Shown here: one piece after another, positions 1-64,000 of the stretch
How positions within the stretch are numbered: the first letter of the stretch is position 1
Layout: every line of letters begins with the position of its first letter
Notes under the pieces: generated by a model
The model's database searches: none
The model's input: the letters and a program-made list of their open reading frames with translations, nothing else
Told to the model about the DNA's origin: nothing
From: Blasia pusilla
Taxonomy: Eukaryota
Assembly (NCBI GenBank): GCA_050084515.1
Contig: CM114271.1
Span: 37,014,001-37,078,000, forward strand
Direction of reading: 5' to 3'
Length of the DNA stretch: 64,000 nucleotides
Made by a program: the position numbers and the translations under genes

Positions 1-970
1 AATTGGTAATGATTTTGGATGCGGTGAGTATTGAATTACGTTCACATTGTCCATGCTTATGGTAGGCTAACTTCTTACCATCCAAGCTATGAAGATATGC
101 TTATAATGGAATCAACGACGGATCCCTACTTACAACTTTAGATTCATTATGAATTTAGCTCTCACTCAAGATGATATACAACCATTGGTGTTGGTAAATA
201 GGATGGGCAAATAAGGACAATGTTACCTATAGTAGTGATTGTTTTGGTATCTCGAGCTTTTCTTCAAGGAGGACCTAATATAGTACGGGGTGAGCAAACA
301 CATATGCTATTGGAGCCCAACGTCAACAAGCAAGAGCGGTTTGTAAAGTCTCCATATATATGAAAGTGATGGCTATAATGTTAGAGGCATTATAGAGATA
401 TATGTAATATCATTTTGGATTCAATCATACTCATAGCTTTTGAGTATGATTTTTTTCTTTTATCTTTTAAAGAGAAAATATAATATTTAACATAGAGATA
501 AAACATATCATTTTTTGGTGTTAGAGGGGGTATGCCTTCAAGATTCCTTATATTAGAGGGTCATGATGGTATCATTTAGAAAGATTACTTGCAGTTTTTG
601 TACCATGTCATCTTCTCACTGATGGGAATATTGATCCTAGTTTGGTAGTGGTTCCAACAACCTTGAGATATATGCCATGTGGGTCTCCTAGGGAAACAAC
701 CATGATGTTAGTCCATGATTGATGTTGTCTTCATTGACATTTCCTCTTGATTTGGTTCCTTATGAACATTGGATTTATCCTAGATGTTCCAATTTTTTAT
801 GGGTGGATTACAAGATGAATCTTGATATTATAGATTACATGAAGGCGACTAATGGTCAATGCGATGACAAAACAACCAATATCCTCATCTTAGAACCAAT
901 AATATGCATAATATCTATATTTGTTTTGTAGACTATAGGAAGTTAAAGAGACCTAACCACAATTTAGTGG
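1..970 (+). mobile_element. Highly decayed relic of the MTase/PHD-type Gypsy-like element (3' part of MTase joined to integrase C-terminus/PHD and 3' UTR)
   Basis: Manual translation near 18-75 gives DAVSIELRSHCPCLW*ANF, matching DAASVGSRAHRPRLWWTNL. Near 310 it gives LEPNVNKQERF, matching VEPNADEREQAMGF. At 555-690 it gives EGHDGII*KD..PCHL..GNIDPSLVVVPTTLRYMPCG, matching the integrase tail/PHD start. AGAGACCTAACCAC at ~947 matches the 3' UTR motif GGGACCTAACCAC of the other copies. Confidence 0.7.
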
Positions 971-3900
971 GGAAATACCATGAAGTTACTTGAAGGGAGA
1001 TTATACACTTGAGAAGACTCACTTAGGAGCCCATGTTTAGATATCCAAGTCAAAGAGTGAAATCCATTATACTATGCAGTGAAGCTATGCTTGAGTATTA
1101 AGCTTGGATACTCTTGTGTTAAAAATAGGTTATGATTGATATAAAAAATCACACATTTATACTTGGAGTATATTGATCTCATGTCTCTTTGTTAAGAGTA
1201 TGATATGTATGTTTATTATTTCTCGACTACATTTGGAATACATGCAATGCTAGAACATTATAAGGAAGTGTTTTTCATAGCTTCCGAAGCTAATTGGCTA
1301 TGAATGTTATGTAGCGATAAACTTCATTTCACTTTTAGAAGAGTGAAATTGGGTTTATAGCTATATGACATATTTATTTCTAAAGGGCATGTTTATTGGA
1401 TGTGTCTAGTCGTTTAGGTATAGATATTCTAAGATTCATAAGATAGATGGATATTAGATATGTCTCGATGACATCTGACATATGTTGGTTAATAATATGT
1501 ATTGGTAGAAGAAAAATCAAAAAAGGAGAAATACGGATACATATTATTAATGAAATATTTGTGGCCACGAAAATTTTTCTAGCAAGCTTTCCCTACTAGA
1601 TATTTTTGGGTGAATTTGTTTATATTTGAAATTTGATATTAAAATATTTTCATGCGGAGATTTCTTGCAAGCCAAAAAAGAAAGAACTACCTACTAAACC
1701 CCTTGGACATAGGTCATACTTTTGTATTTAAATTCGCAAGAAGCTTATATATATATGATCAAAATTTTTGAAAATAGTATAGTAAGAACTAGGAAATTTT
1801 CTTATCTTTTGCTTTAAGAAAAAGAATTTTTTCCCTCCTTGATTTGGGAAAAAAGAAATCCTCTTTTGCTTTTCCAACCCCCATCTATAAAAGAAAACTA
1901 TCCTTATCATTTTGAAAAAAATCCCACCATTCTCTTGTTCCTTTGTTTTTTACTCAAAGGTTCAATTTTCTTCCAAAATGGAGTTTATTTTCCCCTCCCA
2001 AATTTTTTTAAATATTTATGAAAAATTATATATAGGAAGAATAATTAATAGGAGGGAAACTAGAGAATTAAGTGGAGAAAAGGGGAAGTTCTAAATCTTG
2101 ATTATTTTAGGAATAAAAGGTAATACAAGGCCAAAAAATGATACTTATAATAAGCCTAATAAATGAGTAACTACCATATGAAGCCCTTAGATAGGTTTGG
2201 CTATCTTCTTGAATATTTAAATTATGGATTTTCATAACCAAGAAAATAATATAAATAAAATTTCAACATTGCAACCATGATTCATTAGTAATTAAAAAAT
2301 GCCACATGCTTGTTATAAATATTTTTTGTTTGATCAGGCCAACAATATGTTTGACCATTTGACATAAGCTGAATTTGTTAGATAATCTACATTCCTTCAT
2401 CCTTACAATTGATATATTTGAAACAAAGTGAACTTGTTATGAAGGGCCTCTACAAACAACTCCTTTATTTCTTCTTTTTTCCCTAGGTTCATCTAGCCTA
2501 TCAATTCAATTCGCAACTCACACTGTCGTCCCACACAAATTTCTTCCTTTCTCAAAGACAACACTCTAATTTAGATTGAGACCTTAGCAAACAACAATTT
2601 TGCAAAGCTAATGTTTCTTCTTGAGTCTAGTCGGAAAATAGAAGGGTATGCTTGTGAATTTTTCCAAAGTAAACTCATGCGATGATTATTTGTGGCATGA
2701 AAATGATGGAATCCGGATGGTCACGTCAACTTACAACCCATTCCCATGCACGACTAAACCTAAGTCCTCATATGATGTGATCATAGGATCACATCATATG
2801 AAGACCCAATCACATATAGCAACGAGCCTAGATCCTAATATGAATACCTCCAATGCGAACCCGCTTTTGTTAAAAATTAGTCAATTGACTCGAATTATAA
2901 GGACATTGTAAATTTGACTCCCAGATTTTGATCCGGTTAAAAGTTATGGATAATTTGATTTGAAAAATAAAAATAAAAATGATTTAATTAATTTAAAATT
3001 TCGGAGATAGGTGCGGGTGGGACCAGTTGTTAAGACGCAGCGTAGCAGGTACGGAGCTTGAGATGTACCGGTCACCGCGGTGGTCCGTGCACGTCGTATG
3101 CGACTCTGCGGTGCTGTGCTCTGCGCTTTGAAATGAGCTCCAAAACCCGTCCCGAGACCGACCGGCGATCGCTCCACCCTGACCGCCAGACTGCGGGAGA
3201 CTGACCCCCGGTAAATTAAGCATCTCGCCATCCATGGAGAGGATGGATGGATTCGGTGTATCCATCCTCTGGTTTGGGTAACCAGAGGATGAGTTAACCC
3301 CTGCAGGCTCCCCGTGGCATGAGAAACGGACGGACGCAAGATAAGGGCGGGAGCATTCCGTGAATGGAACTGCCGTTAACTATGGTAAGCGAACTCGACA
3401 GCTAAAGGAAGGAACGGATGTGCGCTAGACGAGTACGAAATGCGGTTAGGGTTGAGAGGAGGTACCGATTCCGATAAGCACGCGCGGGGCAGACAGAGGC
3501 ATGAGAGGACCACACGTCGAAATGTTGCCATCAGCAGTAATGCATCGTTGACAGTGGTGATAACGAAAAATAACCAACGGAATTGCCGGGGGACTGCATG
3601 CGGAAGTCGGGAATATTATTGCCTGCGCTTCCCTTGAACGGTGGCCAAACTCCGACAGCGAGAACGCAGAAGCCTATGATTCCTCGTTCATCGACACTAG
3701 AAGTTTTTCGGTTTTGCTGGACAGACGGAGAGATCCATCGTCAATCGTTTACCAACCGTACGTGAGGCTTCATCGTGAAGCCCCACGTAGTCCTCCTCAT
3801 TGAATGCTCGGTCGGGCAGGTTACACCCAATTTTTAACAATATACAATTATGATACATTCGCCAAAACCTACGCACAACAAAGATTCTTGACAGAAGGAC

Positions 3901-5714
3901 TAGAACCTTGAGCTGCGATACCTTCATCGCGAAAGTTAAGAGTTCTCCGGAATCCAGAAACTTCAGCCTGTCCTTTACAGGGCAACCGAGCCATGCTAGA
4001 TAGCCCTGAGGTCAAGCGCCAATGATGTGAGCGCGTCTCTTCCCAGCGATGTCACATCCCGTCTCCAACTCACAGGCCTTTCACGTACGCATCCTGCGTA
4101 GAAAAGCAGGCGCTCTTGCGCAACGACTCCGGAATGCTCTAGGCATCCCCTAGCGAAACCGAACTCTACGACACGGAACAGGGACCACAAGCCCTTGAGG
4201 CACAGGCACCAACCAACCAACCAATCATCCCAGAGATCCACTACCCTCCCGAGTGTCGCGCTCTCTCTCTCGCTCGCTCGCCCTACTTCGTCTGACCTTT
4301 TCCTTTCGCTCGACCTCATCTCGTCTGGCTCCAACTTCGAAACGAAACGAGACCTTTCGCTTTTGTCCCCGCCTCTTCGTCCCCACTCCCAAAAGAGGGA
4401 GAGGCAGGTTTGCAGTGTGCGCTAGAAACCATATGAAGTCCGCCCGTCTCACCAGTCGAGTGGGTTGGTGACCTGTAACAAGACCACTGCCCGTGTGGGA
4501 GAATATGAGTTCACCTTGCGTCATGCTCCACTGCTGGCAGCCATCATGTTTCCTTGTCGCGTCTCTTTCCACCGGTTACATATGCAAAGGCCGTACACTT
4601 CCAGCGACGGCCTCGGACGGACGGACGGACAGACACTGCGACTTTCGTACAGGGGACGGGCTACTTTGTCCGGTTTTCGTCCCGTCTATTGGGCTTAATT
4701 TAGTAGTAATTTAATATTGATGGTTCGTATGATATGACTATGATATAGTTGTATTCTTAATATTTTTGAGGCGAGTTTAGCAAATCTTAAACTGCAAAAG
4801 ACACATAGGACAATTTTAGTACCTAGTGTGGCGGCCCCAAAAGTGGGGTGGGGTATACGTAGAAAAAAAAAACCCGAAAATGTAAGTGTACATGTACATT
4901 ACAAAAGAAAGTGTCCTATTTGCAGACTTTGCGTAGAAAATTAAATGGTATTTCGGTGTGGAGATTCCCATCGCACAACCATGGCAAGGCACTACATCGC
5001 TCGCGATTCAATCTCTCTATGAACAGTTTCTTGCCTCTCAAATGTATTGCATGCATGACACCGCTTTATGTACAAGCTAACTCTTACTAGGAGAACTGTT
5101 GTTGCCTATTTTGGAGGTAAGAAAGTGGAAATTGCAATGGAGGACTATGTAAGACTCTAACACCTTCACCAAGATCAAACATAGTGGGAGATTAATCTAG
5201 GGACCCACAATAAAAAAAGTTAAATTTGTGTCTAGTCTTCAATACAAACCGAGAGACCAATTTTGTGGCGGTGTATAGTTGTCTTCAATCCAAGGGATAC
5301 ACTACTTATGCCTTCCATACAAACCACGGGAGACACTAATGGGAGTCTTCAATCCAAGAGAGACACTACGTAGGCCTTCGATACAAAAAATAGGAGACAC
5401 TACGTATAGCATGGGAAAGTATATCATATACTAATTGGAGAACATACTATACTAATCCGATGGGTATGCTGTAATTATGTAATGCTGATTGTAATGGTTG
5501 AATTTACATAATACGACATACAAAGGATGCTACAATATAAAACTAATCAATACAAAACTTTATAATAATAGACACAAAACCTCTTCTAATGAAGATTGAG
5601 GTTCCAATATGTGATAGACCACGGATAAATTGACAAATTAGTAACGGCGGCCACAACAAGACTTCAATACAAATCCGCGCAGTCTTGGCAAGTGACCGAA
5701 AATCTGAGTTCTAT

Positions 5715-8700
5715 CGGTCCTAAGCTGAAAATCTATTTCAAGCAGTTCAGGTCCATCGCCTGACCCAAGACATGACTTCGTGATGCCTCTGATAGTGAAG
5801 GTATTGTCGTCACTCCGGTAGGGAATCCCATCGCTCGCTCTTGCCCATCGGCGTTGGGCTCCACCAACCTCTGTACTTGGTCATCCCAAACCAAGCCACG
5901 TCCGGCCTCCTTGAATGCATAGGAAGCAAGAAAACTCACAAATATGGGAAAGGCTTCCCGTGGCATGCCAATCCTGTTGACCACAGTCAACGGCGATCGA
6001 TCATCGTGCCTCACTACCTGGATCCAAAATAGAATCCACCAACAAATCGGAGGGGCGCTCCACTCTAGCATACGCCCTCGCAAAACCTCATGTGGGACCA
6101 AGTTGGTCCACCAAAGACGCGGGCGGTGTGCTCTAGAACCGCACTCATGCTTGCAAAACAACCGCTAAACCAGTGATGATCCCTCCAAAGAGATCCAGCA
6201 CGCGAATACCCTTCTTTGGGATGCACCACACAATCGGGGTGGTGTCCAAAGGGGTCATAGCAGCACTCGTGGCTACCTCGGGTTCCTCTGACCCGTCACG
6301 CTCTGAGCCCATATATGGCTCCCAAGTCTCCATCGTGACTACGATAGGACTCTTTGGCGCGGTTGTTGGTGGTTGCTATGCTGCAACCCCATCTCAGACA
6401 ACAGAAATCTCATCTCCACGTGAAGTACCCAGAACCACGCTCGATGTTGTGGCTACCATCTCCTGGCGTACCTACAAAACATCCCAAGAAGTTCAAGGAT
6501 GTCTCTTCCGATCACCCCTAGTGTGTCGATCTCCTCGGATCTCGCCCCCAGCCACTGCCTCAACCCCACCTCGTCTGCACATGCTCATCATATAAACGTC
6601 GAAGCTCCTCACTCGAGCCCCACAACGGCACCTCTCCTCCACGGAATGATGCAGTTATCATAAGACTCCTCTCCCTAGAAGTGGCAGGCACACGGATATC
6701 CTCTGCATGGACATGCCCCTCAATCAAATCAGAAGGCCACGTGATGGCACTGCTAAATGTTGCTAAAGTCGCCATCTCTCCAAGCCGTCGCTCTATCATT
6801 CCACCTATGAATTGAACAGGTAATGAATTCGTACATCACCGGACTGCCATCCTGGTCTGTAGGACGCTGACTCCTCCCAGTAATCTAGGGAAAATCCCAT
6901 TGGTTACAACATTGCTCCACCAACCAAAATGTTGTAGGACTCTACATCGATCACTATCGCCTTGGCTCGCACCACAGACTCATCTATAGGATGTCCTGGG
7001 TGAATCCTCACCACAATCTCATGTGGGGTGATATATTGTGTGGTACTCGCTCCATCCAAGGATGTTTGTATCTGGAATGGATAACGCTCCACATCGGCTC
7101 TCGTCAAGCACAATCCTCTGAATGACGCTTTCCCCAACATTAGGGGTTGCGCTCCTGAATCCAACAAGACGAGTTGCGGACTAAAAGCTCTACCTCTTGA
7201 ACTCACCAACTGAAAGATCTCTCCCCAGTTATCCAGTGAAACAACGCCACGAGAAGCCATGGCACGCTCTATCACGGCTCTAGCGAGCATCTTGGCCATC
7301 CTAGCAGCCGCAGGCCGCCATGAATCTGACGTGAACGGCCTGAGCGTCAAATCTAAGGGCAGGTCCATCACCTCCTCTCCAATCACCTCTAAACGTGATG
7401 CAAAAAATCCAACGCCACGCTCACATAGCATAGCGGCCAGTCGAAAAACCTCGGCGGGCGTACCTCCCAACGTCATAACATCGAAAGCAGAAAACAAAGG
7501 AGTGCGGTACACAACAGTGGCCGCCACCAACAACGTGCCCGACACATGCTCCTCCTAAGCATCAACAATAGGAGTCGTTGCACTCGTTTCTCCCATCGCC
7601 CTCCGTGCTTGCACACCAATAACATACCAACTCTCCCGAAACTCTGATGAGGACCCATCGATGGGGTCCTCATCACCTTAGACAATGTGGAAGACTGAGG
7701 AAGCCTAGTCTGTTTCTTGGCTTCCCCTGGATGTGGATCCAATTATGCAACTGCTCCACGTATCACAACTAGGCGGCCTCCATCTGGGCAACCCCGCACA
7801 TCCATCCAAGATCCTCCATATCTTTGGCTGCTCCATATGATGTCGATGCCACGGATACGACATCGAGTAATCTCAATGCCATAGCGGAAATCTGCTCATG
7901 TAGCTGCTGTATCTGAGCAACCATCCCAACCTCATGCTCGGCATCTCCCTCGACGCGTCTAGGTGGTGGGACTCTACCTCCTCCACGGGAAACTCCATCA
8001 CCCTAGCGGGCAACTCCAGCTCCTCGTTCCCCAACGGGACCACCTGGTGCATGATCTCTAGGCCCACCCGGACTGGCTACTCGCTCAGATGCCCTCTCCG
8101 GCCCTCACTCCGGACGTAACTCATGGTGTAAACTGAAACACCTGGTGTGTGTGTGACCATACCTCTGACAATAGTCACATTGATAACCTCCTCGTGTAGT
8201 ACCATCTCCTCCTCCATGTTGGGGCACATGTCCATGACCCTTATGAGTGCAATCATGCTGATGATGGGCTCCATCACATGACCAATAAGTAATCGTAGGC
8301 GGCTGCCGCATATGAAGAAGCAGGTCTTTGTGGCATGGCCTCCCGATATCCTCCTTGAGCTCATGGTGCCACAATCGACCTATCTCGGAGTCCACGTTGC
8401 TGCACTCGTGATGCAGGCAATCGTGACTGCTCTCGCCCAGAACCCATGGTGGCTACGCTCTCCTCCGCCATGTTGCGCTCAATGTTCTTGGCGGTCCTAA
8501 AAACATCTCTCAACGTAGATGAGGTTTTCATAAGAAGTACCCCCTCCCACAACCGTGTCCGCAGGGTCCTGTCCAGTATCCAACCCGTGTCCGTAGGATC
8601 CGGTCTATACCATGACTGGATAGCCTGAGCCTCTATCACCCCCTGAGGGACGTTGATCAACCGACGCAAGCGAGTGCAAGCCTCACGCAAACTCTCACCT

Positions 8701-11502
8701 GGGCGCCTGTGGAAGTCGTGGATGCTCCGCAACTTCTCCGTCCGTACCCCGTGGTAGCTCGTCCTCAACTCAGCAAAGAACTCAACCACGAGGTTGAATT
8801 TGGGACAAACCCGACTAGACGGTGCAACTTCCCCAGTGCGAGTTACCCCATCGTCCTCTTCCACTAGTGATGTCTTCCTTTGAGTAAAACATCATTGGTG
8901 GAAGAGGAAGTAGCCTCTCCTGACTCCTCCTCCTCATCTGGGAACGACTCCGTCCATGGCACATCGTGTGGGTCATAGTAGAGTCGCCATGCCTCAATCT
9001 CTTGGGCATATATGTGGGAGAACTCATGGTAATCGTCCATGGGTGCCCCCTCTAAATGCTAGAATATACCATTCCATGATGTAAACGGGTTGAACTCTCT
9101 AGAGTTCCTAGCCCGTTGTGAGTTGCACGAACTCCTAAACTCCGCGATGAAGTTGTTCATCTCTATTGTGCCTACTGCACCTGAGAACCTATGCGGTCCT
9201 CTATCCCGGTCGTCCATCTTGTATGCCCAAGCAATAGGACTACTCAACGTGAGTGGCAAAGCACTACTCAAATCCTCTACGTCATCCTCCTCGTCTGAAG
9301 ATGACAAAGAAGGAGGTCGAGATGGTCCCGTACGTGGAGACCCTCGAAACCTCGCGCCACTCCGCGTAAATCCTCTAGAGCTACTCTCCGGTCCTCCACC
9401 TCGCCTCTCGAAGTCCCAAAAGGACGCCGTTATGACCCTCGTGCCCCCCTCACACGATCACTCTCAACCTCGCGAGTAATCATGCAATCACTCAATCTAA
9501 CATGCGGCACTCAAGCTACACTCTCTCACCAAGATGTGTGTTGTGCGGCAACAAGCGACGTGGTGCGGAAAATCAACTGATCTATAGTCTTATCGATAAA
9601 CCATCCTCAACTATGGACATCCCACACAGGTCTATGTCCCCTCAACCCATACGTCATCAATGCTCTCAACATCAGCACGAAACCCAATATCCTAAATAAC
9701 TTCCCAATACCCAAAATTCCCTCACACGTGCAGGGTAAGAGACTAGAATGGATAACCTGACAATAATGTCGATGTCGCTCCTCGGCAACTGCAAATCTCG
9801 ACCCCAACTCGATCGTGAAGACAACTCCTCCAATCAGCTAGTCGTACTCCTCTCGTACTAACGGTCCTCAAACCTCCTCAATATGCGGTGCGGATCCATC
9901 GGTACGGTGCGGCACTGGTGGCACTCAAGGGCTACAGAACGGCACGGCACTCGATAATGGAATGCAGCACTACGCGGCATATCCTCCTCAATCAGCAATA
10001 CACATGCTCTGCTCCTTAGTGAAGGAGCGGCTCCACGATCGAGACGGTGCGGTGCGGCACGGCGCGGAAATTGGTAGCACGTTGCGGCTACAGGTGTCAC
10101 GAGCACGGTACTCGATTGTCCTCGAGCGGCTACCAATCACAACATAGGATAATGAAATGAAAACTCAAACACCATAACCCAAGTTTACATATCATCATTG
10201 GTTGATGACAAAATTGCGATGACAGTGGTGACCAAAATAAAGTACGTGGTGTCGGCACAAGTGAGAGAATCAACGGTCGTCGTGGAAGACCCTCCACTCC
10301 GTAATGGCGGCAATGACAACCAAGGGTGGACAACGGCCGAATGAGACTCTGAGCAGTGCTAGGCGGCGGCCGACGGTGGACGGTGGACCATTGACGGTGA
10401 TGGCGGACCGTTGACGGTTGACCATTGACGGTGACTATGACGGCGACGGCCGCCGCCCGCGCGGCGGCTGGTTTAGGGTTTGAATAATTTTACCCTAAAA
10501 ATCGCCTAGCAATGGCAATTTGCAAGATTGACCATAACTTTTTTGTCGCAACTCCAAATCATGCATAGTCTATTGCACAACATGCAAAACTTTACGATCT
10601 ACAACGATATAAAAAATATTTTGAATCAGAAATTCCAGTAAAAACCGACATGGACTGTCGTAAAGCCCAACGTCTCTTTCTCCTACACAAAATTTGGCAG
10701 CGCTTCCGCGCTAATTTCTCCCAACGAAATTGTAAAATATGTGAAAACAAAAATCAACAAGCTACATGGTGCTCCCGAGAGCACCGGCATGGGAAAATTT
10801 GCCCCCATACTCAATCCCTATCAAAAATTGGGTTGCGCTTCCGCGCGCCAATCTTCCACAGGAAAAATCGGCAAAGGAAACATAAAAAATGAGCTGCTCC
10901 GGTGAGCACTCCCATAAACCGTTGAACAAGGAATACGATCCCCAACCTGAAAAACCAGCGAGTGACTAGCGAGCCCAACCCGAAAAACCAACGAGTGACT
11001 AGCGAGCTCCTCTATGGAGCGCTTTCACTCATCTCATTCTCTCTTTGAAAATCAAGATCCAATCTCTCTCAATGTCAACCAAACCCACTCTCCTAATGAG
11101 AGGCTTGGGTTACACACACAAGGCAAGCAAGACCATAGCTCCGTTGCCCCATGCCAAAAGGTTCAACAAAGTGAGAATGAGCTCTCTAACTCTCTCTCCT
11201 TGAGGTATACCCCTCCCCTCTCCCAAGAACTCTCCATGGTAACCTATGCTCCCAAGTCACCCCCTTGGCTCTTGACCTGGTGTAGGAGGTCAAGGGCTAC
11301 TTACCAAAAATATAAAGTCGACCATATACTCAAATGGTACTTTCCTAAAATAGTAAGTTCCTCAATATGGCTCCAAATGAGCCGAAACGAAGGGGAAACG
11401 TGCTCGGGCCTCAACACGTTATCCTCGACCTCTTGAGCCTGTCCTCCACTACTTGTGAAGGCGTTCTACTATATCTCAACGATCTATCCTAAAGACGTGA
11501 CA
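5715..11502 (-). mobile_element. 5' half of MTase-bearing Gypsy-like element, family 1 (X repeat, long 5' UTR, gag, protease, MTase)
   Basis: X repeat at 11046-11502 starts TGTCAC on the - strand. Gag fragments lie in ORFs 9059-9307 and 8361-8864, with zinc knuckle CDYCQRYGHTHTRC in 8105-8395. Protease LLDSGA is in ORF 6904-7545 and the MTase lies at 5733-6230. The region is colinear with 37480-44112. Confidence 0.9.
5733..6230 (-). pseudogene. DNMT3-like C5 cytosine methyltransferase domain, internally deleted
   Basis: Motif I IRVLDLFGGI (ORF 6145-6333) is fused directly to motif VIII RPRLWWTNL and motifs IX-X EPNADGQERAMGFP..T / R.HVLGQAMD (ORF 5733-6161). The PC and ENV motifs are missing. 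Confidence 0.85.
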
Positions 11503-13606
11503 TCCTCGAAACCTCGCACCACTCCGGGTAAACCCTCAAGAGCTACTCTCAGGTCCACTACCTCGCCTCTCAAAATCCCGAACGAACGCCGTGGTGACCC
11601 TCATTCCCCTCTCACACCATCACTCTCAATCTCGCAAGTAATCCCTCAATCACTCAAACTAAACATGCGGCACTCAATTTACACTCTCTTACTAAGACGT
11701 GTGGTGTGCGGCAACAAGCAGCATGGTGCGGAAAATCAACTGATCTATTGTCTCATCGACAAACCATCCTCAACTCTGGACATCCCACACATGTCTATGT
11801 CCCCTAAACCCATACATCATCGATGCTCTCAATATCAGCACAAAACCCAATATCCCAAATAACTTCCCGATACCCGGAAATCCCTCACACATGCAGGGTA
11901 AGAGACCATAATGGGTAACGTGATAATAATGTTGATGTCGCTCCTCGGCAACTGCAAATCTTGACCCCAACTCGGTTGTGAAGACAACTCCTCCAATCAA
12001 CAAGTCGTACTCCTCTCGTACTGAGGCTGCTCAAACCTCCTCGATGTGCGATATAGGTCCAACGGTATGGTGCGGCACTAGTGGCATAAAATGGCTATAA
12101 ATGCCATAACACTCGATAATGGGATACGGCACTCCACGACATACCCTCCTCAATCAGCAATACACACCCTCTACTCTTTAGTGAAGGAGCGGCTCCGCAA
12201 TCGAGACGGTGCGATGAGGCACGGCGTAGAAATCGATGGCGCATTGCGGCTACAGGCGTCATGACACATTGCTCGATCATTTTTGATCGTAATGGACGGT
12301 CTTCCACAATGACCGTTGGAAACCAACGGCCGAACTCGGCTCTGAGTGGCGGTAGGCGGTAGCGGCGATCGACGGTCGAACGTTGACGGCGGATGGCGAA
12401 GATGGACCATTGACGATGACGGTGGATCGTTGACGGCGGACTGTCGATGATGATGGTGGATCATTGATGGTGACGGTGATGGTTGACCATTGATGGCGGA
12501 CCGTTGAAGGCGATAGCCGCCGCCGACGCGGCGGCTAGTTTAGGGTTTGAACAATTTTACCCTAAAAATTGCCTAACAATGGAACTTTTGCAAAATTAGC
12601 CATAACTTTTTGCTCACAACTCCAAATTGCACACTATTTGTTGCACAACGTGAAAAACTTCACGATCTAGGATGGCGTCAAAAAATATTTTGAAGTAAAC
12701 CTTCCAATAAAAACTGACGGGGATTGTCGTAAATCCCAATGTCTCTTCTTCTACATAAATTTTGGTAGTGCTTCCGCGCTGATTTCTCCCAACAAAAATG
12801 TAAAAGCTGTGAAAATAAAAATCAGCAAACCACATGGTGCTCCGGAAAGCACCAGCATGGGGCAACACGCCCCCATACTCAATCCCTATGAGAAATTGGG
12901 CAGCGCTTCCGTGCGCCACTTTCTCACACGAAAAATTGGCACACAAACGTCAAAACAACGTGGCTCTTGCTTCCGTGAGCACTCCCATGAGCCATGAAGC
13001 CAGGAACACGGTCTTCAACCTACACCAAACATCGAGCAACCAGCGAGATCCCCCATGAAGCTCTCTCATCCTCTCATTCTCTCTTTTGTAAAAATAAGGT
13101 GAAATCTCTCTCAACACCATAGCTCTCAAATATGTGTACTCTCACATGTCTCTTTCAATGTCAAACCAAACCCACTCTCCTAGTGAGAGGCTTGGGTTAC
13201 ACACACAAGGCAAGCAAGATCATATATCCGCCGCCTCATGCCAAGAGGTTCAACAAAGTGAGAATGAACTCTCAAGCTCTCTCTCCTTGAGGTATACCCC
13301 TCTCCTCTCCCAAGTTCTCTCCATGGTAACCTATGCTCCCAAGTCACCTCCTTGGCTCTTGACCTGATGTAGGAGGTCAAGGGCCACTTACCAAAAATAT
13401 AAAGTCAACCATATACTCAAAATTGTACTTGCCTAAAAATAGCAAGTTCCTCAATATGGCTCCAAATGAGCCGAAACGAAGGGGAAACCTACTCTCTCAA
13501 GTTTCCTGGGGCCCCAGCACGTCATCCTCAACCTCCAGAGCTTGTCCTCCACTACTCACAAAGGCGCTCTACTAGATCTCACCGATCTATCAAAAAATAT
13601 GTGACA
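11503..13606 (-). mobile_element. Second family-1 5' end (X repeat 13087-13606, 5' UTR and start of gag)
   Basis: 11503-13080 parallels 9343-11045. X runs TGTCAC...TTTTACA on the - strand. The flank CAAG is at 13607-13610. Confidence 0.88.
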
Positions 13607-13610
13607 CAAG

Positions 13611-16600
13611 GAAGGAGGAAGCTACATAGGATGGCGTGCCTTAGATGCGGAGTTGGGAAGTAGTAGAGGCCCAAAAGGGCAACGGGAGGAAAGAGAGAGC
13701 TGGGCTAAGTCAAGAGGGGGAATGGAGTTATCGAGAGCGCGGACCTACATAGGATGGTGAGCCATAATGCCAAAGCGGGGCAAGAAAATGACAGGCAAGG
13801 TCAAGTTCCAAAAACGGAAGAAGATGGGATAGCCCAGCGCACAGGGACGCGGGCTAGGCAGTACCGCGTGCACGACTGGCGAAGGATGTAGTAGGCCATA
13901 GCTACGTGGTTTATGAGAGTGACGTGGTTAAATTTGCAAGCAAGCTTACGTAGTCAAGGTCGACATGGTAGGGAGGGGCCGGATGTGTTGAAGGTGAGTT
14001 ACGTAGTGGAAGGGCATTTTTGGACTTGGTGTTTTTCGAGCATGGAGGGGATTCACGACGGGAGTTGTTAGTACTTTGTTGACTGGGGGTGAGACAAGTG
14101 ATCCGCACCGATGCTTTGCAATGGAGTGTCAGTATGCTGATGCGGATGGGTAGTCTCCATGCGGTGGTGGGAGGGTTGTTGTGTGTTCGAAGAGAGTGTT
14201 GTGCAACGGAGGTTGCTGCACCACATGGACGAGTGAGTGTTGACGGTGCCGTAAGCTAGAGGGCGTGATCAGGTTACCCATTCGAGTCCCTTTTCGTGCA
14301 CCTATCTTGTGTCATTGAGGGTCCTGGATTGGGTAGAAGTTGGTGTTAGATGGGTGTAGTGATGGTGACGAGTGTAGACTCCTTTCATGTGTAGCATGTT
14401 GGTGGATATACGGCGATTGCCAAGTAGGGGTCACATGTATGACCCGAGAGTGTCAGTAGTTAGGTGAGTTAGTTGGGAGGCTCATGGTGAGCCCAAGTGT
14501 TGAGTGTGCGTGAGGCCAAATGTGTCATCGCGGGATTACCATTAGCGTAGGTGAGCTAGTGAGGAGTGTAGGAGACTCTTGGTGAGTCTGAGTGCTTGAG
14601 CGGGTGAGACAGGGGTGTCATCACGGCATTCTTCGAGGTTTGAAAGAACAAGGTAGTACAAGCAGTGATAGTGGAGTGACACGAAAGTGTGAGATATCAA
14701 GGGGTTTCAAGCGAGGAACCATCCCGATTCCCATCCGTGGTTGGATCGTCATCACTAGACAGCGGGTTTGGTGACAAGATCGCAGACGGGGACGATGATG
14801 CGTGGAGAGAGATGGACGACATGGCCACCGGGGCATGCATCATTTCTCGGGTGTAGTAGGCACCATAGATCTAGATGATTTCATTCAGGAGTTAGACATG
14901 TGGTACAACATCCATGAGATACAGACCACTACGCGGGTTAACCCTTTTATGGCATGGAAGGGGTTGTTCCAGCGCTTGGAGGGTCCGCCGATGGATGATT
15001 ATATGGAGTTCCGATCCCTATACTTTGTAGAGATTGATGCCTGGAGGGTGTATTGGGCTCTAGGGTATGTGTCCACTAGTGGCCGCAAGGCGTATGATGG
15101 TATAGTGAGACCGGAGTGACCTTCACCATCAGCACGGGGACTAGATGGAGAGGATGACAGTGAGAGTGGTGAGGTGGCAGAGACCTCTCGTGATAGAGGA
15201 CCACCAAGTTTCAATTCTATAGTGGAGTTCTTCCGACAATTGAGGAGGAGCTACCAAGGCGTGCGGACCGACGAGCTGAAGAGTCTACTGGATTTTCAAC
15301 GAAGATCAGGTGAGAGTCTAAGGGAGGCGTTCACGCGCATACGACGGTTGATTGTTGCCTCATATGGGGTGACTGAGGCGCAATCAGTGCAGTATTGGTA
15401 TGGGGTGCTGGATGAGGAGCTACGGAGGAGAGTTTGGGATGCGATGTTGCTTCACGCGGAGAAGCCCACATTGAAGGTGGTCTTCGAGTTGTCTGAGCGG
15501 GTAGAGCTCAACATGAGTGAGGAGTAGGTGGTGACCATGGGATTTTCGCGAGATTCGACAAGTCGACAAGTAGGAGTAGACCCACAGGTGTCCCAGCATG
15601 CACTAGTACCATAAGAGCGGGTCGGTGGGCCTAGAGAGCAGGGCAGGTATCGTGAGCCGATGAGGCAACGGCCCATACCGACATATGTTTCCCAACAGGG
15701 ATCGGGGTTGGCTTGTTCGATGTGTGGTAGGTCACATAGGGAGAGGGACTGCCCACAGCATGGGAGAGGAGCACGGGCGCCTGTGATTGCTCAAGAGCCA
15801 CATAAGATGGCCCCACCACAGTTACAATTTGATCATTGTCACTAATATGATCACACTAGGGATAGGTGTTATGATCTTCGCCGGGAGGTACGTCCTGAGG
15901 TAGGCCACAGGACTTGGGGGCAAGAGAGTTGGTGGAGATCGAGTGGTAGATGATCGTGGTGGTAGAGTGCCATCATCAGTCACGAGAGATGGAGGATGTG
16001 CACCCGATGCAGCGCTCCTTACGCACATCGATCAGTTGGAGCTGAGGATTGCTGCCATGACGATGATGCACCTACAGGCAGGCCGAGAGCTGAGAGTATC
16101 TAGTGTGGCGCTAGCCTCCACATCATACCACAACGCAAGTGAGGATTCTGTGGGGATGGGATTTATGCGTAGTGCGGCTCAGGTTGAGGTTGCTATGGTG
16201 GTGACTTGGGATGCCGCGAGAGTAACCGAGCCATCGAGAGGTGGGATTGAGATTATCCCACATGAGGGGACTGATGGGCGGCATGCCAAGGTTCCCAAGT
16301 CGTTCACATTGTCGGAGGCACTACATACACCGTTGATGGTGCCTCAATGATCGGTAGTACCCACAAGTGGGACAAGTGCGTCAACGTCACGAGGATTTGG
16401 AGAGACAAGTCCTATGCCCACTCGGGAGGAGCAAGTGTCAACCATGTTGTTGGAGGTGGCCACTAGGATGAGCCACACTGTGTTTTTTTCCGCCATGGAG
16501 TTGGCGACGTTAGGAGTTGGACTAGCGGAGGTGTTCCGGTTGGTCGCCATGTTATGTGAACGTGGAGAGGTGACTACCTCGTGTTCAGAGGTAGTTTAGG

Positions 16601-18373
16601 AGGTGGTGGACTTGCCCTCGGAGTAGGAGCTCAGGATGTCCCCCACTGAGTCATGGCATGCGGCGGCGGTAAAATTGGTAGACATGCCAGCTCGTACGGC
16701 CATTGAGCGAGCCATGATCACACCACATGTGGTGTTGTTGGATAATTGAGCATGAGTGTTTTGCTTGGTTAGTCCCACAGGTACGGTGTACCACCCGTAG
16801 CGCGTCCTACTTGATTCGGGAGTGCATCCCTTGATGTTAGGGAAGGCGGCGTGTTTGGCGTTGGGATTACGGAAAGGCAACATCGAGCCTTGTCCCTTTC
16901 AGATACAGACCTCTATTGGGGGCGTATCACCCACGTAGTTCATGACTCGACATGAGTTGGTGGTTAGACTCTAGCCATAGCATGAGTCGCATAGTGCGAT
17001 GGTGCGCACTCGGGCGATTATGACACCGGCAAAGTCATATGATGTATTGGTACGGAGTACGGTATTGTACCCTCTAGGTTTCATTCTGGATTTTTGGGAG
17101 GAGACGGTTTCTTATCAGCTAGGGCATCGATCAGGTGGTGGACGCGCATGTGAGCCATCTACCGGTGCATTTTGCAGGGAGTAGAGGTGGTCGACCACGT
17201 GAGGATACGATGACCACGTTGGCAGCATTCACAGGTGGTGTTTGGGGAGAAGAGCACACATGCGGAGGACATTCCCGTAGTGGATAGTCCCATTGAGAGA
17301 CATGTCAGGGTGGATGTCTCTTCCCATGGTGCAAATCTTCTTTATTTTTGTTGGGGACGAGTGTTGAGATGCGTGGAGTGCAGAAGAGCTCGTGAGGCAG
17401 GCATGGAGCTGTCTCTATGTTTGGAGCGGGTTACAAGAGTGCTAGATCTCTTCCGAAGGATCAACGCTGTGGGTTGTTGCAGTGTGGCAGTGTTGCGGGG
17501 ATGACAGCACCAATGGTGCTAGATATGTATAGGATAGGAGATCTTGTCATGTACATATGTGTGTGCTATTTGGAGTTAGGAGGACCCAATTGCCAGCTAG
17601 GGTGGCGGTTGTGGGATCCCAGTGTATATGCGTGAGTATGTTTCATTTATGTGTGGATCTACCCATATGTTGGGGAGGATTGATGTTGTGTGGTGTGAAG
17701 ATGTGACCAATGATGTGGATTGTGTAGCGATGTGTATGTGCACAACAGTTGTCACATCTTATTTCGACGTAGGTAGAGTTCTATCACGTCGACGGCATAG
17801 TGAGTCAACGGGCTGTTTGGGTGTAACTTTATCCCGAGATGTCAGATGAGGTTGGAAATAGGTATGTTGTGCTGGGAACGTTGTTTATGGCAATTTCCCT
17901 ATTTTGGTTTTAGTTTTTCAAGTGACCCGTTGACCGAGTCAATGATGACTCGATAACCTGTGCACGTAGATTACCGTTGGGAGGGCTATTTTTGGGGGAC
18001 GAGTTTTTTGGCTCTTCCCAAGGGTATAAGAGTGAGAGTGATGGCTTTCTCAAGCCATCTTTCTCATGTTGAGCCTTAGGCCTCTCTTGCATAAACGTGT
18101 GTGGGTGTGTAGGAGTTAGGGTGCTAGCATCCGGATTTCCTCATAGCAGAGGGTGGATGTGGTTCGATATGCCAATGTAGATTCATGAATGGAGTTTTAG
18201 GCCGAGTGAGCCATTTTTACTACTCTTGATTTTGTTGTGGGGTCCCAGTGTATATGTTTGAGTATGTTTCATTTATATGTGGATCTACCGGTATGTTGGG
18301 GAAGATCGATGTTGTGTGGTATGTAGATGTGACCATCAATACGGGTTGTGTAGCAATTTGTATGCGCACGACA
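13611..18373 (+). mobile_element. Family-2 element, 3' portion (UTR, gag, protease, MTase motif I, then a deletion to the 3' end)
   Basis: Gag homologous to family 1 (FSGVVGTIDLDDFIQE..NPFMAWKGLFQRLE; VEFFRQLRRSYQGVRT). Knuckle CSMCGRSHRERDC. Protease VLLDSG at ~16805. RVLDLF motif I remnant at ~17440. Ends ...GCGCACGACA at 18373. Confidence 0.85.
17608..18373 (+). repeat. Family-2 split direct repeat 3' end: Y 17608-17747, X 17750-18233, Y 18234-18373
   Basis: The two Y copies both begin GTTGTGGG and end GCAC(A/G)ACA. X is the reverse complement of 29093-29584. Confidence 0.9.
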
Positions 18374-19500
18374 GGTTCCTTTGAGTTTGTAGTGATGTCC
18401 TTTTATTCATATAAACTCACCTTCAACATTCATCACATTGATGAACTCCATCTTTCATTAGGAAATGGATGAGTAAATCATCATTTCTAATCACATTAAC
18501 ATATTCAAAGTCATTGGAAGAGCACGTTCGACAATTGAAAGGGGTTTTCTAACGCTCATGAAGAATAAGTTGTATGATAATGTAGAGAAGAGCCAATTCG
18601 GTATGAGCAAGACCAAGTTCTTTGATACTATGTTTATTACAAAGGGAATGAGACCTAACATGGAGAGGGGAAAAGCTCTTTTTGAGTGGAAATCTCCCCC
18701 AACAATAAAGGGAATGAAAAGGTTCATTTGATCAGTCAAATTCAACTGAACCTTTATGAGGAACTTTTCAACCATTGTGAGATCTCTCACAGACTAGAAC
18801 CCAAGGATTTCCAACACCACATGGACCTAAGAAGTTGATGCAACATTTAACCAAGTCAAATAAACCTTATCACATGAACCTCTATTGAAGCTATCAAAGT
18901 TTGACAAATTATTGGAGGTGCATATATATGGTAGTAACTATGCAAACACTCAAATGTTGATGCAAGAAGAGGGACTTGTAGCATACGAAAGAAAGAAGCT
19001 TATCAGCAACGAACATATATGGTCTGCTCTTGAGAAAGAATTGTATGCAATGGTTCATTGTTTGGGGAAGTAACGTTGCTACTTGGAGTTCTATCAAGCT
19101 CAAATTTACACTCATTAAATATCGCTCAAATATTAAGACAAAGAGATTGAGTTACTTTGAAAAACCTACAATGGCATGATACCTTGGTGCTTCTCAATGT
19201 GGAATTGGTCCACAAGTCAAGGAAAGATAATATCATCCCCAACAATTGAGTTGCAGGGATGAGCACATACCATTGATGATGTAAATTTCCAGAGCCATGT
19301 TTCCCAGAGACACATATCTTAAGAGAAAGATTCATGAAGGATATGAAGGATACCCAAGCACATAAATACTTAAGGAAATGGAAGTGCGGAGAGAAGATGG
19401 CCAACATAAGTTTGAAGCATTGTTTGCTAGGGTTTAGGATGAGCCAAATCTATGTTGATGAGGGTACGCTTCATACTAAGGTTTTGAGTGAAGCTTTATA
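18374..19500 (+). mobile_element. Decayed conventional Gypsy RT/RNase H relic, 3' part
   Basis: GSFEFVVMSF immediately follows 18373. RNase H-like VAYERKKL..ALEKELYAMVHCL is in ORF 18885-19073. Many stops. Confidence 0.75.
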
Positions 19501-21321
19501 GTATGCCCATTTCCTCTATTTGAGAAATGGGTTGTCTTTAGCTATTGCAATTTCATATTGTCGACAAGGGATCTCCAGTGCTCTACAATGGGCTCAAGAC
19601 AATCAACAATCAGCTTCTACGATGGACTCATACTATATGAGACACCATTGCTATAGGTCTTCTTATTAGTAATCATGTTTTTTTAGTTGTTGTTGATATC
19701 TTTTTTAGGCCGATTTATTTACTTGTTTTTTTAATATTGTTTGTAGTGTTATTAAAGTTAAACTTTAGGGGGTTTCCCTTTGTTTCCATGACCAGTGTGA
19801 CCTTGGTGTTCCCTACCTCTCTAATCAACAACCCCTTTTTTTTACTTGTTGTAGTTTCCCCTATCTTTTTTGATTTGTTTAGGGTTAATTTTTTAATTTT
19901 CATTGAAGCATATGGACACACAGTTCGATCAGTACCGGCATCTTTTGTTAAAGGCTGCAGGAAGAATTTAGGAATTTTTTAGGAGCTCCCAAAGGCATCG
20001 AGAGAGGAATCGGATGCGTCAGAAACCAACCTCTCTTCTATAAATGTGTCGGAAATTTTTCCAAATTGGCTTGAGGTTTCCTGGGGATCTTTCCGAATAC
20101 AATTTCTTAACAACAGGGATTGCTGATGAGGGACAGGTATTTCCGGGGCATATTTAGCCTTGCTACGAGGCGTCAGGGATTCGAGGTAACCGGGTTAGGG
20201 TTACAGGGTTAGGGCGGTAATATTGCCCTTAGGTGTTGTTGGGGCGTCCGCGCTACTATGGGCAGCGCAAGCTGTAGGGTCTTTGTTGTGTCGTTAGGAC
20301 TCAGGGGAGGCCCAGAAGGGTAGTATTTCACTCTTGATGATTGAGAGTCTCATTTCCCTCTCTCTTGTGGTGACTCATTGTTCGTGTCCCTGGATTCTCT
20401 TTGTCCAAACTTTGAGTTTGAATATCCGCATTGTGCAATCCTTAATGTGCACACAAATTCGTTTCATGAGTTCTTCTAAAGTTCCATTGCTTATATGCGT
20501 ATTAGTTGTACGTGTTGCAAGCTAACAAGGTGTTTAATACGGCCATTGATGCAGTCTTATGTGAGGACCAAGGGTGAGGCCGTGGGCACGTAGGTGTTGG
20601 CGTATGAGACCTAAATGCGTTCTTGGTCACTTGGTGTTGTTGCAAGATACTTACATTTGTTAGTGAGTGTAGCTACATGGTGCGGCCTCGGGAGTCTTGA
20701 AATCAACGACTTGGTGCTATATTGTTGATATACTCTAGTTCCTTGTGAGTATCTTAGTTGCGCTATGGACTCCATGAGCACCCGATTGTGACACTCTCTT
20801 CTGCGCTCTAGACCCATTCTCCCTAGTTAGACTCCCTTCAGAGTTTGTTACCCTCCAAGGAGCTTTGCTGCTCTCTTTTTTTTTTCAAGTTCAAACCCGG
20901 ACTCTTTTCGGTATGGGATTACTTATTTTGATTCATCTTCAGTTGGTTTTAGTTTTGGACCTTAGCTTACCATATGATTCATGCTCATCTTGCCATTTTT
21001 GCATTGCTGGATTCTAGAATTTTTGATAGAGATGAGTCGGAGTGTCATAAGTCTCCCATTACGCAATGCACACTTTCTGATTCTAGCAAACTCTCACTCT
21101 CTAGGTGCTCAATTTGCTCGCTCCTCAGTCTTGAGGCCTCCTAGCAACTTGACACATAAGATTGTAGGACCTCATGCTCTACTAGGCCTTGTAGAATTTC
21201 CTTAAACCTTGTTAATTTTGAGAAACCTTCCTAAGGGTCTCTCATACCACAACGTACATTTGAGACTATAGACGTATATTCGGGAAGGTTTCAGCTGCTT
21301 GAACTATAACTATAATTACCT

Positions 21322-23546
21322 ATGGAGGATACATCAGCCAACCACTCATCTCGACGTAAGAGACAAAAATCCCTTACAAATCTCAGGTTTAGAACTAGAA
21401 AGAGTCTTGTTAGTGAACCAGCCAATGAAACAAACCCATGTGAGGAGATAGATTCGCCCTTTGATCTTGCGTCTTCAAAGTTTGAAGAGAACAAGAGACT
21501 TTGGAAAGACTCTTGGTATCAAGCCTTGGATTGGATCAATTTTGAGCCTTACAAGGGTCAGGTGTTTTGTAAAGTGTGCAAGGAATCTAGGGGGAATATG
21601 CGTTTGCCACATGTGGTGCCATCAATGTGAAAATTTCAGCTTTCACAGATCATGGTAAATCCAAAGAACATAAAAAGTTAGCTTGGCCAATATATAGTGG
21701 TAAACGACCTCTTGAGAAAGCCATTGCTAGCACGAATGAGCATTGTGACCATGCTATGCTCAATCTCTTTTGAGCAGCTTATTTCATGGCGAAGTATTAT
21801 GTTGCTTTTTCTTCATTCCCTAGTTTGTGTACATTACTGCAATCAAGGTTTGTTTGATAACAAAATCGATGTATCAAGACGGCAAAGCCTTTGCGCATAC
21901 GATAACATGTATTAGTTCTTTTGTACAAAGCTTAATTTTAGATAGGGTTAGACTTAGTCCCTTTTATGGATTGATCGTGGATGAATCCACAGACATACCA
22001 ATGACATGACATCTTGTTGCCTTTGTCACTTACATTGATGAAGGTCAAGTGTCCACCTCATTCTTAGGATTGATTCGAGTTGATAATAAGGATGCCGAGT
22101 CTATTTCAGAGAGTATTGTATCCTTACTTAGGGAGTGGGGCTTGGATTTTCAAAAGGTGGTTGGTTTGGGATAAGACGGGGCGAGCATCATGATTGGTAG
22201 TAGAAATGGGGTAAGTTCCCACTTGAAGAGGGATGTGAACCCTTACATGACTCATGACAAATGTCAATTGTGTGGCTCACCGAACAAACCTAGCTGCTCT
22301 TGTTGCAGCAAAGAGTCCAAGGTGCAAGCTTCTCAATGATGAGGTAGATAACATTTTGAATTCTATTACTTTTTATTTCAAGAGAAGTTCAAGGTGGAAG
22401 TCTAAGCTTTCTTCTTTAGAGGTAGAGCTCAATGATTCTAGGAAAGTCATGAAACGATATCAAAAGGTGAGATGGCTAAGTAGATGGCAAGGGTTGACCT
22501 CTTTGTGTGATAGTTTAGAATCTGTAATGGTTTACTTCTCTAATGTGGATCCCTAGGAAGGTGATGGAGTAGCTTCTCTTCTTCTTAAGAGGTTCAAGTC
22601 CTTCAAAATGATTTACATCCTTTTTTTTCTATGGCAATGTTGAAGAAGTTATTTTAGATGAAGTTTGTGGATATATCTACTATAGCTTCTATTGTTCAGA
22701 GTGAGTTGGCAGATGTTAGAATGAACTATATACATGAAAGTGTAGATATGAATGTCTATCTCATATCTCAATCTACGGGTTTTCATCTCCTTCCACATTA
22801 TGGTCCTAGTGATGGATACATGCATCGTTTGCAATCAAAGATTAGGGGCTCCTTCTTTCATTCAATCCAAATGGATAGGAATATCATAGGAAAAGATTTA
22901 GAAGAAGCTATTTTTTTAGAGGAATTTTTCTTAGGCAATATGTGTATCTTTGCAAGAAAGGTTTGAAGACAATGACATCATTGGGGATTTTAAGATCCTC
23001 AATCTAACCCATATGCCTTCTAGCATGTCTACTTTACGAGATTGGGATGTGAGGGAGCTATAAATGTTTAGTGTTTTGTGTGGATAGGAAAAGACCTTGC
23101 ATGGCATAGTTTAAAGTGCTCTTTTAGATGCTACAACTCTCAAAAATGAATTCCTAGCCTCCAAAATTCAAGCCATGAGAGAATGGAAGGAAAAGTCCTT
23201 CAAGGACATGTAGTCTATAGTAAGTTGTAGTCCTTCTTTGAAGATGAAGTATGTTGATCTTTGTGTTTTATGTGATGTAGCTAGAGTACAATGTGTGTCA
23301 ACATCAACATGTGAAAGAGCTTTTAGTATTCAAAATGTCATTAAGAATCGGTTGAGGAATAGCTTAACTTCTCAGCATTTGGAAGCTTTATTGAGGGTTA
23401 ACATGGAGGGACCATCTGAGAATTTTGAGGTTGATGATGTTCTAATATCTGCTATGGATACAAGGAAATATTCAAAAGAATACAGATTTTTGTATGCTAA
23501 TCTAGAGTTGTACCTTGTTCCTTGCTCAATCTGTTGGAGAAGGTGA
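21322..23546 (+). pseudogene. hAT-superfamily transposase (ZNF862/KIAA1586-like), degenerate
   Basis: W..W..FCKVC zinc finger, LIVDESTD, DGASIMIG (~22175), NCVAHRTNL (CxxH), VRWLSR and STSTCERAFS..RNSL dimerisation motif. It is broken by stops and frameshifts, and TIRs/TSD were not resolved. Confidence 0.9.
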
Positions 23547-24164
23547 GACAAATTCTACCCCTTCATCCTACTTTCTCTCTGATGTAATTACATTTTGTAA
23601 ATCTTGTAAAGTTTGGAATTCTTTACCTTTTTAGGCTCTAACCCTTCCTACAAAGAGTATTCTCTACATGAATACTCTTTGTAGGAAGGGTTCTTAGCAC
23701 TTCTTGATCCCAACAAGTGGGAGAAAATCTGGTTCAATCCCAGCCAGAAGTAACAGCTAATTAAGCCCTCAAGTTTCTTGAAATGAAATTAAAAGATATC
23801 CTTGAATGGAAATGGTAAGGGCCAAAGGTAATGGAAGAACTTAGGAAAATGACAAGTAGAAAGGACAAGTTTTCAGAAAAAAAAACCATAAGAAATAGTC
23901 TCAGAAATAACCTATTGGCCATATGAAGTCTCGGTATAATGCCAATATTCCAAACCACCTCTAGGGAAAAACTATGCAAACCTTAAAATCTTAGGAAGCC
24001 AACAGATGGTTATGTATGAAAGCCGAAACAAAATATAAACGGCCAACAAAAAATTGATGTGCCCCAAAATAGTCCCAGAGCCTTGTATGGACATTTCAAA
24101 TGTCAATCATATTTGTTTTTTACGGCCCCAAATTAAAAGCTTCAAATTGCGGTTCTCCCAGAGG

Positions 24165-27100
24165 TTTGTACAATTGTTGCGTTGGTGAGCCCCATACCTA
24201 CCGAGACGGTTGAGGCATCCTAAGTTGACAGGAGGAGAGCGGCGCCGGATACATTAGTTCCTGAGGAGTTATACGAGTTGCTTTGCATTTAGCATGCAAG
24301 ATTAGGGCACGGTGAAGGGTCCACGGATCCGCATTGAGTTGTCAAGTAACACGCCGATCTTCCGACGACCCTACAGGTATAGTGACATGGAGAGAGCTTT
24401 GATTCAGAGTAGGATCCAGGACTTGGTTGGAGCAGGACTAGTAGAGATGTCGCATTGAGAGTATACATCTGCCACTGTCATGCCTGCCAAGAAGGATGTG
24501 CATGGCGACTGGACGGATAGGCGGATGTGTGGAGATTACCGACGTATCAATCGGCAGACGAAATCGGACAGGTATGCCATGCCCATCCCTGAGGAGATCT
24601 TTGATATGATTGGGCATGCAAAGATCTTCAGTTTTTTAGATCTTCGAGCCAGATACCATCACCTGCCTATCAGATTGGAGGACAAGCACAAGACGGAATT
24701 TTGGGGCATCGATCCTCACGGGAAGGATTTCTTGTACCAGTGGTAAGGATATATTGATGACATCGTCATCTTTAGTGCCATGGTTGAGGAGCATGAGCGA
24801 CATCTAGAGGAGGTGTTTCGACGATTGTAGTTATATGGGCTGAAGCTACATCCAAGCAAGTGCAAGTTCTTCTACGACCAGATTGAGTACTTGGATCATA
24901 CGATATACCCAAGTGGCCTTGGTGTGCAATAAACAAAGGTAGAGGCTATTTCACGCATTCTAAGCCCTACAGATGTGAGTCAAGTTTGTGTATTCATGGG
25001 ATTGGCGAACTTCTATCAACGGTACATCAAGGGTTTCAGCTTGATTGCGAAGCCGCTGACCTTGTTGACCAAGGTGGATTAGGAGTGACACTGGGGGGAT
25101 GAGCAAGAGAGAGCATTTCAGATGCTCAAGGATGGGGCATCCTTTAGAGTTGCATACCGATTGGAGCATGTTGGGTGCTTGGAGCCGTGCTCACCCAACA
25201 TGACGATGATGGTAGAGAGTTCGTGGTGGCTTACGCTAGTTGCTCGAACAACGCTGCAGAGACGAAGCATAGTTTGTATGAGGGTAAGTGCTTGGCTGCA
25301 GTGTGGACTGTCGCACATTTTAGATGTTATCTATTCGGAAATCCCTTTACCATCATTATTGATCATTAGCCACTTAAGTGGTTGATGGAGTGCGACAAGC
25401 TTATAGGGAAGTTTGCGAGGTGGGCTCTTTTGTTGCAAGAGTATGACTTCCAGGTAATGCATAGACCTAGGATGCAGATGGTTTGAGCTATAACCCATGC
25501 CCGAGTCAGCGAGATGCGATTGGATCTCGTTGGCATGGTGAGAGTGATGAGGAGTTGATGCCAGGATGGCATGCGTTAGCCTATTTGGGCTTGTTGGCTA
25601 TAGAGAGCCAGATTGCTGAGACTTCGATGGCGAGGTCTGATGGAGAGTCCTTAGATCCAGAGGCTGGTGAGGAGACAACAGATGGCCGAGACTTTCACGA
25701 CGATAGAGTGGTATTGGAGTACTTGCGTACTTGCAGCGTCGCGAGCACAATGGGTGCTAGAGAGTGGGATCGGATCCTACAGCGAGCCAGATGATTCCGA
25801 TGGGAGGGGACACATGTGTTGCGAGTGTGGAAGGATAGTAGAATGCGTGTAGTGCCTCATCCTTTGCAGAGAGCACGTTTGGTGCGTCATGCCCACGAGG
25901 AGTTGGATCATTTTGGAGTGAAGCGGACGTACAGCTGGTCCAGATTCAGTATTGGTGGCGAGGCATGCAGATTGACGTTTAGCAGTTTGTTGCCAAGTGC
26001 ATGGTATGTGATCGAGTCTGAGCATCATTCAATGCTCGGACTCCACAGTTGCATCTACTTCCGATCATGGATTTAGGTTATAGATGGAGTTTGGATTTTG
26101 CAAGATCTTTGCCTTTGACAAAGCGCCATAGTCGTTATGTGTTGGTGATGGTCGAGCACTTCTCGAAGTGGATAGAGTTGGTTGCATTTCCTAACAAAGC
26201 GAGTGAGGGAGTAGCGTATGCCTTCCTAGATTGAGTGCTGAGGCATTACGGTGCACCAGTTGAGGTGTTGATAGACCAAGGTATAGAGTTTCGCAGGGGG
26301 TTTCAGGCCTTTTGTGATCAGGCACTGATGGACCACCGCACCACTTCACGAGATCATCTCGGGCGCATGGACTAGCGGAGAGGGTTGTGCAGACGGTGAA
26401 GAGAGGATTACGCAAGTATGGCTTGCAGAGAGGTCACCTAGGAGATTGGGACCTTCAATTGCTGTGGTTGGCGATGGGATACAGATTCAGCAGGCAGACG
26501 TCCTTGGCATCTTTCTCACCGTACTTGCTGCTTTAAGGCCATGAGCCAGATTTATATGAGGCCATTCATCGAGATGTTGGTGAGGTGTTGAACCTTGATG
26601 ACTCTGATGTATGGATGAGAGCATGTTCACAGAGGACTGAGTTGTTCCGGAGAGTGATGCCCATGGCGTTTGAGAACTTGGAGATTGCGCAACATCGGGA
26701 TACATTGAGATATGCGACTATTAGGGGGGGTGGTTATCGACCTACTATGCAGAGGTTTCATCAAGAAGATTATGTCTACTTGCAGTAGACGTCACGATCG
26801 ACGTTGGATGTGACTGCAGGGCGCACCATCTTGAGAGTGCGTGAGGTTTTACCACCAGGTGTTCTCTTATTGGAGGGATACGATGATATGGTTTGGAAGG
26901 ACCATATGCGTAACTGTGCGCCGTGTCATCTTCCGAACATTGAAAATACATTTGATTTGAGCTTAGCAGTAGTTTCTGCAGGCTTGCGATGTATGTTGTG
27001 TGGTTCTGCCCGTGGTGCAGCCACTATGCTAGTCTATAATGGATGTTCGAGAGGATGGCATATGGCATGCTTAACGCCATCTCTCACTAGGATTCCTCAA

Positions 27101-28069
27101 GGATGATGGATGTGTCCTAGATATACATAGAATAGGTAGTTCTACATTCCCACTTGTGTCTGTGATGATATGGATGACAAGAAGGCGACGAACGATGGGG
27201 CCACATGCGCACCCGATCTTCTTGCTCTTAGCGTCCGAGAGATGTATGTCATGGTAGGTAGGGATAGATGGCTATCTGGAGTTAGAGGGACCTAACCACT
27301 AGCTAAGCAGGAGATTGGAGATATTTTGGTACCTATTGTCTCGTTGTTTGGATGCCATGAGTTAGCATGGGATCGTGCGTGTTTGTGTGTGTGTTCGATG
27401 ACAACGATGTATGTTATGTAGTGATGTGTATGCGCACGACAACTGTCACATCTTTTAGGATAGATCGGTGAGATCTAGTAGAGCGCCTTTGCGAGTAGTG
27501 GAGGACAGGTTCAGGAGGTCGAGGATGACCTGCTGAGGCTCCGAGAAACTTGAGAGAGCAGGTTCCCCCTTCGTTTCGACTCATTTGGAGCCATATTGAG
27601 AAACTTACTATTTTAGGCAAGTACCATTTTGAGTATATGGTCGACTTTATATTTATGGTAAGTAGCCCTTTACCTCCTACACCAGGTCAAGAGCCAAGGG
27701 GGTGACTTGGGAGCATAGGTTACCATGGAGAGAGCTTGGGAGAGGGGAGGGGTATACCTCAAGGAGAGAGAGCTTGAGAGCTCATTCTCTCTTTGTTGAA
27801 CCTCTTGGCATGAGGCAGCGGAGCTATGGTCTTGCTTGCCTTGTGTGTGTAACCCAAGCCTCTCATTAGGAGAGTGGGTTTGGATTGACATTGAGAGAGA
27901 CATGTGAGTGTGCACACATTTGAGAGCTATGGTGTTGAGAGAGATTTCACCTTATTTTTATTGGAGATATTTTGGTACTTCTTGTCTTGTTGTTTGGATG
28001 CCATGAGTTAGCATGGGATCGTGCGTGTTTGTGTGTGTGTTCGGTGTAGCGATGTGTATGCGCACGACA
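24165..28069 (+). mobile_element. 3' half of family-1 element (RT, RNase H, integrase, PHD, Y-X-Y end)
   Basis: RT motifs RMCGDYRRIN and YIDD (~24750). RNase H VVAYAS..YEGKCLAAVW..DH. Integrase WSLDFA..VEHFSKW. PHD CMLCGS..CSRGWHMACL. Ends GCGCACGACA at 28069, followed by CTTG. Confidence 0.92.
27314..28069 (+). repeat. Family-1 split direct repeat 3' end: Y 27314-27441, X 27444-27960, Y 27961-28069
   Basis: Both Y copies run TTGGAGATATTTTGGTAC...GCGCACGACA. X is the reverse complement of 13087-13606 and shares the diagnostic ATTTCACCTTATTTT. Confidence 0.92.
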
Positions 28070-28073
28070 CTTG

Positions 28074-29584
28074 GAGCCATAATGGCTCCTTCCGTCCTTC
28101 CTTATTCCACGAGTTTGGGGCCATAATGGCTCCTTTCCTTCACTCCTACACCTTCGGAGCTCACCCAACTTCGTCTGCCCAATGTCCTGAATCTCCTCTC
28201 TCCCAATTCCACTTCAAGCACCTCTCTCTCTACCCAACGTCTCTCCACCTAAGTTGGGACGGTCGTGTCCTCTCTCTCTACGCCTTAATGTGGGTGCACC
28301 GCCCTATGCGGAGGACCCCCCTTCTGAACCTAGAGTGCTCGCTCCAGCTCCCGGCTCTTCTTCTCCCGACCTGCGGTTTCTTCTCCGTCTCCTTCAAACC
28401 CACTCCTTCCTTCCCGCGTCCTAGGGCACGACGCCCTATACACGGCTCGCATTACTAGAGCTCCGGGCTCCTTCCACCCTCGCGTGCCCCACTCCAAACT
28501 GGCGCGCTTGTCGCGTTGCACCTCCCAGCTCTACTGCTACCTCCTTGTGACACGGCTCCCTATGGAGTTGTGACCCTGTTTCTTTCCACTCCCATTTCCG
28601 TTGTCAACAAGGCCGTATCCCGGTGCTCGGCCATATCCTTCCCGGATGCGTTTCCTTTCCCACCCTCTCCTTGTGCGAGCCTTTGACCTACCTGCGGTGC
28701 CCAGCTGCTTAGATCTAAACCTCCCACATAACCTGCGTGACCCAACTCTAGTCGTCCTAGGAAGCTATTGCCTAGCCCTTACTAGCCCCCTTCATGGCGG
28801 CTGCTGTTCCCACAACTAATACTGTTCTCTCCCGACACTCACCGCTCACCCATCGATGATAGTCTTCGCGCTACACCTGAGCGCTACTACTGCTACACTC
28901 TGATGCTCTCCCCCATCAACCCTCACTGTCAAGATTCAAGAAAAATGGACAGTGGTTCCGCTCACGGACTCCCAAACATAAAAAAATGCCACCAACAACG
29001 TCAACCAACATCTCATGGACTTCCCAACCGAGGCAATTCGCTTGCCTACATGCAAACAACGAATTTCCACCAGCGCATTGACATCTTTCTCATGTTAAAT
29101 CAAGAGTAGTAAAAACGGCTCACCCGGCCTAAAACTCCACTCATGAATCTACATCGGCATATCGAACCACATCCACCCTCTACTATGAGGGAATCCAGAT
29201 GCTAGCACCCTAACTCCTACACACCCACACACGTCTATGCAAGAGAGGCGCTCCTAAGGCTCAACATGAGAAAGATGGCTTGAGAAAGCCATCCCTGTCA
29301 CTCTTATACCTTTGGGAAGAGCCAAAAAACTCTTCCCCCCAAAATAGCCCTCCCAACGGTAACCTACGTGCACAAGTTACCGGATGACCGTTGACTCGAT
29401 CAACGGGTCAGCTAAAGGACTAAAACAAAAATAGGGAAATCGCCATAAACGAAGTTCCCAACACAACAGACTTGTCGCCAACCTCATTTGACATCTAGGG
29501 ACAAAGTTACACCCAAACTGACCAACTGACTCACTATGCGGTCGACGTGATAGAACTCTACCTACGTCGAAATAAGATGTGACA
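28074..29584 (-). mobile_element. Family-2 element, 5' portion (X repeat 29093-29584 and purine-rich 5' UTR)
   Basis: Starts TGTCACATCTTATTTCG on the - strand, identical to 17750. The flank AACC at 29585-29588 is the reverse complement of GGTT at 18374-18377. Confidence 0.88.
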
Positions 29585-30000
29585 AACCGTATCTCGTCTT
29601 GCATATGATCTTTTCCACACCAGCCTCCACTATCCGAATTCGGTGATAGCTTGAGTTAAAGTCAATCCTTTTGAAATACTTAACATTTGACGATCTATCA
29701 AAGAGATCATCCATCCTTGGAAGAGGGTAATTATTATTTGAATTCATAGTCTCTCTATTGTGTGCCCAATAGTAAGTACATGGTCTCGACTTTCCATCCT
29801 TCTTCTTCACAAAGAGAATGGGCACTTCATGAGGCGACTTTTTGGTTCAAATATGCCCCCTTTCCAACAACTCACTAAACTGCTTCTTCAACTTCACAAG
29901 CTCAACTCGATTGAATCTATATGAAGCTTTCCTCAAAGATTTCAAATGTGGTTAAGAATCGGGAACTGCCTCACTCTTTTGATCGATTGTTCTATTTAAT
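29585..30000 (-). mobile_element. Decayed conventional Gypsy RT relic, 5' part
   Basis: ORF 29562-29825 reads PILFVKKKDG..YPLPRMDDLFD..KIICKTRYG. It is interrupted exactly where 18374 resumes (SFEFVVM). Confidence 0.85.
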
Positions 30001-33000
30001 GGTAGTTGGTTGAGGATCTCATTACCTTATTAATCAAATACCTACTTCAAATACCTAGTGAGGACACATAGTAAAGCCATGTTTTGTGACGTATAGATCT
30101 CGTTTACAACACTTCATTTTAGAAAGTATTGATATGATCCCGGATGACTATTTGAATTTTATGTCAAGTTTTGTTTCCATGCGAAAAAGTGAGTAAGTAG
30201 ATAAATAAATAAATATACTACTTATAGATTTTTTTAATACCTTCGAACATTACATAAAAACTATGAGGTGCCTCTTAAGTAGTAAATCTAGGACATAGAC
30301 TTACGGCCTTTACAAGTGATACATCATCGTGCGTTTCTCTCGTTTGGGTTTGTTGCCATGTCCTATTTAACTATTGGTTCCCTCGTGTTAACTATTGTAT
30401 TATTGCTTTGTTACAACTTCGCCTCAACCGCACACTATTCACATCCGTCCGAGCGTTCCGTCCATTCCTCAGCGGGTTTTGGGTGGGGACGGACAGCGGA
30501 CCTCCAAAGGTGGCTAGCGGAGATAGAAAGAATGTTGTTAAAGGGTGAAGGATTCGTCGACGGTAAGAGCGGCCGGGAACTTACTCGACGGTGGCAAGTG
30601 AAGCCGACTATCCTCTGTCCGGATGCACAACTGTAAGGGGACAAGAAAGATCTTCTTCTAAGTTCGTCTCATCCCCATCCCCATCCATCCGCTCATTCCG
30701 CAACCCGTCAAAAGTCGCTGGACCACTTCACATGCCATCTCGAGCCTTTCAATTCAATCGACCGTATGCCACATCTCCATGAGCCTCGCGCTCATGGCAT
30801 GGCTTTCATGCATGGGGGTTTAGGGCGTACCAATCCATAACCGCGACATATGTTGGGTGCGTGCGTCCACCCCTTTTCCACCGTTTCTGGTCTACGGATT
30901 TTTATGGGGGGCTTTATATTGATATTTTCACTTTATTTTATCTCCTATTATTTATTGTCCACTCGGATGACGAGGCTTTCCACGTGAGGATGGCCGTTAT
31001 TAATGTTACTAATGGTGCCCTTTCCTTAGTCGACCCTCGACTAATCGTCTTTTCATCGTAGACGTTTTTGGGTTTGTACCGTATTTTGGTGTAATTATTT
31101 ACCATACTTAATATTTTGTTGCAAATGGAAATTTATTCCGTGTTGTTGGAATAGATGATTTTCTTAAGATTATATTAATATAATGTTCATGTTATGTTCG
31201 AATGAAAATTACTCGAGAAAGATATTTCTCTTGTTAATTTAAGTTTTGTTATGTTAATTTAACTTGATAGTTTAATTTTGGCCTCCACATGAGAAGAAGC
31301 CAAAATTTTAATTCTTCTGTTAAATTAATTTCGTTTTTGTGTTACTCTTGTCATCACCCGTGATCATAATGTACACTTGTCACCACCCAAGGGAGGGGTT
31401 CTCAGACCCCATCCTCTTTTAAATTTATAGATTAATGTAAACCCGTATGAGTATAAGTTTGTGGTTTTAATTACTTCTCATGATTAATTCTTAACTAAAA
31501 TTTTTAAATAATAATTTTAAAGTATCATTTTAAATTAATTTTGAATAATCTTATTAGCTTAGAAGGTGAGTGATTCTATTGGTGGAAAATTTCAAGAAGA
31601 GAGGTGTTGGAAAAATGAAAGGGCACTCACCAAGAATGTAGCAGATTTGAATTGTAGTCATTGATTAACCAGTATTAGTGCCCAGCTTGCCATCTCTAGT
31701 GTAGCGACATAAAACCATTCACGAATCGAAACGAATCCCAATGTTGGCTTTAGCTTTCACGTATACATAACATTGAGCGGAGAATGCGATGACACATTTG
31801 TGAATTTCTACGTGGTCAGCCTCATTGTTGTCTGCACTCGAGGAAGACATGCCGCCACGGGATTTCAAGTCGAAGTTTAGGCACTTACAGTAGAGGCCGT
31901 AATTACTTATATATTAATCGGAGGATTCATTTATATAAGTGTTTGGCGCTCTTCTCACACATGTTCGTTAAATAATAAATTTTGACGCTGAGCATCCACT
32001 TTAGAAACTAGAAGTTATTAAAAGAGGATCTTACTTAATAGATGACAGGATCCTATGGGGTTTCATTCATCCATGAATAGTCAATTTTGTCTATCCTTAG
32101 TCGTAGGCATAGGAAATATTTTCATCTCCATTCGCTTTGAGATAGTTTTAACCTTATTTCCACTCATCTTCTTAAATCCTTTTTTGTTGGCACACCTCAT
32201 TTTAAAATGAGGTATACCAACAAAAAAAATTGGAATAACCTTTCACCATGACTTCATAATTTGGGAAAGAAAATCTTCATGGATTCATATCGTTAAAAAC
32301 AACATGATCTTAAATTTTCTTATTTCCATGACAACAAGAATTCTCGTGCATTTTTCCCTTATTACATGGTAAGTTTTTAGTATGGTGGACTCTTTAGGAA
32401 AATGAGTCTTGTTTAATTTTAGCTTTAAAAAATAAATTCATTTCATAAAAGATAAGGGATTCCTAACTCGAGATCCCATTATAATTCTTGTTCATTGAAG
32501 AAAATTATTTTCAAGATAAGCATAATTCTTTATTTCAAGTAATGTATAGATAAAACTATTGTTTATTGGCAGTGCTATGAATGCGTGATAGAAATAACTA
32601 AAATTTCCTACTTTCCTCGTCCGTGTTTTCCCTTCTTAACTTAGCTACTCCCTTAACATAAATCCCTTCATTAAATTGATGCGTGTCAATAATAGAGGAT
32701 GCCTCAAAGGACGAGTGTCAACACCAAGAGGAGCAATTTTTCAACCTTGTCCTCTATTATTATCATCCTCTTATTACCTTTCCATAAAATTAATATATAT
32801 TATATCTTACATTTCCTCTTAAAAAATAGATTTACCTATTTATAATAACATTTTCCTCATAAAATAGCTCGTAAAATAGTAGGATAGATTGACTAATTCC
32901 ACTCCTTTAATTGCTAATGTGTAAAACTATAACATCATTAATTAAAAAATTTCAAGAAAATATGCATTATCTCATAATAAAATAATTGGAGACAATACAT

Positions 33001-33104
33001 TAAAAATCTATCTTCTAATAAAATTATATTTATTGCTCGTTTAAATTTTCTAAAATTTGAATTTTCCTTTCATCCATCGCTTTGGGATCTTGCATTTGTT
33101 ATTT

Positions 33105-33861
33105 TGTTGTGCGCATACACATCGTTGTCATCGAATACACACACAAACACACACGATCCCATACTAACTCATGGCATCCATACACAGAGGCGAGAAGTAC
33201 CAAAATATCTCCAATAAAGTAAGATCCAATCTCTCTCACAACACCATAGTTCTCACATGTGTACACTCTCACATGTCTCTCTCAATGTCAAACCAAACCC
33301 ACTCTCCTAATGAGAGGCTTGGGTTACACACACAAGGCAAACAAGACCATAGCTCCGCCGCCTCATGCCAAGAGGTTCAACAAAGAGAGAATGAGCTCTC
33401 AAACTCTCTCTCTTGGAGGTACCCTCCCTTCCCTCTCCCAAGCCCTCTCAACGGTAACCTATGCTTGCAGATCACCTCCTTGGCTCTTGACCTGATGTAA
33501 CGGGTCAAGGGAAACTTCCCAAAGTGGAAAGTCAACTATCCATAACATGGAAACTTACCTGAAATAGTAAGTTTCTCTATATGGCTCCATATGAGCCGAA
33601 ACGAAGGGGAAACCTGCTCTCTCAGGTTTCGCGGGGCCTCAACATGTCATCCTCGACCTCTTGGGCGTGTTCTCCACTACTCGTGCAGACGCTCTGCTAG
33701 ATCCCACCGATCTATCATAACAGTTGTGATAGCTATCGTGCGCATACACATCGCTACACAACATACATTGTTGTTATCGAATACACACACAAACACACAC
33801 GATCCCATGCTAATTCATGGCATCCATACATAGAGGCGAGAAGTACCAAAATATCTCCAAT
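33105..33861 (-). repeat. 3' split repeat block: Y 33734-33861, X 33215-33731, Y 33105-33215
   Basis: GTGCGCATACACATCG...CCAAAATATCTCCAAT occurs twice, flanking a copy of 43595-44112. Confidence 0.93.
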
Positions 33862-34047
33862 CGCCCCCCTAGCTGGTGGTTAGGTCCCTCTAACTCCAGA
33901 TAGCCATCTATCCCTACCTACCACGACATACATCTCTATGACGCTAAGAGCATAAAGCCCGGGTGCTCATGTGGCCCCATTGTTAGTCGCCTTCCTGTCA
34001 TCCATGTCACAGAAAAATTCGGAATCAAAACCTATCTAGTATCTCCT

Positions 34048-35330
34048 CTATGTACATCGGGGACACATCCATCGTCCCCGAGGAACCCTAGTGAGAGGTG
34101 GCGTCAGACATGCCATATGCCAACCTCTCGAACATCCATCACACACTAGCATCGTGGCCGCACCACAAGCAGAACCACACAACATACAACGCAAGCCTGC
34201 AGGAACTACTTCTAAGCTCGGATCTAATGTACCATCAATTTTAGGAAGGTGACATGGCGCACAATTACGCACATGGTCCTTCCATACCATACCATCGCAT
34301 CCCTCCAGCAAGAGAACACCGGATGGCAAAACGTCATGTACTCTCAGAATAGTGTGCCCTACAGTCACATCCAACGTCGTTGGTGCCGTCTGCTGCAAGT
34401 AGACATAATCTCCCTGATGAAACCTCCGGATAGTTGGTCGATAACCACACTCCGAATAGTCGCATACCTCAACGTATCTTGATGCTGTGCAATCGTCAAG
34501 TTCTTGAATGCCATGGGCATCACTCTCCAAAAAAACTCAGCCTTCTGAGAACATGCTCGTATCCATACATCTGGGTCATCAAGGTCCAGCACCTCACTAG
34601 CATCTCGACGAATGGCCACAGGTAAATCTGGCTCTCGGCCATAAAGTAGCAAGTACGGTGAAAAAGACGCTAAGGATGCCTACCTGCTGAATCTGTATCC
34701 CATCGCCAACCATGGCAACTGGAGGTCCCAATCTCCTAGGTGACCTCTCTGCAATCCATACTTGCGTAAACCCCTCTTCACCATCTGCACAACTCTCTCC
34801 GCTAATCCATCCGCCTCAGGATGATCTCGCGAAGTTGTGCGGTGGTCGATCAACGCCTATTCACACAAGGCCTGGAACTCACCGTGAAACTCGGTACTCT
34901 GGTCTGTCAACACCTCAGCCGGTGCGCCATAATGACTCAAGACTCGATCTAGGAAGGCATACGCTACTCCATCACTCGCTTTGTCAGGCAATGCAACCAA
35001 CTCGATCCACTTCGAGAAGTGCTCGACCATCACCAACACATAACGACTGTGACGCTCCGTCAAAGGCAAAGGTCCTGCAAAATCCAAACTCCATCTATAC
35101 CCTAAGCCCATGATCGGTAATGGATGCAACTGTGGAGTTGGAGCATTGAACGATGCTCGGACCCGATCACACACCATGCACCTGGCAACAAACTGATGAA
35201 CGTCAGTCTGCATGCCTCGCCACCAATACTGAATCAGGAGCAAGCTGTACGTCCGCTTCATCCCAAAGTGACCCAACTCCTCATGGGCATGCTACACTAG
35301 TCGTGCTCTCTGCGAAGGATGCGACACTAC
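34048..35330 (-). pseudogene. DDE integrase with C-terminal PHD finger (PHD ~34051-34195)
   Basis: HHCC motif HAHEELGHFG..CMVC, then WSLDFAGP, VLTDQ and GLAERVVQ. C4HC3 PHD CMLCGSACGAATMLVCDGCSRGWHMACLTPPLTRVPRGRWMCPRC. Confidence 0.93.
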
Positions 35331-35699
35331 GCGTACTCTACCATCCTCCCAAACCCTCAAAACACGTGTCCCCTCCCAACGAAACAGTCTGGCTCGATGT
35401 AGGATCCGATCCCGCTCTCTAGCACCCACGGTGCTCATAACGCTGCCAGTACGAAGGTACTCCAAGACTACTCCATCATCATGAATATCTCGGCCACCTG
35501 TCGTCTCCTCATTGGCCTTGGGATCCAAGCATTCTCCACTAGATCTCGCCATCGAAGTCTCCACACTCTGGCTCTCCATAGCCAACATGCCTAAATAGGC
35601 TGACGCGTGCCATCATGGAATTGACTCCTCATCACTCTTTCCATGCCATCGAGCTCCAGTCGCATCTCGCTGACTCGGGCATGGATTACAACTCAACCC

Positions 35700-37050
35700 A
35701 TATGCATCTTGGTTGAGCATCCCAGGTCTATGTACCACCTGAAAATCATACTCCTACAACAACAAAGCCCATCTCGCAAGCTTCCCTGTAAGCTTGTCGG
35801 ACTCCATCAACCACTTCAGTGGTTGATGATCAGTGATGATGGTAAAGGGGTTGCCAAATAAATAACACCTGAAATCCACGACAGCCCATACTGCAGCCAA
35901 GCACTCACCCTCATACGAGCTGTACTTCACCTCTGCGGCGTTGTTCGAGCGGCTAGCGTAAGCCACCACGAACTCTCTACCCTCATCATCATGTTGGGTG
36001 AGCATCGCTCCAAGCCCCAACATGCTCCAATCTGTGTGCAACTGGAAAGGACGCCCCCTTATCGGTCTCCTCAAGATCGGCGCAGACGTCAACTTGTCCT
36101 TGAGCAACTGAAATGCTCGCTCTTGCTCATCCCCCCCAGTGCCACTCGTGATCCACCTTGGTCAGCAAGGTTAGCGGCTTTGCAATCGAACTGAATCCTT
36201 TGACGTATCGCCGATAGAAGTTCACCAATCCCATGAATGCGCGAACACGACTCACATCTATAGGGCGTGGAATGCGTGAGATGGCCTCTACCTTTGTCAG
36301 CTAAACACCAAGGCCCCTTGGATATATCGTATGACCCAAGTACTCAATCTGGTCGTAGAAGAACTTGCACTTGCCTGGATGTAGCTTCAGCCCATGTAAT
36401 TGCAATCGTCGAAACACCTCCTCTAGATGTCGCTCATGCTCCTCAAGAGTGACGCTAAAGACTACGATGTCATCAATATAACACCTAGCAAAATCCAGAC
36501 CAGCCAAGATCCTATCCATGAACCTCTAAAACTCAGCCGGGCCATTCTTTAACCCAAATGGTAAGAACCGCCACTGGTACAAACAATCTTTCCCGTGAGG
36601 ATCGATGCCCCAAAATTCCTTCTTCTGCCTATCCTCCAATCTGATAGGCAGCTGATGGTATCCGGCCCGCAAATCCAATGAACTGAAGACCTTTGCGTGA
36701 CCAATCGCATCAAAGATCTCCTCTTGTTGGTGGGCATGGCATACCTATTGGACTTTGTCTTGCAAAGGCTCGATTGATAGGTCGATAATCCCCACACATC
36801 CGCCTATCCGTCCAGTTGCCATGCACATCCTTCTTGGCGGGCATGTGGTTGAGTGTGAATGCATACTCCCCATCGACATCTCCACTAGTCTGCTCCGACC
36901 AAGTCATGGATCCTACCTCGTATCGAGCCCTCTCCATATCATGATTGTGGCAAAGGGTTTTGAAGATCGACGTATCACTGACAACTCAATGCGGATCCCC
37001 GGTCCCTTCAAAGATACCCAAATCCTCCATGCTAAATGAAGCGGCTACCT
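35700..37050 (-). pseudogene. Ty3/Gypsy-type reverse transcriptase and RNase H
   Basis: RMCGDYR, CYIDDIVVFS, KCKFF..YLGH, LHTDWSMLGLGAML, YEGECLAAVWAV and TDHQPL. Confidence 0.95.
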
Positions 37051-37479
37051 ATAACTCCTGAGGAACTGATGTATCCGGCCCCGCTCTCCTCATGTCAACT
37101 TAGGGACCATATTTGGCTCCCAAGTCTCCATCGTGACTACGGTAAGACTTTCCGACGAGGGTATCGTGGGTTCAAAAACACTCGGCCGCTCTCCTACAGC
37201 CAACTACAAACTTTCATCTCCTCCACGTGCAGTGCTCGGAACCACGCTCGATGTTGTGGCTATCATCTCCTGGCGTACTTGCAAAACATCCCAACAAGTC
37301 CAAGGGTGTCTCTCCCGATCTCCTCTCTGGTGTAGAACTCCTCGGCTCTCGCCCCCAGCCACTACCTCCACCATCTCGGTAGGCATGGGGCTACCAATTG
37401 CAATTTGTATGTGGTAGTGATCTATGTCGCGATCTCATCATAGACTTAGCCCACTCCCAACAAGAGGATCCATGTCGAG

Positions 37480-39424
37480 TATTTCAGGTCCATCGCTCTG
37501 ACCCAAGACATGACGCTTGTCGTTGATACCTCGACATTGCCCTAGCGATCTGCCGTCACTCATGAGGGAAATCCCATCGCTTGCTCTCTCTCGTCGGCGT
37601 TGGGCTCCACCAACCGCTGAACGTGGTCATCCCAAACCAAGCTGGGACTGGCCTCCTTGTATGCATAGGAAGAAGGAAAACTCACAAACATGGGCAAGGC
37701 TACCCGCGGCTTGCCTACCCTGTTGACCACAATCAACGGTGGTCGATCATCGTGCCTCACTACTTGTTATCGACGACATGGATCAAAAATGGAATCCACT
37801 AACAAATGGGAGGGGCCCTTCACTCTCGCATATGCCCTTTGTAACACCGTATGTGTCGCGACCCTCATGACCAAACAAGTGCCAAGCGGAACATCGGAAC
37901 ATTAGCGGGCTCACGCTAAGATGGTTTGCGCGTTGGAGTTGTCTCAAAGAGGAGACAAGAGATGAGACGCGAGCGAGAAGCCGCGTTTCAGATGTGATGG
38001 TCGCGACTCGGAAACCTGGACCAAACGCGGAATGAGACTTGAAAGAAGTCGAGTCTAGGAAGTGGGTTGCCAAAGGAAAGATCCGGACTTGGAACGCCAC
38101 TTGTGTTTGAGAGTTTCCGACTGTATTTATGGCCATAACTTTTAGCGCCAAGATGCATTTTGAGCAAATAAGAGTGCGTTGGAAAGCTTATGGAGAGCCG
38201 GTTCAAACGCACCAAAGATCGCTGCAAACGCATAAGCAGAGACCGAGATACGACCCGAAAACGACTGTAAGTGGAGTCGGGTCGAGGGCCACAATGAAGG
38301 GCCCGAACCTCTTTTCCCAAAGGGGAGGGGTTATTGGAGAACTCCAGAAGTACTAGTAAGGGGGAAGGTCTCCGAGAGTGCTTGGAACCCAAACCCCACT
38401 TTGGGCCATGGGGCGCTCAAGGGCATGGAACGGAACGCGAGTTTGGGCGTTGGGTTGGAGAACCTGCACCAAGTCTATTGAGGCGATTTTAGACATCCCT
38501 CTTGGATTTCACGCCGCGACTCAATTACTTGGGTCTCGGTTCGGAACTCACACGAGGACCGTTGAACAGTTGGGATTGCTAGGCGTGTAAGTGCCGTTTC
38601 AGATCCCTGGACTAACCAGGAAGTCTGTTCCAAGTCTTGAAGGACTTGCCATGTGTTGGGAGCTAGGAATTAAGGAAGGTTGAGCTTGATGAGACGCCGA
38701 GTTGAGGACTCGGTGGGTTGGAACGCCGGTTGGCCAAACCCGACTAACGAGAGTGCGTGTTTGGGTGCAGATCGGCGATGAGTTCGTGACCTACTGAACA
38801 CACGCTTCCGCAACACTAAAGATTGACGTTCAAGGAGAGTAGGGGCGCGACAGTATGGGGCACCAAGTTGGTCCACCATAGACGCGGGCGGTGGGCTCTA
38901 GAACCTACACTCGCCGCATCCAAGAACACTGCTTGGCCGATCTAGGCACGCACCTGATGAGCACTCGTCACCATCCGTGACTTGGAGTCTCCTAAGATTG
39001 GCACATTCTCCGGAATGTAGGCTGGAGATCGAGACTCGTGCTCTTGCAACTGCCGTAAGACCCTCAACATCTCCCAAAACAACAAGGACCGAGTGTCAGC
39101 CAACCCGCTGCCTCGTCTAGCACTCGATTGGCCTTGACATGGCCAACCGGCAATGACCAAATCAATGGTCCCTTCCTGCTCTAAGTCATGCGCCCCCAAC
39201 AACGAAATATCCCTCTGTAGGGAACTCTGGTACCCTGTACCGCGGACGTAGACAATAAGTCGGGAAAACGAGGGGCGAATCGCTGCGCCACATGTCATAG
39301 TGAGACGCGCCTCGCAACATCATCACTCTCCACATACAGGTACTGTTGCACTCGCACTCCTACCTGCAAAACAGCAGCTAACCCGGTGCTAATCCCTCCA
39401 AAGAGATCTAACACTCGAATACCC
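37480..39424 (-). pseudogene. DNMT3-like C5 cytosine methyltransferase domain, interrupted by a solo LTR
   Basis: Motif I IRVLDLFGGISTG (~39385-39424), II YLYVE, III DI, IV IDLVIAGWPCQGQS (~39125-39165), V RSLLFWE, VI ENV (~39003-39011), VIII AHRPRLWWTNL (~38865-38900), IX EREQAMGFP (~37565-37595), X RHVLGQ (~37500). Confidence 0.92.
37854..38852. mobile_element. Solo LTR (999 bp) of an unrelated family inserted in the MTase domain
   Basis: Termini TGTCGCG...CGCGACA with a 5-bp TSD GTATG at 37849-37853 and 38853-38857. No coding motifs recognised inside. Confidence 0.88.
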
Positions 39425-39849
39425 TCCTCTGGGATACACCACAAAATGGGTGTGGTATCCAAGGGTGTCATCGTTGCACTCCCTGCTACCTCGTTTTCTT
39501 CAGACCCATCACGCTCCGGTGCAAACGCCTTGCTCCACACGGTCTGCACGTGCTCATCTGCCAATCGTCGAAGCTCCTTAGTCGAGCCCCACAATGGCAC
39601 CTCTCCTCCACGGAATGATGCGGCTACCATAACACTCCTCTCCATAGAAATGTCAGGAATGGGAGTATCCTCTGCATGGACATGTCCCTCAATCAAATCA
39701 CTAGGCCAAGTGATGGCACTGCTAAATGCTACTAAGGTCGCCACCTCTCTTGGCCGTCGCTCGATCACTGCACCTATGAATCGAATGGGTAATGAGCTAA
39801 GGCGCCCATCACGTGACTGCCATCCTGGTCTGTAGGACGCTGACTCCTC

Positions 39850-42361
39850 CTAGTAATCCAGGGAAAACCCCATCGAGTATAACACTGCTCCACCAACCAA
39901 GACGTCGTAGGACTCTGCATCAGTCACTATCGCCTTGGCTCGCACCACGGACTCATCTGTAGGATGTCTCGGGCGAATCCTCACCACGACCTCCTGTCGG
40001 GTGATGTACTGTGTGGTACTCGCTCCACCCAAGGATGTCTATATCTGGAATGGACAACGCTCCATATCGGCTCTTGTCAAGCCCAATCCTCTGAATGACG
40101 CTTTCCCCAACATCAGGGGTTGCGCTCGTGAATCCAACAAGACGCGCAGCGGACTAAAAGCTCTACCTCCAAGACTCACCAACTGGAAGACCTCTCCTCG
40201 GTTATCCAACAACACAACACCATCTAGACGCTCTATCGCGGGTCTAGCGGGCATCTCCGCCATCCTAGCAGCCGCAGCCTGCCATGAATCTGACGTAGAC
40301 GGCCCGAGCATCCTCTCCAAGGGCAGGTCTATCACCTCTGAACGTGATGTAGGAATTCCAACTCCGTGCACACATAGTGAAGCAGCCAGCCAAAAAGCCT
40401 TGGCGGGCATACCCCCCAACGTCATAACATCGGAAGCAGAAAATAAAGGAGTGCGGTACAAAATGGTGGCTGCCCCCAACAACGTGCTTGATACATGTCC
40501 CTCATGGGCATCAACAATAGGAGTCGTTGCACTCGCTTCTCCCATTGCCCTCCATGTCTGCACACCAACAACATTGCCAACTCTCCATGAACTTTGATGA
40601 GGACCCATCAATGGGGTCCTCATCGCTTCGGACGACGTGAAAGATTGAGGAAGCCTAGTTTGTTTTCTGGCTTACCCTCGCTATGGATCCAACTCTGCAG
40701 CTGCTCCACGCATCACAACGGTGGCGGCCTCCATCTGGGCAACCCCGCACATCCAACCAGGATCCTCCATATCTCTAGTTGCTCCATATGATGTCGATGC
40801 CACGGATCCGGCATCGAGTAACCTCAATATCATAGCGGCAATCTGTTCATGTAGGTGCTGTATCTGAGCAGCCATCCCAGCCTCACATCCGATGTCTCCC
40901 TCGGCGCGTCTAGGTGGTGGTACTCTACCTCCTCCACGGCAACTCCACCACCCAATCGGACAGCTCCAGCTCCTCGTCCCCTAACAGGACCACCTGGTGC
41001 ACGATCTCTAGCCCACCCGGACCGGCTACTCGCTTTGGTGCCCTCTCTGGCCCTCGGTCCGGACGTAACTCAGGATGTAAACCGAAACACCTTGCACGTG
41101 TATGACCATACTTCTCACAATAGTCACACTGATAACCTCCTGGTGCAGCACCATCTCCTCCTCCATGCTAAGGCACACGTCCGTGACCCTGACGAGTGCA
41201 ATCGCGCTGATGATGGACTCCACCATATGACCAACAAGTAATAGTAGGGGGCTGCTGTTGAGCCGCATATGAAGGCGCAAGTCTCTGTGGCACGGCCTCC
41301 CAGTATTCCCCCTAAGCTCGTGGTGCCACAGTCGACCTATCCCGGAGTCCACGTTCTTTGCCGCGTGTGGTGCGACCAATCGTCGGATCGCTCTCTTGAG
41401 AACCCATGGTGGCTACGCTCTCCTCCGCCATGTTGCGCTCAATGTTCTCGGCGCTCCTAAAAACATCTCTCAATGTAGGGGAGGTGTTCATAAGAAGCAG
41501 CCCCTCCCGCACCCGTGTCCGCAGGGTCCGGTCCAACATCGCGTACCATGACTGGATAGCCTGAGCCTCTGTCACCCCCTGAGTGACGTTGATCAACCAA
41601 CACAAGCGAGTGTTAGCCTCATGCAAACTCTCACAAGGGCGCCTCTGGAAGTCGTGGATGCTCCGCAACTTCTCCGTTTGTACCCCATGGTAGCTCGCCC
41701 TCAACTCAGCAAAGAACTCAACCACAGGGTTGAACCTGGGACCAACCCGACTAGACAGTACAAGTGCTCAAGTGCAAGTGACCCCTCCTAAAATGTCACT
41801 AGTAGAAGAGGAAGTAGCCTCTCATGACTCCTCCTCCTCATCTGGGAATATCTCCGTCCATGACACATAATGTGGGTCATAGTAGAGCCTCCACGCCTCG
41901 ATCTCACGTGCATATCTCTGAGAGAACTCATGGTAATCGTCTATGGGTGCCTCCTCTAAATGCTGGAACATACCGTTCCATGCTATAAATGGGTTGAACT
42001 CTCTAGAGTTCCTTGCCCGTTGGGAGTCGCACCAACTCCTAAACTCTACTATGAAATCGTGCAACTCAATCATACCTACTGCACCTGAAAACCTGCGCGG
42101 TCCTCTACCCCGGTCGTCCATCTCGTACACCCAACTGGTAGGACCACTCACAATGTGTGGCGATATGCTCACAAACTCCTCTACACCCTCCCCCTTGTCT
42201 GATGATGACACAGAAGGAGGTCGAGGTGGTCCCTCACGTGGAGACCCTCGGAACCTCGCGCCACTCCGCGTAAAACCTCTAGAGCTACTCTTAGGTTCAT
42301 CACCTCGCCTCTCAAAGTGCTGAACAGAAGCTGTGATGACACTCGTGCCCCTCTCACCCAA
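39850..42361 (-). pseudogene. Gag (with zinc knuckles) and aspartic protease of the full-length element
   Basis: Gag-like ORFs 41822-42361 and 41312-41725. Knuckle region ~41085-41275. Protease VLLDS(R/G)AQ and YDVLVG. Confidence 0.85.
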
Positions 42362-43594
42362 TCACTCTCGCCTTGCGAGTAATCCCTCAATCACTCATCC
42401 CAAACATGCGGCACTCGATCTACACTCTTCCTCCCCGAGACGTGTAACGTGCTGCAACAAGCGGCGTGGTGCGGAAAATCGACCAGGCTATCATCTCATT
42501 GACAACCTACCCTCAACTCCGGACATCCCTAAACCACATACATAAATGATGTCTATGTCCCCTAAACCACATACATCACAACATAGCTGAACAAATGTCA
42601 ATGAAATCAAAACTCAAACACCATAACAATCAGGAGGTCATCGCGCCAAAATCACGGTGTGATTCAGCGGAACGGTTCATGACAAAAGCTGCGATGGGAC
42701 GGTGGCTCCTCAATCAAAACAAAGCATGTGGTGGCGGCGCCAAGTCGGCGTGGCAAGAATCAACACGCGTCGTGGAAGACCCTCCACTCAACATAGCGGA
42801 AATCAAAATGGCACCAAAGGATGGACAACGCGACGACGCGGTGGCGGCCAAAACAAAGCATGTGGTTGTCGAGAATGATGGCAAGCAAAGGATGGACAAC
42901 GCACGATGAACCGTTGACGGTGACGGTTGACCGTTGATGGTGACGGCCGACCGGTGACGGTGACAGTTGACCATTGATGGTGATGGTTGACCATCGATGG
43001 TGGACCATTGACGGTGAATATGACGGCGATGGCTGCCGCCGGCGTGGTGGCTGGTTTAGGGTTTGAACAATTTAACCATAAAAATCTCCTAGCAATGGCA
43101 GTTTTGCAAGATTGACCATAACTTTTTGCTCGCAACTCCAAATTGCGCACTGCTTTTTGTATAGCGTGCACAGCTTCACGATCTACGACAATGTCAAAAA
43201 ATATTTAGAATTGAACATTTCAGTAAAAATTGACAGGGACTGTCGTAAATCCCAATGTCTCTTTCTCTTACACAAAATTTGGCATCGCTTCCGCGCTGAT
43301 TTCTCCCAACGAAAATGTAAAACCTATAAAAATACAAATCAGCAAGCTACATGGTGCTCCTGAGAGCATTGGCATGGGGCAACCCGCCCCCATAATCAAT
43401 CTCTATCAGAAACTGGGCAGCGCTTCCCTGCGCCACTCTTCCACACGAAAAATCGGCAAATGCAAAAAACAATCAAAGCAGCCCTTGCTCCGGTGAGCAC
43501 TCCCATGAGACGCTGAACGGGGAACACGGTCCCCAACCTGCAAAAATAGTGAGTGACCAGCGAGCTCCCCCATGAAGCTCTATCACTCTCTCTT

Positions 43595-44112
43595 TGTAAA
43601 GTAAGATCCAATCTCTCTCACAACACCATAGTTCTCACATGTGTGCACTCTCACATGTCTCTCTCAATGTCAAACCAAATCCACTCTCCTAATCAGAGGC
43701 TTGGGTTACACACACAAGGCAAGCAAGACCATAGCTCTGCCGCCTCATGCTAAGAGGTTCAACAAAGAGAGAATGAGCTCTCAAGCTCTCTCTCTTGGAG
43801 GTATACCCCCTTCCCTCTCCCAAGCCCTCTCAACGGTAACCTATGCTCGCAGGTCACCTCCTTGGCTCTTGACCTGTTGTAACGGGTCAAGGGCCACTTC
43901 CCAAGTGGAAAGTCAACTATTCCCAATATGGAAAGTTACCCGAAATAGTAAGTTTCTCTATATGGCTTCAAATGAGCCGAAACGAAGGGGAAACCTGCTC
44001 TCTCAGGTTTCGCAGGGCCTCAACATGTCATCCTCGACCTCCTAGGCCTGTCCTCCACTACTCGTGCAGACGCTTTGCTAGATCCCACCGATCTATCCTG
44101 ATAGTCGTGACA
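43595..44112 (-). repeat. 5' X repeat (LTR-like, 518 bp, TG...CA)
   Basis: Matches 33215-33731. On the - strand it is followed by AAGAGAGAGTG rather than a TGG-type PBS. Confidence 0.93.
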
Positions 44113-44638
44113 ATTTTGTGCATCTCTAGTTTGGACTCTTCTTTTCTATATCCACCTTGTTTGTATCATCAATCTTTAATCCCTCATTTTATCTACTATT
44201 GTCATCCATCCTTGACTCAAGTGCACCCCTTTGTCTTTTGATATGTTTCTAGTTCCATTAACATAGTATAGCCATATGTCCATCCTTTTATCGGGCTATC
44301 ATTGCATCATTTCTTTTGTCTATCTGTCCATCATATTTGTGAATTTTTTTCAAAATGTTCTGCTAGATCCCACCGATCTATCCTAACAATCGTGACAATT
44401 TTGTGCATCTCTAGTTTGGACTCTTCTTTTCTATATCCACCTTGTTTGTATCATCAATATTTAATCCCTCATTTTATCTACTATTGTCATCCATCCTTGA
44501 CTCAAGTGCACCCCTTTGTCTTTTGATATGTTTCTAGTTCCATTAACATAGTATAGCCATATGTCCATCCTTTTATTGGGCTATCATTGCATCATTTCTT
44601 TTGTCTATCTATCCATCATATTTGTGAATTTTTTTCAA
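44076..44638. repeat. Tandem duplication, ~285-bp unit spanning the element terminus and flank
   Basis: TGCTAGATCCCACCGATCTATCC...GAATTTTTTTCAA starts at both 44076 and 44361. Confidence 0.92.
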
Positions 44639-47319
44639 TATGTTTTCTATGATCCCATCATGTTTTCATTTTTTTCCCAAGAGCAATCTAAATCAAATCA
44701 CAACTCAATCCACCTTCATTTCAAATACAAGAATGGAATCAATAGTGGATCTAGTTAATATTGTTGCAACCTAATGATAATAACATGTCATTATTAGGGA
44801 GTTCATAGTGGGTAATGTTACTAATGTGAGTTAATGTTACTAAGCATTAATGATATGAGATTATGTGCTTATCTCCCATTGTGGTTTGAATCAAATTTAA
44901 GGAGATACTTGAATGGGAACCATTTGATAGTCATTATTGATCAAGCTTACAAGAAAGCTTAGCATGTGAACTCTACCATGTTAGGAGCAAGAATATCAAG
45001 TGGTTTACATACAAGCTCAAGAGCATTGGAAAATCGATCTATTTTATCAAGTGAGTTGGATAGAGTTTATTGGCCACAAAATGTTCAATGGGTTCATGAG
45101 CACACCTTTTTTTGTTTGAGAAGGTTATCTTTTGGTGTTTTGTGTCTAATGAAAGTGGTGTGGAGTGGGCATCTTAGGGCTACCTTCCGTGGGCAAATTG
45201 GGATTTTCGTGTCCATGTGACAAACCCGAAATTAGAGTCCATACATAGAACGGAAAATGGATACTACTACTGAGATTAGTATAAAATCTGACAACATTAC
45301 TCTGCAATAGAAATTTTTGGGGTTAACAGAATTAACTTTCTACTTAGAAATCCTCATGACCCCCATAATTGAGGACACTATGCTTTCAGGGTGCCATAGG
45401 CATCATAAGCAAGGCTAGAATGAAGGAGTTTATGATTTGTTGGAACGAGGTATTGACGAGACTCTAACAAAAGCATGTGATAAATAGTTAAACAGTAGGG
45501 GCTACGACTACTAACTTCAAATTGATGAAGATTCCTAAGGTGTTTTGAATTGAGGAGCAATTTTAGACCCCATTAAATTCACACTTGATTTTGGAGGTGG
45601 TCACCTCTTTAGAGTAGAATGCCTGTAGTATGATAAACAAGACAATCAATTTGCAATAAGATTCTTTAACAATCTTATAGGTGGTTAACAAAGGTATCAA
45701 GTGGTTATACCAATATTTGATGTTATATTGGCTTGACCTAGAGAGTTATTAGGAAGTGACGGTTCCTTTGGAGGGTGTGCATATAGGGGATGGTCCTCAA
45801 GAGAAACATGTAATGGGATGGATGTCTCTCCCACCACCATATTTGGGATATCCCGTTTTGGAATGGGCCCGAAGTCTCTAATGGCAACCTACGATGTTGT
45901 GTAAATGGATTAAAACATGAGCAACAAACTTGGAGTGAGATTTGTTTTATTTAGGAATCATACAATCTCCTTGCTCGTGGATTAAGGGTATTTTTATCCC
46001 TTAGACAACACCTTCTAGTCACAATATACAAGTCAAGTGTGAGTATTTCATCTATTTGGTGGGATGACACTTACCTTATGCTGTTGGAGGCCAATGTTCA
46101 TACTGGACAAAGGTGGGAATACAAGATTAATTTTTTTACATTTTGTATATTCTTATATTCTCAAATGGGATGTTTCTTTGAATCTCCTAAAACTTTCCTA
46201 CAATTTTCTTTGCTCCAAACATGATGTGTGGATTTTGATGTGGATGGTGTCTTTGCTCTTAAATTGTGAATTCATGCCACTCAAAAACCAACCAATCATG
46301 AGTAGTTTCCATCAACACACCAAATGCTAATTTTCCATCCCCATCGTGCATGGAAGCCCATAAAAGAAAGGAAGAAAGTGGACTAAAGAATACCAACACC
46401 AAAAATTACCATAACCGTACACAAAAGTTCTATAATTGAGACTTTATGAAGTACATAGAGCAATCTTGTGGCAGTTTCTAATTACAGCCTTGCAAGGTGT
46501 CACTTTTTTCCTGGCCATCTAGAATATCCACGCGCCCTCTACATGTATGTATTCATCACTTTCTTCCCCCCTACCAATCTCAAAGGAAAGGGCCGCACAT
46601 TGGTTAGACTATACTACAAAAATCCCTTGAATTTCACATCCCCAAGTAGCCCCTTATATGCAGACCCAGGCCTGGCCAACACTCCATACCAACAATGTGA
46701 AGCCAAGTAGTTTTTTTGTCAACCATCTATGCTAATTATAGGAGGGGAATGGTTTCTTGATTTGTCAACTCCTTGGATTGTCGAACATTTATCCTTATCC
46801 TAGGATAGTCAAGCATTTTTCTAACAAGTCTCAAGTGGAGCAAATAAAAGTTGGCTCGATGCAAAGCATAGAGTCCCATCATTACTAGTCATAGCTGGAA
46901 GCAAATAGAATTGAATTCCTTTAAGTTCCAAGTCAATGGAATTTACTCATCATAATTTTCTGCACCTACATTGGAGCAGTGAGTGAGATACAAAGCTCAA
47001 GCTTCTAAAGAAAAGAGAAGCCCATCCCTTCACAACGCCTCAATTCTGTTCGTCTGTCTTGTCTGTCTGTCTACTCCAAGAAATGAAAGTCATGGATCCT
47101 CTACTGGTTAAGTACACTCACCAGCAGCCTCATTCATTCTAGTCATGACACTCGAGTTTCCATTCAGATCTTGTGGTCGAGAACCTCGTTGCTTCCTGAT
47201 TGTGCTTAACGAAGATGCATAGAACTGGGCAAGCATCAGACTCTTGAGACAAAACAGTTTCATGAGATTGGTGAGATCTGGATGATTGTGCTCAGTAATG
47301 GTGAGCAATCTCCAACAGT

Positions 47320-49756
47320 CTATTTGATGTCAGAGCAGGCTCTTGGTCCAGGGGGTTCTCGCAGGCATTCTCCTATAGCCACCACAGCTGCCTCTATGGA
47401 TGCATCTTCACCCTGCGCAGCATGAGGAGATTGGAAGCAGTGAGTACATGGTAGGATCTTAACTGGGAGAGAGAAACCAAAATGTGGGCTTGTAATTTTG
47501 ATGTGTTGTTGCTTGATGTGAGATTAAGTAGGAGAAAACAAGCGAATGCTAAGCTGTGTAAACTCCAGCTGCATATGTTCGATGCGTTAGGGATCTGCTT
47601 GGAAAAAAACGAGAGCTGGAAGTATAGATCACCCAGCTGATTTCGCTGTTTTGCTTTGCTTCTAACAGGGGACTGCTCTACACCTTGAGCTTGGAGATGC
47701 TTTCTATGTTTGGTGACTAGTTGAAGGGATGCCGAGGAAGAATTGTTTTTTCAAAAGGATGAGGTCGAGAAACCTTTGGGCAGTTACCTTTTCGCGCCAG
47801 AAGAAAATGTTGCCGTACTTCCCAGCTAGCCTTGACCAGAAGCTCCTTGGAACATTCAGGTCTACCGAAGCTCCGACATTGAAGTTCAATATGTTGCCTG
47901 GAGAGACCCAACACAGCACTTCCAAACTTCAAGACCTTTCAGACGTCAATCTCTACGGCCGATAGACCTGCTCGAAGATGAGGAATTTCTAAAATCACAC
48001 CAGACCAGTGTCCTATGCTGTTTCGACTCACCGCCCAACATCTCAGTTTTCACAGGATCACCAATCGTTAGAGAAAAGGAGGTTAGATCATACCCATGTT
48101 GGGGTCAGCAACGAACACGATCGTGTTGTCATCTACTTGCCAGAAGTTCTTGACGGCCAATCCTGTGCCAAAAGAGAGGGAGATTGTGAACAAGACAACC
48201 ACAGCTCATGACAGCCCAGAAGGTAACAGGGCTGAATACTGGTAGTATCTCACCGAGCTACTACTAGTATCCATGAGGAAGCGAAGCAGTTGACAACAGT
48301 TCATCACTTGCTACAAAATACATTTGAGCTTTCGATCAGGCACATGTTTGAGAAAGCACTAACCAGGCGTTTCAGGGTAGTTCTGAGCAAGCACACGCAG
48401 CTTGTATCCAGTTTCATCTTCAATACTAGTCACCTTCTTGATGATACGCCCCTCCTGAAACCATGAAGAAGTTTGACAACCGTCTCCCATACTCATTCTC
48501 GACAGGCTTCATGCATTTTGAGGAGTGACAAATCAGATATGAGTGCATCACGATAAAACTGGAGCCTATTCCCTGATGAATGATTATAACACACCCAAGG
48601 CTGTAGGACCAAGAGAAATGAAGTGAAATCGATGATGCAAAGGCTAGCTCTCACCTGGGCTGGAGATAAGAAGCCGGCTACATCTATGACAGGAGTGAAG
48701 TCTTTGGGAAGTAAATCTGGCCTATTGACTCCTTCAGGTCTTGCTACAGCCATGTCTCCTCCTGCATATATGCAAACGCAGAGAATGTGAGTAAGAAAGC
48801 CGAATTTAAAGATCAGGGCACCGTTCGGAAGACGTGAAGTGGACTCACCAAATTCCACAGATGTTACTGATTCCATTATGCTTTCTCTCGAAACATTCCA
48901 TTATGTTTTCTCTCTCGTGCTCAAGTGCTCTTCTTACTTGGCTCTTTCGGAATCATGACTTAATCGGACGTTAGACCTGGAGGATCATGCGCTCATTGGT
49001 TGAAAAGCTGTTGCTCCTTTCTCTCATGTGTCGAATGCTTAGAACCTCCGAGAATTAGAAGACAGTTCTTCTGGTCACCAATCCGTTCGCTAAGCTTATG
49101 GAGCGTTTAGGGTCCTTCATAAGACACATGGAAGGAAAGTGTTTCCACTACTTGAGATCGCCGACATCAATAGCTTTCACCCGATTCCCAGCGACAGTGT
49201 TCCTCATTAAATCCTATGCTTGAGAAGTCGAATAACTAAATGTAGACATCCACGGAAACCAACGAGAGAAGAGGAAGCATGAATACATGAGGGTGACTTG
49301 CCAGGCCATGCACACTGAGCCCGAGGAGTAGTGGTGACAGAAGTGGAGTTTTGGTGACAGAAGTGGAGCTTTAGTGGCAGACAGAGCTCCGGTAATTTAA
49401 CACCCTCAATCTCATTTCAGCTGTAAGCGAGAATATCTCAAGAAGCAAATGTCAGGCCAAACCTCGAGACACACGGTCAAACATGGGCACTCACCACACA
49501 GGGAAATTGAGAGACTGAGAGCTGTGGCGACAGCCGTGTTCAGAATCGAGCTGCTAAGACTGCCTTGGGTTGAATCAGGTCGTGTCCCATCACTTTCTCG
49601 GAATTGTTGAGACGTAGCCGTCACCAATTTGACGTGAGATCTTCCGACTTGTGTCTGTCTCGTCGCGAATTTGGATGTGCCCCTCTCAAAAGCCGTGGAT
49701 GCGCAGTCTTTCACAAGGCAACTGGTGGCTGAAGTGGAGGTCAAGAGGAATGCCAT
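47320..49756 (-). CDS. Chloroplast TPM-domain protein, thylakoid lumenal 15.0 kDa protein 2-like. Exons: 49756-49495, 48761-48655, 48454-48364, 48162-48094, 47897-47788, 47412-47320
   Basis: The spliced product has an S/T-rich transit peptide, then [77 protein letters not shown] and GEDASIEAAV. All introns are GT-AG with consistent phases. Family assignment is by recognition. Confidence 0.92.
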
Positions 49757-50545
49757 TTTATTTGCTATCCTGTGACACCCCCAAGATAGTGCACGCAATC
49801 AATCAGTAGTTGAACTGAGGAATCAGAACCTGTGAGTCAGACGACTGCAAACATCTATTCCGACAGCTATCGGCCCTCCTTCCTGCTTCCAGTATCAGTC
49901 CAGGATGCAAGCAAAAGCCAAAGTCGGCGCGTATTCTTTGAGACGATCTTCTCCATGTTCTTTACCAGCACCTTGACTTAGAGGTTATGACACTGCTTTC
50001 ATGAGTGACTCAAGACCGCAAAAGAATCGGCAACTTACAACGAAAACCGATAGCGTGATTGTGCAGTGCCCACTGCCACAGTGCAGTGCGAGTGCTGTCC
50101 CTTGAGCACTAATTTGAGCTGAGCTGGTTATGTATGGAGCTATGGACGCGTATCAGTCCAAACGCCATTCCTTGGCTGGTGAATCCCGAAGATGATGGGA
50201 ATCGATGGCGGAATCTTGGAGGAGAAGCAAAAAGCCTCAAACCCATGTTTATTACTCCATGGCCAGCTTCCCTGTGTGGGCTGTCGTGCTACCCTCTCAG
50301 GATTCCTTGCACCTGTGGGGTGCGGATCTAAATACGTAGTTTGGGATCACGTGTGCCTCTGCTCACCACTGCAATCTCCTTCCCTCCCCATCCTCGTCTC
50401 CTCTTCAGCAGGAGCCCACACACGACAGTAACTACAGATTGCCGTTTAGGGTAGAAAGTTTGACCCTGTAAACGACTGAGGGGGCCCACTGGGTCTGTGT
50501 GGAGGAGCTCAGCTTCATGACAATTGTCACCAGTCTATGAAGTTG

Positions 50546-50599
50546 CTGCAGCAACAGCAGGAGCAGCAGCAACAACAACAACAACAGAAGAACAGCAGC
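50546..50599 (+). repeat. CAG/CAA microsatellite between the divergent genes
   Basis: CTGCAGCAACAGCAGGAGCAGCAGCAACAACAACAACAACAG. Confidence 0.85.
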
Positions 50600-51257
50600 G
50601 TAGAGGGATTCTTGTTTTGGTGGCTAAGCTTGAGCCTCGTCTTCACTGCAGGAAATGCTTTGCCACGGAGACCGCCCACGTCACTTCATTCTCGAATTGC
50701 TCGCAATGGATTACACTTGAAGGCAGTGCGAGGAAGGAAAGGCACTTTAGCAGCTTGCAGATCGGAATTGGTCTCTGCTGCAATGCCTGGTTTGGTCACT
50801 GCGCTTCTGTTTGCCTGGGAAGCGCGAGGCGTGAATATGCGAGCATGAATGGAAAGAAAAGGGAGACGACTTAGAAATGCGATGGGGATTGAATTCTCTG
50901 ATCATTGCGTGGAGATGCTATTGAGGTTTTCCTCCTTTGGCTGAAGTAACGATTAATGACGTGCGGATCACGCATGAGGATGGAGGATTTGTATACTTTC
51001 CCTACAGGTTGCAGAGATGTATGCCCGGGCAATCCTAAAGCTTGACATCTGGAGAAGGAATTAATAAGCAAGCTCACACGTCGTGGAAAATTGGGTTCCC
51101 CAAGTGTGTGTAGTGTCGAGGTTGATGTAAAAGGCTGTGATGGTGCCACGAAGGCTCCAAAATCGCAACTTGTGCAGGGGCTTTCTGGACCTACGAGCGG
51201 TGCAATTCAGGCTTTTCATGTGATTGCGCTTCTAATCATCGGCTGAAAGTTGGAACG

Positions 51258-54200
51258 ATGGCTGGACAAACAGCCTCCCGGTTTAAGGATTTAGCCAGGG
51301 TTGCTTCGGGCTTAGCACTTGTTGTGAATGAATCAGTGCAGAGGGTACCGGCAATTGGAAAGCTCAAAGCAGGTGATGTTGTCGGCTCCTCAAGCGCGGC
51401 CCTAAAATTTTTGCAGAATACTGTAGCTGACATCACCGGGCTAACTCGAGGGCGTCTTCACAGTTACCCCAACTCTTCTGTGTCCCACATTGTTCGCGAT
51501 AGTAATGAAGGAGTGGATTCCGTGAAGGTTTCTAGATCTGCAATTGAGAATGAGAATGGTGGTTCTGCTGCTACGAGAAGCACAGTTTCACAGCCCGAAG
51601 AGTTGTTCCGCCCTTCTAGCTCTACTGGAGATGGACACACGATCGTGGCTCCTGAGCCGTTTAACGAAACAACAACTCCTTCTTTGAAATCGGAACTTTA
51701 CAATGCGGACTGCCTTTCTGGAACAACTGACTTTTCTTCGAGGCAGGAGACTTTTGAGAGGACGATCGATCCAGGCGCCAGTGAAACTCGCCATGTTGAA
51801 TCCGATGCATCAGTTCCCCCATCCAACCTCGCAGCTCAAGTATTGCAACAAAGCTCTGAGGAGAAGGCCACCCCTTCTTCACCCACGGAGACTGGTGGAG
51901 TGCCAGGTGGGTCGTCCAGGACCAGGATCCCAGGGATTGATCGACCTGTGAAGAAAAGGAAGCCCAGAGAACGGCGCGTGCCTTCCACTCCGATCGGTCG
52001 AGCAATAGGGTTGGCATTTCTTTCACTCTCCAGCTCTCGCTTGTTTCTGTCTGGGTGAGAACCGAATGTTGTTTCCTCGTGGTCAAACTTCTACTTCTCT
52101 GTGAGACCTCTTTCTCTATGGAACAAAACGCAACAGCCTTTGCTGAAATTGCTAAGCTGGTAACCCCAGAGCTGTTCGTCGCGTTCAATAGCCTAGATTC
52201 AACCATAGCACAAAGCTACTGCACTGGTAAGTAACGTTCACTGGGGATCCCAATCAAGTACGGTAGGTACATTGTAAAAAGGCTCTATGTTGATACTTGG
52301 AAGCTTAGATAGATTTGTAAACAGGCTCTATGTTGATACTTGGAAGCGCCGCACCAAACTCTGTATGGTGAGCACTCACACTATGAGAGAAGTCTTCCTC
52401 ATCTCGTATGGTACTTTCTTCACTTCTTCTTTCCCTGCACCCATTCCAGTCTTAAGCACCGTCCAACCAGGGAGAGCTCTTTGGTCGCAAGGCTACGACA
52501 GGCAATCCTTAATGAGTACATTCTCTTCAGCATCATGAAACCTCGCTACTTGCTCACCTGTGCAAACTTCACAACATGGAGCAACAGTCCATGCTGAAAT
52601 TGCTAAGCTGGTAACACCAGCTCGGTTCATCACGATCAGCAGTAGTATAAACTCGCTGCCCTAAGGTGCTGCACTGGTAAGTTACGTGTGTTAGGGATCC
52701 CAATCGAGTAAGGTAGATGGCGGTATAAAGAGCTTCTTGGTGGAAGAAATGCACCAACACTCTGCATGATGAGTACTCACACTTGATCCCTCTTCTCAGA
52801 TGGTGGTAGACAGTTTCCTTTCTCGCATATGATACATCACTTCTTCACCCTGCAACCATCCCTGGTCGTAGAACCGTCAATATCTCCTGTGCCCAATAGG
52901 ATATATGGTCGCAAGGTTATGGCAGGCACTATTTAACATTCTCTCAGTACTCAGTATAACTAGTTAACCAGGCCATGGGGTATATGGTCGCTATGATAGG
53001 CCCTACTTAATGAGCAGTCTCTACAGCACCGTGGAATTTGCAACAAATAGAGCGACAACCTACGATGAGAGTGCTGAGTTGGTACCACCAGAAAAATGCA
53101 TCAAGTTCAGGAGCTTAGATTCACTGTTGCAAGGCAGATGCACTGGTAGTTAACGCCTGTTGTCAAGCCTAATCAGGTAAGGTAGACACATTTGTGTTGT
53201 AAAGAATTCCTTGGTTGATGCTCCGTACCAACACTCAGTATGGTGAGCACTCACACTATATGAGAGTGTGTATGTCCTCTCTTATGGTACTTTCTTAACT
53301 TATTCCACCCTCTCCATCCCACTCTTTGGGACCGTCCAACTAAGCCGCAGTATAGTAGGTTGCAAGGATACGACAGGCACTTCTCAATGAGTACAGCCTC
53401 TCCTAGGCGGAGATGAAACCTCCAGTACTTATCTGGTCACTTGTGCGCAATCCATAATACAAGTAACAACTACCCACACTGAGATTGCTAAGCTGTTACT
53501 AGCAGAGCTCTTCATCACGTTCAGTAGGCTAGATTCACTGCTCAAAGCTGCTGCAATGGTAACGCCTTATGGGCGTCCCAACCAGATGAGGTAGATGGTG
53601 TTATCAAGTGTATCTTTCCTGATACCTGGAAGCTCCCCACTCTGCATGGTAAGCACTCTCACTATGTAACAGTCTCCATTCTCTTATATGACACATTCTT
53701 GTCTTTCTCCACGTCTTCTTTCCTCCCATCCCACTCATCCTCTTCCTTACACTATTTGTTGGTATTACAATTTATGAACGGATCGTCTCAAGTGATAGAT
53801 AACTCAGGTATGAGACAATGGTGAAGTCAACATCATCCTCCTGATCAGCTATTTGGAGGTTTTTTGCCATTTCTTTCACATTTTATCGTTACAGCTGTTT
53901 CTCTGTGTTCGCTTTAGATCTCCATTGACCAACTCGGATGCCTCCCCACGTCTATGTACACTACCTCCTCTGTGGTACCCCTCAACAAATTAAAGTTTTC
54001 CCATTGCTTCCAGCGCAGTGACAGATTCGTAAATGGGAAATATCTTACTGCGATTCCTGGAACCAATAACGGGAAGGTCGTGAAGTGGTCAGTAAGTTCT
54101 GGTAACTCACCATTACCAGGTTGGTTGTTGATTATGTTTTAGAATCAGAGTTTCTCTACAACCTAGCTATTACAAGCACACTTAGTGCAATAGCAACCAC

Positions 54201-57200
54201 TCAGGTTAGATTGTAGAGGAAAGAGCTAGACAACCTGCATCACCAGATCACCTTGCATTCTCAAGCACACTTAGTGCAATAGCAACCACTCAGGTTAGCA
54301 GCAGTAGACATCTCAATAGCAACCACTCAGGTTAGTACTACTATACACCTTGTATCACAAGACTCACTGAACTCCTCAAGTCAGCAGACCTCTCAGTCTG
54401 TAAGCAGCAGCACACTCAGTGCTTAGCACACTGAACTACTAAGGTCAGAAGCACAATCCACTCAGGTAAGCAAAGCACACTCAGTGCTTCTCAATCAGCT
54501 CCTCAGCTCAGAGAGTTGTGTCCTCGCAGGGCACCCTCATAGGGTTATATACAGCCAAGAGAATGGGTTTCTAAGTTTTAGGGTTTTTAGGGTTAGGGCC
54601 TGCCGCCCATAGTAATTCTCAGAATTACTGAGGTAACTCTATGGTAACAAGAAATTACTATTTACTGTGGTAAAACACTAAGTTACTATAGTAATTCTAT
54701 CAGTTACTTTTCACTATAGTAAACTCCAAGTTACTATGTTTTACAACACTCCCACTTAACTGGAGTTTAATATAAGACCCATCTTCTGAGCACATTTGTT
54801 GTGCTTTTCTCTTGACAATGCCTTTGTCAATACATCAGCTGTCATATCCTCTGTAGGACAATATTCTACTTGGACTATTTGCTCATTTTCTTTCTCCTCT
54901 ATAAATCTTCTTCTAATATTTATATGCTTAGTCCTAGGATGATGAACAGGATTCTTGAGAAGACTTATACTTCCTGTATTATCACAATACAATACAGTTC
55001 CATCATTCTGCTTATAACAAACCTCCTCAAGCAATCTCCTCAGCCAAACTACTTCTTGAGTAGCATTTGAAGCTGCCATAAGCTCAGCTTCTGTTGTGGA
55101 CAAGGCAACAGATGTTTGTTGCTTGCTGCGCCAACTGATAGCACCACCACTCAATGTAAATACATATCCACCAGTAGACCTGCTGTTGTCAGGATCATCC
55201 CCAACTAGCATCTGTGAAGCCAGTCAAGGTAGGAAAACATCCTTGTTTCCTGTATTCAAGATACGCATTCTTGGTACCTTTCAAGTACCGTAAGACTCTC
55301 TTTACACATCTCCAATGTGTGAGAGTAGGTTTAGACGTGTACCTGGCCAGTGCTCCCACTGCATATGAGATATCTGGCCTTGTGCAAACCATGGCAAACA
55401 TCAGAGAACCCACAGCACTCTGATACAAATGTTGAAGGTTTTCAACATTCTCATTCTCCTCCTGTTTGTCTGCACCTGTTTTGGCAAGTTTCACCCAGGA
55501 TCCAGTGGAGTAGAAACTGGCTTTGCCTCAGCCATTCTATACCTTGTCAGCATCGCATCAATGTAGTGAGTCTGACTGAGTCTAATCCATCCTTCTGCTC
55601 TGTTCCTCTCAACTTTAGTTCCAAGGATGAACTTCACTGGGCCTATGATAGTCATAGCAAAGACTGAGCAAAGATTGTCCTTTGCTTGCTGGATTTCTTT
55701 CTTACTTTTGCCTAGCAACAGGAGGTCATCTACATAAACTGCAATAAACAATGTACCATTTTTGCAGTAAACACTCAAATCTGCATGAGCTCTACAAAAC
55801 CCCTGTTCCCTAAGGTAAGAGTCCAACTTTTCATACCAGGCTCTTGGAGCCTGTTTAAGACCATACAATGCCTTCTTCAACAAACATGCATTGCCCCTAT
55901 GTCCACCATACCCATCTGGAACATCCATGTAGATGGTTTCCTTCAGGTCTCCATTCAGAAAAGCAGTCTCCACATCTAATTGCTCCACCTCCCAATCTTC
56001 TTCAGCAGCTAGATCTAAAAGCAACCTTATGGAACCATACCGTACTACAGGAGCAAAGGTCTCTGTATAATCAACTTCAGCTTGCTGATTGAAACCCTTT
56101 GCTACAAGACAGCTTTGTACTTCACCACTTCATTGTTAGCTCCTCTCTTGATCTTGAAAACCCATTTGCAACCAATGGATCTCCTCTCTTTGGGAAGATC
56201 AGTCCACTCCCATGTGCCATTCTTTGCAAGAGACTTTTCTCTTGATCAATGGCAATCTCCCACTTGCTCCAATCAGGTCTACTCATAGCCTGTGCAAGTG
56301 TTTGAGGTTCATCCTCTCCATCCATAGTAAGACAAGCTTCTTCATCCACTGAGGAGTGAGCCTGTTTCTCATGATGAACTCCCAACCTGTCAATAGGTGT
56401 TCTCGTTCTTCCGGATCTCCTTGGCAATGTCTCTGCCACTTCTTCAGTTTGTACATCTTCAGAGGTACCTGGTACTTCAGCAGGCTGAAAGTTGGATTCC
56501 TGATGATTCTCCTCAGTTTGGACAACTTTCTGCTTTCTCCTGACATATACCTTCAGATTTTCTGAACGGAATTCTCCACGAGATGGTCTCGAGGTTTGAT
56601 CTGCATCTCTTTCTAGATCAGTTGTTGGAGTTCCTGCATGAAAAGTAATTTGCGGTTGTGATGATGATTCCCCCTCTACTTCAGAAATTTTCTTCTGATC
56701 TCCTTCCCAGGTTTCATCAAACTGCACATCTCTACTTGTGACACACTGTCCAGTCTTTGGATTGTAGAGAACATATCCCTTCAAGCCAGTCTCATATCCT
56801 ACAAAGATGAGCTTTTCAGCCTTCTTACTGAATTTTGATCTTTGCTCCTTTGGGATATGTACGTAAGCTGGACAACCAAAGACTCTCAGGTGGGAGATAT
56901 CTGGCTTCTTACCACTCCAGCATTCTTCTGGAGTCATCCCATTCAAAGCTCTAGTAGGACTTACATTCCTCAGAAAGTTTGCAGTCTTGATTGCAGCTCC
57001 CCAAAAGCTTTTCCTGAGATTTGCATGCTGGAGCATGCTCAACGCCTTCTCTGACAGAGTTCTGTTTAGTCTCTCTGCTACTCCATTCTGAGAGGGACTG
57101 TCTCTGGCTGTGACATCAGCCAAAATCCCCTTTTGTTGCAAAAAGGAGGAGAACTCTTTGTTCCTGTACTCCTTGCCTCCATCTGAGCGAATTTTCTTCA

Positions 57201-60200
57201 CTCTTCTTCCTGTCTGTAGCTCCACCATTGCCACAAAGTTCTTGAACTTATCAAGAACCTCACCTTTGTGTTTCATCAGATACACAAAGCTTTTTCTGCT
57301 ATAATCATCCACAAAGGACACATACCAAGCAGCTCCTCCTAGAGACTTCTGTGTCATGTAACCCCAAACATCTGAGTGGATGAGATCTAGAAGGCCTGTT
57401 GATCTACTCAAAGATTTCTTGGGAAATGACAATTTGTGAGATTTACCCTCAGCACAGGCTCTACAAAAGTCCAATCTACCATCAGCATGTAGTTTTAACC
57501 CTTCCACCATCTTTCGAAGATGCCACAGTTTCATGTTGTTGGAGTTTTCAGCTACCATGGCATCAGCAGCCACCATCGCTTCAACTTTTGTTGTTTCCAC
57601 CAATCGAAACAACTTGTCTTCTGCCACACCCTGGCAGAGAACTTCTTCTCCCTTTTGAAGGATGCATCTTTTGTCAAGGAATAATACAAGAATGCCTTTC
57701 TCTGTAAGCTGATGCACAGATACCAAGTTCTTTGTGAACTCTGGTACATAAAGGACATTGTTTAACATCCCTTCTTGACTATGCTCACTATCAAATTTCA
57801 GGGATACTTTTCCAATCCCAAGCACATGACTTCTATTCCCAGGTCCACATCTGACATACTGTGCACTTGACACAGGATGAAACTCACAAAAAAGATCTTT
57901 GTCATAGCAAATGTGAGCAGTAGCTCCAGAATCGAGAAACCAACCTTTACTTTTGAGAGTGGCCTCCTTGCTGGTAACTAACCCCCACTCTGAGTAATTT
58001 GCATCAGCAACATGCTCAGCAATCATTGCACCCTCCTTGTGAGATCTCTTGATGAATTTCTTCATCTTGTAGTTCTTATTCTTGGGACACTGAGGAGATA
58101 GATGTCCTTTTTCTCTGCAAGTGTAACAGATTCGTGTATCTGTTTTTGTGTCTCTCCTCTCATTAGGAGTCCACCTTGCAGGTTTGAACTTAAAGCGGGA
58201 TAATAGAGCTGAATCTGCCTCTTGATCTTTCTTCCATTCTTCATCCTCTCGAATGATTTGTGTTGTGACGTATTCCCAAGACAGCTCTGCATCCTTGTTG
58301 TGAAGGATTTTGATGATGGTGTTAAACCTAGGAGGTAATGTCCCCAAGAAGTGCAAGATGGAATTCTTGCCTTCAAAGTCAAGCTGTAGTGCAGCTTTCA
58401 CCTTCACCTGCATGGCTTGAACCTGTACCACATGCGCTTGCATGTTCTGACCCTCCTCAAACTCAATGGTTCTGAAATCTCGCCAGAGTTGTAACCCTTC
58501 ACATACAGCAATTTTCTCATACTGACTTTGCAAGATTTGCCAAACCCTCCAAGCTAGACTCTCATCCCTAAGAGTTTCAGCAATAAACCACTCTGTATGA
58601 AGGCAAATGGTAGAGTAAGCATCACCATTGTTGTTTTCAAAATCCTTGATTTCATCGGGTCTTTCACCTCAGAAGACACAAACTCCCATAGTCTCTTCAT
58701 TTGAAGAAGGAGTTTCATTTGGAATGACCAATGTCTATAGTTAGTCCCATCAAAGGTGCTATGGTCAGATTAACACGAGGGTATCCTGAGACATTGCCGA
58801 TATCATGCCATGGGCCCATAACCTTTTAGAATCAGAGTTTCTCTACAACCTAGCTATTACAAGCACATTTAGTGTAGCAACCACTCAGGTTAGATTGTAG
58901 AGGAAAGAGCTAGACAACCTGCATCACCAGATCACCTTGCATTCTCAAGCACACTTAGTGCAATAGCAACCACTCAGGTTAGCAGCAGTAGACATCTCAA
59001 TAGCAACCACTCAGGTTAGTACTACTATACACCTTGTATCACAAGACTCACTGAACTCCTCAAGTCAGCAGACCTCTCAGTCTGTAAGCAGCAGCACACT
59101 CAGTGCTTAGCACACTGAACTACTAAGGTCAGAAGCACAATCCACTCAGGTAAGCAAAGCACACTTAGTGCTTCTCAATCAGCTCCTCAGCTCAGAGAGT
59201 TGTGTCCAGAAAGGTGTAAAAGAATGTAAATTCGCAGGGCACCCTCAGAGGGTTATATACAGCCAAGAGAATGAGTTTCTAAGTTTTAGGGTTTTTAGGG
59301 TTAGGGCCTGCCGCCCATAGTAATTCTCAGAATTACTGAGGTAACTCTATGGTAACAAGAAATTATTATAGTAATTCTATCAGTTACTTTTCACTATAGT
59401 AAACTCCAAGTTACTATGTTTTACAATATTATGTATCGTGGAAGAAAGTTCAAGACATCACTCCAACCACACCGGATTCAGTGAGATTCGTCCATCTTGC
59501 TGGTTGAATCTGTCTCCTGTCTTTACCGTGGTGAACTTCATTGTACTGGAGGAGTCCCATCATCACCATCTAACTAGCAGGTTTCCGATCAAAGGGAACT
59601 TATATCTATACCCGTCAGCCCTTATATTTGCAGTATACTTTCAACTGTGAGCATTCAATCTCTCCTGTTCGTTGTCACCGTGGGGAGCAGGAAACATGAA
59701 TACTATAACTTCATTCTTTCTTTGAGATGATTTTGCATTCAGGCGTGAAACCTTTAACCCTGCTCCTTAACTACTCAGGTTGTTGAGAGCGTGCTCGCCG
59801 AGCGACCACCTAAATTCTGCGCTGTAGGACTTGAGCCCAAATTTTCTTGCAAGACTCCGATAAGAATTCCTCGCTTGTTTCACCTTAGAAAGAGATGACC
59901 ACTTCCAGGATGACGCTGCAAAAGTACGTAGCAAACCCTCAATGTAACCGCTTATCTTAAATGGAGTCAACCTCTGAATGATTCTGTGGACTCTTCTCCT
60001 CGTCTAGCCCCATCACCTGCACTTGATACCCAGAGAGACTCCACGGTACAAGGGACCCTCAGGTAGGATAATGGTATATTGATAAACAGCTTAACAGGTT
60101 GGGTGTTTAACCTTTGTTGCCCATATTGGCTGTCTGCAGCATAGCTTAGGGATCAGGAGAAAAGAAATTAATGAGAATAGTAGCCACACTGAAAGGCAAG

Positions 60201-63200
60201 GCTGAATGAGGAGTAAATTCCCAGACCACAAAAAAGACAATGCCGACGTAGTGTCGTGAATACCTCAGCCATCCTTGGGAGGTTATCTGGGGAGAACTCT
60301 ATAAGCAGCCGTTGGTTGCACCGCATATGCTTGGGATACTACATCTAACCTCTCACCCAATACCATGACAGGTGATGTAATCAATGAGAAAGTATGTACT
60401 TGACCACCATTGGGTAAACTGGAGCTCAATAGGCCCGATTATGAGGAATTGAAACATTAAAATCAACCCATCTGATCGTGTTCTTATAGTAGACTTTTGG
60501 TAGAAACCCATGTAAAGGACAGACCTAGGACGGAAATTTCACTTGAGCTGATCATAGATTTTGACATGAGCATTCCATGAAGTTGTGACACTGGAAGTCA
60601 CGAATTTGTTCTGAATACCATGGACAGGGCTTCTATTGAACTTGCGTTCATCCACTTTGTTACGTGGGAGTCAAGGTACCTATTCTAGTAATCTTCAAAG
60701 AGGAGTAGCTTGGCAGAGCAAGGATGAGGTTTAAGTCGAACTTCTGATGGCAATTTGGAAGGAGTTTGATGACATCAGGAAATGGTTGGATTGACTTCCT
60801 AATGTGACAGGAGCACACTTTTGCACCTTGTTTTTTTATTTGCAATCCTTGTATATGGCAGTTTTGCAGGGTTGGGTGCTGGTCTTGCTTGGGGGGGTCT
60901 TCAAGAATCTGCGAAGCGATTGTGGGGAGGGCAAAGCCCCTCTACATCAGGCCAGTCTGTTCCGTCACCTTTTCTGACCGAACAAAATGCGGAGCGAATC
61001 GCCCTTGCCCTTTGTCGCATGCGTGGGGCTGCACTTAAAGTAGGACAAATGCTTAGTATCCAGGACGAATCTCTGGTACCACCACAGGTAACGACTCTGG
61101 AGGAGGAGTTCGACTGTGATATTTCGATTGTACAACAAGCAGGCTTCCGCTTGAAGATCGATTTTGCATTTCATATTTCTGATGACAAATCACGAAAGAC
61201 TAACGCTCACGTCTGAGGACACGACCTCTGTAGGATGGTTTTGTGGAATTTTTAGAGGTCTAAACTCGTGTTTTTCAACTCTGGTCTGATGTTCTCTTTT
61301 GGTTTGCCAAAGTTAATAACTATATCTTGTCTTAGAAGCTATAAAAGCAAATTGAGCTGCATGACAGGTGCTAGCTGCTCTTGAAAGTGTTCGCCAAGGT
61401 GCCGATGTCATGCCAAGGAACCAACTCAACAAAGTTCTGGACAAAGAGCTGGGACCTGGTTGGAAAGATCGTCTCAATAGCTTTGATTATGAACCAATCG
61501 CAGCCGCAAGCATTGGGCAGGTATCACCTATATCAAGTCCCTCAGGTGTGATCTTGTCCTTTCTGTGCGCGTATTTCGTGCATCATCTTCAGTTTGAGGA
61601 GTCGGTTGGTTGCTCATATGGAATCCCATACCTGAAAAGCAAGCAAGAATTGAACGGATCCGATGAACTCGGTGCCCTGCCTCTCCCAAAGCTCTGTACC
61701 AATAGTCTGCCCTCTGATGTTAAGAGATTTTTTTGTAGGATATCCTCATGCTCTCAGGGATGATCCCCAACCCCATGTTGACTCGAGTGCACTTTGTGGG
61801 TTTCAGTATCGTGTCTTTTGCCAATAAGCCTTGTGACAGAAGTCGTGAAGACCGTGGAAGATTTCCATAGTAAAAGAGAGGTTGGAAGAGAAGAAGTTTC
61901 TGAATTTGCTTGGCTGCTGATTGTACACCTTTGTTTGGCAACAGGTCCACAGGGCAGTTTTGAAGGATGGGCGTGAAGTGGCCATGAAAGTACAATATCC
62001 GGGCGTTGCAAACAGCATAGATAGTGATATCGAAAATGTCAAGCGTCTACTCAGTTACACAAACCTTATTCCTAAGGGACTTTATCTTGACCAGGCAATG
62101 AAGGTGCGAGTAATAGTCCATTCCTCCATGCACTTTCTGTGGCTGTAGCGGTCACTCCGTTTGCACCAAATGTTGGCTAGCACAAATCCGCAAAGGGTTC
62201 ACGAAATGATAGGCTCTAAAACCTTTTTCAGACTCTCCCTTGTGATAATCGCAGGTAGCCAAAGCCGAGCTTGCACGGGAATGCAACTATGAGCTCGAGG
62301 CAGAATATCAGACGAGATTCAGAGAACTCTTGGAGCATGAGCAAGGGTTGCATGTTCCTCAAGTCATTGATGAATTTTGCAGCAAGTGTGTTCTAACGAC
62401 TGAACTCGTCCCAGGCAAGTAATCTGCAAAGAATAAACGAGAAGTCAGGTCAACACACTTATCCCCGACCCAATCCCAGAGTCTGCATCCGCTGCGCTAC
62501 CATAATGTCAGTCTATACGAACGAAAGATCACATTGCAGCACTCTTCCAGCCTCATATCCCTACTCAAATCAGACTCACATTCCCCAGCTCTCAGCTATT
62601 AAAGTTGGATTCACGCTTGGACTGCCATAGTACAGATCGTCACCACTCTCCAGCTTTCTGCTCTTTGACTTCCTTAGTTTTGCTCTATCCTGTTCAGTTG
62701 CAAACTTCACAACATTCTTGATCACTTCATTCATCGATTCTCTTCCTCCCAGATCACTCTACAGCAAGGTCAGTTGTAACTCAGCACTGCAGGCACTCCT
62801 GGAGTTCTCAGCTGATCCTCGCATCCTGGAATAGAATTCCCAGTCCCAGAAGGAGAGGTGCATTTAGGCAGAGATTCAGTAGCGACGTTTAAATCTTCAC
62901 CCTCATCTTACAACGTCACTGGAGATTAACCCTCATATATTTGCATCACTATTTGGAGGCATGTCTGAACTAGATAATAACCATTTCAACAAGACCGGCT
63001 GCTTAACAAAACTCGAGGTCTACCCCCAGTTCTTCAGGATTAATTTGACATGCTGTCTGCACTTCTGAAACTTACGGTTTCCTATTTCATCCTCTTTCGC
63101 ATATGGAACTTGCTACATGGAGACTTGACATATGATGGTAACTATCATCTGGAAGTTTTCCGCGAGTGACTGGATTTCTTGCAAATTACAGGGGTAGCAA

Positions 63201-64000
63201 TCGATAAGGTAGCAAAAATGGACCAGAATGTTCGGAATCGAGTTGGTGCACAGATCCTCCATCTGACGTTGAAGGAGCTCTTTGTGTTTCGCTTCATGCA
63301 GGCAAGTATCTTCAAATATGAGAATCGGTGAAACTATCATACACCATAGAAGTAGGGTCAGTGAAGAACAGAGAAAATGGACGTTTAATATGGACTCGAA
63401 TGATTTGTGAGCGTTGGAATCGGGAGTTGAATCTTTAGAGCCTGTAAGAAACGACGTCTAGGATCAGAGTTTCTGGTGAGAGGCAGGCATGCCGATTTAG
63501 GGTTTAGGGTTTAGGGTTTAGAGAGTATCTTCAAATATGAGAATCAGTGAAACTATCATACACCATAGAAGTAGGGTCAGTGAAGAACAGAGAAAATGGA
63601 CGTTTAATATGGACTCGAATGATTTGTGAGCGTTGGAATCGGGAGTTGAATCTTTAGAGCCTGTAAGAGACGATGTCTAGGATCAGAGTTTCTGGTGAGA
63701 GGCAGGCATGCCGATGTTTACGTCGTCGACACATGGTCATAAATTCGTGTTTTGTACTTCTATTCTGTCAAGACCTTGCGTGCCAACGTGACTTCCGAAG
63801 AAGCCATTATGGTAACAGGATTGACGATGAATCTGCAAAGAATGCAAGGATGATGTGAACAGGTTTATGTTTCTCGTTTGGGCTCTGAGGTGGAGCTTAA
63901 AGGAAGAATCCATTTCAGATTAGTGCAAGTCTGGAAGAGGGAATCCAATCTTACTCCAGTCTGTTGTAACCCTGCAGACGGATCCTAATTGGGGAAATTT
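51258..64000 (+). CDS. ABC1: Mitochondrial ABC1/COQ8 (UbiB-family) atypical kinase, 3'-incomplete. Exons: 51258-52009, 60862-61087, 61368-61520, 61945-62103, 62255-62414, 63192-63301, 63978->64000
   Basis: Motifs [28 protein letters not shown] (KxGQ), [39 protein letters not shown] and [11 protein letters not shown]. Exon phases join in frame. Confidence 0.96.
52120..53700. repeat. About 3.5 diverged tandem units of ~450 bp in ABC1 intron 1
   Basis: GA(A/G)ATTGCTAAGCTG-like starts at ~52141, 52592, 53066 and 53479. The blocks TGCACTGGTA, AAGGTAGA, TGGTGAGCACTCACACT and GCAAGG.TA.G.CAGGCA recur in the same order. Confidence 0.85.
54137..59428 (-). mobile_element. Ty1/Copia LTR retrotransposon, full-length with frameshifts, antisense in ABC1 intron 1
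   Basis: LTRs at 54137-54748 and 58824-59428, TSD TTATG (54132-54136, 59429-59433), PPT AAGTGGGAG next to 54748. Coding motifs are gag knuckle [58 protein letters not shown] and RH STTEAE/TKHI. Confidence 0.97.
58811..58823 (-). promoter_or_regulatory. Primer-binding site complementary to the anticodon arm of tRNAiMet (half-tRNA priming)
   Basis: GGTTATGGGCCCA directly follows the 5' LTR and is complementary to UGGGCCCAUAACC of initiator tRNA-Met. Confidence 0.85.
63305..63715 (+). repeat. ~192-bp direct duplication separated by (TTTAGGG)3TTTAG
   Basis: 63305-63496 matches 63524-63715. The telomeric tract is at 63496-63521. Confidence 0.93.

Follow-up and report, generated by a model that had tools for sequence, protein, structure and literature searches.

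Sequence signatures of a proposed shifted-LTR replication variant in a methyltransferase-bearing Gypsy family of Blasia pusilla

The window, meaning the whole 64,000-nucleotide stretch of the Blasia pusilla genome that was analysed (GCA_050084515.1, contig CM114271.1, forward-strand positions 37,014,001 to 37,078,000), contains copies of two repeat element families. Family 1 has the order X (about 516 nt), internal region, Y (128 nt), 2 nt, X, Y. Its full-length, decayed copy lies on the minus strand (44112-33105) within a 4-bp duplication, AAAT, and is composed of a 5' X (44112-43598), a primer-binding site from 43597, a coding region, a primer tract (33872-33862), an internal Y (33861-33734), the spacer GC, a 3' X (33731-33216) and a terminal Y (33215-33105). 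The coding region, broken by stops and frameshifts throughout, has the order gag, protease, C5 cytosine methyltransferase, reverse transcriptase (RT), RNase H (RH), integrase (IN) and PHD finger; the gag carries a zinc knuckle, and the protease-like stretch was read by eye. Fragments on this strand include the methyltransferase (38945-39319; PF00145, E 1e-10), the integrase zinc finger with the rve core (34860-35291) and the C-terminal PHD finger (34051-34536). The methyltransferase region also holds an insert of about 1 kb (37853-38851), with ends TGTCGCG...CGCGACA and a 5-bp duplication GTATG; similar inserts are present at several other loci, and this one probably represents a solo LTR from a conventional family. 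A 285-bp tandem duplication (96%; 44076-44657) copies the first ~37 bases of the element plus flank. The window further carries a minus-strand Copia element (54137-59426) with LTRs of ~610 bp that are 90% alike and open gag-pol pieces of 848 and 212 aa, and a 219-bp duplication (98%; 63305-63715) whose copies are separated by 3.7 TTTAGGG repeats.

A second family 1 copy, truncated at its 5' side, lies on the plus strand. Its internal region (24219-27302) is homologous to the RT-RH-IN-PHD part of the full copy and is followed by a decayed plus-strand primer tract (27303-27313; family form CTAGGGGGGCG) adjoining the internal Y (27314-27441, 128 nt), which is the predicted left end of the reverse-transcribed LTR. 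After the spacer (27442-27443) comes the 516-nt 3' X (27444-27959), with a TATA-like motif at 27753 and a predicted self-primer, CTCATTCTCTCTTTGT, at 27781-27796, and then the terminal Y (27960-28069), where the element ends in GACA at 28069; the X|Y join at 27959/27960 would be a ligation of cDNA ends. Two further family 1 copies on the minus strand are truncated and comprise a 5' X and the start of the internal region (11495-13606) and a 5' X with internal region (6573-11502). Family 2 is represented by a plus-strand 3' end (17597-18373), consisting of tract (17597-17607), Y (17608-17747), spacer GT, X (17750-18233, with a TATA motif and the self-primer CATCTTTCTCATGTT at 18056) and terminal Y (18234-18373), and by a minus-strand stretch (29082-29584) in which the 5' X is followed by the primer-binding site AACATGAGAAAGATG (29096-29082), an exact 15-nt complement of the self-primer at 29277-29263.

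The domain order RT-RH-IN was found by Pfam in the window copy and in the intact relatives, as in Ty3/Gypsy elements, and Ty3 Gag-Pol is the best solved relative of the element's profile (E 9e-148). The integrase is a DDE enzyme with a zinc finger (PF17921 and PF00665), in which D1169 and D1229 are invariant and E1264, 35 residues on, is nearly so among 20 relatives. Neither a tyrosine recombinase (PF00589) nor an extra nuclease family was detected in 22 window fragments or five intact relatives, while rve was present, and the C-terminus of the integrase in the window copy and the intact relatives carries a PHD finger instead of a chromodomain. Among the matches listed, the closest named proteins belong to the liverworts Calypogeia and Riccia (85-87% over an integrase fragment), followed by those of Marchantia, Sphagnum and Closterium; no Klebsormidium-named protein was among them. 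The position of the methyltransferase varies, lying before the RT in some relatives (P0052, P0043) and in the RNase H/integrase interval in others (P0070, P0113, P0102), which suggests repeated capture or movement. The element lacks two complete terminal LTRs with the usual primer site and purine tract, since its 5' end is X only and its primer tract precedes the internal Y, 130 nt ahead of the TG of the 3' X. Its repeats follow the A-coding-B-A-B order of PAT and Ngaro, unaccompanied by a tyrosine recombinase. We read the element as a replication variant of Gypsy and not as one of DIRS type.

The 3' end of the internal Y, the spacer and the start of the following X form a junction which an earlier note on this DNA had described as reproducing the joined element termini. 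Its plus-strand examples were recovered as given, GCACGACA-AC-TGTCAC at 27434-27449 and GCACAACA-GT-TGTCAC at 17740-17755; for the decayed minus-strand example, GCACGATA-GC-TATCAC, the sequence was right and the start was one base off (33741-33726, not 33740). That the two halves equal the termini also holds, as full copies begin TGTCAC and finish ACGACA, save for single-base decay. Within the window a loose junction pattern did no better than chance, with five matches against 2.5 expected, and the junction was therefore examined genome-wide in the 390-Mb assembly. The pattern GTATGCGCACGACA-N{0,8}-TGTCACGTC gave 424 exact matches and a reversed control pattern gave none. The tally of spacer lengths across copies which the earlier note had proposed returned more than 2 nt in only 3 of these 424, just three junctions genome-wide having a spacer of 3-12 nt; among the 100 exact matches listed, none had a spacer of 0-1 nt. 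At 30 loci chosen by an upstream anchor without reference to the junction, 24 run on into X, all 24 with a 2-nt spacer, five go into other DNA and one could not be parsed. The Y/X junction is two integrase tips placed back to back at a fixed spacing, and we regard it as a real feature, functional in design.

The length of the spacer is thus conserved as had been claimed, whereas the accompanying claim of a free sequence fails: AC, GT, GC or AT fills 92% of junctions. Since 392 of the 424 spacers are a purine followed by a pyrimidine (174 GY and 218 AY), the spacer is not random; the 29 junctions outside this class and the class longer than 2 nt were seen in part. Among 95 family 1 loci the spacer state is unlinked to flanking SNPs and carries no tree signal (40 changes against 40.3 when shuffled). 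The spacer evolves faster than its flanks, and AC and GT, a reverse-complement pair, exceed the expectation under independence (Fisher p 4e-4). Decay of methylated cytosine was considered as the sole cause of this variation and rejected: CWG rates, which go up to 0.31, would account for the second base (~30% T) but not for the first, which is more variable than methylated CWG sites and would require about 60%. As a speculation, if the dinucleotide between the palindrome arms were inverted and then underwent mismatch repair, exactly AC, GT, GC and AT would result.

The layout is not confined to the families of the window. From a metagenome set of 79 loci retrieved, 54 were examined, and 12 of these (about nine distinct elements) have the order tract-Y-nn-X-Y, their X and Y being unrelated in sequence; three of the 12 also have a 5' X, and the spacer is purine-pyrimidine in all 12, where it was read. 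The other 42 have no clear layout, many being short or decayed, and the GC-rich, probably algal loci showed no junction within 0.6-1.7 kb downstream, where contigs may end too early.

Signals for reverse transcription are found at both sides of the internal region. The G-rich tract CTAGGGGGGCG adjoins the internal Y on its 5' side in both window families, and a tract abuts the internal Y likewise in the 12 metagenome loci (of 54); it ends in GCG and is not pure purine. The stretch directly 3' of the 5' X has an exact complement inside X, 27-31 nt below the TATA-like motif. In family 1 this 16-nt site is matched within one mismatch in 25 of 30 5'-anchored loci, and complements are found in family 2 (15 nt) and in metagenome loci L215 (17 nt) and L219 (11 nt). 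The sequence differs in each of these four families (11-17 nt) with the pairing kept, which amounts to covariation, and the helix forms in predicted folds. The fold of L277, whose X is split by an insertion, is uninformative; L231 has an exact complement of 8 nt only with a two-mismatch flank, and in the decayed L231, L083, L142 and window copy the complement of 8-11 nt is no better than the shuffled maximum. Given the tract and the self-primer site, ordinary LTR replication would therefore yield [Y-nn-X]-internal-[Y-nn-X], with the tips inside the LTRs. Judged by these sequences, the priming signals should bound a shifted LTR, Y-nn-X, and the ends made by the RT should be uncoupled from those used in integration.

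The terminal X|Y join was compared in 96 family 1 copies: a form with one A, the commonest and read as blunt, occurs in 53, a form with one extra A in 33, and other variants in 10. The extra A has no tree signal (26 changes against 26.6 shuffled) on a quick tree built without the join, with 68 of 93 branches unresolved, a feature which it shares with the spacer. Three neighbouring SNPs that were likewise excluded from the tree do follow it (4 against 10.5, 2 against 10.5 and 7 against 18.9). Where the same X end stands in the 5' position, none of 24 copies has the extra A, and four nearby homopolymer controls vary in no more than 5%. Some joins contain remnants of the G-tract (L083, L088) or of the primer site (L168), and in L010, L112 and L123 a deletion from the X end into Y has removed the Y start. 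Family 2 is more uniform, 21 of its 30 joins being of standard length; of the nine exceptions, at least two differ at positions outside the join. The terminal join looks, from these variants, as if it were end-joined, a scar made anew each cycle; junction nucleotides of two-LTR circles have been ascribed to end-joining in plants too, in the part of that work considered here (PMC7197481). The filler of the L088 join starts GGGTTAC, between the X end and the tract remnant, and with the X end reads TTTAGGG, like the plant telomere repeat. A recurrent 17-nt deletion in the terminal Y was considered as a sign of re-templating and discarded, the internal Y having the same deletion beside an intact terminal Y (4 of 63 loci).

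For the termini, 40 copies were taken with 10 kb upstream, 17 of which retain the standard layout at both ends; adding the window copy gives 18. A 4-bp target duplication is exact in 12 of the 18 and has one mismatch in six, compared with none exact and nine with one mismatch among 306 mismatched flank pairs, and the 18 copies gave no signal at 2, 3, 5 or 6 bp. The duplication marks DDE integration and not tyrosine recombination, and the involvement of a retroviral-type integrase, named in the earlier note, stands. X copies best match their own partner in 15 of 17 elements, and subfamily SNPs are common to internal and terminal Y. The boundary of the X end with the primer site has 1170 exact matches genome-wide, and the family thus has more than a thousand copies in the genome. 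Copies of the form X-I-Y (I, internal region) that lack the terminal X-Y occur at five of 30 loci; of the three with a visible 5' end, L122 has an exact duplication, L138 one with a mismatch and L118 none, and such copies could come from one-LTR circles, from a double cut or from Y-Y recombination at a later time. Locus L091 has an extra module, internal-Y-nn-X-Y being followed by a tract remnant and Y-nn-X-Y. Solo X-Y units, or units without a Y ahead of X, were seen at L006, L011, L089 and at 11 of 30 family 2 loci; several lie within other copies. At L285 (G000 C1 near 4587500, minus strand) the final ~60 nt of Y plus AC stand ahead of the 5' X, with unrelated DNA beyond them; within the 3-kb stretch examined, beyond which the 3' end of the copy lies, this may be a cDNA end that was left uncut or a tandem that has decayed.

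Raw RNA from three runs of a single study (X22-X24; 6-12% of each) was aligned to a 3' end. Transcription is from the sense strand, the family being still transcribed although the copies examined are decayed; the reads come mostly from other copies, 90-95% alike. Depth reaches 118-237 over the internal Y and 101-342 over the remaining junction and most of X, and drops roughly tenfold, to 12-22, over the terminal Y; 42 reads run past the X end into the primer site. Neither a transcript start nor a poly(A) site could be pinned in these three runs. The profile is consistent with a shifted LTR and is hard to square with an RNA that carries the terminal Y.

We propose, with a probability of about 0.8, that this is a Ty3/Gypsy element with uncoupled RT ends and integration ends, in which integrase would open the CA-nn-TG in the 5' LTR and the cDNA ends would be ligated. 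The RNA would start in the 5' X, about 28 nt below the TATA-like box, cross internal-Y-nn-X and mostly end in the 3' X. Its 5' end would pair with the site after the 5' X in a Tf1-like self-priming, as sequence and covariation suggest, and the plus strand would be primed at the G-tract ahead of the internal Y. Ordinary strand transfers would then give a linear cDNA, [Y-nn-X]-I-[Y-nn-X], the ends of which lack TG..CA. At the junction of the 5' LTR integrase would make a 2-nt staggered cut 3' of each CA, producing two ends of the processed type, and these would be inserted with a 4-bp stagger, as the observed termini and duplication indicate. The true cDNA ends, the X end and the Y start, would be end-joined, giving X-I-Y-nn-X|Y; the scar is seen in the copies, and the enzyme and timing are conjectural. 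The junction in the genome would be the uncut twin of the opened one.

The order of events is less clear. Ligation first, by way of a two-LTR circle, falls a little short of even odds, and ligation after integration, within the chromosome, is rated as somewhat doubtful; a free circle is plausible. Integrase may select the junction that lies 128 bp from the join; alternatively, it would cut the linear cDNA close to the left end, and the ends would be joined in the chromosome. In a bolder form, which we hold to be almost but not quite an even bet, a widespread Gypsy lineage of bryophytes and streptophyte algae would use as obligatory integration substrate a two-LTR circle closed by host end-joining; integrase would open one of its two CA-nn-TG palindromes, and something would spare the second, which is thus inherited. 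Distance from the join, or the element's own methyltransferase, possibly protects it. A closed circle has two identical junctions, and no copy opened at the second was found in 63 junction-anchored or 30 5'-anchored loci (3 of the 30 disrupted); this counts against the model, which leaves the asymmetry unexplained. Random opening of a symmetric circle is rejected, no permuted copy being present in the 63 and 30 loci. A circle-precursor model of retroviral integration was reportedly put forward by Panganiban and Temin in 1984, and an obligatory two-LTR circle, if true, would be a natural case of it.

Three other explanations were weighed. The earlier note had proposed a circle as in DIRS/PAT elements; spelled out as a route like that of PAT and Ngaro, the RNA would reach the terminal Y, the ends would be completed from the internal Y-nn-X and a circle would be reopened at the re-created junction. 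The part of this proposal in which integrase opens CA-nn-TG best explains the termini and is retained. The templating of ends from internal repeats is not: the priming signals bound Y-nn-X, and the newly made join is X|Y rather than Y/X. The A-coding-B-A-B layout described for those elements (in part of PMC4157794), the spacer fixed at 2 nt and the homogenisation of X and Y within elements all agree with the route, which predicts however an inherited X|Y join, while the observed joins vary in type independently of their flanks and contain remnants of the priming sites; moreover it has no use for the tract before the internal Y or for the self-primer after the 5' X, and RNA is thin over the terminal Y. 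We consider it quite unlikely.

A shifted LTR with end-joining could also be cut internally by something other than integrase, either a host nuclease or the RT pausing or jumping at the palindrome, leaving to integrase ordinary processing and strand transfer. Evidence on the cutting enzyme is indirect, and RT events at the palindrome might explain why the spacer evolves faster than the sequence on either side; against this, the CA-nn-TG geometry is that of integrase chemistry, HIV-1 and foamy virus integrases cleave such internal palindromes in vitro, as parts of two reports describe (PMC1180852, PMC1905944), and the fragments and relatives searched above contain no extra nuclease family, so that this variant is unlikely. 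Very improbable is an ordinary LTR element with X-Y as its LTR, the layout of which arose by tandem insertion, nesting, deletion or assembly error. Tandems (L008, L061, L278) do occur, as do solo X-Y-type units, often with 4-bp duplications. However, the 5' X leads into the internal region and not into Y at 24 unselected 5' ends, as in the 1170 exact boundary matches, insertion into another copy would leave a spacer of 4 nt instead of 2, and other families and metagenome contigs show the layout again with X and Y of unrelated sequence. These counts refute the reading.

The proposed shifted-LTR replication of this Gypsy element is supported by several independent signatures in the sequence. With priming signals and tips at different places, integration seems to need an internal cut and host end-joining. 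If true, a retroviral-type integrase would have internal cleavage as its normal route, the disputed role of two-LTR circles would become testable in a natural element, and there would be a hint of how LTR layouts and DIRS-like split repeats interconvert. Annotation of the family will probably be wrong where LTR finders look for a complete repeat at each end. To our knowledge, reverse transcription in standard LTR elements always puts the integrase tips at the cDNA ends, and the LTRs of self-priming elements hold them there as well.

A published account of a shifted LTR with internal tips was not found in open-licence PMC and bioRxiv texts, Repbase reports and theses being outside this scope. 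The architecture has been noted once before, in Klebsormidium, and its mechanism is apparently undescribed. For KnitGypsy-Dnmt3 of Klebsormidium nitens (de Mendoza et al. 2018, PMC5890265) a figure legend gives DIRS-type repeats with Gypsy domains; like that group, the present element combines a cytosine methyltransferase in a Gypsy pol with a DIRS-like repeat layout, a likeness in layout and domain content. Unlike here, the main text, legend and supplement parts covered mention no junction, spacer, primer site, target duplication or mechanism.

The inserted copies of PAT, TOC, kangaroo and Ngaro, as described in parts of PMC4157794 and PMC7192593, share the order A1-coding-B1-A2-B2 with the present element, but those elements use a tyrosine recombinase, whereas here we find a DDE integrase, TG..CA ends, 4-bp duplications, LTR-type priming signals and an X|Y that looks end-joined. 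In Tf1 and Tj1 the site after the 5' repeat complements the RNA 5' end and not a tRNA, according to the relevant part of PMC4600332, and the same arrangement is predicted here; self-priming has been predicted for the moss Tcn1 clade too (PMC6317226, in part). Most elements of these types carry a chromodomain (PMC4600332, PMC6317226, same parts), whereas the present integrase ends in a PHD finger and the tips are internal. Foamy virus and HIV-1 integrases cut a head-to-head tip palindrome, as is proposed here; in the retroviral two-LTR case this palindrome is the ligation junction and belongs to a side route, at least in the portions of PMC1180852 and PMC1905944 concerned, while here it is encoded within the LTR, apart from the ligation point, and is apparently the sole source of tips. 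In minicircles of IS3, IS30, IS21 and IS256, as outlined in part of PMC3299598, a DDE enzyme likewise uses abutted left and right ends, but these are bacterial DNA transposons which involve no reverse transcription and in which the transposase makes the junction afresh every cycle.

Follow-up and report, generated by a model that had tools for sequence, protein, structure and literature searches.

The interval 33105-44112 of the window, by which we mean the whole 64-kb stretch of DNA that was analysed, is a single minus-strand element, here called element A, with the layout X-coding-Y-X-Y. Element A is a degenerate, immobile copy of a plant Ty3/Gypsy-type retrotransposon lineage. The best explanation of its anatomy, which we regard as marginally probable, is a self-primed cDNA whose plus strand would start at a polypurine tract (PPT), and which would have Y+X as its LTR and would be circularised and then reopened at a CA-NN-TG joint.

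Self-BLAST of the window pairs two X copies (33215-33729 with 43597-44110; 515 nt, 93.4% identity, E=0) and two Y copies (33119-33215 with 33765-33861; 97 nt, 94.8%, E=5e-37), the Y copies being longer by eye than by BLAST, at 33105-33215 and 33735-33861. The Pfam matches of element A all lie on the minus strand, so that in coding orientation the order is X (44112 to 43597), coding region, then Y-X-Y (33861 to 33105). The termini are TG..CA, and ATTT is found at both flanks (33101-33104 = 44113-44116). A first-pass annotation of this DNA had described this layout, with ATTT outside the terminal Y, and both self-BLAST and direct reading of the sequence bear it out. Feature coordinates are collected in Table 1.

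Table 1. Features of element A and other element copies, numbered as in the window
Feature	Position	Strand	Basis or comment
TSD ATTT beside element A 3' end	33101..33104		sequence; identical to 44113-44116
Outer Y (Y_out), element 3' terminus, coding-orientation end ...GCGCACAACA	33105..33215	-	94.8% identity to inner Y
X3, 3' X copy	33216..33732	-	93.4% identity to 5' X; boundaries read from sequence
2-bp spacer, inner Y/X joint (CA-NN-TG type); decayed in element A to TA-GC-TA	33733..33734	-	sequence
Inner Y (Y_in)	33735..33861	-	repeat search and self-BLAST
PPT-like motif CCAGCTAGGGGGGCG, directly 5' of inner Y	33862..33876	-	sequence
PHD finger, Pol C-terminus	34054..34188	-	PF00628, E=4.2e-11; PHD at same place in L043 ORF2
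Integrase: H2C2 zinc domain, DDE core, C-terminal part; frame broken	34449..35291	-	PF17921 (9.4e-15), PF00665 (6.7e-11), tblastn
RNase H domain	35754..36161	-	PF17917, E=8.8e-35
Reverse transcriptase (RT) region, frame broken	36133..37167	-	tblastn with L043 ORF2 residues 4-350, 46% identity; RVT_1 in L043
Dnmt3-like C5 cytosine methyltransferase region	37464..39849	-	PF00145, E=1.3e-10; tblastn
Protease-like region	39872..40470	-	tblastn with L043 ORF1 residues 571-1000
Gag-like region	41039..42124	-	tblastn with L043 ORF1 residues 67-445, 23% identity, E=7e-14
Putative self-priming primer-binding site (PBS) CAAAGAGAGAGTGA, first bases past 5' X	43583..43596	-	pairs with X positions 337-350
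X5, 5' X copy; first bases TGTCAC = element 5' terminus	43597..44112	-	repeat search, self-BLAST, sequence
PBS-pairing stretch in 5' X, predicted genomic RNA 5' end	43763..43776	-	pairing; transcription start inferred
TSD ATTT beside element A 5' end	44113..44116		sequence
Copy F: 5' X (13089-13606) and leader; CAAG at 13607-13610, partner of copy B's CTTG	11503..13606	-	self-BLAST, sequence
Copy C, second family, internally deleted; PPT(17593-17607)-Y2-X2-Y2 end; GGTT at 18374-18377	14590..18373	+	self-BLAST, sequence
Copy B, 3' part, same family as A; ends Y(27314-27433)-X-Y(27960-28069); CTTG at 28070-28073	24219..28069	+	self-BLAST, sequence
Copy G: 5' X2 and leader, second family; AACC at 29585-29588 (coding orientation GGTT)	28074..29584	-	self-BLAST, sequence

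The same layout had been claimed for 27314-28069 and 17608-18373, and self-BLAST finds it in both blocks, with Y pairs of 92.8% and 85.8% identity, respectively. All three element 3' ends in the window are of the X-coding-Y-X-Y type, in two diverged families. The TSDs CAAG and GGTT given for these copies also hold, each as a pair with its members on opposite strands: on the plus strand, CAAG stands beside the X end at 13606 and CTTG beside the Y end at 28069, and AACC stands beside the X2 end at 29584 and GGTT beside the Y2 end at 18373. This opposite orientation of the TSD halves in the B/F and C/G pairs is as expected if about 5718-24218 was inverted later. The Y2-X2-Y2 block was also considered as an insertion with its own TSD and rejected as such, since the GGTT at 17607-17610 overlaps Y2's own first bases.

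Is this architecture a property of the lineage, or a local accident? Relatives were sampled as 80 metagenome loci chosen by RNase H, ten complete copies among them serving for the TSD test. The 4-bp TSD at the X start and the Y end is perfect in eight of these ten, agrees at three of four bases in one and at two of four in one, and TSDs at the two X ends are seen in none of the ten. The architecture is a fixed property of the lineage, as the first-pass annotation had supposed, and no local duplication. That Y-X-Y arose secondarily, by local duplication or by a nested solo insertion, in a conventional element whose LTRs were two X copies, is a notion to which we give almost no credence. Repeat search and self-BLAST do reveal a 285-bp tandem duplication near element A, at 44076-44657, which would suit such an origin, but the layout recurs at every 3' end in the window, across both families, and in eight distinct metagenome copies; TSDs always lie outside Y, with no copy having them at two X ends; and within a given copy the X pair and the Y pair have diverged to about the same degree (93.4% and 94.8% identity in element A, 92.1% and 93.8% in L079).

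Shorter 3' ends also occur. Among 23 distinct 3' ends typed in short-read metagenome contigs, with two corrections made by hand, eight are X-coding-Y-X-Y and 15 are X-coding-Y, and six of eight complete X-coding-Y copies have perfect TSDs. So common a form could be taken to mean that X-coding-Y, lacking terminal repeats, is the basic unit and that the X-Y tail is added later, for example as a second small X-Y element at the end. We think this highly improbable. The tail meets Y at a fixed 2-bp spacer and not at a TSD; no free or solo X-Y unit was found in the 80 loci or in the window, a sample that, being selected by RNase H, has little power on this point; and a copy lacking the 3' X would offer strand transfer only a single R region and could not replicate by the primer sites predicted below. 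The X-coding-Y form may reflect Y-by-Y deletion or assembly collapse, and a one-LTR circle or linear cDNA could also be its source. One near-identical pair, L012/L014, has one member of each type, and when the ages of the two types are compared by terminal branch length the medians are 0.045 for X-coding-Y-X-Y (n=8) and 0.054 for X-coding-Y (n=15; Mann-Whitney p=0.32; L033 and L074 excluded).

The coding region of element A has the domain order gag-like, protease, Dnmt3-like methyltransferase, RT, RNase H, DDE integrase and PHD finger. Four of its ten minus-strand ORF pieces have Pfam matches, with none for the gag region among these ten. In a near-intact relative, L043, the protease and methyltransferase are encoded by ORF1, and RVT_1, RNase H, H2C2, rve and PHD by ORF2; residues 708-757 of ORF1 match Asp_protease_2 at E=2e-4, under Pfam's cut-off. 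The best solved matches of the L043 methyltransferase domain are DNMT3A, 3B and 3C (E about 2e-7), and that of Pol (RT/RNase H/integrase) is Ty3 Gag-Pol (7q5b, E=4.4e-98), followed by Ty3 RT (4ol8). In element A the methyltransferase region is split by an insert of ~1 kb (37848-38833) that neither L043 nor the expressed relatives have, and a joint in the RNA reads (37850 to 38855) spans this insert. The host has the look of a bryophyte: database matches name relatives in Marchantia, Calypogeia and Sphagnum, and there are no Klebsormidium proteins among the matches to the element proteins. The methyltransferase and PHD finger of element A are missing from the first-pass annotation; their presence makes the element relevant to the interplay between transposons and host chromatin.

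A split-repeat layout of this kind invites comparison with the cycle of DIRS, Ngaro and PAT elements, in which a shorter transcript would be restored to a circular cDNA by means of the split repeats, and site-specific recombination would insert the circle. The repeat layout is the same, and de Mendoza et al. (2018) use the term DIRS-like for it. However, a search for a tyrosine recombinase (PF00589), which had been suggested at the outset, found none among the ten minus-strand ORF pieces of the window or among the 12 L043 ORFs that reach 90 aa, and because the recombinase is absent this cycle is already largely refuted. Variable 4-bp TSDs with TG..CA ends are, moreover, the mark of a DDE integrase, and the polypurine tract and primer site lie at LTR-type positions. 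We consider a DIRS-like cycle very unlikely. The hybrid character that had been noted, DIRS-like A-coding-B-A-B repeats combined with a DDE integrase and 4-bp TSDs, is real, and split direct repeats are not an exclusive mark of tyrosine-recombinase elements.

Where, then, might reverse transcription begin? A tRNA-type primer site was discarded as a candidate: no TGG adjoins X, and the TGG stretches 20-27 nt downstream vary between families. The bases that follow X pair with a stretch inside X itself. In six of seven copies tested, from three diverged families, this pairing begins at the first post-X base and extends for 14-24 bp; in all three families 180-183 nt separate the paired stretch from the X end, and a TATA-like box is present 19-30 nt upstream of the stretch (about 30 nt in element A). 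Pairing was assessed by an anchored score against 398 internal control windows, the longest perfect run compared with shuffles having been dropped when it did not discriminate; the sequence is of low complexity, which made that statistic uninformative, and the anchored score was used instead. The score was reached by no control window in five copies and by one in a sixth. In element A, where the putative PBS duplex has 13 Watson-Crick pairs and one G-U pair, 0/398 windows reached it. Two changes distinguish L079 from L047, each compensated on both sides of the duplex. Copy G has a putative self-priming site after X2; copy F is without the pairing and has an indel at the site. The post-X pairing looks like Tf1-style self-priming, and the paired stretch could alternatively be a leader hairpin with another role. 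At the other end of the coding region, a G-rich polypurine tract adjoins the inner Y in copies A and C and in most related loci, and is decayed in B. Together, a PBS after X and a PPT before the inner Y would mark out Y+X as the LTR, and its ends are not those of the integrated copy.

The joints between the repeats can be read in the same terms. The X/outer-Y joint consists of the X end, as it stands before the PBS, followed by the Y start, as it stands after the PPT, in six of nine rows (four of seven distinct copies), the remaining copies being off by 1-2 nt or carrying a 17-nt filler. The inner Y/X joint has the form CA-NN-TG in window copies A (decayed), B and C and in 18 locus rows, where NN is GC, AC, AT or GT; judged from its bases, it is a palindrome built of both abutted element ends. 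We suggest that minus-strand synthesis would be self-primed as in Tf1, by pairing of the post-X bases ~180 nt upstream inside X, just downstream of the TATA-like box, and that plus-strand synthesis would start at the G-rich tract immediately before the inner Y. Ordinary reverse transcription would then yield a linear cDNA Y-X-coding-Y-X, with Y+X as the LTR. Its circularisation would join the U5 end to the U3 start, creating the X/outer-Y joint, and the integrated copy would be a circular permutation, reopened at the palindromic CA-NN-TG joint within one LTR. In the step that we propose, integrase would act on a two-LTR circle, cutting one of its abutted-ends joints in a staggered manner to give two recessed CA-3' ends with 2-nt overhangs, and insertion would follow.

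With no circle, RT itself could in principle make a linear product X...Y-X-Y, for instance if it switched templates once more, end to end, going from the U5 end onto the U3 start; integrase would then trim back as far as the first CA/TG sites. The precision and uniformity of the observed X/outer-Y joint are what a templated or clamped switch would produce, and one relative, L033, indicates that aberrant strand switches do become integrated. In this copy X-PBS is followed by the reverse complement of X(156..1), and the inverted X start abuts the flank; it resembles a snap-back cDNA that was cut at an end site in its interior, which also counts in favour of the circular scheme, and as a single case could be a chance juxtaposition. 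Such a scheme nevertheless requires a regular non-homologous switch, which would be unprecedented; an integrase cut about 115 bp inside the left end would still be needed; and the switch alone leaves the neat two-end palindrome at the inner joint unexplained. We regard it as unlikely, and prefer the circular intermediate.

According to stranded RNA reads, transcription of the family proceeds from the coding strand and runs through the inner Y/X joint. Most reads are 90-95% alike to element A, implying that they derive from other copies and fix no transcript start or end of element A. An apparent RNA joint from 44113 to 33733 was rejected as a real junction, as it comprises only reads that cross the inner Y/X joint and were placed on the second copy of X. 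Close to the X/outer-Y joint, read starts accumulate at 33209 and 33233; clipping of alignments or 3' ends of RNA may account for them.

The first-pass annotation also proposed a distinct replication mode and, possibly, an undescribed class of retrotransposon. The former can be upheld in part: a non-standard integration step is likely, given that the ends of the primer-defined LTR (Y+X) differ from the integrated ends. The latter cannot: RT, RNase H and integrase are ordinary Ty3/Gypsy enzymes, and the Fig. 4c legend of de Mendoza et al. (2018) had already described the layout, in Klebsormidium nitens KnitGypsy-Dnmt3. New here are the polypurine tract at the inner Y, the putative self-priming pairing, the predicted LTR of Y+X and the palindromic CA-NN-TG joint. 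Textbook LTR retrotransposons and retroviruses integrate linear cDNA, and circles are regarded as dead ends. It is difficult to account for the anatomy of the element A lineage without a circle, or some equivalent joined form, as the productive substrate. More tentatively, and with rather more doubt than confidence, we suggest that a streptophyte lineage with a DDE integrase propagates only via circular two-LTR cDNA, opened by integrase at a built-in palindromic end joint. If true, this circle-only lineage would be the eukaryotic retroelement counterpart of bacterial circle-junction transposition, and a mechanistic bridge from LTR elements to DIRS-like elements. There is also a practical consequence: as had been foreseen, the element would be mis-delimited by LTR finders that match its two X copies as a pair, and standard ones will mis-delimit or miss such elements in bryophyte and charophyte genomes.

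Among known systems a close parallel is KnitGypsy-Dnmt3, described as having the repeat structure of a DIRS element and the domains of Gypsy (de Mendoza et al. 2018, Nat Commun 9:1341). Judged from that published description, it shares with element A a Gypsy-type Pol, a Dnmt3-like methyltransferase inside the polyprotein and A-coding-B-A-B repeats; TSDs, primer sites, a joint palindrome and a mechanism do not figure in section 9 or the Fig. 4 legend of that paper. Supplements aside, it is the only report that we found on bryophyte Gypsy-DNMT elements or their mechanism. With Ty3/Gypsy elements (Metaviridae) in general, element A shares the Pol order protease, RT, RNase H, integrase, a Ty3-related Pol, TG..CA termini and a 4-bp TSD, and differs in that its integrated ends are X alone and Y-X-Y, not two identical LTRs. 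Ty3/Gypsy elements of the Tf1/sushi type are self-primed, and their two LTRs are of the ordinary kind, with ends that coincide with the integrated ends. In the element A lineage, likewise, the putative PBS directly past the LTR complements a stretch within the LTR, at the predicted RNA start, but the integrated ends lie within the primer-defined LTR and the pairing is longer (14-24 bp). Self-priming in plant chromovirus clades is mentioned by Neumann et al. (2019).

As outlined by Malicki et al. (2020, NAR), DIRS, Ngaro and PAT elements have split repeats A1-coding-B1-A2-B2 and an internal joint with abutted termini, and a circular intermediate has been proposed for them. On this outline they use a tyrosine recombinase and have no DDE integrase, whereas element A shows the reverse, with variable 4-bp TSDs. 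The step proposed here would resemble the way in which IS3/IS30-type transposases handle a circle junction. In circles of these bacterial DNA elements the ends abut across a short spacer, and cutting by the DDE enzyme gives the insertion substrate; cutting of the palindrome of retroviral two-LTR circles by integrase is a side reaction. The element A lineage would differ from both in having the abutted joint permanently in every LTR, so that its cutting would be the main route.

Comparison of the window with itself returns two repeat pairs, X and Y, for copy A, the Ty3/Gypsy-type element under study. Four of ten minus-strand ORF pieces match Pfam families (PHD; integrase H2C2 and rve; RNase H; C5 DNA methylase), implying that the minus strand is the coding strand. 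Repeats and domains together agree with the X-coding-Y-X-Y layout that the first-pass annotation had proposed for this element. In coding orientation it starts with TGTCAC and ends with CAACA, with ATTT on both flanks. Every reading frame is broken, so that copy A is a dead copy. A tandem duplication that postdates the insertion takes in the TSD, 244 bp of flank and, from the 5' X, the final 37 nt.

A nearly intact relative, the metagenome-contig locus L043, has one ORF for protease and DNA methylase, a single stop codon, and a second ORF for RT, RNase H, H2C2, rve and PHD. The closest solved structure to its Pol is Ty3 (E=4.4e-98), its methylase matches DNMT3A, 3B and 3C most closely, and no tyrosine recombinase is found among its 12 ORFs with a length of 90 aa or more. 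The nearest named proteins are from Marchantia, Calypogeia and Sphagnum, which makes a bryophyte the probable host. The Dnmt3-like methyltransferase and PHD finger of copy A were both absent from the first-pass annotation. About 1 kb of its methylase region is missing from L043, and copies with and without this insert are both present among the DNA contigs. In three stranded RNA runs with the same species label, the family is transcribed from the coding strand, inner Y|X joint included. Most reads are 90-95% alike and thus derive from other copies, not from copy A. They omit the insert (37851-38854): across the three runs, 13, 7 and 23 reads from expressed relatives carry the joint 37850->38855.

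In metagenome contigs, scanning with the RNase H piece turned up 80 related loci. Ten complete copies among them were examined for a duplicated 4-bp sequence at the start of X and the end of Y. The duplication is perfect in eight (L009, L079, L021, L030, L037, L047, L051 and L075), with three of four bases matching in L072 and two in L057; duplications at the two X ends occur in none of the ten. Typing of 3' ends covered 36 rows, with same-flank rows merged and L022 and L039 corrected by hand. Eight distinct ends have the X-coding-Y-X-Y form, 15 pass from X-coding-Y directly into flank, and five (L006, L033, L052, L056 and L074) are untypable; all three window ends are X-coding-Y-X-Y. The X-coding-Y form could possibly reflect deletion between Y copies, collapse in short-read assembly, or a primary product. 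Bearing on collapse, L012 and L014 are near-identical, yet of different form. The two forms are not distinguished by terminal branch length (p=0.32).

Elsewhere in the window, in coding orientation, CTTG flanks both copies F and B and GGTT both G and C; matching flanks at A, F/B and G/C bear out the three TSDs (ATTT, CAAG, GGTT) reported earlier. The sequence fits a nested, rearranged cluster, in which a same-family composite (F 5' part, E, B 3' part; TSD CTTG) would lie within a second-family G/C element. Because the halves of F/B, and likewise of G/C, sit on opposite strands, we infer an inversion following this nesting. Copy C lacks everything from the methylase start up to the polypurine tract (A coordinates 4581-10209) but keeps its Y-X-Y end, and is a non-autonomous deletion derivative. 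An X with its leader is also doubled, the start of the second X adjoining internal sequence of the first copy; either nested insertion followed by recombination or tandem duplication would account for this. Two other features, at 533-972 and 50516, may be remnants of more family members. A separate Ty1/Copia-type element was classed by eye from its translation.

Coordinates of repeats, domains and other features in the window
Feature	Position	Strand	Remarks
Copy A X pair	33215-33729; 43597-44110	-	515 nt, 93.4% identity
Copy A Y pair	33119-33215; 33765-33861	-	97 nt, 94.8% identity, E=5e-37
Copy A Y limits by eye	33105-33215; 33735-33861	-	
PHD finger	34054-34188	-	after integrase
Dnmt3-like cytosine methyltransferase	37464-39849	-	between protease and RT
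Insert missing from L043	37848-38833		
Tandem duplication	44076-44657		285 bp, 97% identical
Copy B	24219-28069	+	ends in Y-X-Y
Copy C	14590-18373	+	second family, internally deleted, ends in Y-X-Y
Copy F, X	13089-13606		5' partner of copy B
Copy G, X2	29097-29584		5' partner of copy C
Putative nested cluster	5718-29588		
Putative inversion	~5718-24218		
Doubled X and ~1.4-kb leader	9332-13606		11495-13591 repeats 9332-11488
Weak similarity to region just upstream of polypurine tract	533-972	+	59% identity; PHD-like tblastn matches
CA-NN-TG joint-like motif	50516		isolated
Ty1/Copia-type element	54137-59426	-	
Its LTRs	54137-54661; 58824-59369	-	94% identical
Its 848-aa open frame	56122-58668	-	then RT-bearing frame

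Both putative primer sites can be recognised. Immediately 5' of the inner Y, window copies A and C and most loci have the conserved motif CCAGCTAGGGGGGCG, which has decayed in B. The bases that immediately follow the 5' X pair with part of X itself, over 24 bp in the L079 type, 14 bp in copy A and 17 bp in the second-family copy G. These three pairing sequences are mutually unrelated, yet each begins with the very base that follows X, and in every case 180-183 nt separate the paired stretch from the X end. Two positions distinguish L079 from L047, and both are compensated on the opposite side of the duplex. Against 398 control windows, none scores as high in five copies and one does in G; copy F, which has an indel at the site, fails the test. 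Upstream of the paired stretch, at a distance of 19-30 nt, is a TATA-like box. Judged from sequence, this is the pattern of self-priming, the mechanism of Tf1, with a predicted RNA start. Predicted self-priming is also mentioned for plant Gypsy clades (Neumann et al. 2019).

At the X|outer-Y joint, the X end found before the primer site is fused to the Y start found after the polypurine tract. Six of nine rows (four of seven distinct copies) have the exact joint, L079 and L012 are off by 1-2 nt, and L009/L048 carry a 17-nt filler. The inner Y|X joint reads CA-NN-TG, where NN is GC, AC, AT or GT, and brings the two integrated ends together across 2 bp. Standard reverse transcription from the inferred primer sites would yield Y-X-coding-Y-X; if its ends were joined and one LTR then opened at its palindromic joint, X-coding-Y-X-Y would be integrated. 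Were ACA|NN|TGT cut in a staggered manner, the result would be two CA-3' ends bearing 2-nt overhangs, the substrate that integrase normally uses. We incline slightly towards this circularised-and-reopened origin; its main rival is a linear molecule made purely by RT. A one-LTR circle or linear cDNA would give X-coding-Y, which has no 3' R region and should thus be incapable of further replication. In L033 (3229-3878), PPT-Y-NN-X(1-338) is followed by primer-site sequence running on as the reverse complement of X(156..1), and the inverted X start adjoins the flank. This single case looks like an integrated snap-back cDNA cut at an internal end site.

Finally, the PHD finger of copy A may guide targeting; chromoviruses carry a chromodomain at the corresponding position. 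Our literature search, with the supplements of de Mendoza et al. (2018) outside its scope, yielded no description of the TSDs, primer sites, palindrome or mechanism of such elements, and no bryophyte report of them. That some DNMT3 genes are located in streptophyte retrotransposons is restated in a 2025 paper. Since the layout was described in 2018 and no mechanistic or bryophyte account was found, we conclude that elements of this kind are already noted in print and that the mechanistic leads are new. The suggestion of an undescribed class does not hold, as the Fig. 4c legend of de Mendoza et al. (2018) describes KnitGypsy-Dnmt3 of Klebsormidium nitens as having repeats arranged DIRS-like and Gypsy domains, both of which, to the extent of that legend, it shares with copy A.

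What the first reader, a model, noticed from the sequence alone, without database searches (positions are those of the whole stretch)
34048..34200. PHD finger at the integrase C-terminus, in the position where chromoviruses have a chromodomain
Seen: an intact C4HC3 finger ends the polyprotein here, at 26985-27130, and in relic form at ~665-790. Known: PHD fingers of the form MLxCDxCxxxxHxxCLxPPLxxxPxGxWxC (BHC80/AIRE/CHD4-like) typically bind unmethylated H3K4. Animal DNMT3 uses an ADD domain to read the same mark. Inference: the element pairs a chromatin reader with a DNA-methylation writer and may target H3K4me0 (repeat-rich) chromatin. This fits two of the three TSD-defined insertions being inside other TEs.
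Basis: partly seen in the sequence, partly recalled or inferred. Interest (0 to 1): 0.75.

Follow-up and report, generated by a model that had tools for sequence, protein, structure and literature searches.

The report
Histone-reading finger on retrotransposon integrase
A very abundant, still-transcribed jumping gene of a liverwort-like plant ends its integrase in a real histone-reading finger that probably steers new copies away from active genes, while its DNA methyltransferase sits on the other side of a leaky stop codon, so the two are not a simple reader-writer pair.

Summary
The PHD finger at 34054-34188 (-) is real and intact. It follows an SH3-like integrase tail and ends the RT-RH-integrase frame of a Gypsy-DNMT3 element (KnitGypsy-Dnmt3 kind). 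The copy at ~26990 is broken, not intact; the relic at ~600-790 is real. The family fills about 18% of this liverwort-like genome, has split direct repeats and 4-bp target duplications, and is transcribed in sense. The finger best matches the ATXR5/KDM5-PHD1 class. It keeps the H3A1/R2 anchors and has no aromatic cage, so binding of unmethylated H3K4 is plausible but untested; several acidic contacts are lost. Insertions lie in repeats at 22 of 46 flanks, against 32% background, 6 of 24 for Copia and 14 of 19 for a chromovirus: a mild bias at most. The DNMT3-ADD analogy fails: a conserved amber stop with a TMV-type read-through context separates DNMT from RT-integrase-PHD. PHD-bearing Gypsy elements and Gypsy-DNMT3 are both in print, and this scan noted the same architecture in other genomes. 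The leaky stop, genome share and expression were not found in my searches. New variant of a known kind.

The parts
34054..34188 (-). PHD finger, C4HC3, all eight ligands present; stop codon at 34048-34050
   Evidence: structure model and fold search
34240..34428 (-). SH3/Tudor-like beta-barrel, integrase C-terminal domain (approximate limits, from model residues 30-92)
   Evidence: AlphaFold2 with 42 sequences, pLDDT 86.6; Z 7-8.4 to SH3-like barrels
34450..35291 (-). Integrase H2C2 and catalytic core; frame broken in this copy near 34450-34480
   Evidence: PF17921, PF00665; tblastn; one frame in L018
35754..36850 (-). Reverse transcriptase and RNase H, with frame breaks in this copy
   Evidence: PF17917/PF17919; tblastn to P0144 and P0091
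37140..37200 (-). Place of the family's amber read-through site between DNMT and RT; lost by a short deletion in this copy
37854..38852 (.). Nested solo LTR of a chromovirus family (5-bp duplication GTATG), interrupting the DNMT
   Evidence: chromodomain in a full copy
37460..39420 (-). C5 cytosine methyltransferase (Gypsy-DNMT3 type); motifs I 39411, IV 39151, VI 39025, VIII 38893
   Evidence: PF00145 E 1.3e-10; 46% identity to K. nitens KFL_009030040 over one segment
39778..40281 (-). Aspartic protease region
   Evidence: tblastn to P0144 958-1125, whose protease is 1004-1095
40925..42361 (-). Gag region with zinc knuckle near 41085-41131 (assignment weak)
   Evidence: knuckle hits below cut-off; Retrotrans_gag E 0.007 in copy L050
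43597..44112 (-). Terminal repeat A1, begins TGTC; no tRNA primer site seen behind it
33734..33861 (-). Repeat B1, followed by a 2-nt spacer and A2
33215..33731 (-). Repeat A2, 93.4% identical to A1
33105..33215 (-). Repeat B2, 3' end of the element; AAAT duplicated at both ends of the element
26936..27127 (+). Second copy's linker and PHD, broken (two ligands lost, internal stop)
600..790 (+). Decayed relic of integrase tail, linker and PHD
   Evidence: tblastn E 6e-9 to 6e-12
6360..6390 (-). Read-through site (TAG CAA CCA) kept in another, rearranged copy in the window

Best explanation
The finger is the chromatin tether of the integrase of a green-lineage Gypsy clade. One RNA is read as an abundant Gag-protease-DNMT protein; occasional read-through of an amber stop adds RT-RNase H-integrase-PHD. 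After processing, the PHD rides on the integrase and binds the free N-terminus of histone H3 (A1, R2, unmethylated K4) in ATXR5 fashion, probably weakly. Because most nucleosomes lack K4 methylation, the result is avoidance of K4-methylated promoters and genes rather than homing to heterochromatin. The DNMT works separately, most likely on the element's own new DNA. Shown: domain order, intact ligands, conservation, stop and its context, expression, 4-bp duplications. Inferred: read-through itself, processing, H3 binding, K4 preference, any effect on targeting, DNMT activity.
For: PHD found by Pfam in 87 of 91 long homologues; pN/pS 0.25 over 33 PHD codons between two subfamilies (only two copies in the smaller group). 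Gap-free match to ATXR5 PHD and KDM5B PHD1: P60/G62, D41 and the hydrophobic V23, L37, L39 places of ATXR5 are P, G, D, L, M, V here; L325, D328, P347, G349, W351 of KDM5B are kept. The place two before His is Gly in 72 of 77 rows (this element and 76 homologues), Trp in 1, so no K4me3 cage (cage position recalled; cage residues named). Complex fold with the genome's own H3 1-30: 0.44, best control 0.02, runs agree in at least 97% of contacts, partner pLDDT 56-57; the tool calls this weak (mark reached by 51 of 78 solved and 2 of 108 mismatched pairs; at 0.60 or under by 5 of 78 solved and all 4 mismatches that passed), and like complexes are solved. Flanks in repeats 22/46 vs 242/760 background. 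TAG in 28 of 28 matched sites, CAACCA after it in 26; stop plus CAR in 33 of 40 related loci, full CARYYA in 8; consensus UAG-CAR-YYA from PMC3542737.
Against: KDM5B D308 and E321 places are Ala, ATXR5 D44 place is Ser; D308A and E321A weaken KDM5B binding about 6- and 12-fold. Net charge of the finger is 0 to +4 in the 11 closest proteins, but negative in 54 of 66 more distant ones. Nesting does not differ from pooled PHD-less controls (20/43, p 1.0), and selection after insertion can give the same bias. Background tiles come from only 40 regions, so the p of 0.03 is overstated. DNMT and RT share one frame in P0144 and K. nitens P0091, so the stop is not universal in the clade.
Confidence: 0.58

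Rival explanations
1. Reader-writer pair: the PHD brings the DNMT to H3K4me0 chromatin, as ADD does for DNMT3, and directs insertion into repeats.
For: Both domains occur in one protein in many relatives: 24 of 91 carry PF00145, 22 of them with PF00628. An uncleaved read-through product would carry both. Flanks are enriched in non-family repeats, 15/39 vs 125/643.
Against: An in-frame stop, RT and RNase H lie between them here. DNMT changes place in the clade while PHD stays behind the integrase tail. Even spread along C1, KS p 0.39 for 100 copies. Nesting lower than the chromovirus control, 48% vs 74% (p 0.10).
Confidence: 0.1
2. In this streptophyte branch the finger has drifted from histone reading: the basic, terminal PHD binds DNA or the nucleosome surface, or reads only H3A1/R2 without K4 discrimination, and adds general chromatin affinity.
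For: Loss of the acidic loop in all 11 close proteins and in 27 distinct fingers from related loci (acidic at E321 place 0/27, at D308 place 1/27). PHD pN/pS 0.25 against 0.04 for the tail. Insertion bias is mild.
Against: D328/D41, P, G, W and the hydrophobic strand are almost invariant. ATXR5 reads K4me0 without an Asp.
Confidence: 0.22
3. The finger has a structural or intasome role (dimer contact, protein partner), and insertion patterns come from integrase sequence preference plus selection.
For: A weak palindromic site preference exists: G/C at +2 in 36/46, A/T at +3 in 37/46 outside the duplication, mirrored on the left in 11/16 and 12/16. ATXR5's PHD also has a non-targeting role.
Against: The conserved residues are those of the H3-binding groove; the position matches that of targeting chromodomains.
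Confidence: 0.1

Closest known systems
KnitGypsy-Dnmt3 / streptophyte Gypsy-DNMT3 (de Mendoza et al. 2018, PMC5890265; passages, sections 9 and 10, and a supplement search seen)
   Same: DNMT before RT in a Gypsy pol; DIRS-like repeats with Gypsy domains; groups with K. nitens KFL_009030040 in a 17-row branch (SH-aLRT 91, quick tree).
   Different: The word PHD is in neither main text nor the 3 supplements held as text (figures not visible, and the K. nitens record is partial and ends before the PHD place). Host is a land plant; about 18% of the genome; transcribed; leaky stop between DNMT and RT.
Gypsy-7a_cRei and REM1 of Chlamydomonas (PMC9940879, passages seen; REM1 paper not read)
   Same: Gypsy Gag-Pol with a PHD finger, proposed to limit harmful insertions; 2.6-fold intergenic bias reported. 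A Chlamydomonas protein is among the homologues (P0023).
   Different: No DNMT described for it. Chlorophyte relatives mostly carry a long tail behind an acidic PHD; here the finger is terminal and basic.
Chromoviruses (MAGGY and others; cited in 10.1101/2021.11.30.470311 section 10 and PMC6673714 passages)
   Same: Reader domain behind the integrase SH3-like tail.
   Different: No chromodomain; no tRNA primer site seen; split repeats; weaker nesting than a chromovirus of the same genome.
ATXR5 and ORC1b PHD, KDM5 PHD1 (PMC5499861 and PMC4225485, passages and section 11 seen)
   Same: Same spacing, A1/R2 anchors, no aromatic cage.
   Different: Second R2 Asp and the K4/T3 acidic residues are missing; net positive charge.
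EpiLTR / DAM-LTR (bioRxiv 10.64898/2026.05.21.726589, passages seen; supplements closed)
   Same: LTR elements joining methyltransferases with a reader.
   Different: Reader is a chromodomain there and DNMT is of the DNMT4-related kind; PHD is not mentioned as a domain in the main text.

Membership tests
PHD finger (PF00628) | C4HC3 ligands and score over cut-off | tested here: met
   41.9 bits vs 24; fold Z 9.8, rmsd 1.1, 51 aligned
H3K4me0-reading PHD (BHC80/AIRE/KDM5 mode) | Acidic residue before Cys1 that binds K4 | tested here: not met
   Ala at -4, Leu at -2; acidic at -4 in 2 of 11 close proteins
H3K4me0-reading PHD (ATXR5 mode) | Backbone K4 pocket with hydrophobic lining; P/G pocket for A1; Asp pair for R2 | tested here: inconclusive
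   Lining and P/G kept, D41 kept, D44 is Ser; complex fold weak
H3K4me3-reading PHD | Aromatic cage with Trp two before His | tested here: not met
   Gly in 40 of 42 copies and 27 of 27 related fingers; position recalled
Any H3-reading PHD | Measured binding to H3 peptide | not testable with these tools
   needs ITC or peptide array
Gypsy-DNMT3 (KnitGypsy-Dnmt3 kind) | C5 DNMT domain within a Gypsy PR-RT-RH-IN order | tested here: met
Gypsy-DNMT3 (KnitGypsy-Dnmt3 kind) | DIRS-like repeat structure | tested here: met
   A1 ... B1 A2 B2 in the window and in 22 of 30 loci for the 3' part; L219, L267
Gypsy-DNMT3 (KnitGypsy-Dnmt3 kind) | DNMT falls in the Dnmt3 clade | tested here: inconclusive
   similarity to the K. 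nitens domain only; no DNMT tree built
Gypsy-DNMT3 (KnitGypsy-Dnmt3 kind) | DNMT in the same ORF as pol | tested here: not met
   in-frame stop in 28 of 28 matched sites; joined only if read through
Chromovirus | Chromodomain at the integrase C-terminus | tested here: not met
   no Chromo hit in P0001; hit in the control L206
Phygy | NCGN target preference (PMC6317226) | tested here: not met
   0 of 46 target sites
DIRS/Ngaro | Tyrosine recombinase, no DDE integrase | tested here: not met
   rve integrase and 4-bp duplications, exact in 14 of 17, one mismatch in 2; feature recalled and
Type I (TMV) read-through signal | UAG-CAR-YYA in frame between two ORFs | tested here: met
   26 of 28 here; 8 of 40 related loci complete, 33 of 40 stop+CAR; read-through itself not measured

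The most novel reading that the evidence does not exclude
A plant Gypsy lineage that fills about a fifth of a liverwort genome uses a PHD finger as a K4-methyl-avoiding integration tether, overproduces its own DNA methyltransferase on the Gag side of a leaky stop to pre-methylate its new DNA, and replicates through a circle whose palindromic end-to-end junction (kept as B1/A2) is opened by a DDE integrase: a third targeting mode beside chromodomains and MBD, joined to a replication cycle between DIRS and LTR elements.
Probability: 0.2. Interest if true: 0.8.

Novelty: new variant of a known kind. Interest (0 to 1): 0.5.

Why it matters
PHD fingers on retrotransposons have been proposed as targeting modules for twenty years, but I saw no binding or targeting test in the papers read. 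This family offers thousands of insertions, live transcription and an internal chromovirus and Copia control in one small plant genome, so the question becomes testable. It also shows methyltransferase-bearing retrotransposons as a main genome component of a land plant, against the statement in PMC6338049 that they are absent from land plants such as tracheophytes. The leaky stop predicts many DNMT molecules per integrase, which bears on whether the enzyme methylates the element's own DNA or the host.

Tried and rejected
Single-sequence AlphaFold2 model: pLDDT 36.6, discarded. BLASTP of the tail against the chromovirus tail: no similarity, so the SH3-like call rests on the model and fold search; no retroviral integrase tail was among the 50 listed rows. 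First flank test on 16 copies: 4 of 16 in repeats against 27% background, no signal; a signal appeared only with 46 flanks and a larger library. DNMT label on the integrase tree: 20 changes against 22.1 shuffled, uninformative because many records are partial or split (the careful tree did not finish). Run search: no RNA holder listed in the index; raw-read runs were then laid. Paper searches without a description of this architecture: Selgy+PHD, split direct repeats+Gypsy+PHD, Dnmt3+bryophyte, liverwort+PHD finger, Ty3+PHD domain+bryophytes, CARYYA+retrotransposon, read-through+methyltransferase. The library lacks most subscription papers, Repbase and theses; bioRxiv supplements (Grau-Bove Table 6, the DAM-LTR preprint) were closed and may list these fusions. 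Phygy, chromovirus and DIRS/Ngaro membership rejected (see tests).

Full report
Observation. The minus-strand frame 34048-34536 ends in a complete C4HC3 finger, one residue and a stop. Pfam PF00628 scores 41.9 bits against a cut-off of 24. The copy near 26990-27127 has lost two ligands and holds a stop, so it is not intact; the relic at about 600-790 is homologous (E 6e-9) but decayed. Of 35 full-length finger matches in loci not chosen by protein likeness, 14 keep all eight ligands without a stop.

The element. On the minus strand, 44112 to 33105, the order is repeat A1, gag, protease, C5 methyltransferase (PF00145, split by a nested chromovirus solo LTR at 37854-38852), RT, RNase H, integrase, an SH3-like barrel, PHD, then repeats B1, A2, B2. 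The ends read TGTC...ACA and AAAT is duplicated. Of 17 further copies with both ends examined, 14 have an exact 4-bp duplication, 2 one mismatch and 1 none. The B1/A2 junction is the two ends joined over a 2-nt spacer; the form GACA-GC-TGTC is a palindrome, and 595 exact matches to a 24-nt junction pattern exist. No tRNA primer site follows A1. This is the repeat plan and domain set described for KnitGypsy-Dnmt3 (PMC5890265, section 9). An integrase tree groups the element with a Coleochaete protein (96) inside a 17-row branch with the K. nitens record (91; quick tree, PHD excluded, 90 rows).

Host and abundance. PsaF of this genome matches entry 9lut best, then 8htu, 6l35 and 7ksq; from recall these are a liverwort and a moss, so the host is a liverwort-like land plant. 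The family covers 17.7% of 40 evenly spaced 8-kb samples (bootstrap 11-25%); first-look candidates number 11,188 for the PHD region and 10,195 for the DNMT (not copy numbers). A1/A2 identity is 96.1-99.8% in 14 copies and 93.4% in the window's copy. Single-base deletions are frequent (6-47 per 4.1 kb) and crowd in G/C runs, so many frame breaks may be assembly errors; this is not proven.

Expression. In three RNA runs of one study, about 5,000 of 10-12 million reads lie on 33880-43590 at 85% likeness. They are strongly stranded in the direction expected for sense RNA in the usual library type, cover gag to PHD, and skip the nested solo LTR, which has near-zero RNA depth although it is as deep as the rest in DNA. 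Most reads are under 95% alike, so they come from other copies, not this one.

Spread of the finger. A search with the integrase tail and PHD found 91 long proteins among 618 candidates; 87 carry PF00628 and 24 carry PF00145. Named ones come from Chlamydomonas, Pleodorina, Haematococcus, Tetrabaena, Cymbomonas, Coleochaete and Klebsormidium. 297 clusters at 50% identity match at E up to 1e-30. The query held the finger, so these counts lean towards it. In the 11 closest proteins the finger is terminal and neutral to basic; in most of the 66 others it is acidic and followed by a long tail (15 proteins missed the pattern). Between two subfamilies here pN/pS is 0.25 for the finger and 0.04 for the tail (small sample).

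What it may read. The alignment-based model (pLDDT 86.6) matches ATXR5 PHD-H3 best (Z 9.8, rmsd 1.1, 51 residues without gaps), then DPF2, UHRF1 and ORC1b with unmodified H3. In ATXR5, K4 is held by backbone carbonyls of V23 and G31 in a pocket with L37, A1 by P60 and G62, R2 by D41 and D44 (PMC5499861, passages). Here these places are L, A, M, P, G, D and S. Against KDM5B PHD1 (gap-free), L325, D328, P347, G349 and W351 are kept, D308 and E321 are Ala (PMC4225485, passages and section 11). There is no Trp for a K4me3 cage. A complex fold with the genome's own H3 tail scored 0.44 against a best control of 0.02, which the tool rates weak and possibly from memory of solved complexes. I put H3-tail binding at about 0.7 and a K4me0 preference, given binding, at about 0.8.

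Where copies sit. With one repeat library and one rule, 3' flanks lay in repeats for 22 of 46 copies of this family, 6 of 24 Copia ends, 14 of 19 chromovirus ends and 242 of 760 background tiles (region bootstrap 24-40%; chromodomain confirmed). The family is above background (p 0.03, overstated since tiles are not independent), between the two controls (p 0.08 and 0.10) and equal to them pooled. The controls come from C1 only and are not matched by age. An earlier test on 16 copies showed nothing. One hundred copies are spread evenly along C1. This fits avoidance of active chromatin or selection after insertion, not homing to repeats.

Between DNMT and RT the family has an in-frame TAG in 28 of 28 matched sites, followed by CAA CCA in 26, which is the TMV-type read-through consensus UAG-CAR-YYA (PMC3542737, passage). 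Motif distances from gag to RT are mostly in one frame. In 40 related metagenome loci examined of 77 returned, the stop before RT is followed by CAR in 33 and by full CARYYA in 8; many of these loci are not independent. L207 shows two clean frames, protease-DNMT and RT-RH-IN-PHD, around TAG CAG TTA. The window's copy has lost the site; another copy keeps it at about 6380. So DNMT belongs to the abundant upstream product and the finger to the rare read-through part. P0144 and the K. nitens record have no stop there. The K. nitens DNMT gave no methylation in yeast, which its authors call inconclusive.

Known and new. PHD fingers in Gypsy polyproteins are reported (Gypsy-7a_cRei, PMC9940879; called widespread in PMC6673714; fusions surveyed in 10.1101/2021.11.30.470311), and so is Gypsy-DNMT3. 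Three earlier notes of this scan describe the same architecture in other genomes. My searches found no account of the finger on Gypsy-DNMT3, of its dominance and expression in a land plant, or of the leaky stop; figures and closed supplements could hold part of this. Verdict: a real feature, a new variant of a known kind, interest 0.5.

Noticed in passing
L033, L035, L043, L207; window ~6380 (-): Conserved amber stop with TMV-type read-through context between DNMT and RT, placing the methyltransferase on the Gag side.
   Followed up: yes
window 33731-33737; L208:8228, L219:10340: Internal B1/A2 junction is a palindromic end-to-end joint with a 2-nt spacer, kept in distant relatives; no tRNA primer site. 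Suggests a circle opened by the DDE integrase; priming is unexplained.
   Followed up: partly
P0027, P0088, P0024, P0075 (tails behind the PHD): Chlorophyte-type relatives have DNMT between RNase H and integrase and a ~330-aa tail with amino-methyltransferase-like motifs (PF02086 below cut-off in two; DP-F/W-x-G-x-G in about 18, SPPF in 3): possible DNMT + PHD + amino-MTase elements.
   Followed up: partly
L031-L050 pol regions: Many single-base deletions in G/C runs despite young repeats: probable long-read consensus errors; C-to-T changes highest in CHG (8.2%) and CG (5.0%).
   Followed up: partly
window 35929-37015: RNA reads in all three runs skip about 1,085 nt of RT: a transcribed deletion derivative elsewhere in the genome.
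   Followed up: no
window 54127-59430: Young Copia element with an 848-aa open frame and near-identical LTRs; used as control.
   Followed up: partly
window 44076-44657: 285-bp tandem duplication that includes the first bases of repeat A1 and its flank.
   Followed up: no
window 5731-13606, 15222-18373, 24219-28069, 29097-29585: Four further partial or rearranged copies of the same family in the window.
   Followed up: partly
L061, L062 (G000:C1 60.92 and 60.95 Mb): PsaF is present twice with equal score in inverted orientation about 38 kb apart: recent duplication or assembly artefact.
   Followed up: no
P0123: A member of a close cluster is labelled as an uncultured cyanobacterial protein, probably plant DNA in a metagenome bin.
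   Followed up: no

Follow-up and report, generated by a model that had tools for sequence, protein, structure and literature searches.

Does this locus hold a retrotransposon with a DNA cytosine methyltransferase (MTase) of its own, and was the enzyme an inherited part of the polyprotein or a fragment landed by chance? To answer, we analyzed the window, i.e., the whole stretch of 64,000 nucleotides, for which a first-pass annotation had proposed a heritable, DNMT3-like MTase within a retrotransposon. Our reading, which we hold to be very probable, is that the minus strand at 33.1-44.1 kb is an old, dead Ty3/gypsy insertion whose single gag-pol frame once coded for gag(CCHC), protease (PR), a DNMT3-like C5 MTase (MT), reverse transcriptase (RT), RNase H (RH), integrase (INT) and a PHD finger. 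The MTase would be an integral, inherited domain of pol, and the family would represent the branch of the streptophyte Gypsy-DNMT3 lineage that occurs in land plants (liverwort type).

Architecture of the element and its methyltransferase domain

Using Pfam and tblastn, we observed on the minus strand at 33.1-44.1 kb one Ty3/gypsy element (copy 1) with the order gag(CCHC)-PR-MTase-RT-RNaseH-INT-PHD. Its features are the following.

43597..44110, minus: 5' terminal repeat A1 (LTR), 93.4% identity over 515 columns to 33215-33729, TGTCAC start
41063..42121, minus: gag, from tblastn with Marchantia P0004/P0013 (residues 4-370), 4 in-frame stops within the HSP
41128-41087, minus: CCHC zinc knuckle of gag (CDYCEKYGH...C), motif position
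39850..40938, minus: aspartic protease region and linker, colinear with P0004 residues 378-820
40140-40120, minus: protease active-site remnant LLDSRAQ (DSG changed to DSR)
39549-37441, minus: MTase, whole span, between the protease remnant and RT
38853..39549, minus: MTase N-terminal two thirds (motifs I, II, IV, VI, VIII), from PF00145 and alignment with 23 liverwort-family proteins, best PDB match DNMT3A
37854..38852, minus: solo LTR of another element, between motif VIII and the MTase C-terminal third
37441..37853, minus: MTase C-terminal third (region of motifs IX and X), 49% identity to P0004 residues 1070-1198 by tblastn, 3 in-frame stops
36154..37149, minus: reverse transcriptase, over three frames, PF00078 E 5.8e-16, tblastn P0006 residues 687-976
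36480-36454, minus: RT motif YIDDIVVFS
35754..36161, minus: RNase H, PF17917 E 8.8e-35, PF17919 E 1e-31
34857..35291, minus: integrase (H2C2 zinc finger and catalytic core), PF17921 E 9.4e-15, PF00665 E 6.7e-11
34054..34188, minus: PHD finger at the C-terminal end of pol, PF00628 E 4.2e-11
33732..33861, minus: short repeat B1 just upstream of A2, 97 nt with 94.8% identity to 33119-33215, alignment includes its counterparts in copy 3
33215..33729, minus: 3' terminal repeat A2 (LTR), partner of 43597-44110
33100..33215, minus: short repeat B2 just downstream of A2

Marchantia proteins matched the window by tblastn with E down to 3e-161, colinearly over gag, PR, MTase, RT and RNase H, and the alignment with the Marchantia polymorpha proteins was interrupted exactly at the solo LTR. 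In the Pfam scan, 5 of the 10 window ORFs had family matches; the decayed ORFs of the protease, gag, motif I and the MTase C-terminus gave none when taken alone. The protease motif, LLDSR in copy 1, is an intact LLDSG in Marchantia and in a second, divergent family of the window. As analyzed by blastn, the ends of copy 1 follow the order A1...B1-A2-B2, a split-direct-repeat-like layout whose B1-A2-B2 part is also present in another copy of the family (copy 3); we take A1...B1A2B2 to be the DIRS/Ngaro type. No target-site duplication for the whole 33.1-44.1 kb element was found at its flanks.

The ordered C5-MTase motifs that had been proposed on the pol strand between protease and RT were all recovered.

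39414-39388, minus: motif I, VLDLFGGIS
39342-39319, minus: motif II, YLYVESDD
39151-39131, minus: motif IV, AGWPCQG (catalytic PC)
39016-38999, minus: motif VI, IPENVP
38896-38864, minus: motif VIII, AHRPRLWWTNL
37700-37677, minus: C-terminal block, ALPMFVSF
37607-37566, minus: C-terminal block, EPNADEREQAMGFP
37499-37482, minus: C-terminal block, RAMDLK

Their order, I-II-IV-VI-VIII-IX-X, is not circularly permuted. The PF00145 match that the earlier annotation had named as a check was obtained on ORF 38942-39319 (E 1.3e-10, 41.6 bits against a cutoff of 22); scores of relatives ranged from 23.5 to 58 bits, and one relative, P0074, had no PF00145 match at E<=0.001, although a profile search puts an MTase at its residues 2134-2465. 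Together with this profile match and the colinear tblastn alignment, the motif order is far beyond chance.

The resemblance to DNMT3, at first noticed from motif wording, was borne out by structure databases. DNMT3A was the best phmmer match in the PDB (3e-7, HhaI 0.009), and the MTase profile ranked DNMT3A first (1.6e-16), ahead of DNMT3B/3C (~4e-14), DRM (6e-10 to 5e-8), DNMT2 (1e-5) and HhaI (1e-4), while DNMT1 was absent from these profile matches at <=1e-3. An AlphaFold model of an intact liverwort-family MTase domain (pLDDT 92.5) was used for Foldseek, whose top matches were all DNMT3A/B/C (E 1.6e-18, TM 0.84). The domain thus appears to be a non-permuted C5-MTase catalytic domain, nearest to DNMT3A/B/C by sequence and predicted fold, as a ranking of E-values and folds rather than a tree with host DNMT3, DRM and DNMT1. 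With host DNMT3A/3B/3C and plant DNMT3/DRM, its best sequence and fold matches, it shares the motif order I-X and AHRxRxxWxNL in motif VIII; it differs from DRM, a circularly permuted C5-MTase, in being non-permuted. Host DNMT3 proteins carry N-terminal PWWP and ADD chromatin-reading domains. Pfam gave no match to PWWP or ADD, either for ORFs of the window or for the relatives scanned; only the DNMT3 catalytic domain was taken up by the element. Other differences from host DNMT3 are an identity of ~20-23% in fold alignments and the location inside a retroelement polyprotein. A protein-cluster search with the MTase returned generic PF00145 clusters only. A homodimer prediction with two copies of the domain scored 0.00 and counts neither way.

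Further copies, decay and constraint

Other parts of the window hold three copies or relics with sequence of the same or a related family and one MTase relic at the window edge.

5703..9202, minus: copy 2, same family, with gag, PR and MTase, from tblastn, blastn 80-82% to copy 1
24219..28069, plus: copy 3, same family, RT to 3' end, blastn 80.6-83.9% to 33105-37104, tblastn P0006 residues 703-1190
27314-27410, 27441-27958 and 27960-28067, plus: B1, A2 and B2 of copy 3, same order as copy 1
14811..17504, plus: divergent family 2, gag-PR, tblastn P0004 residues 2-752, truncated after motif I
6..354, plus: MTase relic (C-terminal half), truncated at the edge of the window, with two tblastn HSPs, 6-134 and 205-354

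In copy 2, where a recurrence at 5733-6230 had been noted, tblastn located motif I at 6324-6139 and the stretch from motif VIII to the C-terminus at 6224-5703; this copy lacks the part with motifs IV-VI and stops short of RT. The relic reported at 1-350 was likewise recovered, on the plus strand, where most of the 23 MTase queries matched it at E of about 1e-10 to 1e-11. Support for the recurrence in family 2 (~17440) was weaker: a degenerate motif I, RVLDLFRRI, lies at about 17436-17462 (ORF 17214-17504), at the expected distance past the colinear gag-PR, but there was no MTase match by tblastn even at E<=1. Copy 3 has no MTase part left. We considered whether copy 3 and family 2 could be parts of a single element that had been split and rejected this, as the copy 3 DNA is 81-84% identical to copy 1 whereas the gag/PR protein of family 2 reaches just 41-47%.

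That copy 2 and the relic carry the MTase agrees with the earlier view of a heritable domain rather than a chance insertion. An artefact, in which the motifs matched by chance or a host DNMT3 pseudogene or other foreign fragment landed in a single copy, might be entertained for a copy as heavily decayed as copy 1, which already holds one nested insertion. This explanation is as good as refuted: besides the Pfam and tblastn statistics, copy 2 has this domain at an equivalent position, as do dozens of independent proteins from Marchantia, Calypogeia, Closterium and Klebsormidium, and RNA reads of relatives run unbroken across it.

Copy 1 contains ~20 in-frame stops and at least 7 frame changes. 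Two stops, TGA at 39295-39297 and TAG at 38942-38944, interrupt the N-terminal part of its MTase, where the frame also changes between motifs II and IV; MTase translations were read through with X at stops. Since the reading frame is broken, the window copy holds the MTase as remnants only. Copy 1 is dead and does nothing, and, as had been stated, all copies in the window are inactivated. The solo LTR also proved real: it is 999 bp long (37854-38852) with the ends TGTCGCG...CGCGACA (TG..CA), it is flanked by a 5-bp CATAC duplication (38853-38857 and 37849-37853), it is absent from copy 2, and RNA reads of relatives skip it exactly.

We calculated dN/dS between copies, all of which are dead. 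For the MTase of copy 1 against copy 2, the ratio was 0.44-0.48 (174-218 codons; bootstrap 95% 0.29-0.69, upper bound 0.64-0.69), compared with 0.41 for gag and 0.55 for PR plus linker; for RT-RH of copy 1 against copy 3 it was 0.33. Synonymous sites between copy 1 and family 2 are saturated, and no gag ratio is claimed for that pair. Among relatives, the catalytic Cys is kept in 245/245, the ENV Glu in 245/246 and the two Arg of RxR in 242/246 and 245/246. These values argue that the MTase domain has been under constraint and has not evolved neutrally, in line with the earlier proposal.

To follow expression and abundance, we aligned reads to the window. RNA reads with the same species label aligned in 3/3 runs (3159, 3069 and 3280 reads), ~90% of them just 90-95% alike to the window copy. 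First mates were ~10-100 times commoner on the plus than on the minus strand, a strand call that assumes a library of the usual dUTP type. Depth was 10-55 over 38655-39785 and ~0-1.5 over the solo LTR, and reads joining 37850 to 38855 numbered 5, 5 and 9 in the three runs. Relatives that lack the solo LTR are thus transcribed in a strand-biased manner; as reads are mostly 90-95% alike, a fully open frame in any transcribed copy is not implied. The small shares seen in 'air metagenome' runs and in organisms B-D do not enter these counts. In DNA run X1, 254,712 contig pieces aligned, and the family is very high copy.

Relatives and position within the Gypsy-DNMT3 lineage

As the earlier annotation expected of intact copies, uninterrupted relatives hold the MTase in one frame with PR and RT. 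Marchantia P0006 is MT-RT-RH (MT 460-529, RVT 833-919, RH 974-1098); P0044, P0179 and P0290 (2138 aa for P0290) are uninterrupted CCHC-PR-MT-RT-RH-INT; and Closterium P0294 has CCHC-PR-MT-RT in one frame.

The closest published system is KnitGypsy-Dnmt3 of Klebsormidium nitens (de Mendoza et al. 2018, Nat Commun 9:1341, PMC5890265; statements on this paper refer to its accessible text). Like our element, it is a Ty3/gypsy retrotransposon with an unrearranged DNMT3-like domain within the pol ORF. The K. nitens protein GAQ93235.1 is CCHC-PR-MTase, i.e., of the same order, with an MTase 37% identical (E 4e-59). It is presumably one of the published copies, whose gene ids the main text of PMC5890265 does not give. 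The authors describe these copies as a divergent Dnmt3-related clade.

We built an MTase tree of 246 domains and the window fragment, with no host DNMT3 outgroup. All 24/24 proteins of the PR-MT type, 27 of unknown type and the window fragment formed one clade (support 0.999) with zero members of the RH-MT-INT type. This clade also holds GAQ93235.1 and 6 Closterium proteins, and within it the window falls in a 16-tip subclade (0.986) containing all Marchantia and Calypogeia sequences. Because the window groups with Marchantia and Calypogeia inside a clade shared with Closterium and K. nitens, it appears to belong, as a representative from land plants, to the streptophyte Gypsy-DNMT3 lineage published by de Mendoza et al. 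(2018). Common descent of the window and K. nitens MTases, though not necessarily as an exclusive clade, is what this tree, which has no host DNMT3 outgroup, argues for as against the chlorophyte type described below. In addition, GAQ93235.1 and Marchantia P0004 aligned in a single 569-column HSP (E 2e-54) that starts at the PR active site and extends to the end of the MTase; the PR-linker-MTase module thus appears homologous to that of the K. nitens and Closterium elements, which again places the family as the liverwort-type branch of that lineage. In one profile search, no K. nitens protein was among the best 120 of 168 homologue matches, and a profile from 12 non-liverwort PR-MT-type fragments gave 4 matches in the longer-protein search.

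A different history, in which the liverwort elements acquired DNMT3 from a host in an event separate from that in Klebsormidium and Closterium and the shared position is convergence, has some grounds: several DNMT captures by retroelements are on record (PMC5890265; 10.64898/2026.05.21.726589, accessible parts), and our tree holds no host DNMT3 outgroup. We regard it as very unlikely, given the single HSP running from the protease through the linker into the MTase, the identical domain order in Marchantia and K. nitens, and the E-values, which are <1e-55 among element MTases but only 1e-16 against DNMT3A. The ends speak against it as well: the repeats of the K. nitens element, which has Gypsy-type domains, are 'the same as that of a DIRS retrotransposon' (Fig. 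4c legend, PMC5890265), and by comparison with this legend text its DIRS-like split direct repeats are common to the A1...B1-A2-B2 of the window element.

Signs of purifying selection are present in both elements; the Ka/Ks<0.2 in K. nitens (PMC5890265) is stronger than the window dN/dS, which is weakened by neutral decay, as expected. By contrast with the few copies in a charophyte alga (PMC5890265), the family here is very high copy and its host is land-plant-type (liverwort, as judged by the nearest relatives of the element). A PHD finger follows the integrase here, and none is mentioned in the accessible text of PMC5890265, the text alone being compared.

The element is less novel than the first-pass annotation implied, as it belongs to an already published lineage; the statement there that DNMT-bearing retrotransposons occur in dinoflagellates and Klebsormidium was correct (PMC5890265, accessible text). 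Our finding extends the Gypsy-DNMT3 lineage to land plants, where it is abundant and transcribed. Our literature search found no description of DNMT-bearing retrotransposons in liverworts, Marchantia or land plants, of the Marchantia gene ids or of algal PHD-bearing gypsy elements, although the supplements of PMC5890265 and PMC12344493 may list such sequences; the accessible parts of PMC6453930, PMC5784723 and PMC12344493 do not mention DNMT-bearing liverwort elements. Such element copies can swell the number of 'DNMT3' genes counted in proteomes of bryophytes and algae.

More distant relatives were observed in chlorophytes (Scenedesmus 'pol' KAF8056149.1, Haematococcus lacustris, Chromochloris zofingiensis and many contigs). 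These gypsy elements have a related MTase (profile E<1e-55) and a PHD after the integrase, but are ordered RT-RH-MTase-INT-PHD, with the MTase between RNase H and integrase and not between PR and RT. They lie on the other side of the 0.999-supported split, and motif IV is mostly EC instead of PC (144 of the 246 relatives). The tally was 134 proteins of the RH-MT-INT type and a further 34 in which INT comes directly after MT, compared with 29 of the PR-MT type. No paper describing these elements was found in the literature, and they form a much larger, apparently undescribed sister group.

Retroelements with a C5-MTase in or beside pol also include SymbioDIRS-Dnmt3 and SymbioLINE-Dnmt (Symbiodinium) and the EpiLTRs (Cymbomonas, Euglena). 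They differ from the window element in type, SymbioDIRS being a tyrosine-recombinase DIRS, SymbioLINE a LINE and EpiLTR a chromovirus. EpiLTRs carry a DNMT4-like MTase, DAM and a chromodomain (10.64898/2026.05.21.726589, accessible part), and the authors judged the Symbiodinium and EpiLTR MTases to be different, independent captures (PMC5890265; 10.64898/2026.05.21.726589, as accessible).

Possible role of the encoded enzyme

In intact relatives, the polyprotein would be cut by its own protease at putative cleavage sites. The MTase, made and presumably packaged beside RT, might then methylate the new double-stranded cDNA or the fresh insertion de novo, a step to which we give somewhat less than an even chance. 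The PHD finger on the integrase, presumably of the unmodified-H3-tail type, would steer integration into silent chromatin, and the new copy could arrive already resembling host heterochromatin. Self-methylation of the cDNA is our leading guess for the role of the enzyme.

The solved PHD fingers nearest to that of the element were those of PHF12, CHD4, KDM5 PHD1, KAT6A, DPF3, PHF21A, ATXR5, AIRE and UHRF1, which we take to be readers of unmodified H3. Chromoviruses are gypsy elements whose integrase C-terminus is fused to a chromodomain, a histone reader presumably targeting integration. Our element resembles them in bearing a histone-reader module at the same place, but the reader is a PHD finger, and a DNA methylation 'writer' is added.

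The fusion of a PHD finger to the integrase also suggests action on nucleosomal chromatin. The MTase could act mainly on host DNA, at the target site or in trans, rather than on its own cDNA, building or spreading heterochromatin either as a safe haven or as a self-limitation that helps the host. Effects in trans are conceivable as the family is very high copy, and de Mendoza et al. discuss effects on insertion sites and the host methylome (PMC5890265, accessible text). In this lineage, though, the MTase adjoins RT, far from INT-PHD, and it lacks by Pfam the PWWP and ADD chromatin readers of host DNMT3; we consider this explanation unlikely, at about one chance in a few.

Returning to cDNA self-methylation, we put forward a broader proposal that is speculative. 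Land plants would have kept the MTase retrotransposons of their algal ancestors, with liverworts harboring a high-copy, transcribed Gypsy-DNMT3-PHD lineage via the streptophyte line (Klebsormidium, Closterium, liverworts). The enzyme would be an active de novo DNA MTase, methylating the element's cDNA or insertions in advance and having a measurable effect on the methylome of the host. These elements and the chlorophyte RT-RH-MTase-INT-PHD elements would belong to a single ancient clade of the green lineage, within which the MTase module changed its place in pol, and which has both a methylation 'writer' and a histone 'reader'. Retrotransposons carrying their hosts' own silencing enzyme are a striking twist in the host-transposon arms race. 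Uninterrupted copies are present in the public Marchantia polymorpha annotation (Mp_4g09160, Mp_8g17980, Mp_6g11220, MARPO_0091s0058 and others), so that the question of function can be taken up in a model that is genetically tractable and well equipped with methylome tools.

Activity data for related enzymes differ. The DIRS-borne Symbiodinium MTase performed de novo CG methylation in yeast, while for the sole streptophyte example the assay was inconclusive, the K. nitens domain giving no DNA methylation in yeast (PMC5890265, accessible text). The latter result fits a further explanation, that the MTase no longer methylates DNA and instead methylates element RNA (m5C, DNMT2-like), as suggested for the LINE-borne DNMT (PMC5890265, accessible text), or is a mere structural or nucleic-acid-binding part of pol. 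We judge this improbable: the catalytic residues of DNA C5-MTases are retained almost without exception, DNMT2 is a far weaker match than DNMT3A/B/C, the nearest in sequence and fold (1e-5 against 1.6e-16), and a purely structural role would not keep the catalytic Cys in every relative scored. The absence of CpG depletion from the window copies is on its side. We observed a CpG observed/expected ratio of 0.69-0.79 in the Gypsy-DNMT3 copies, 0.52-0.59 in flanking DNA and 0.14 in a neighbouring Copia element; the fairly high ratio of the copies is not obviously predicted by heavy long-term CG methylation.

A methyltransferase domain in the pol region of copy 1

Copy 1 is a single long retroelement running from ~44.1 kb down to 33.1 kb (-), and we confirmed that a C5 cytosine methyltransferase (MTase) domain lies within its pol region. 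The first-pass annotation had placed a series of MTase motifs between protease (PR) and reverse transcriptase (RT). The complete set was recovered in the right order, bracketed by a protease remnant (LLDSRAQ, 40140-40120) and the RT motif YIDD (36480-36454). When ten stop-to-stop ORFs of the copy were scanned with Pfam, the PF00145 match that the same annotation had proposed to look for was obtained, above the cutoff. Five of the ten had no Pfam match, among them the gag and protease ORFs and those covering motif I and the C-terminal end of the MTase.

Features of copy 1
44110-43597 (-), A1, 515-bp direct repeat
39414-39388 (-), MTase motif I, VLDLFGGIS
39342-39319 (-), MTase motif II, YLYVESDD
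38942-39319 (-), C5-MTase, PF00145, E 1.3e-10, 41.6 bits (cutoff 22)
39151-39131 (-), MTase motif IV, AGWPCQG
39016-38999 (-), MTase motif VI, IPENVP
38896-38864 (-), MTase motif VIII, AHRPRLWWTNL
37854-38852, solo LTR inside the MTase, 999 bp, ends TGTCGCG...CGCGACA, flanking 5-bp CATAC duplication
37700-37482 (-), MTase C-terminal blocks, ALPMFVSF, EPNADEREQAMGFP, RAMDLK
36301-36525 (-), reverse transcriptase, RVT_1, E 5.8e-16
35754-36161 (-), RNase H, PF17917, E 8.8e-35
34857-35291 (-), integrase, PF17921, E 9.4e-15, and PF00665, E 6.7e-11
within 34048-34536 (-), PHD finger, PF00628, E 4.2e-11
33861-33732 (-), B1, ~100-130-bp repeat B on one side of A2
33729-33215 (-), A2, 515-bp direct repeat, 93.4% identical to A1
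33215-33100 (-), B2, ~100-130-bp repeat B on the other side of A2

The copy is inactive, with ~20 in-frame stops and at least seven frame changes along the tblastn path. Within the MTase, a stop follows motif II, a frame change precedes motif IV and a stop precedes motif VIII; the solo LTR comes next, and the C-terminal third has three stops. The 1-kb break is a genuine solo LTR, and copy 2 does not have it. The A1...B1-A2-B2 layout is that of the 'split direct repeat' known from elements of the DIRS/Ngaro type; copy 3 shows the B1-A2-B2 order too. A target duplication flanking the whole element was looked for and not found. KnitGypsy-Dnmt3 of Klebsormidium nitens is described in a figure legend as having DIRS-like repeats with gypsy-type domains, a description that the ends of copy 1 fit (Fig. 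4c legend, de Mendoza et al., 2018, PMC5890265). Directly outside the 5' repeat of copy 1, and abutting it, lies a tandem repeat (44076-44657, 285 bp x2, 97%).

Other copies in the window
9202-5703 (-), copy 2, with gag and PR and, of the MTase, motif I (6324-6139) and the part from motif VIII through the C-terminus (6224-5703)
6-354 (+), MTase relic, C-terminal half, E ~1e-10 to 1e-11 with most of 23 MTase queries
24219-28069 (+), copy 3, same family, RT-to-end part
14811-17154 (+), family 2, a divergent family, colinear over gag-PR only

The recurrence of the domain in copy 2 and its remnant at the window start, both claimed earlier, were borne out, copy 2 lacking the motif IV-VI stretch. 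The claim for family 2 is weak: a degenerate RVLDLFRRI stands at the distance expected for motif I, but tblastn gave no MTase match there, even at E<=1. Right after the family 2 truncation, an AT-rich stretch (18445-19179, +) holds ORFs that by eye may resemble a gypsy-type RT from another, unrelated family; the one ORF scanned had no Pfam match. A tandem duplication at 9337-13660 (-) in copy 2 takes in its 5' repeat, leader and the beginning of gag, with a period of ~2162 bp (9337-11500, 11499-13660). In addition, ~270 bp between its motif I and the upstream linker (6303-6573) match 37107-37372 at 77.7% identity; this counterpart lies downstream of the MTase in copy 1, which indicates a rearrangement within copy 2.

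Pairwise dN/dS (Nei-Gojobori); the values overstate the ratio of the active lineage because both copies decayed neutrally after insertion
MTase, copy 1 vs 2: 0.44-0.48 (174-218 codons; bootstrap 95% 0.29-0.69)
gag, copy 1 vs 2: 0.41
PR and linker, copy 1 vs 2: 0.55
RT-RNase H, copy 1 vs 3: 0.33

Constraint on the MTase is about that on the other domains. In the alignment of 246 relatives, 242-245 of 245-246 sequences retain the catalytic Cys, the Glu of ENV and the two motif VIII Arg residues. The canonical Pro of 'PC' in motif IV is replaced by Glu ('GWECQD') in 144 of the 246 domains, the Cys being invariant; the liverwort-type sequences aligned with copy 1 retain PC.

Type of the methyltransferase and its relatives

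A read-through piece of copy 1 with motifs IV-VIII matched DNMT3A best in the PDB (3e-7), followed by DNMT3B and 3C, with M.HhaI only at 0.009. A profile built from ten intact liverwort-family fragments ranked the solved structures similarly, and DNMT1 was absent from its matches at <=1e-3.

Liverwort-family MTase profile against solved structures
DNMT3A: E 1.6e-16
DNMT3B / DNMT3C: E about 4e-14
DRM: E 6e-10 to 5e-8
DNMT2: E 1e-5
M.HhaI: E 1e-4

The AlphaFold model of the intact relative P0007 (46 aligned sequences; pLDDT 92.5, pTM 0.89) retrieved DNMT3A/B/C as all its best Foldseek matches (E 1.6e-18, TM 0.84 on target). Judged by sequence and predicted fold, the element MTase is a DNMT3-type catalytic domain only, since its motifs are unpermuted, unlike the permuted motifs of DRM, it lacks PWWP and ADD domains, and DNMT3A/B/C rank best by both measures.

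A word-seeded search gave 23 related proteins (48-71% identity), of which the 11 carrying an organism name are all from liverworts (Marchantia polymorpha 8, Calypogeia fissa 3). The Marchantia proteins are colinear with copy 1 from gag through RNase H, and one of them, P0006, holds MTase, RT and RNase H within one annotated protein. In an exhaustive profile search with the liverwort MTase, 7585 cluster representatives matched at E<=1e-3, of which 393 (50% identity clusters) reached <=1e-30. E was <1e-55 for each of the top 150, many of them polyproteins of 1000-3456 aa.

Architectures of 279 collected proteins with an MTase domain (Pfam scans and landmarks)
PR-MTase-RT..., the window type: 29 proteins
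RT-RH-MTase-INT-PHD and truncated forms: 134 proteins
MTase then INT directly: 34 proteins
MTase only: 82 proteins

In a FastTree phylogeny of the window fragment and 246 MTase domains drawn from the collected proteins, every PR-MTase-type sequence and the window fell in one clade (support 0.999) with zero members of the other type. The window fragment sat in a 16-tip subclade (0.986) alongside all Marchantia and Calypogeia sequences. Named members of the PR-MTase clade were six Closterium proteins and K. nitens GAQ93235.1, which is CCHC-PR-MTase. The MTase of the latter is 37% identical to P0007 (E 4e-59), and a single HSP with Marchantia P0004 spans the protease active site through the end of the MTase (E 2e-54). 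The RT-RNaseH-MTase-INT-PHD gypsy elements form a large group (P0046, P0047, P0106, P0151, P0116/P0242, P0089 and ~130 more); among the matches listed, its named members are chlorophycean (Scenedesmus sp. PABB004, Haematococcus lacustris, Chromochloris zofingiensis). P0265 (1974 aa, RT-RH-INT-PHD by Pfam, MTase profile E 2e-117) is recorded as 'MAG: reverse transcriptase domain-containing protein [Minisyncoccia bacterium]' and probably stems from a eukaryotic alga whose DNA was binned with a bacterial genome.

DNMT-bearing retroelements have been reported in Symbiodinium, and Gypsy-Dnmt3 in K. nitens (de Mendoza et al., 2018, PMC5890265); in the available portions of a 2025 paper (PMC12344493) and a 2026 preprint (10.64898/2026.05.21.726589), that study is still the only one cited for streptophytes. 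In our literature search, neither liverworts nor any other land plants were reported to carry such elements, and there was no description of PHD-bearing chlorophyte MTase elements and no mention of the Marchantia gene ids of element copies, although supplementary files may list any of these. The finding is therefore a known kind of element in a new host group, liverworts to judge by the element's nearest relatives, and no new class. It extends a rare and puzzling class into land plants, with intact copies indicated in a tractable model, Marchantia.

Transcription and proposed working of the element

From ~6-12% of each of three RNA-seq runs, of the same species label as the DNA run, we placed 3159, 3069 and 3280 reads on the window. 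As ~90% of these reads are only 90-95% alike to the window copy, the RNA derives from relatives and not from copy 1. The first mate fell on + ~10-100 times oftener than on -, so that, given the usual stranded library type, the transcripts would be the element's sense strand. Read depth was 10-55 across the MTase bins at 38655-39785; the solo LTR had about 0-1.5. Junction reads from 37850 to 38855 (5, 5 and 9) skip exactly the solo LTR and one duplication copy, so that the MTase is continuous at this site in the relatives that are transcribed. Two other junctions were not seen among the placed DNA contigs: one from 33421 to 33915 (493 skipped; 3, 4 and 9 reads), another from 36208 to 36240 (31 skipped; 4, 8 and 7 reads). 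They reflect either processing or structural variation between the relatives being transcribed. Placement of the DNA run yielded 254,712 contig pieces, the family being highly abundant.

The structural interpretation of the MTase as a pol domain is supported, its function being predicted. In intact relatives the MTase lies within a single gag-pol frame, the DNMT3-type active site is complete and conserved, and family members are transcribed. Protease cleavage would free the MTase from the polyprotein; made and probably packaged beside RT, it could methylate newly formed double-stranded cDNA or the freshly inserted copy, the reading we tentatively put first at somewhat under even chances. Among solved structures, those closest to the PHD finger come from PHF12, CHD4, KDM5 PHD1, KAT6A, DPF3, PHF21A, ATXR5, AIRE and UHRF1, whose PHDs read the unmodified H3 tail. 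The finger may thus steer integration toward H3K4-unmethylated, silent chromatin, much as chromodomains do in chromoviruses. That the MTase instead methylates target-site chromatin seems rather unlikely to us. Caution on a DNA-methylating function is warranted because in yeast the K. nitens domain showed no activity, a result its authors term inconclusive (PMC5890265), and because the window copies are not CpG-depleted: CpG observed/expected is 0.69-0.79 in the Gypsy-DNMT3 copies (33730-43596, 5703-9623, 24219-28069), 0.14 in the neighbouring Copia (54137-59426) and 0.52-0.59 in flanking DNA. Methylation of RNA, or a non-catalytic role, is improbable in our estimate, and some further, unspecified role is an alternative to action on cDNA or a fresh insertion. 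The old and dead copies of the Gypsy-DNMT3 family are the least CpG-depleted repeat in the window.

Neighbourhood in the window

51141-52058, 60803-61216, 61365-61530 (+), probable host gene, ABC1/ADCK atypical kinase family
54137-59426 (-), Copia element, 848-aa gag-PR-INT ORF and an RVT_2 ORF in other frames
54137-54746 and 58824-59426, Copia terminal repeats, 90.5% alike over 634 columns, including a 300-nt identical stretch
63305-63715, tandem repeat, 219-bp period, 98%

PF03109 matched ORF 61365-61760 (+) at E 1e-9. ORFs 51141-52058 and 60803-61216 (+) had no Pfam match, and we presume only from resemblance that they belong to the ABC1/ADCK gene. The Copia element sits between ORFs resembling exons of one host gene.
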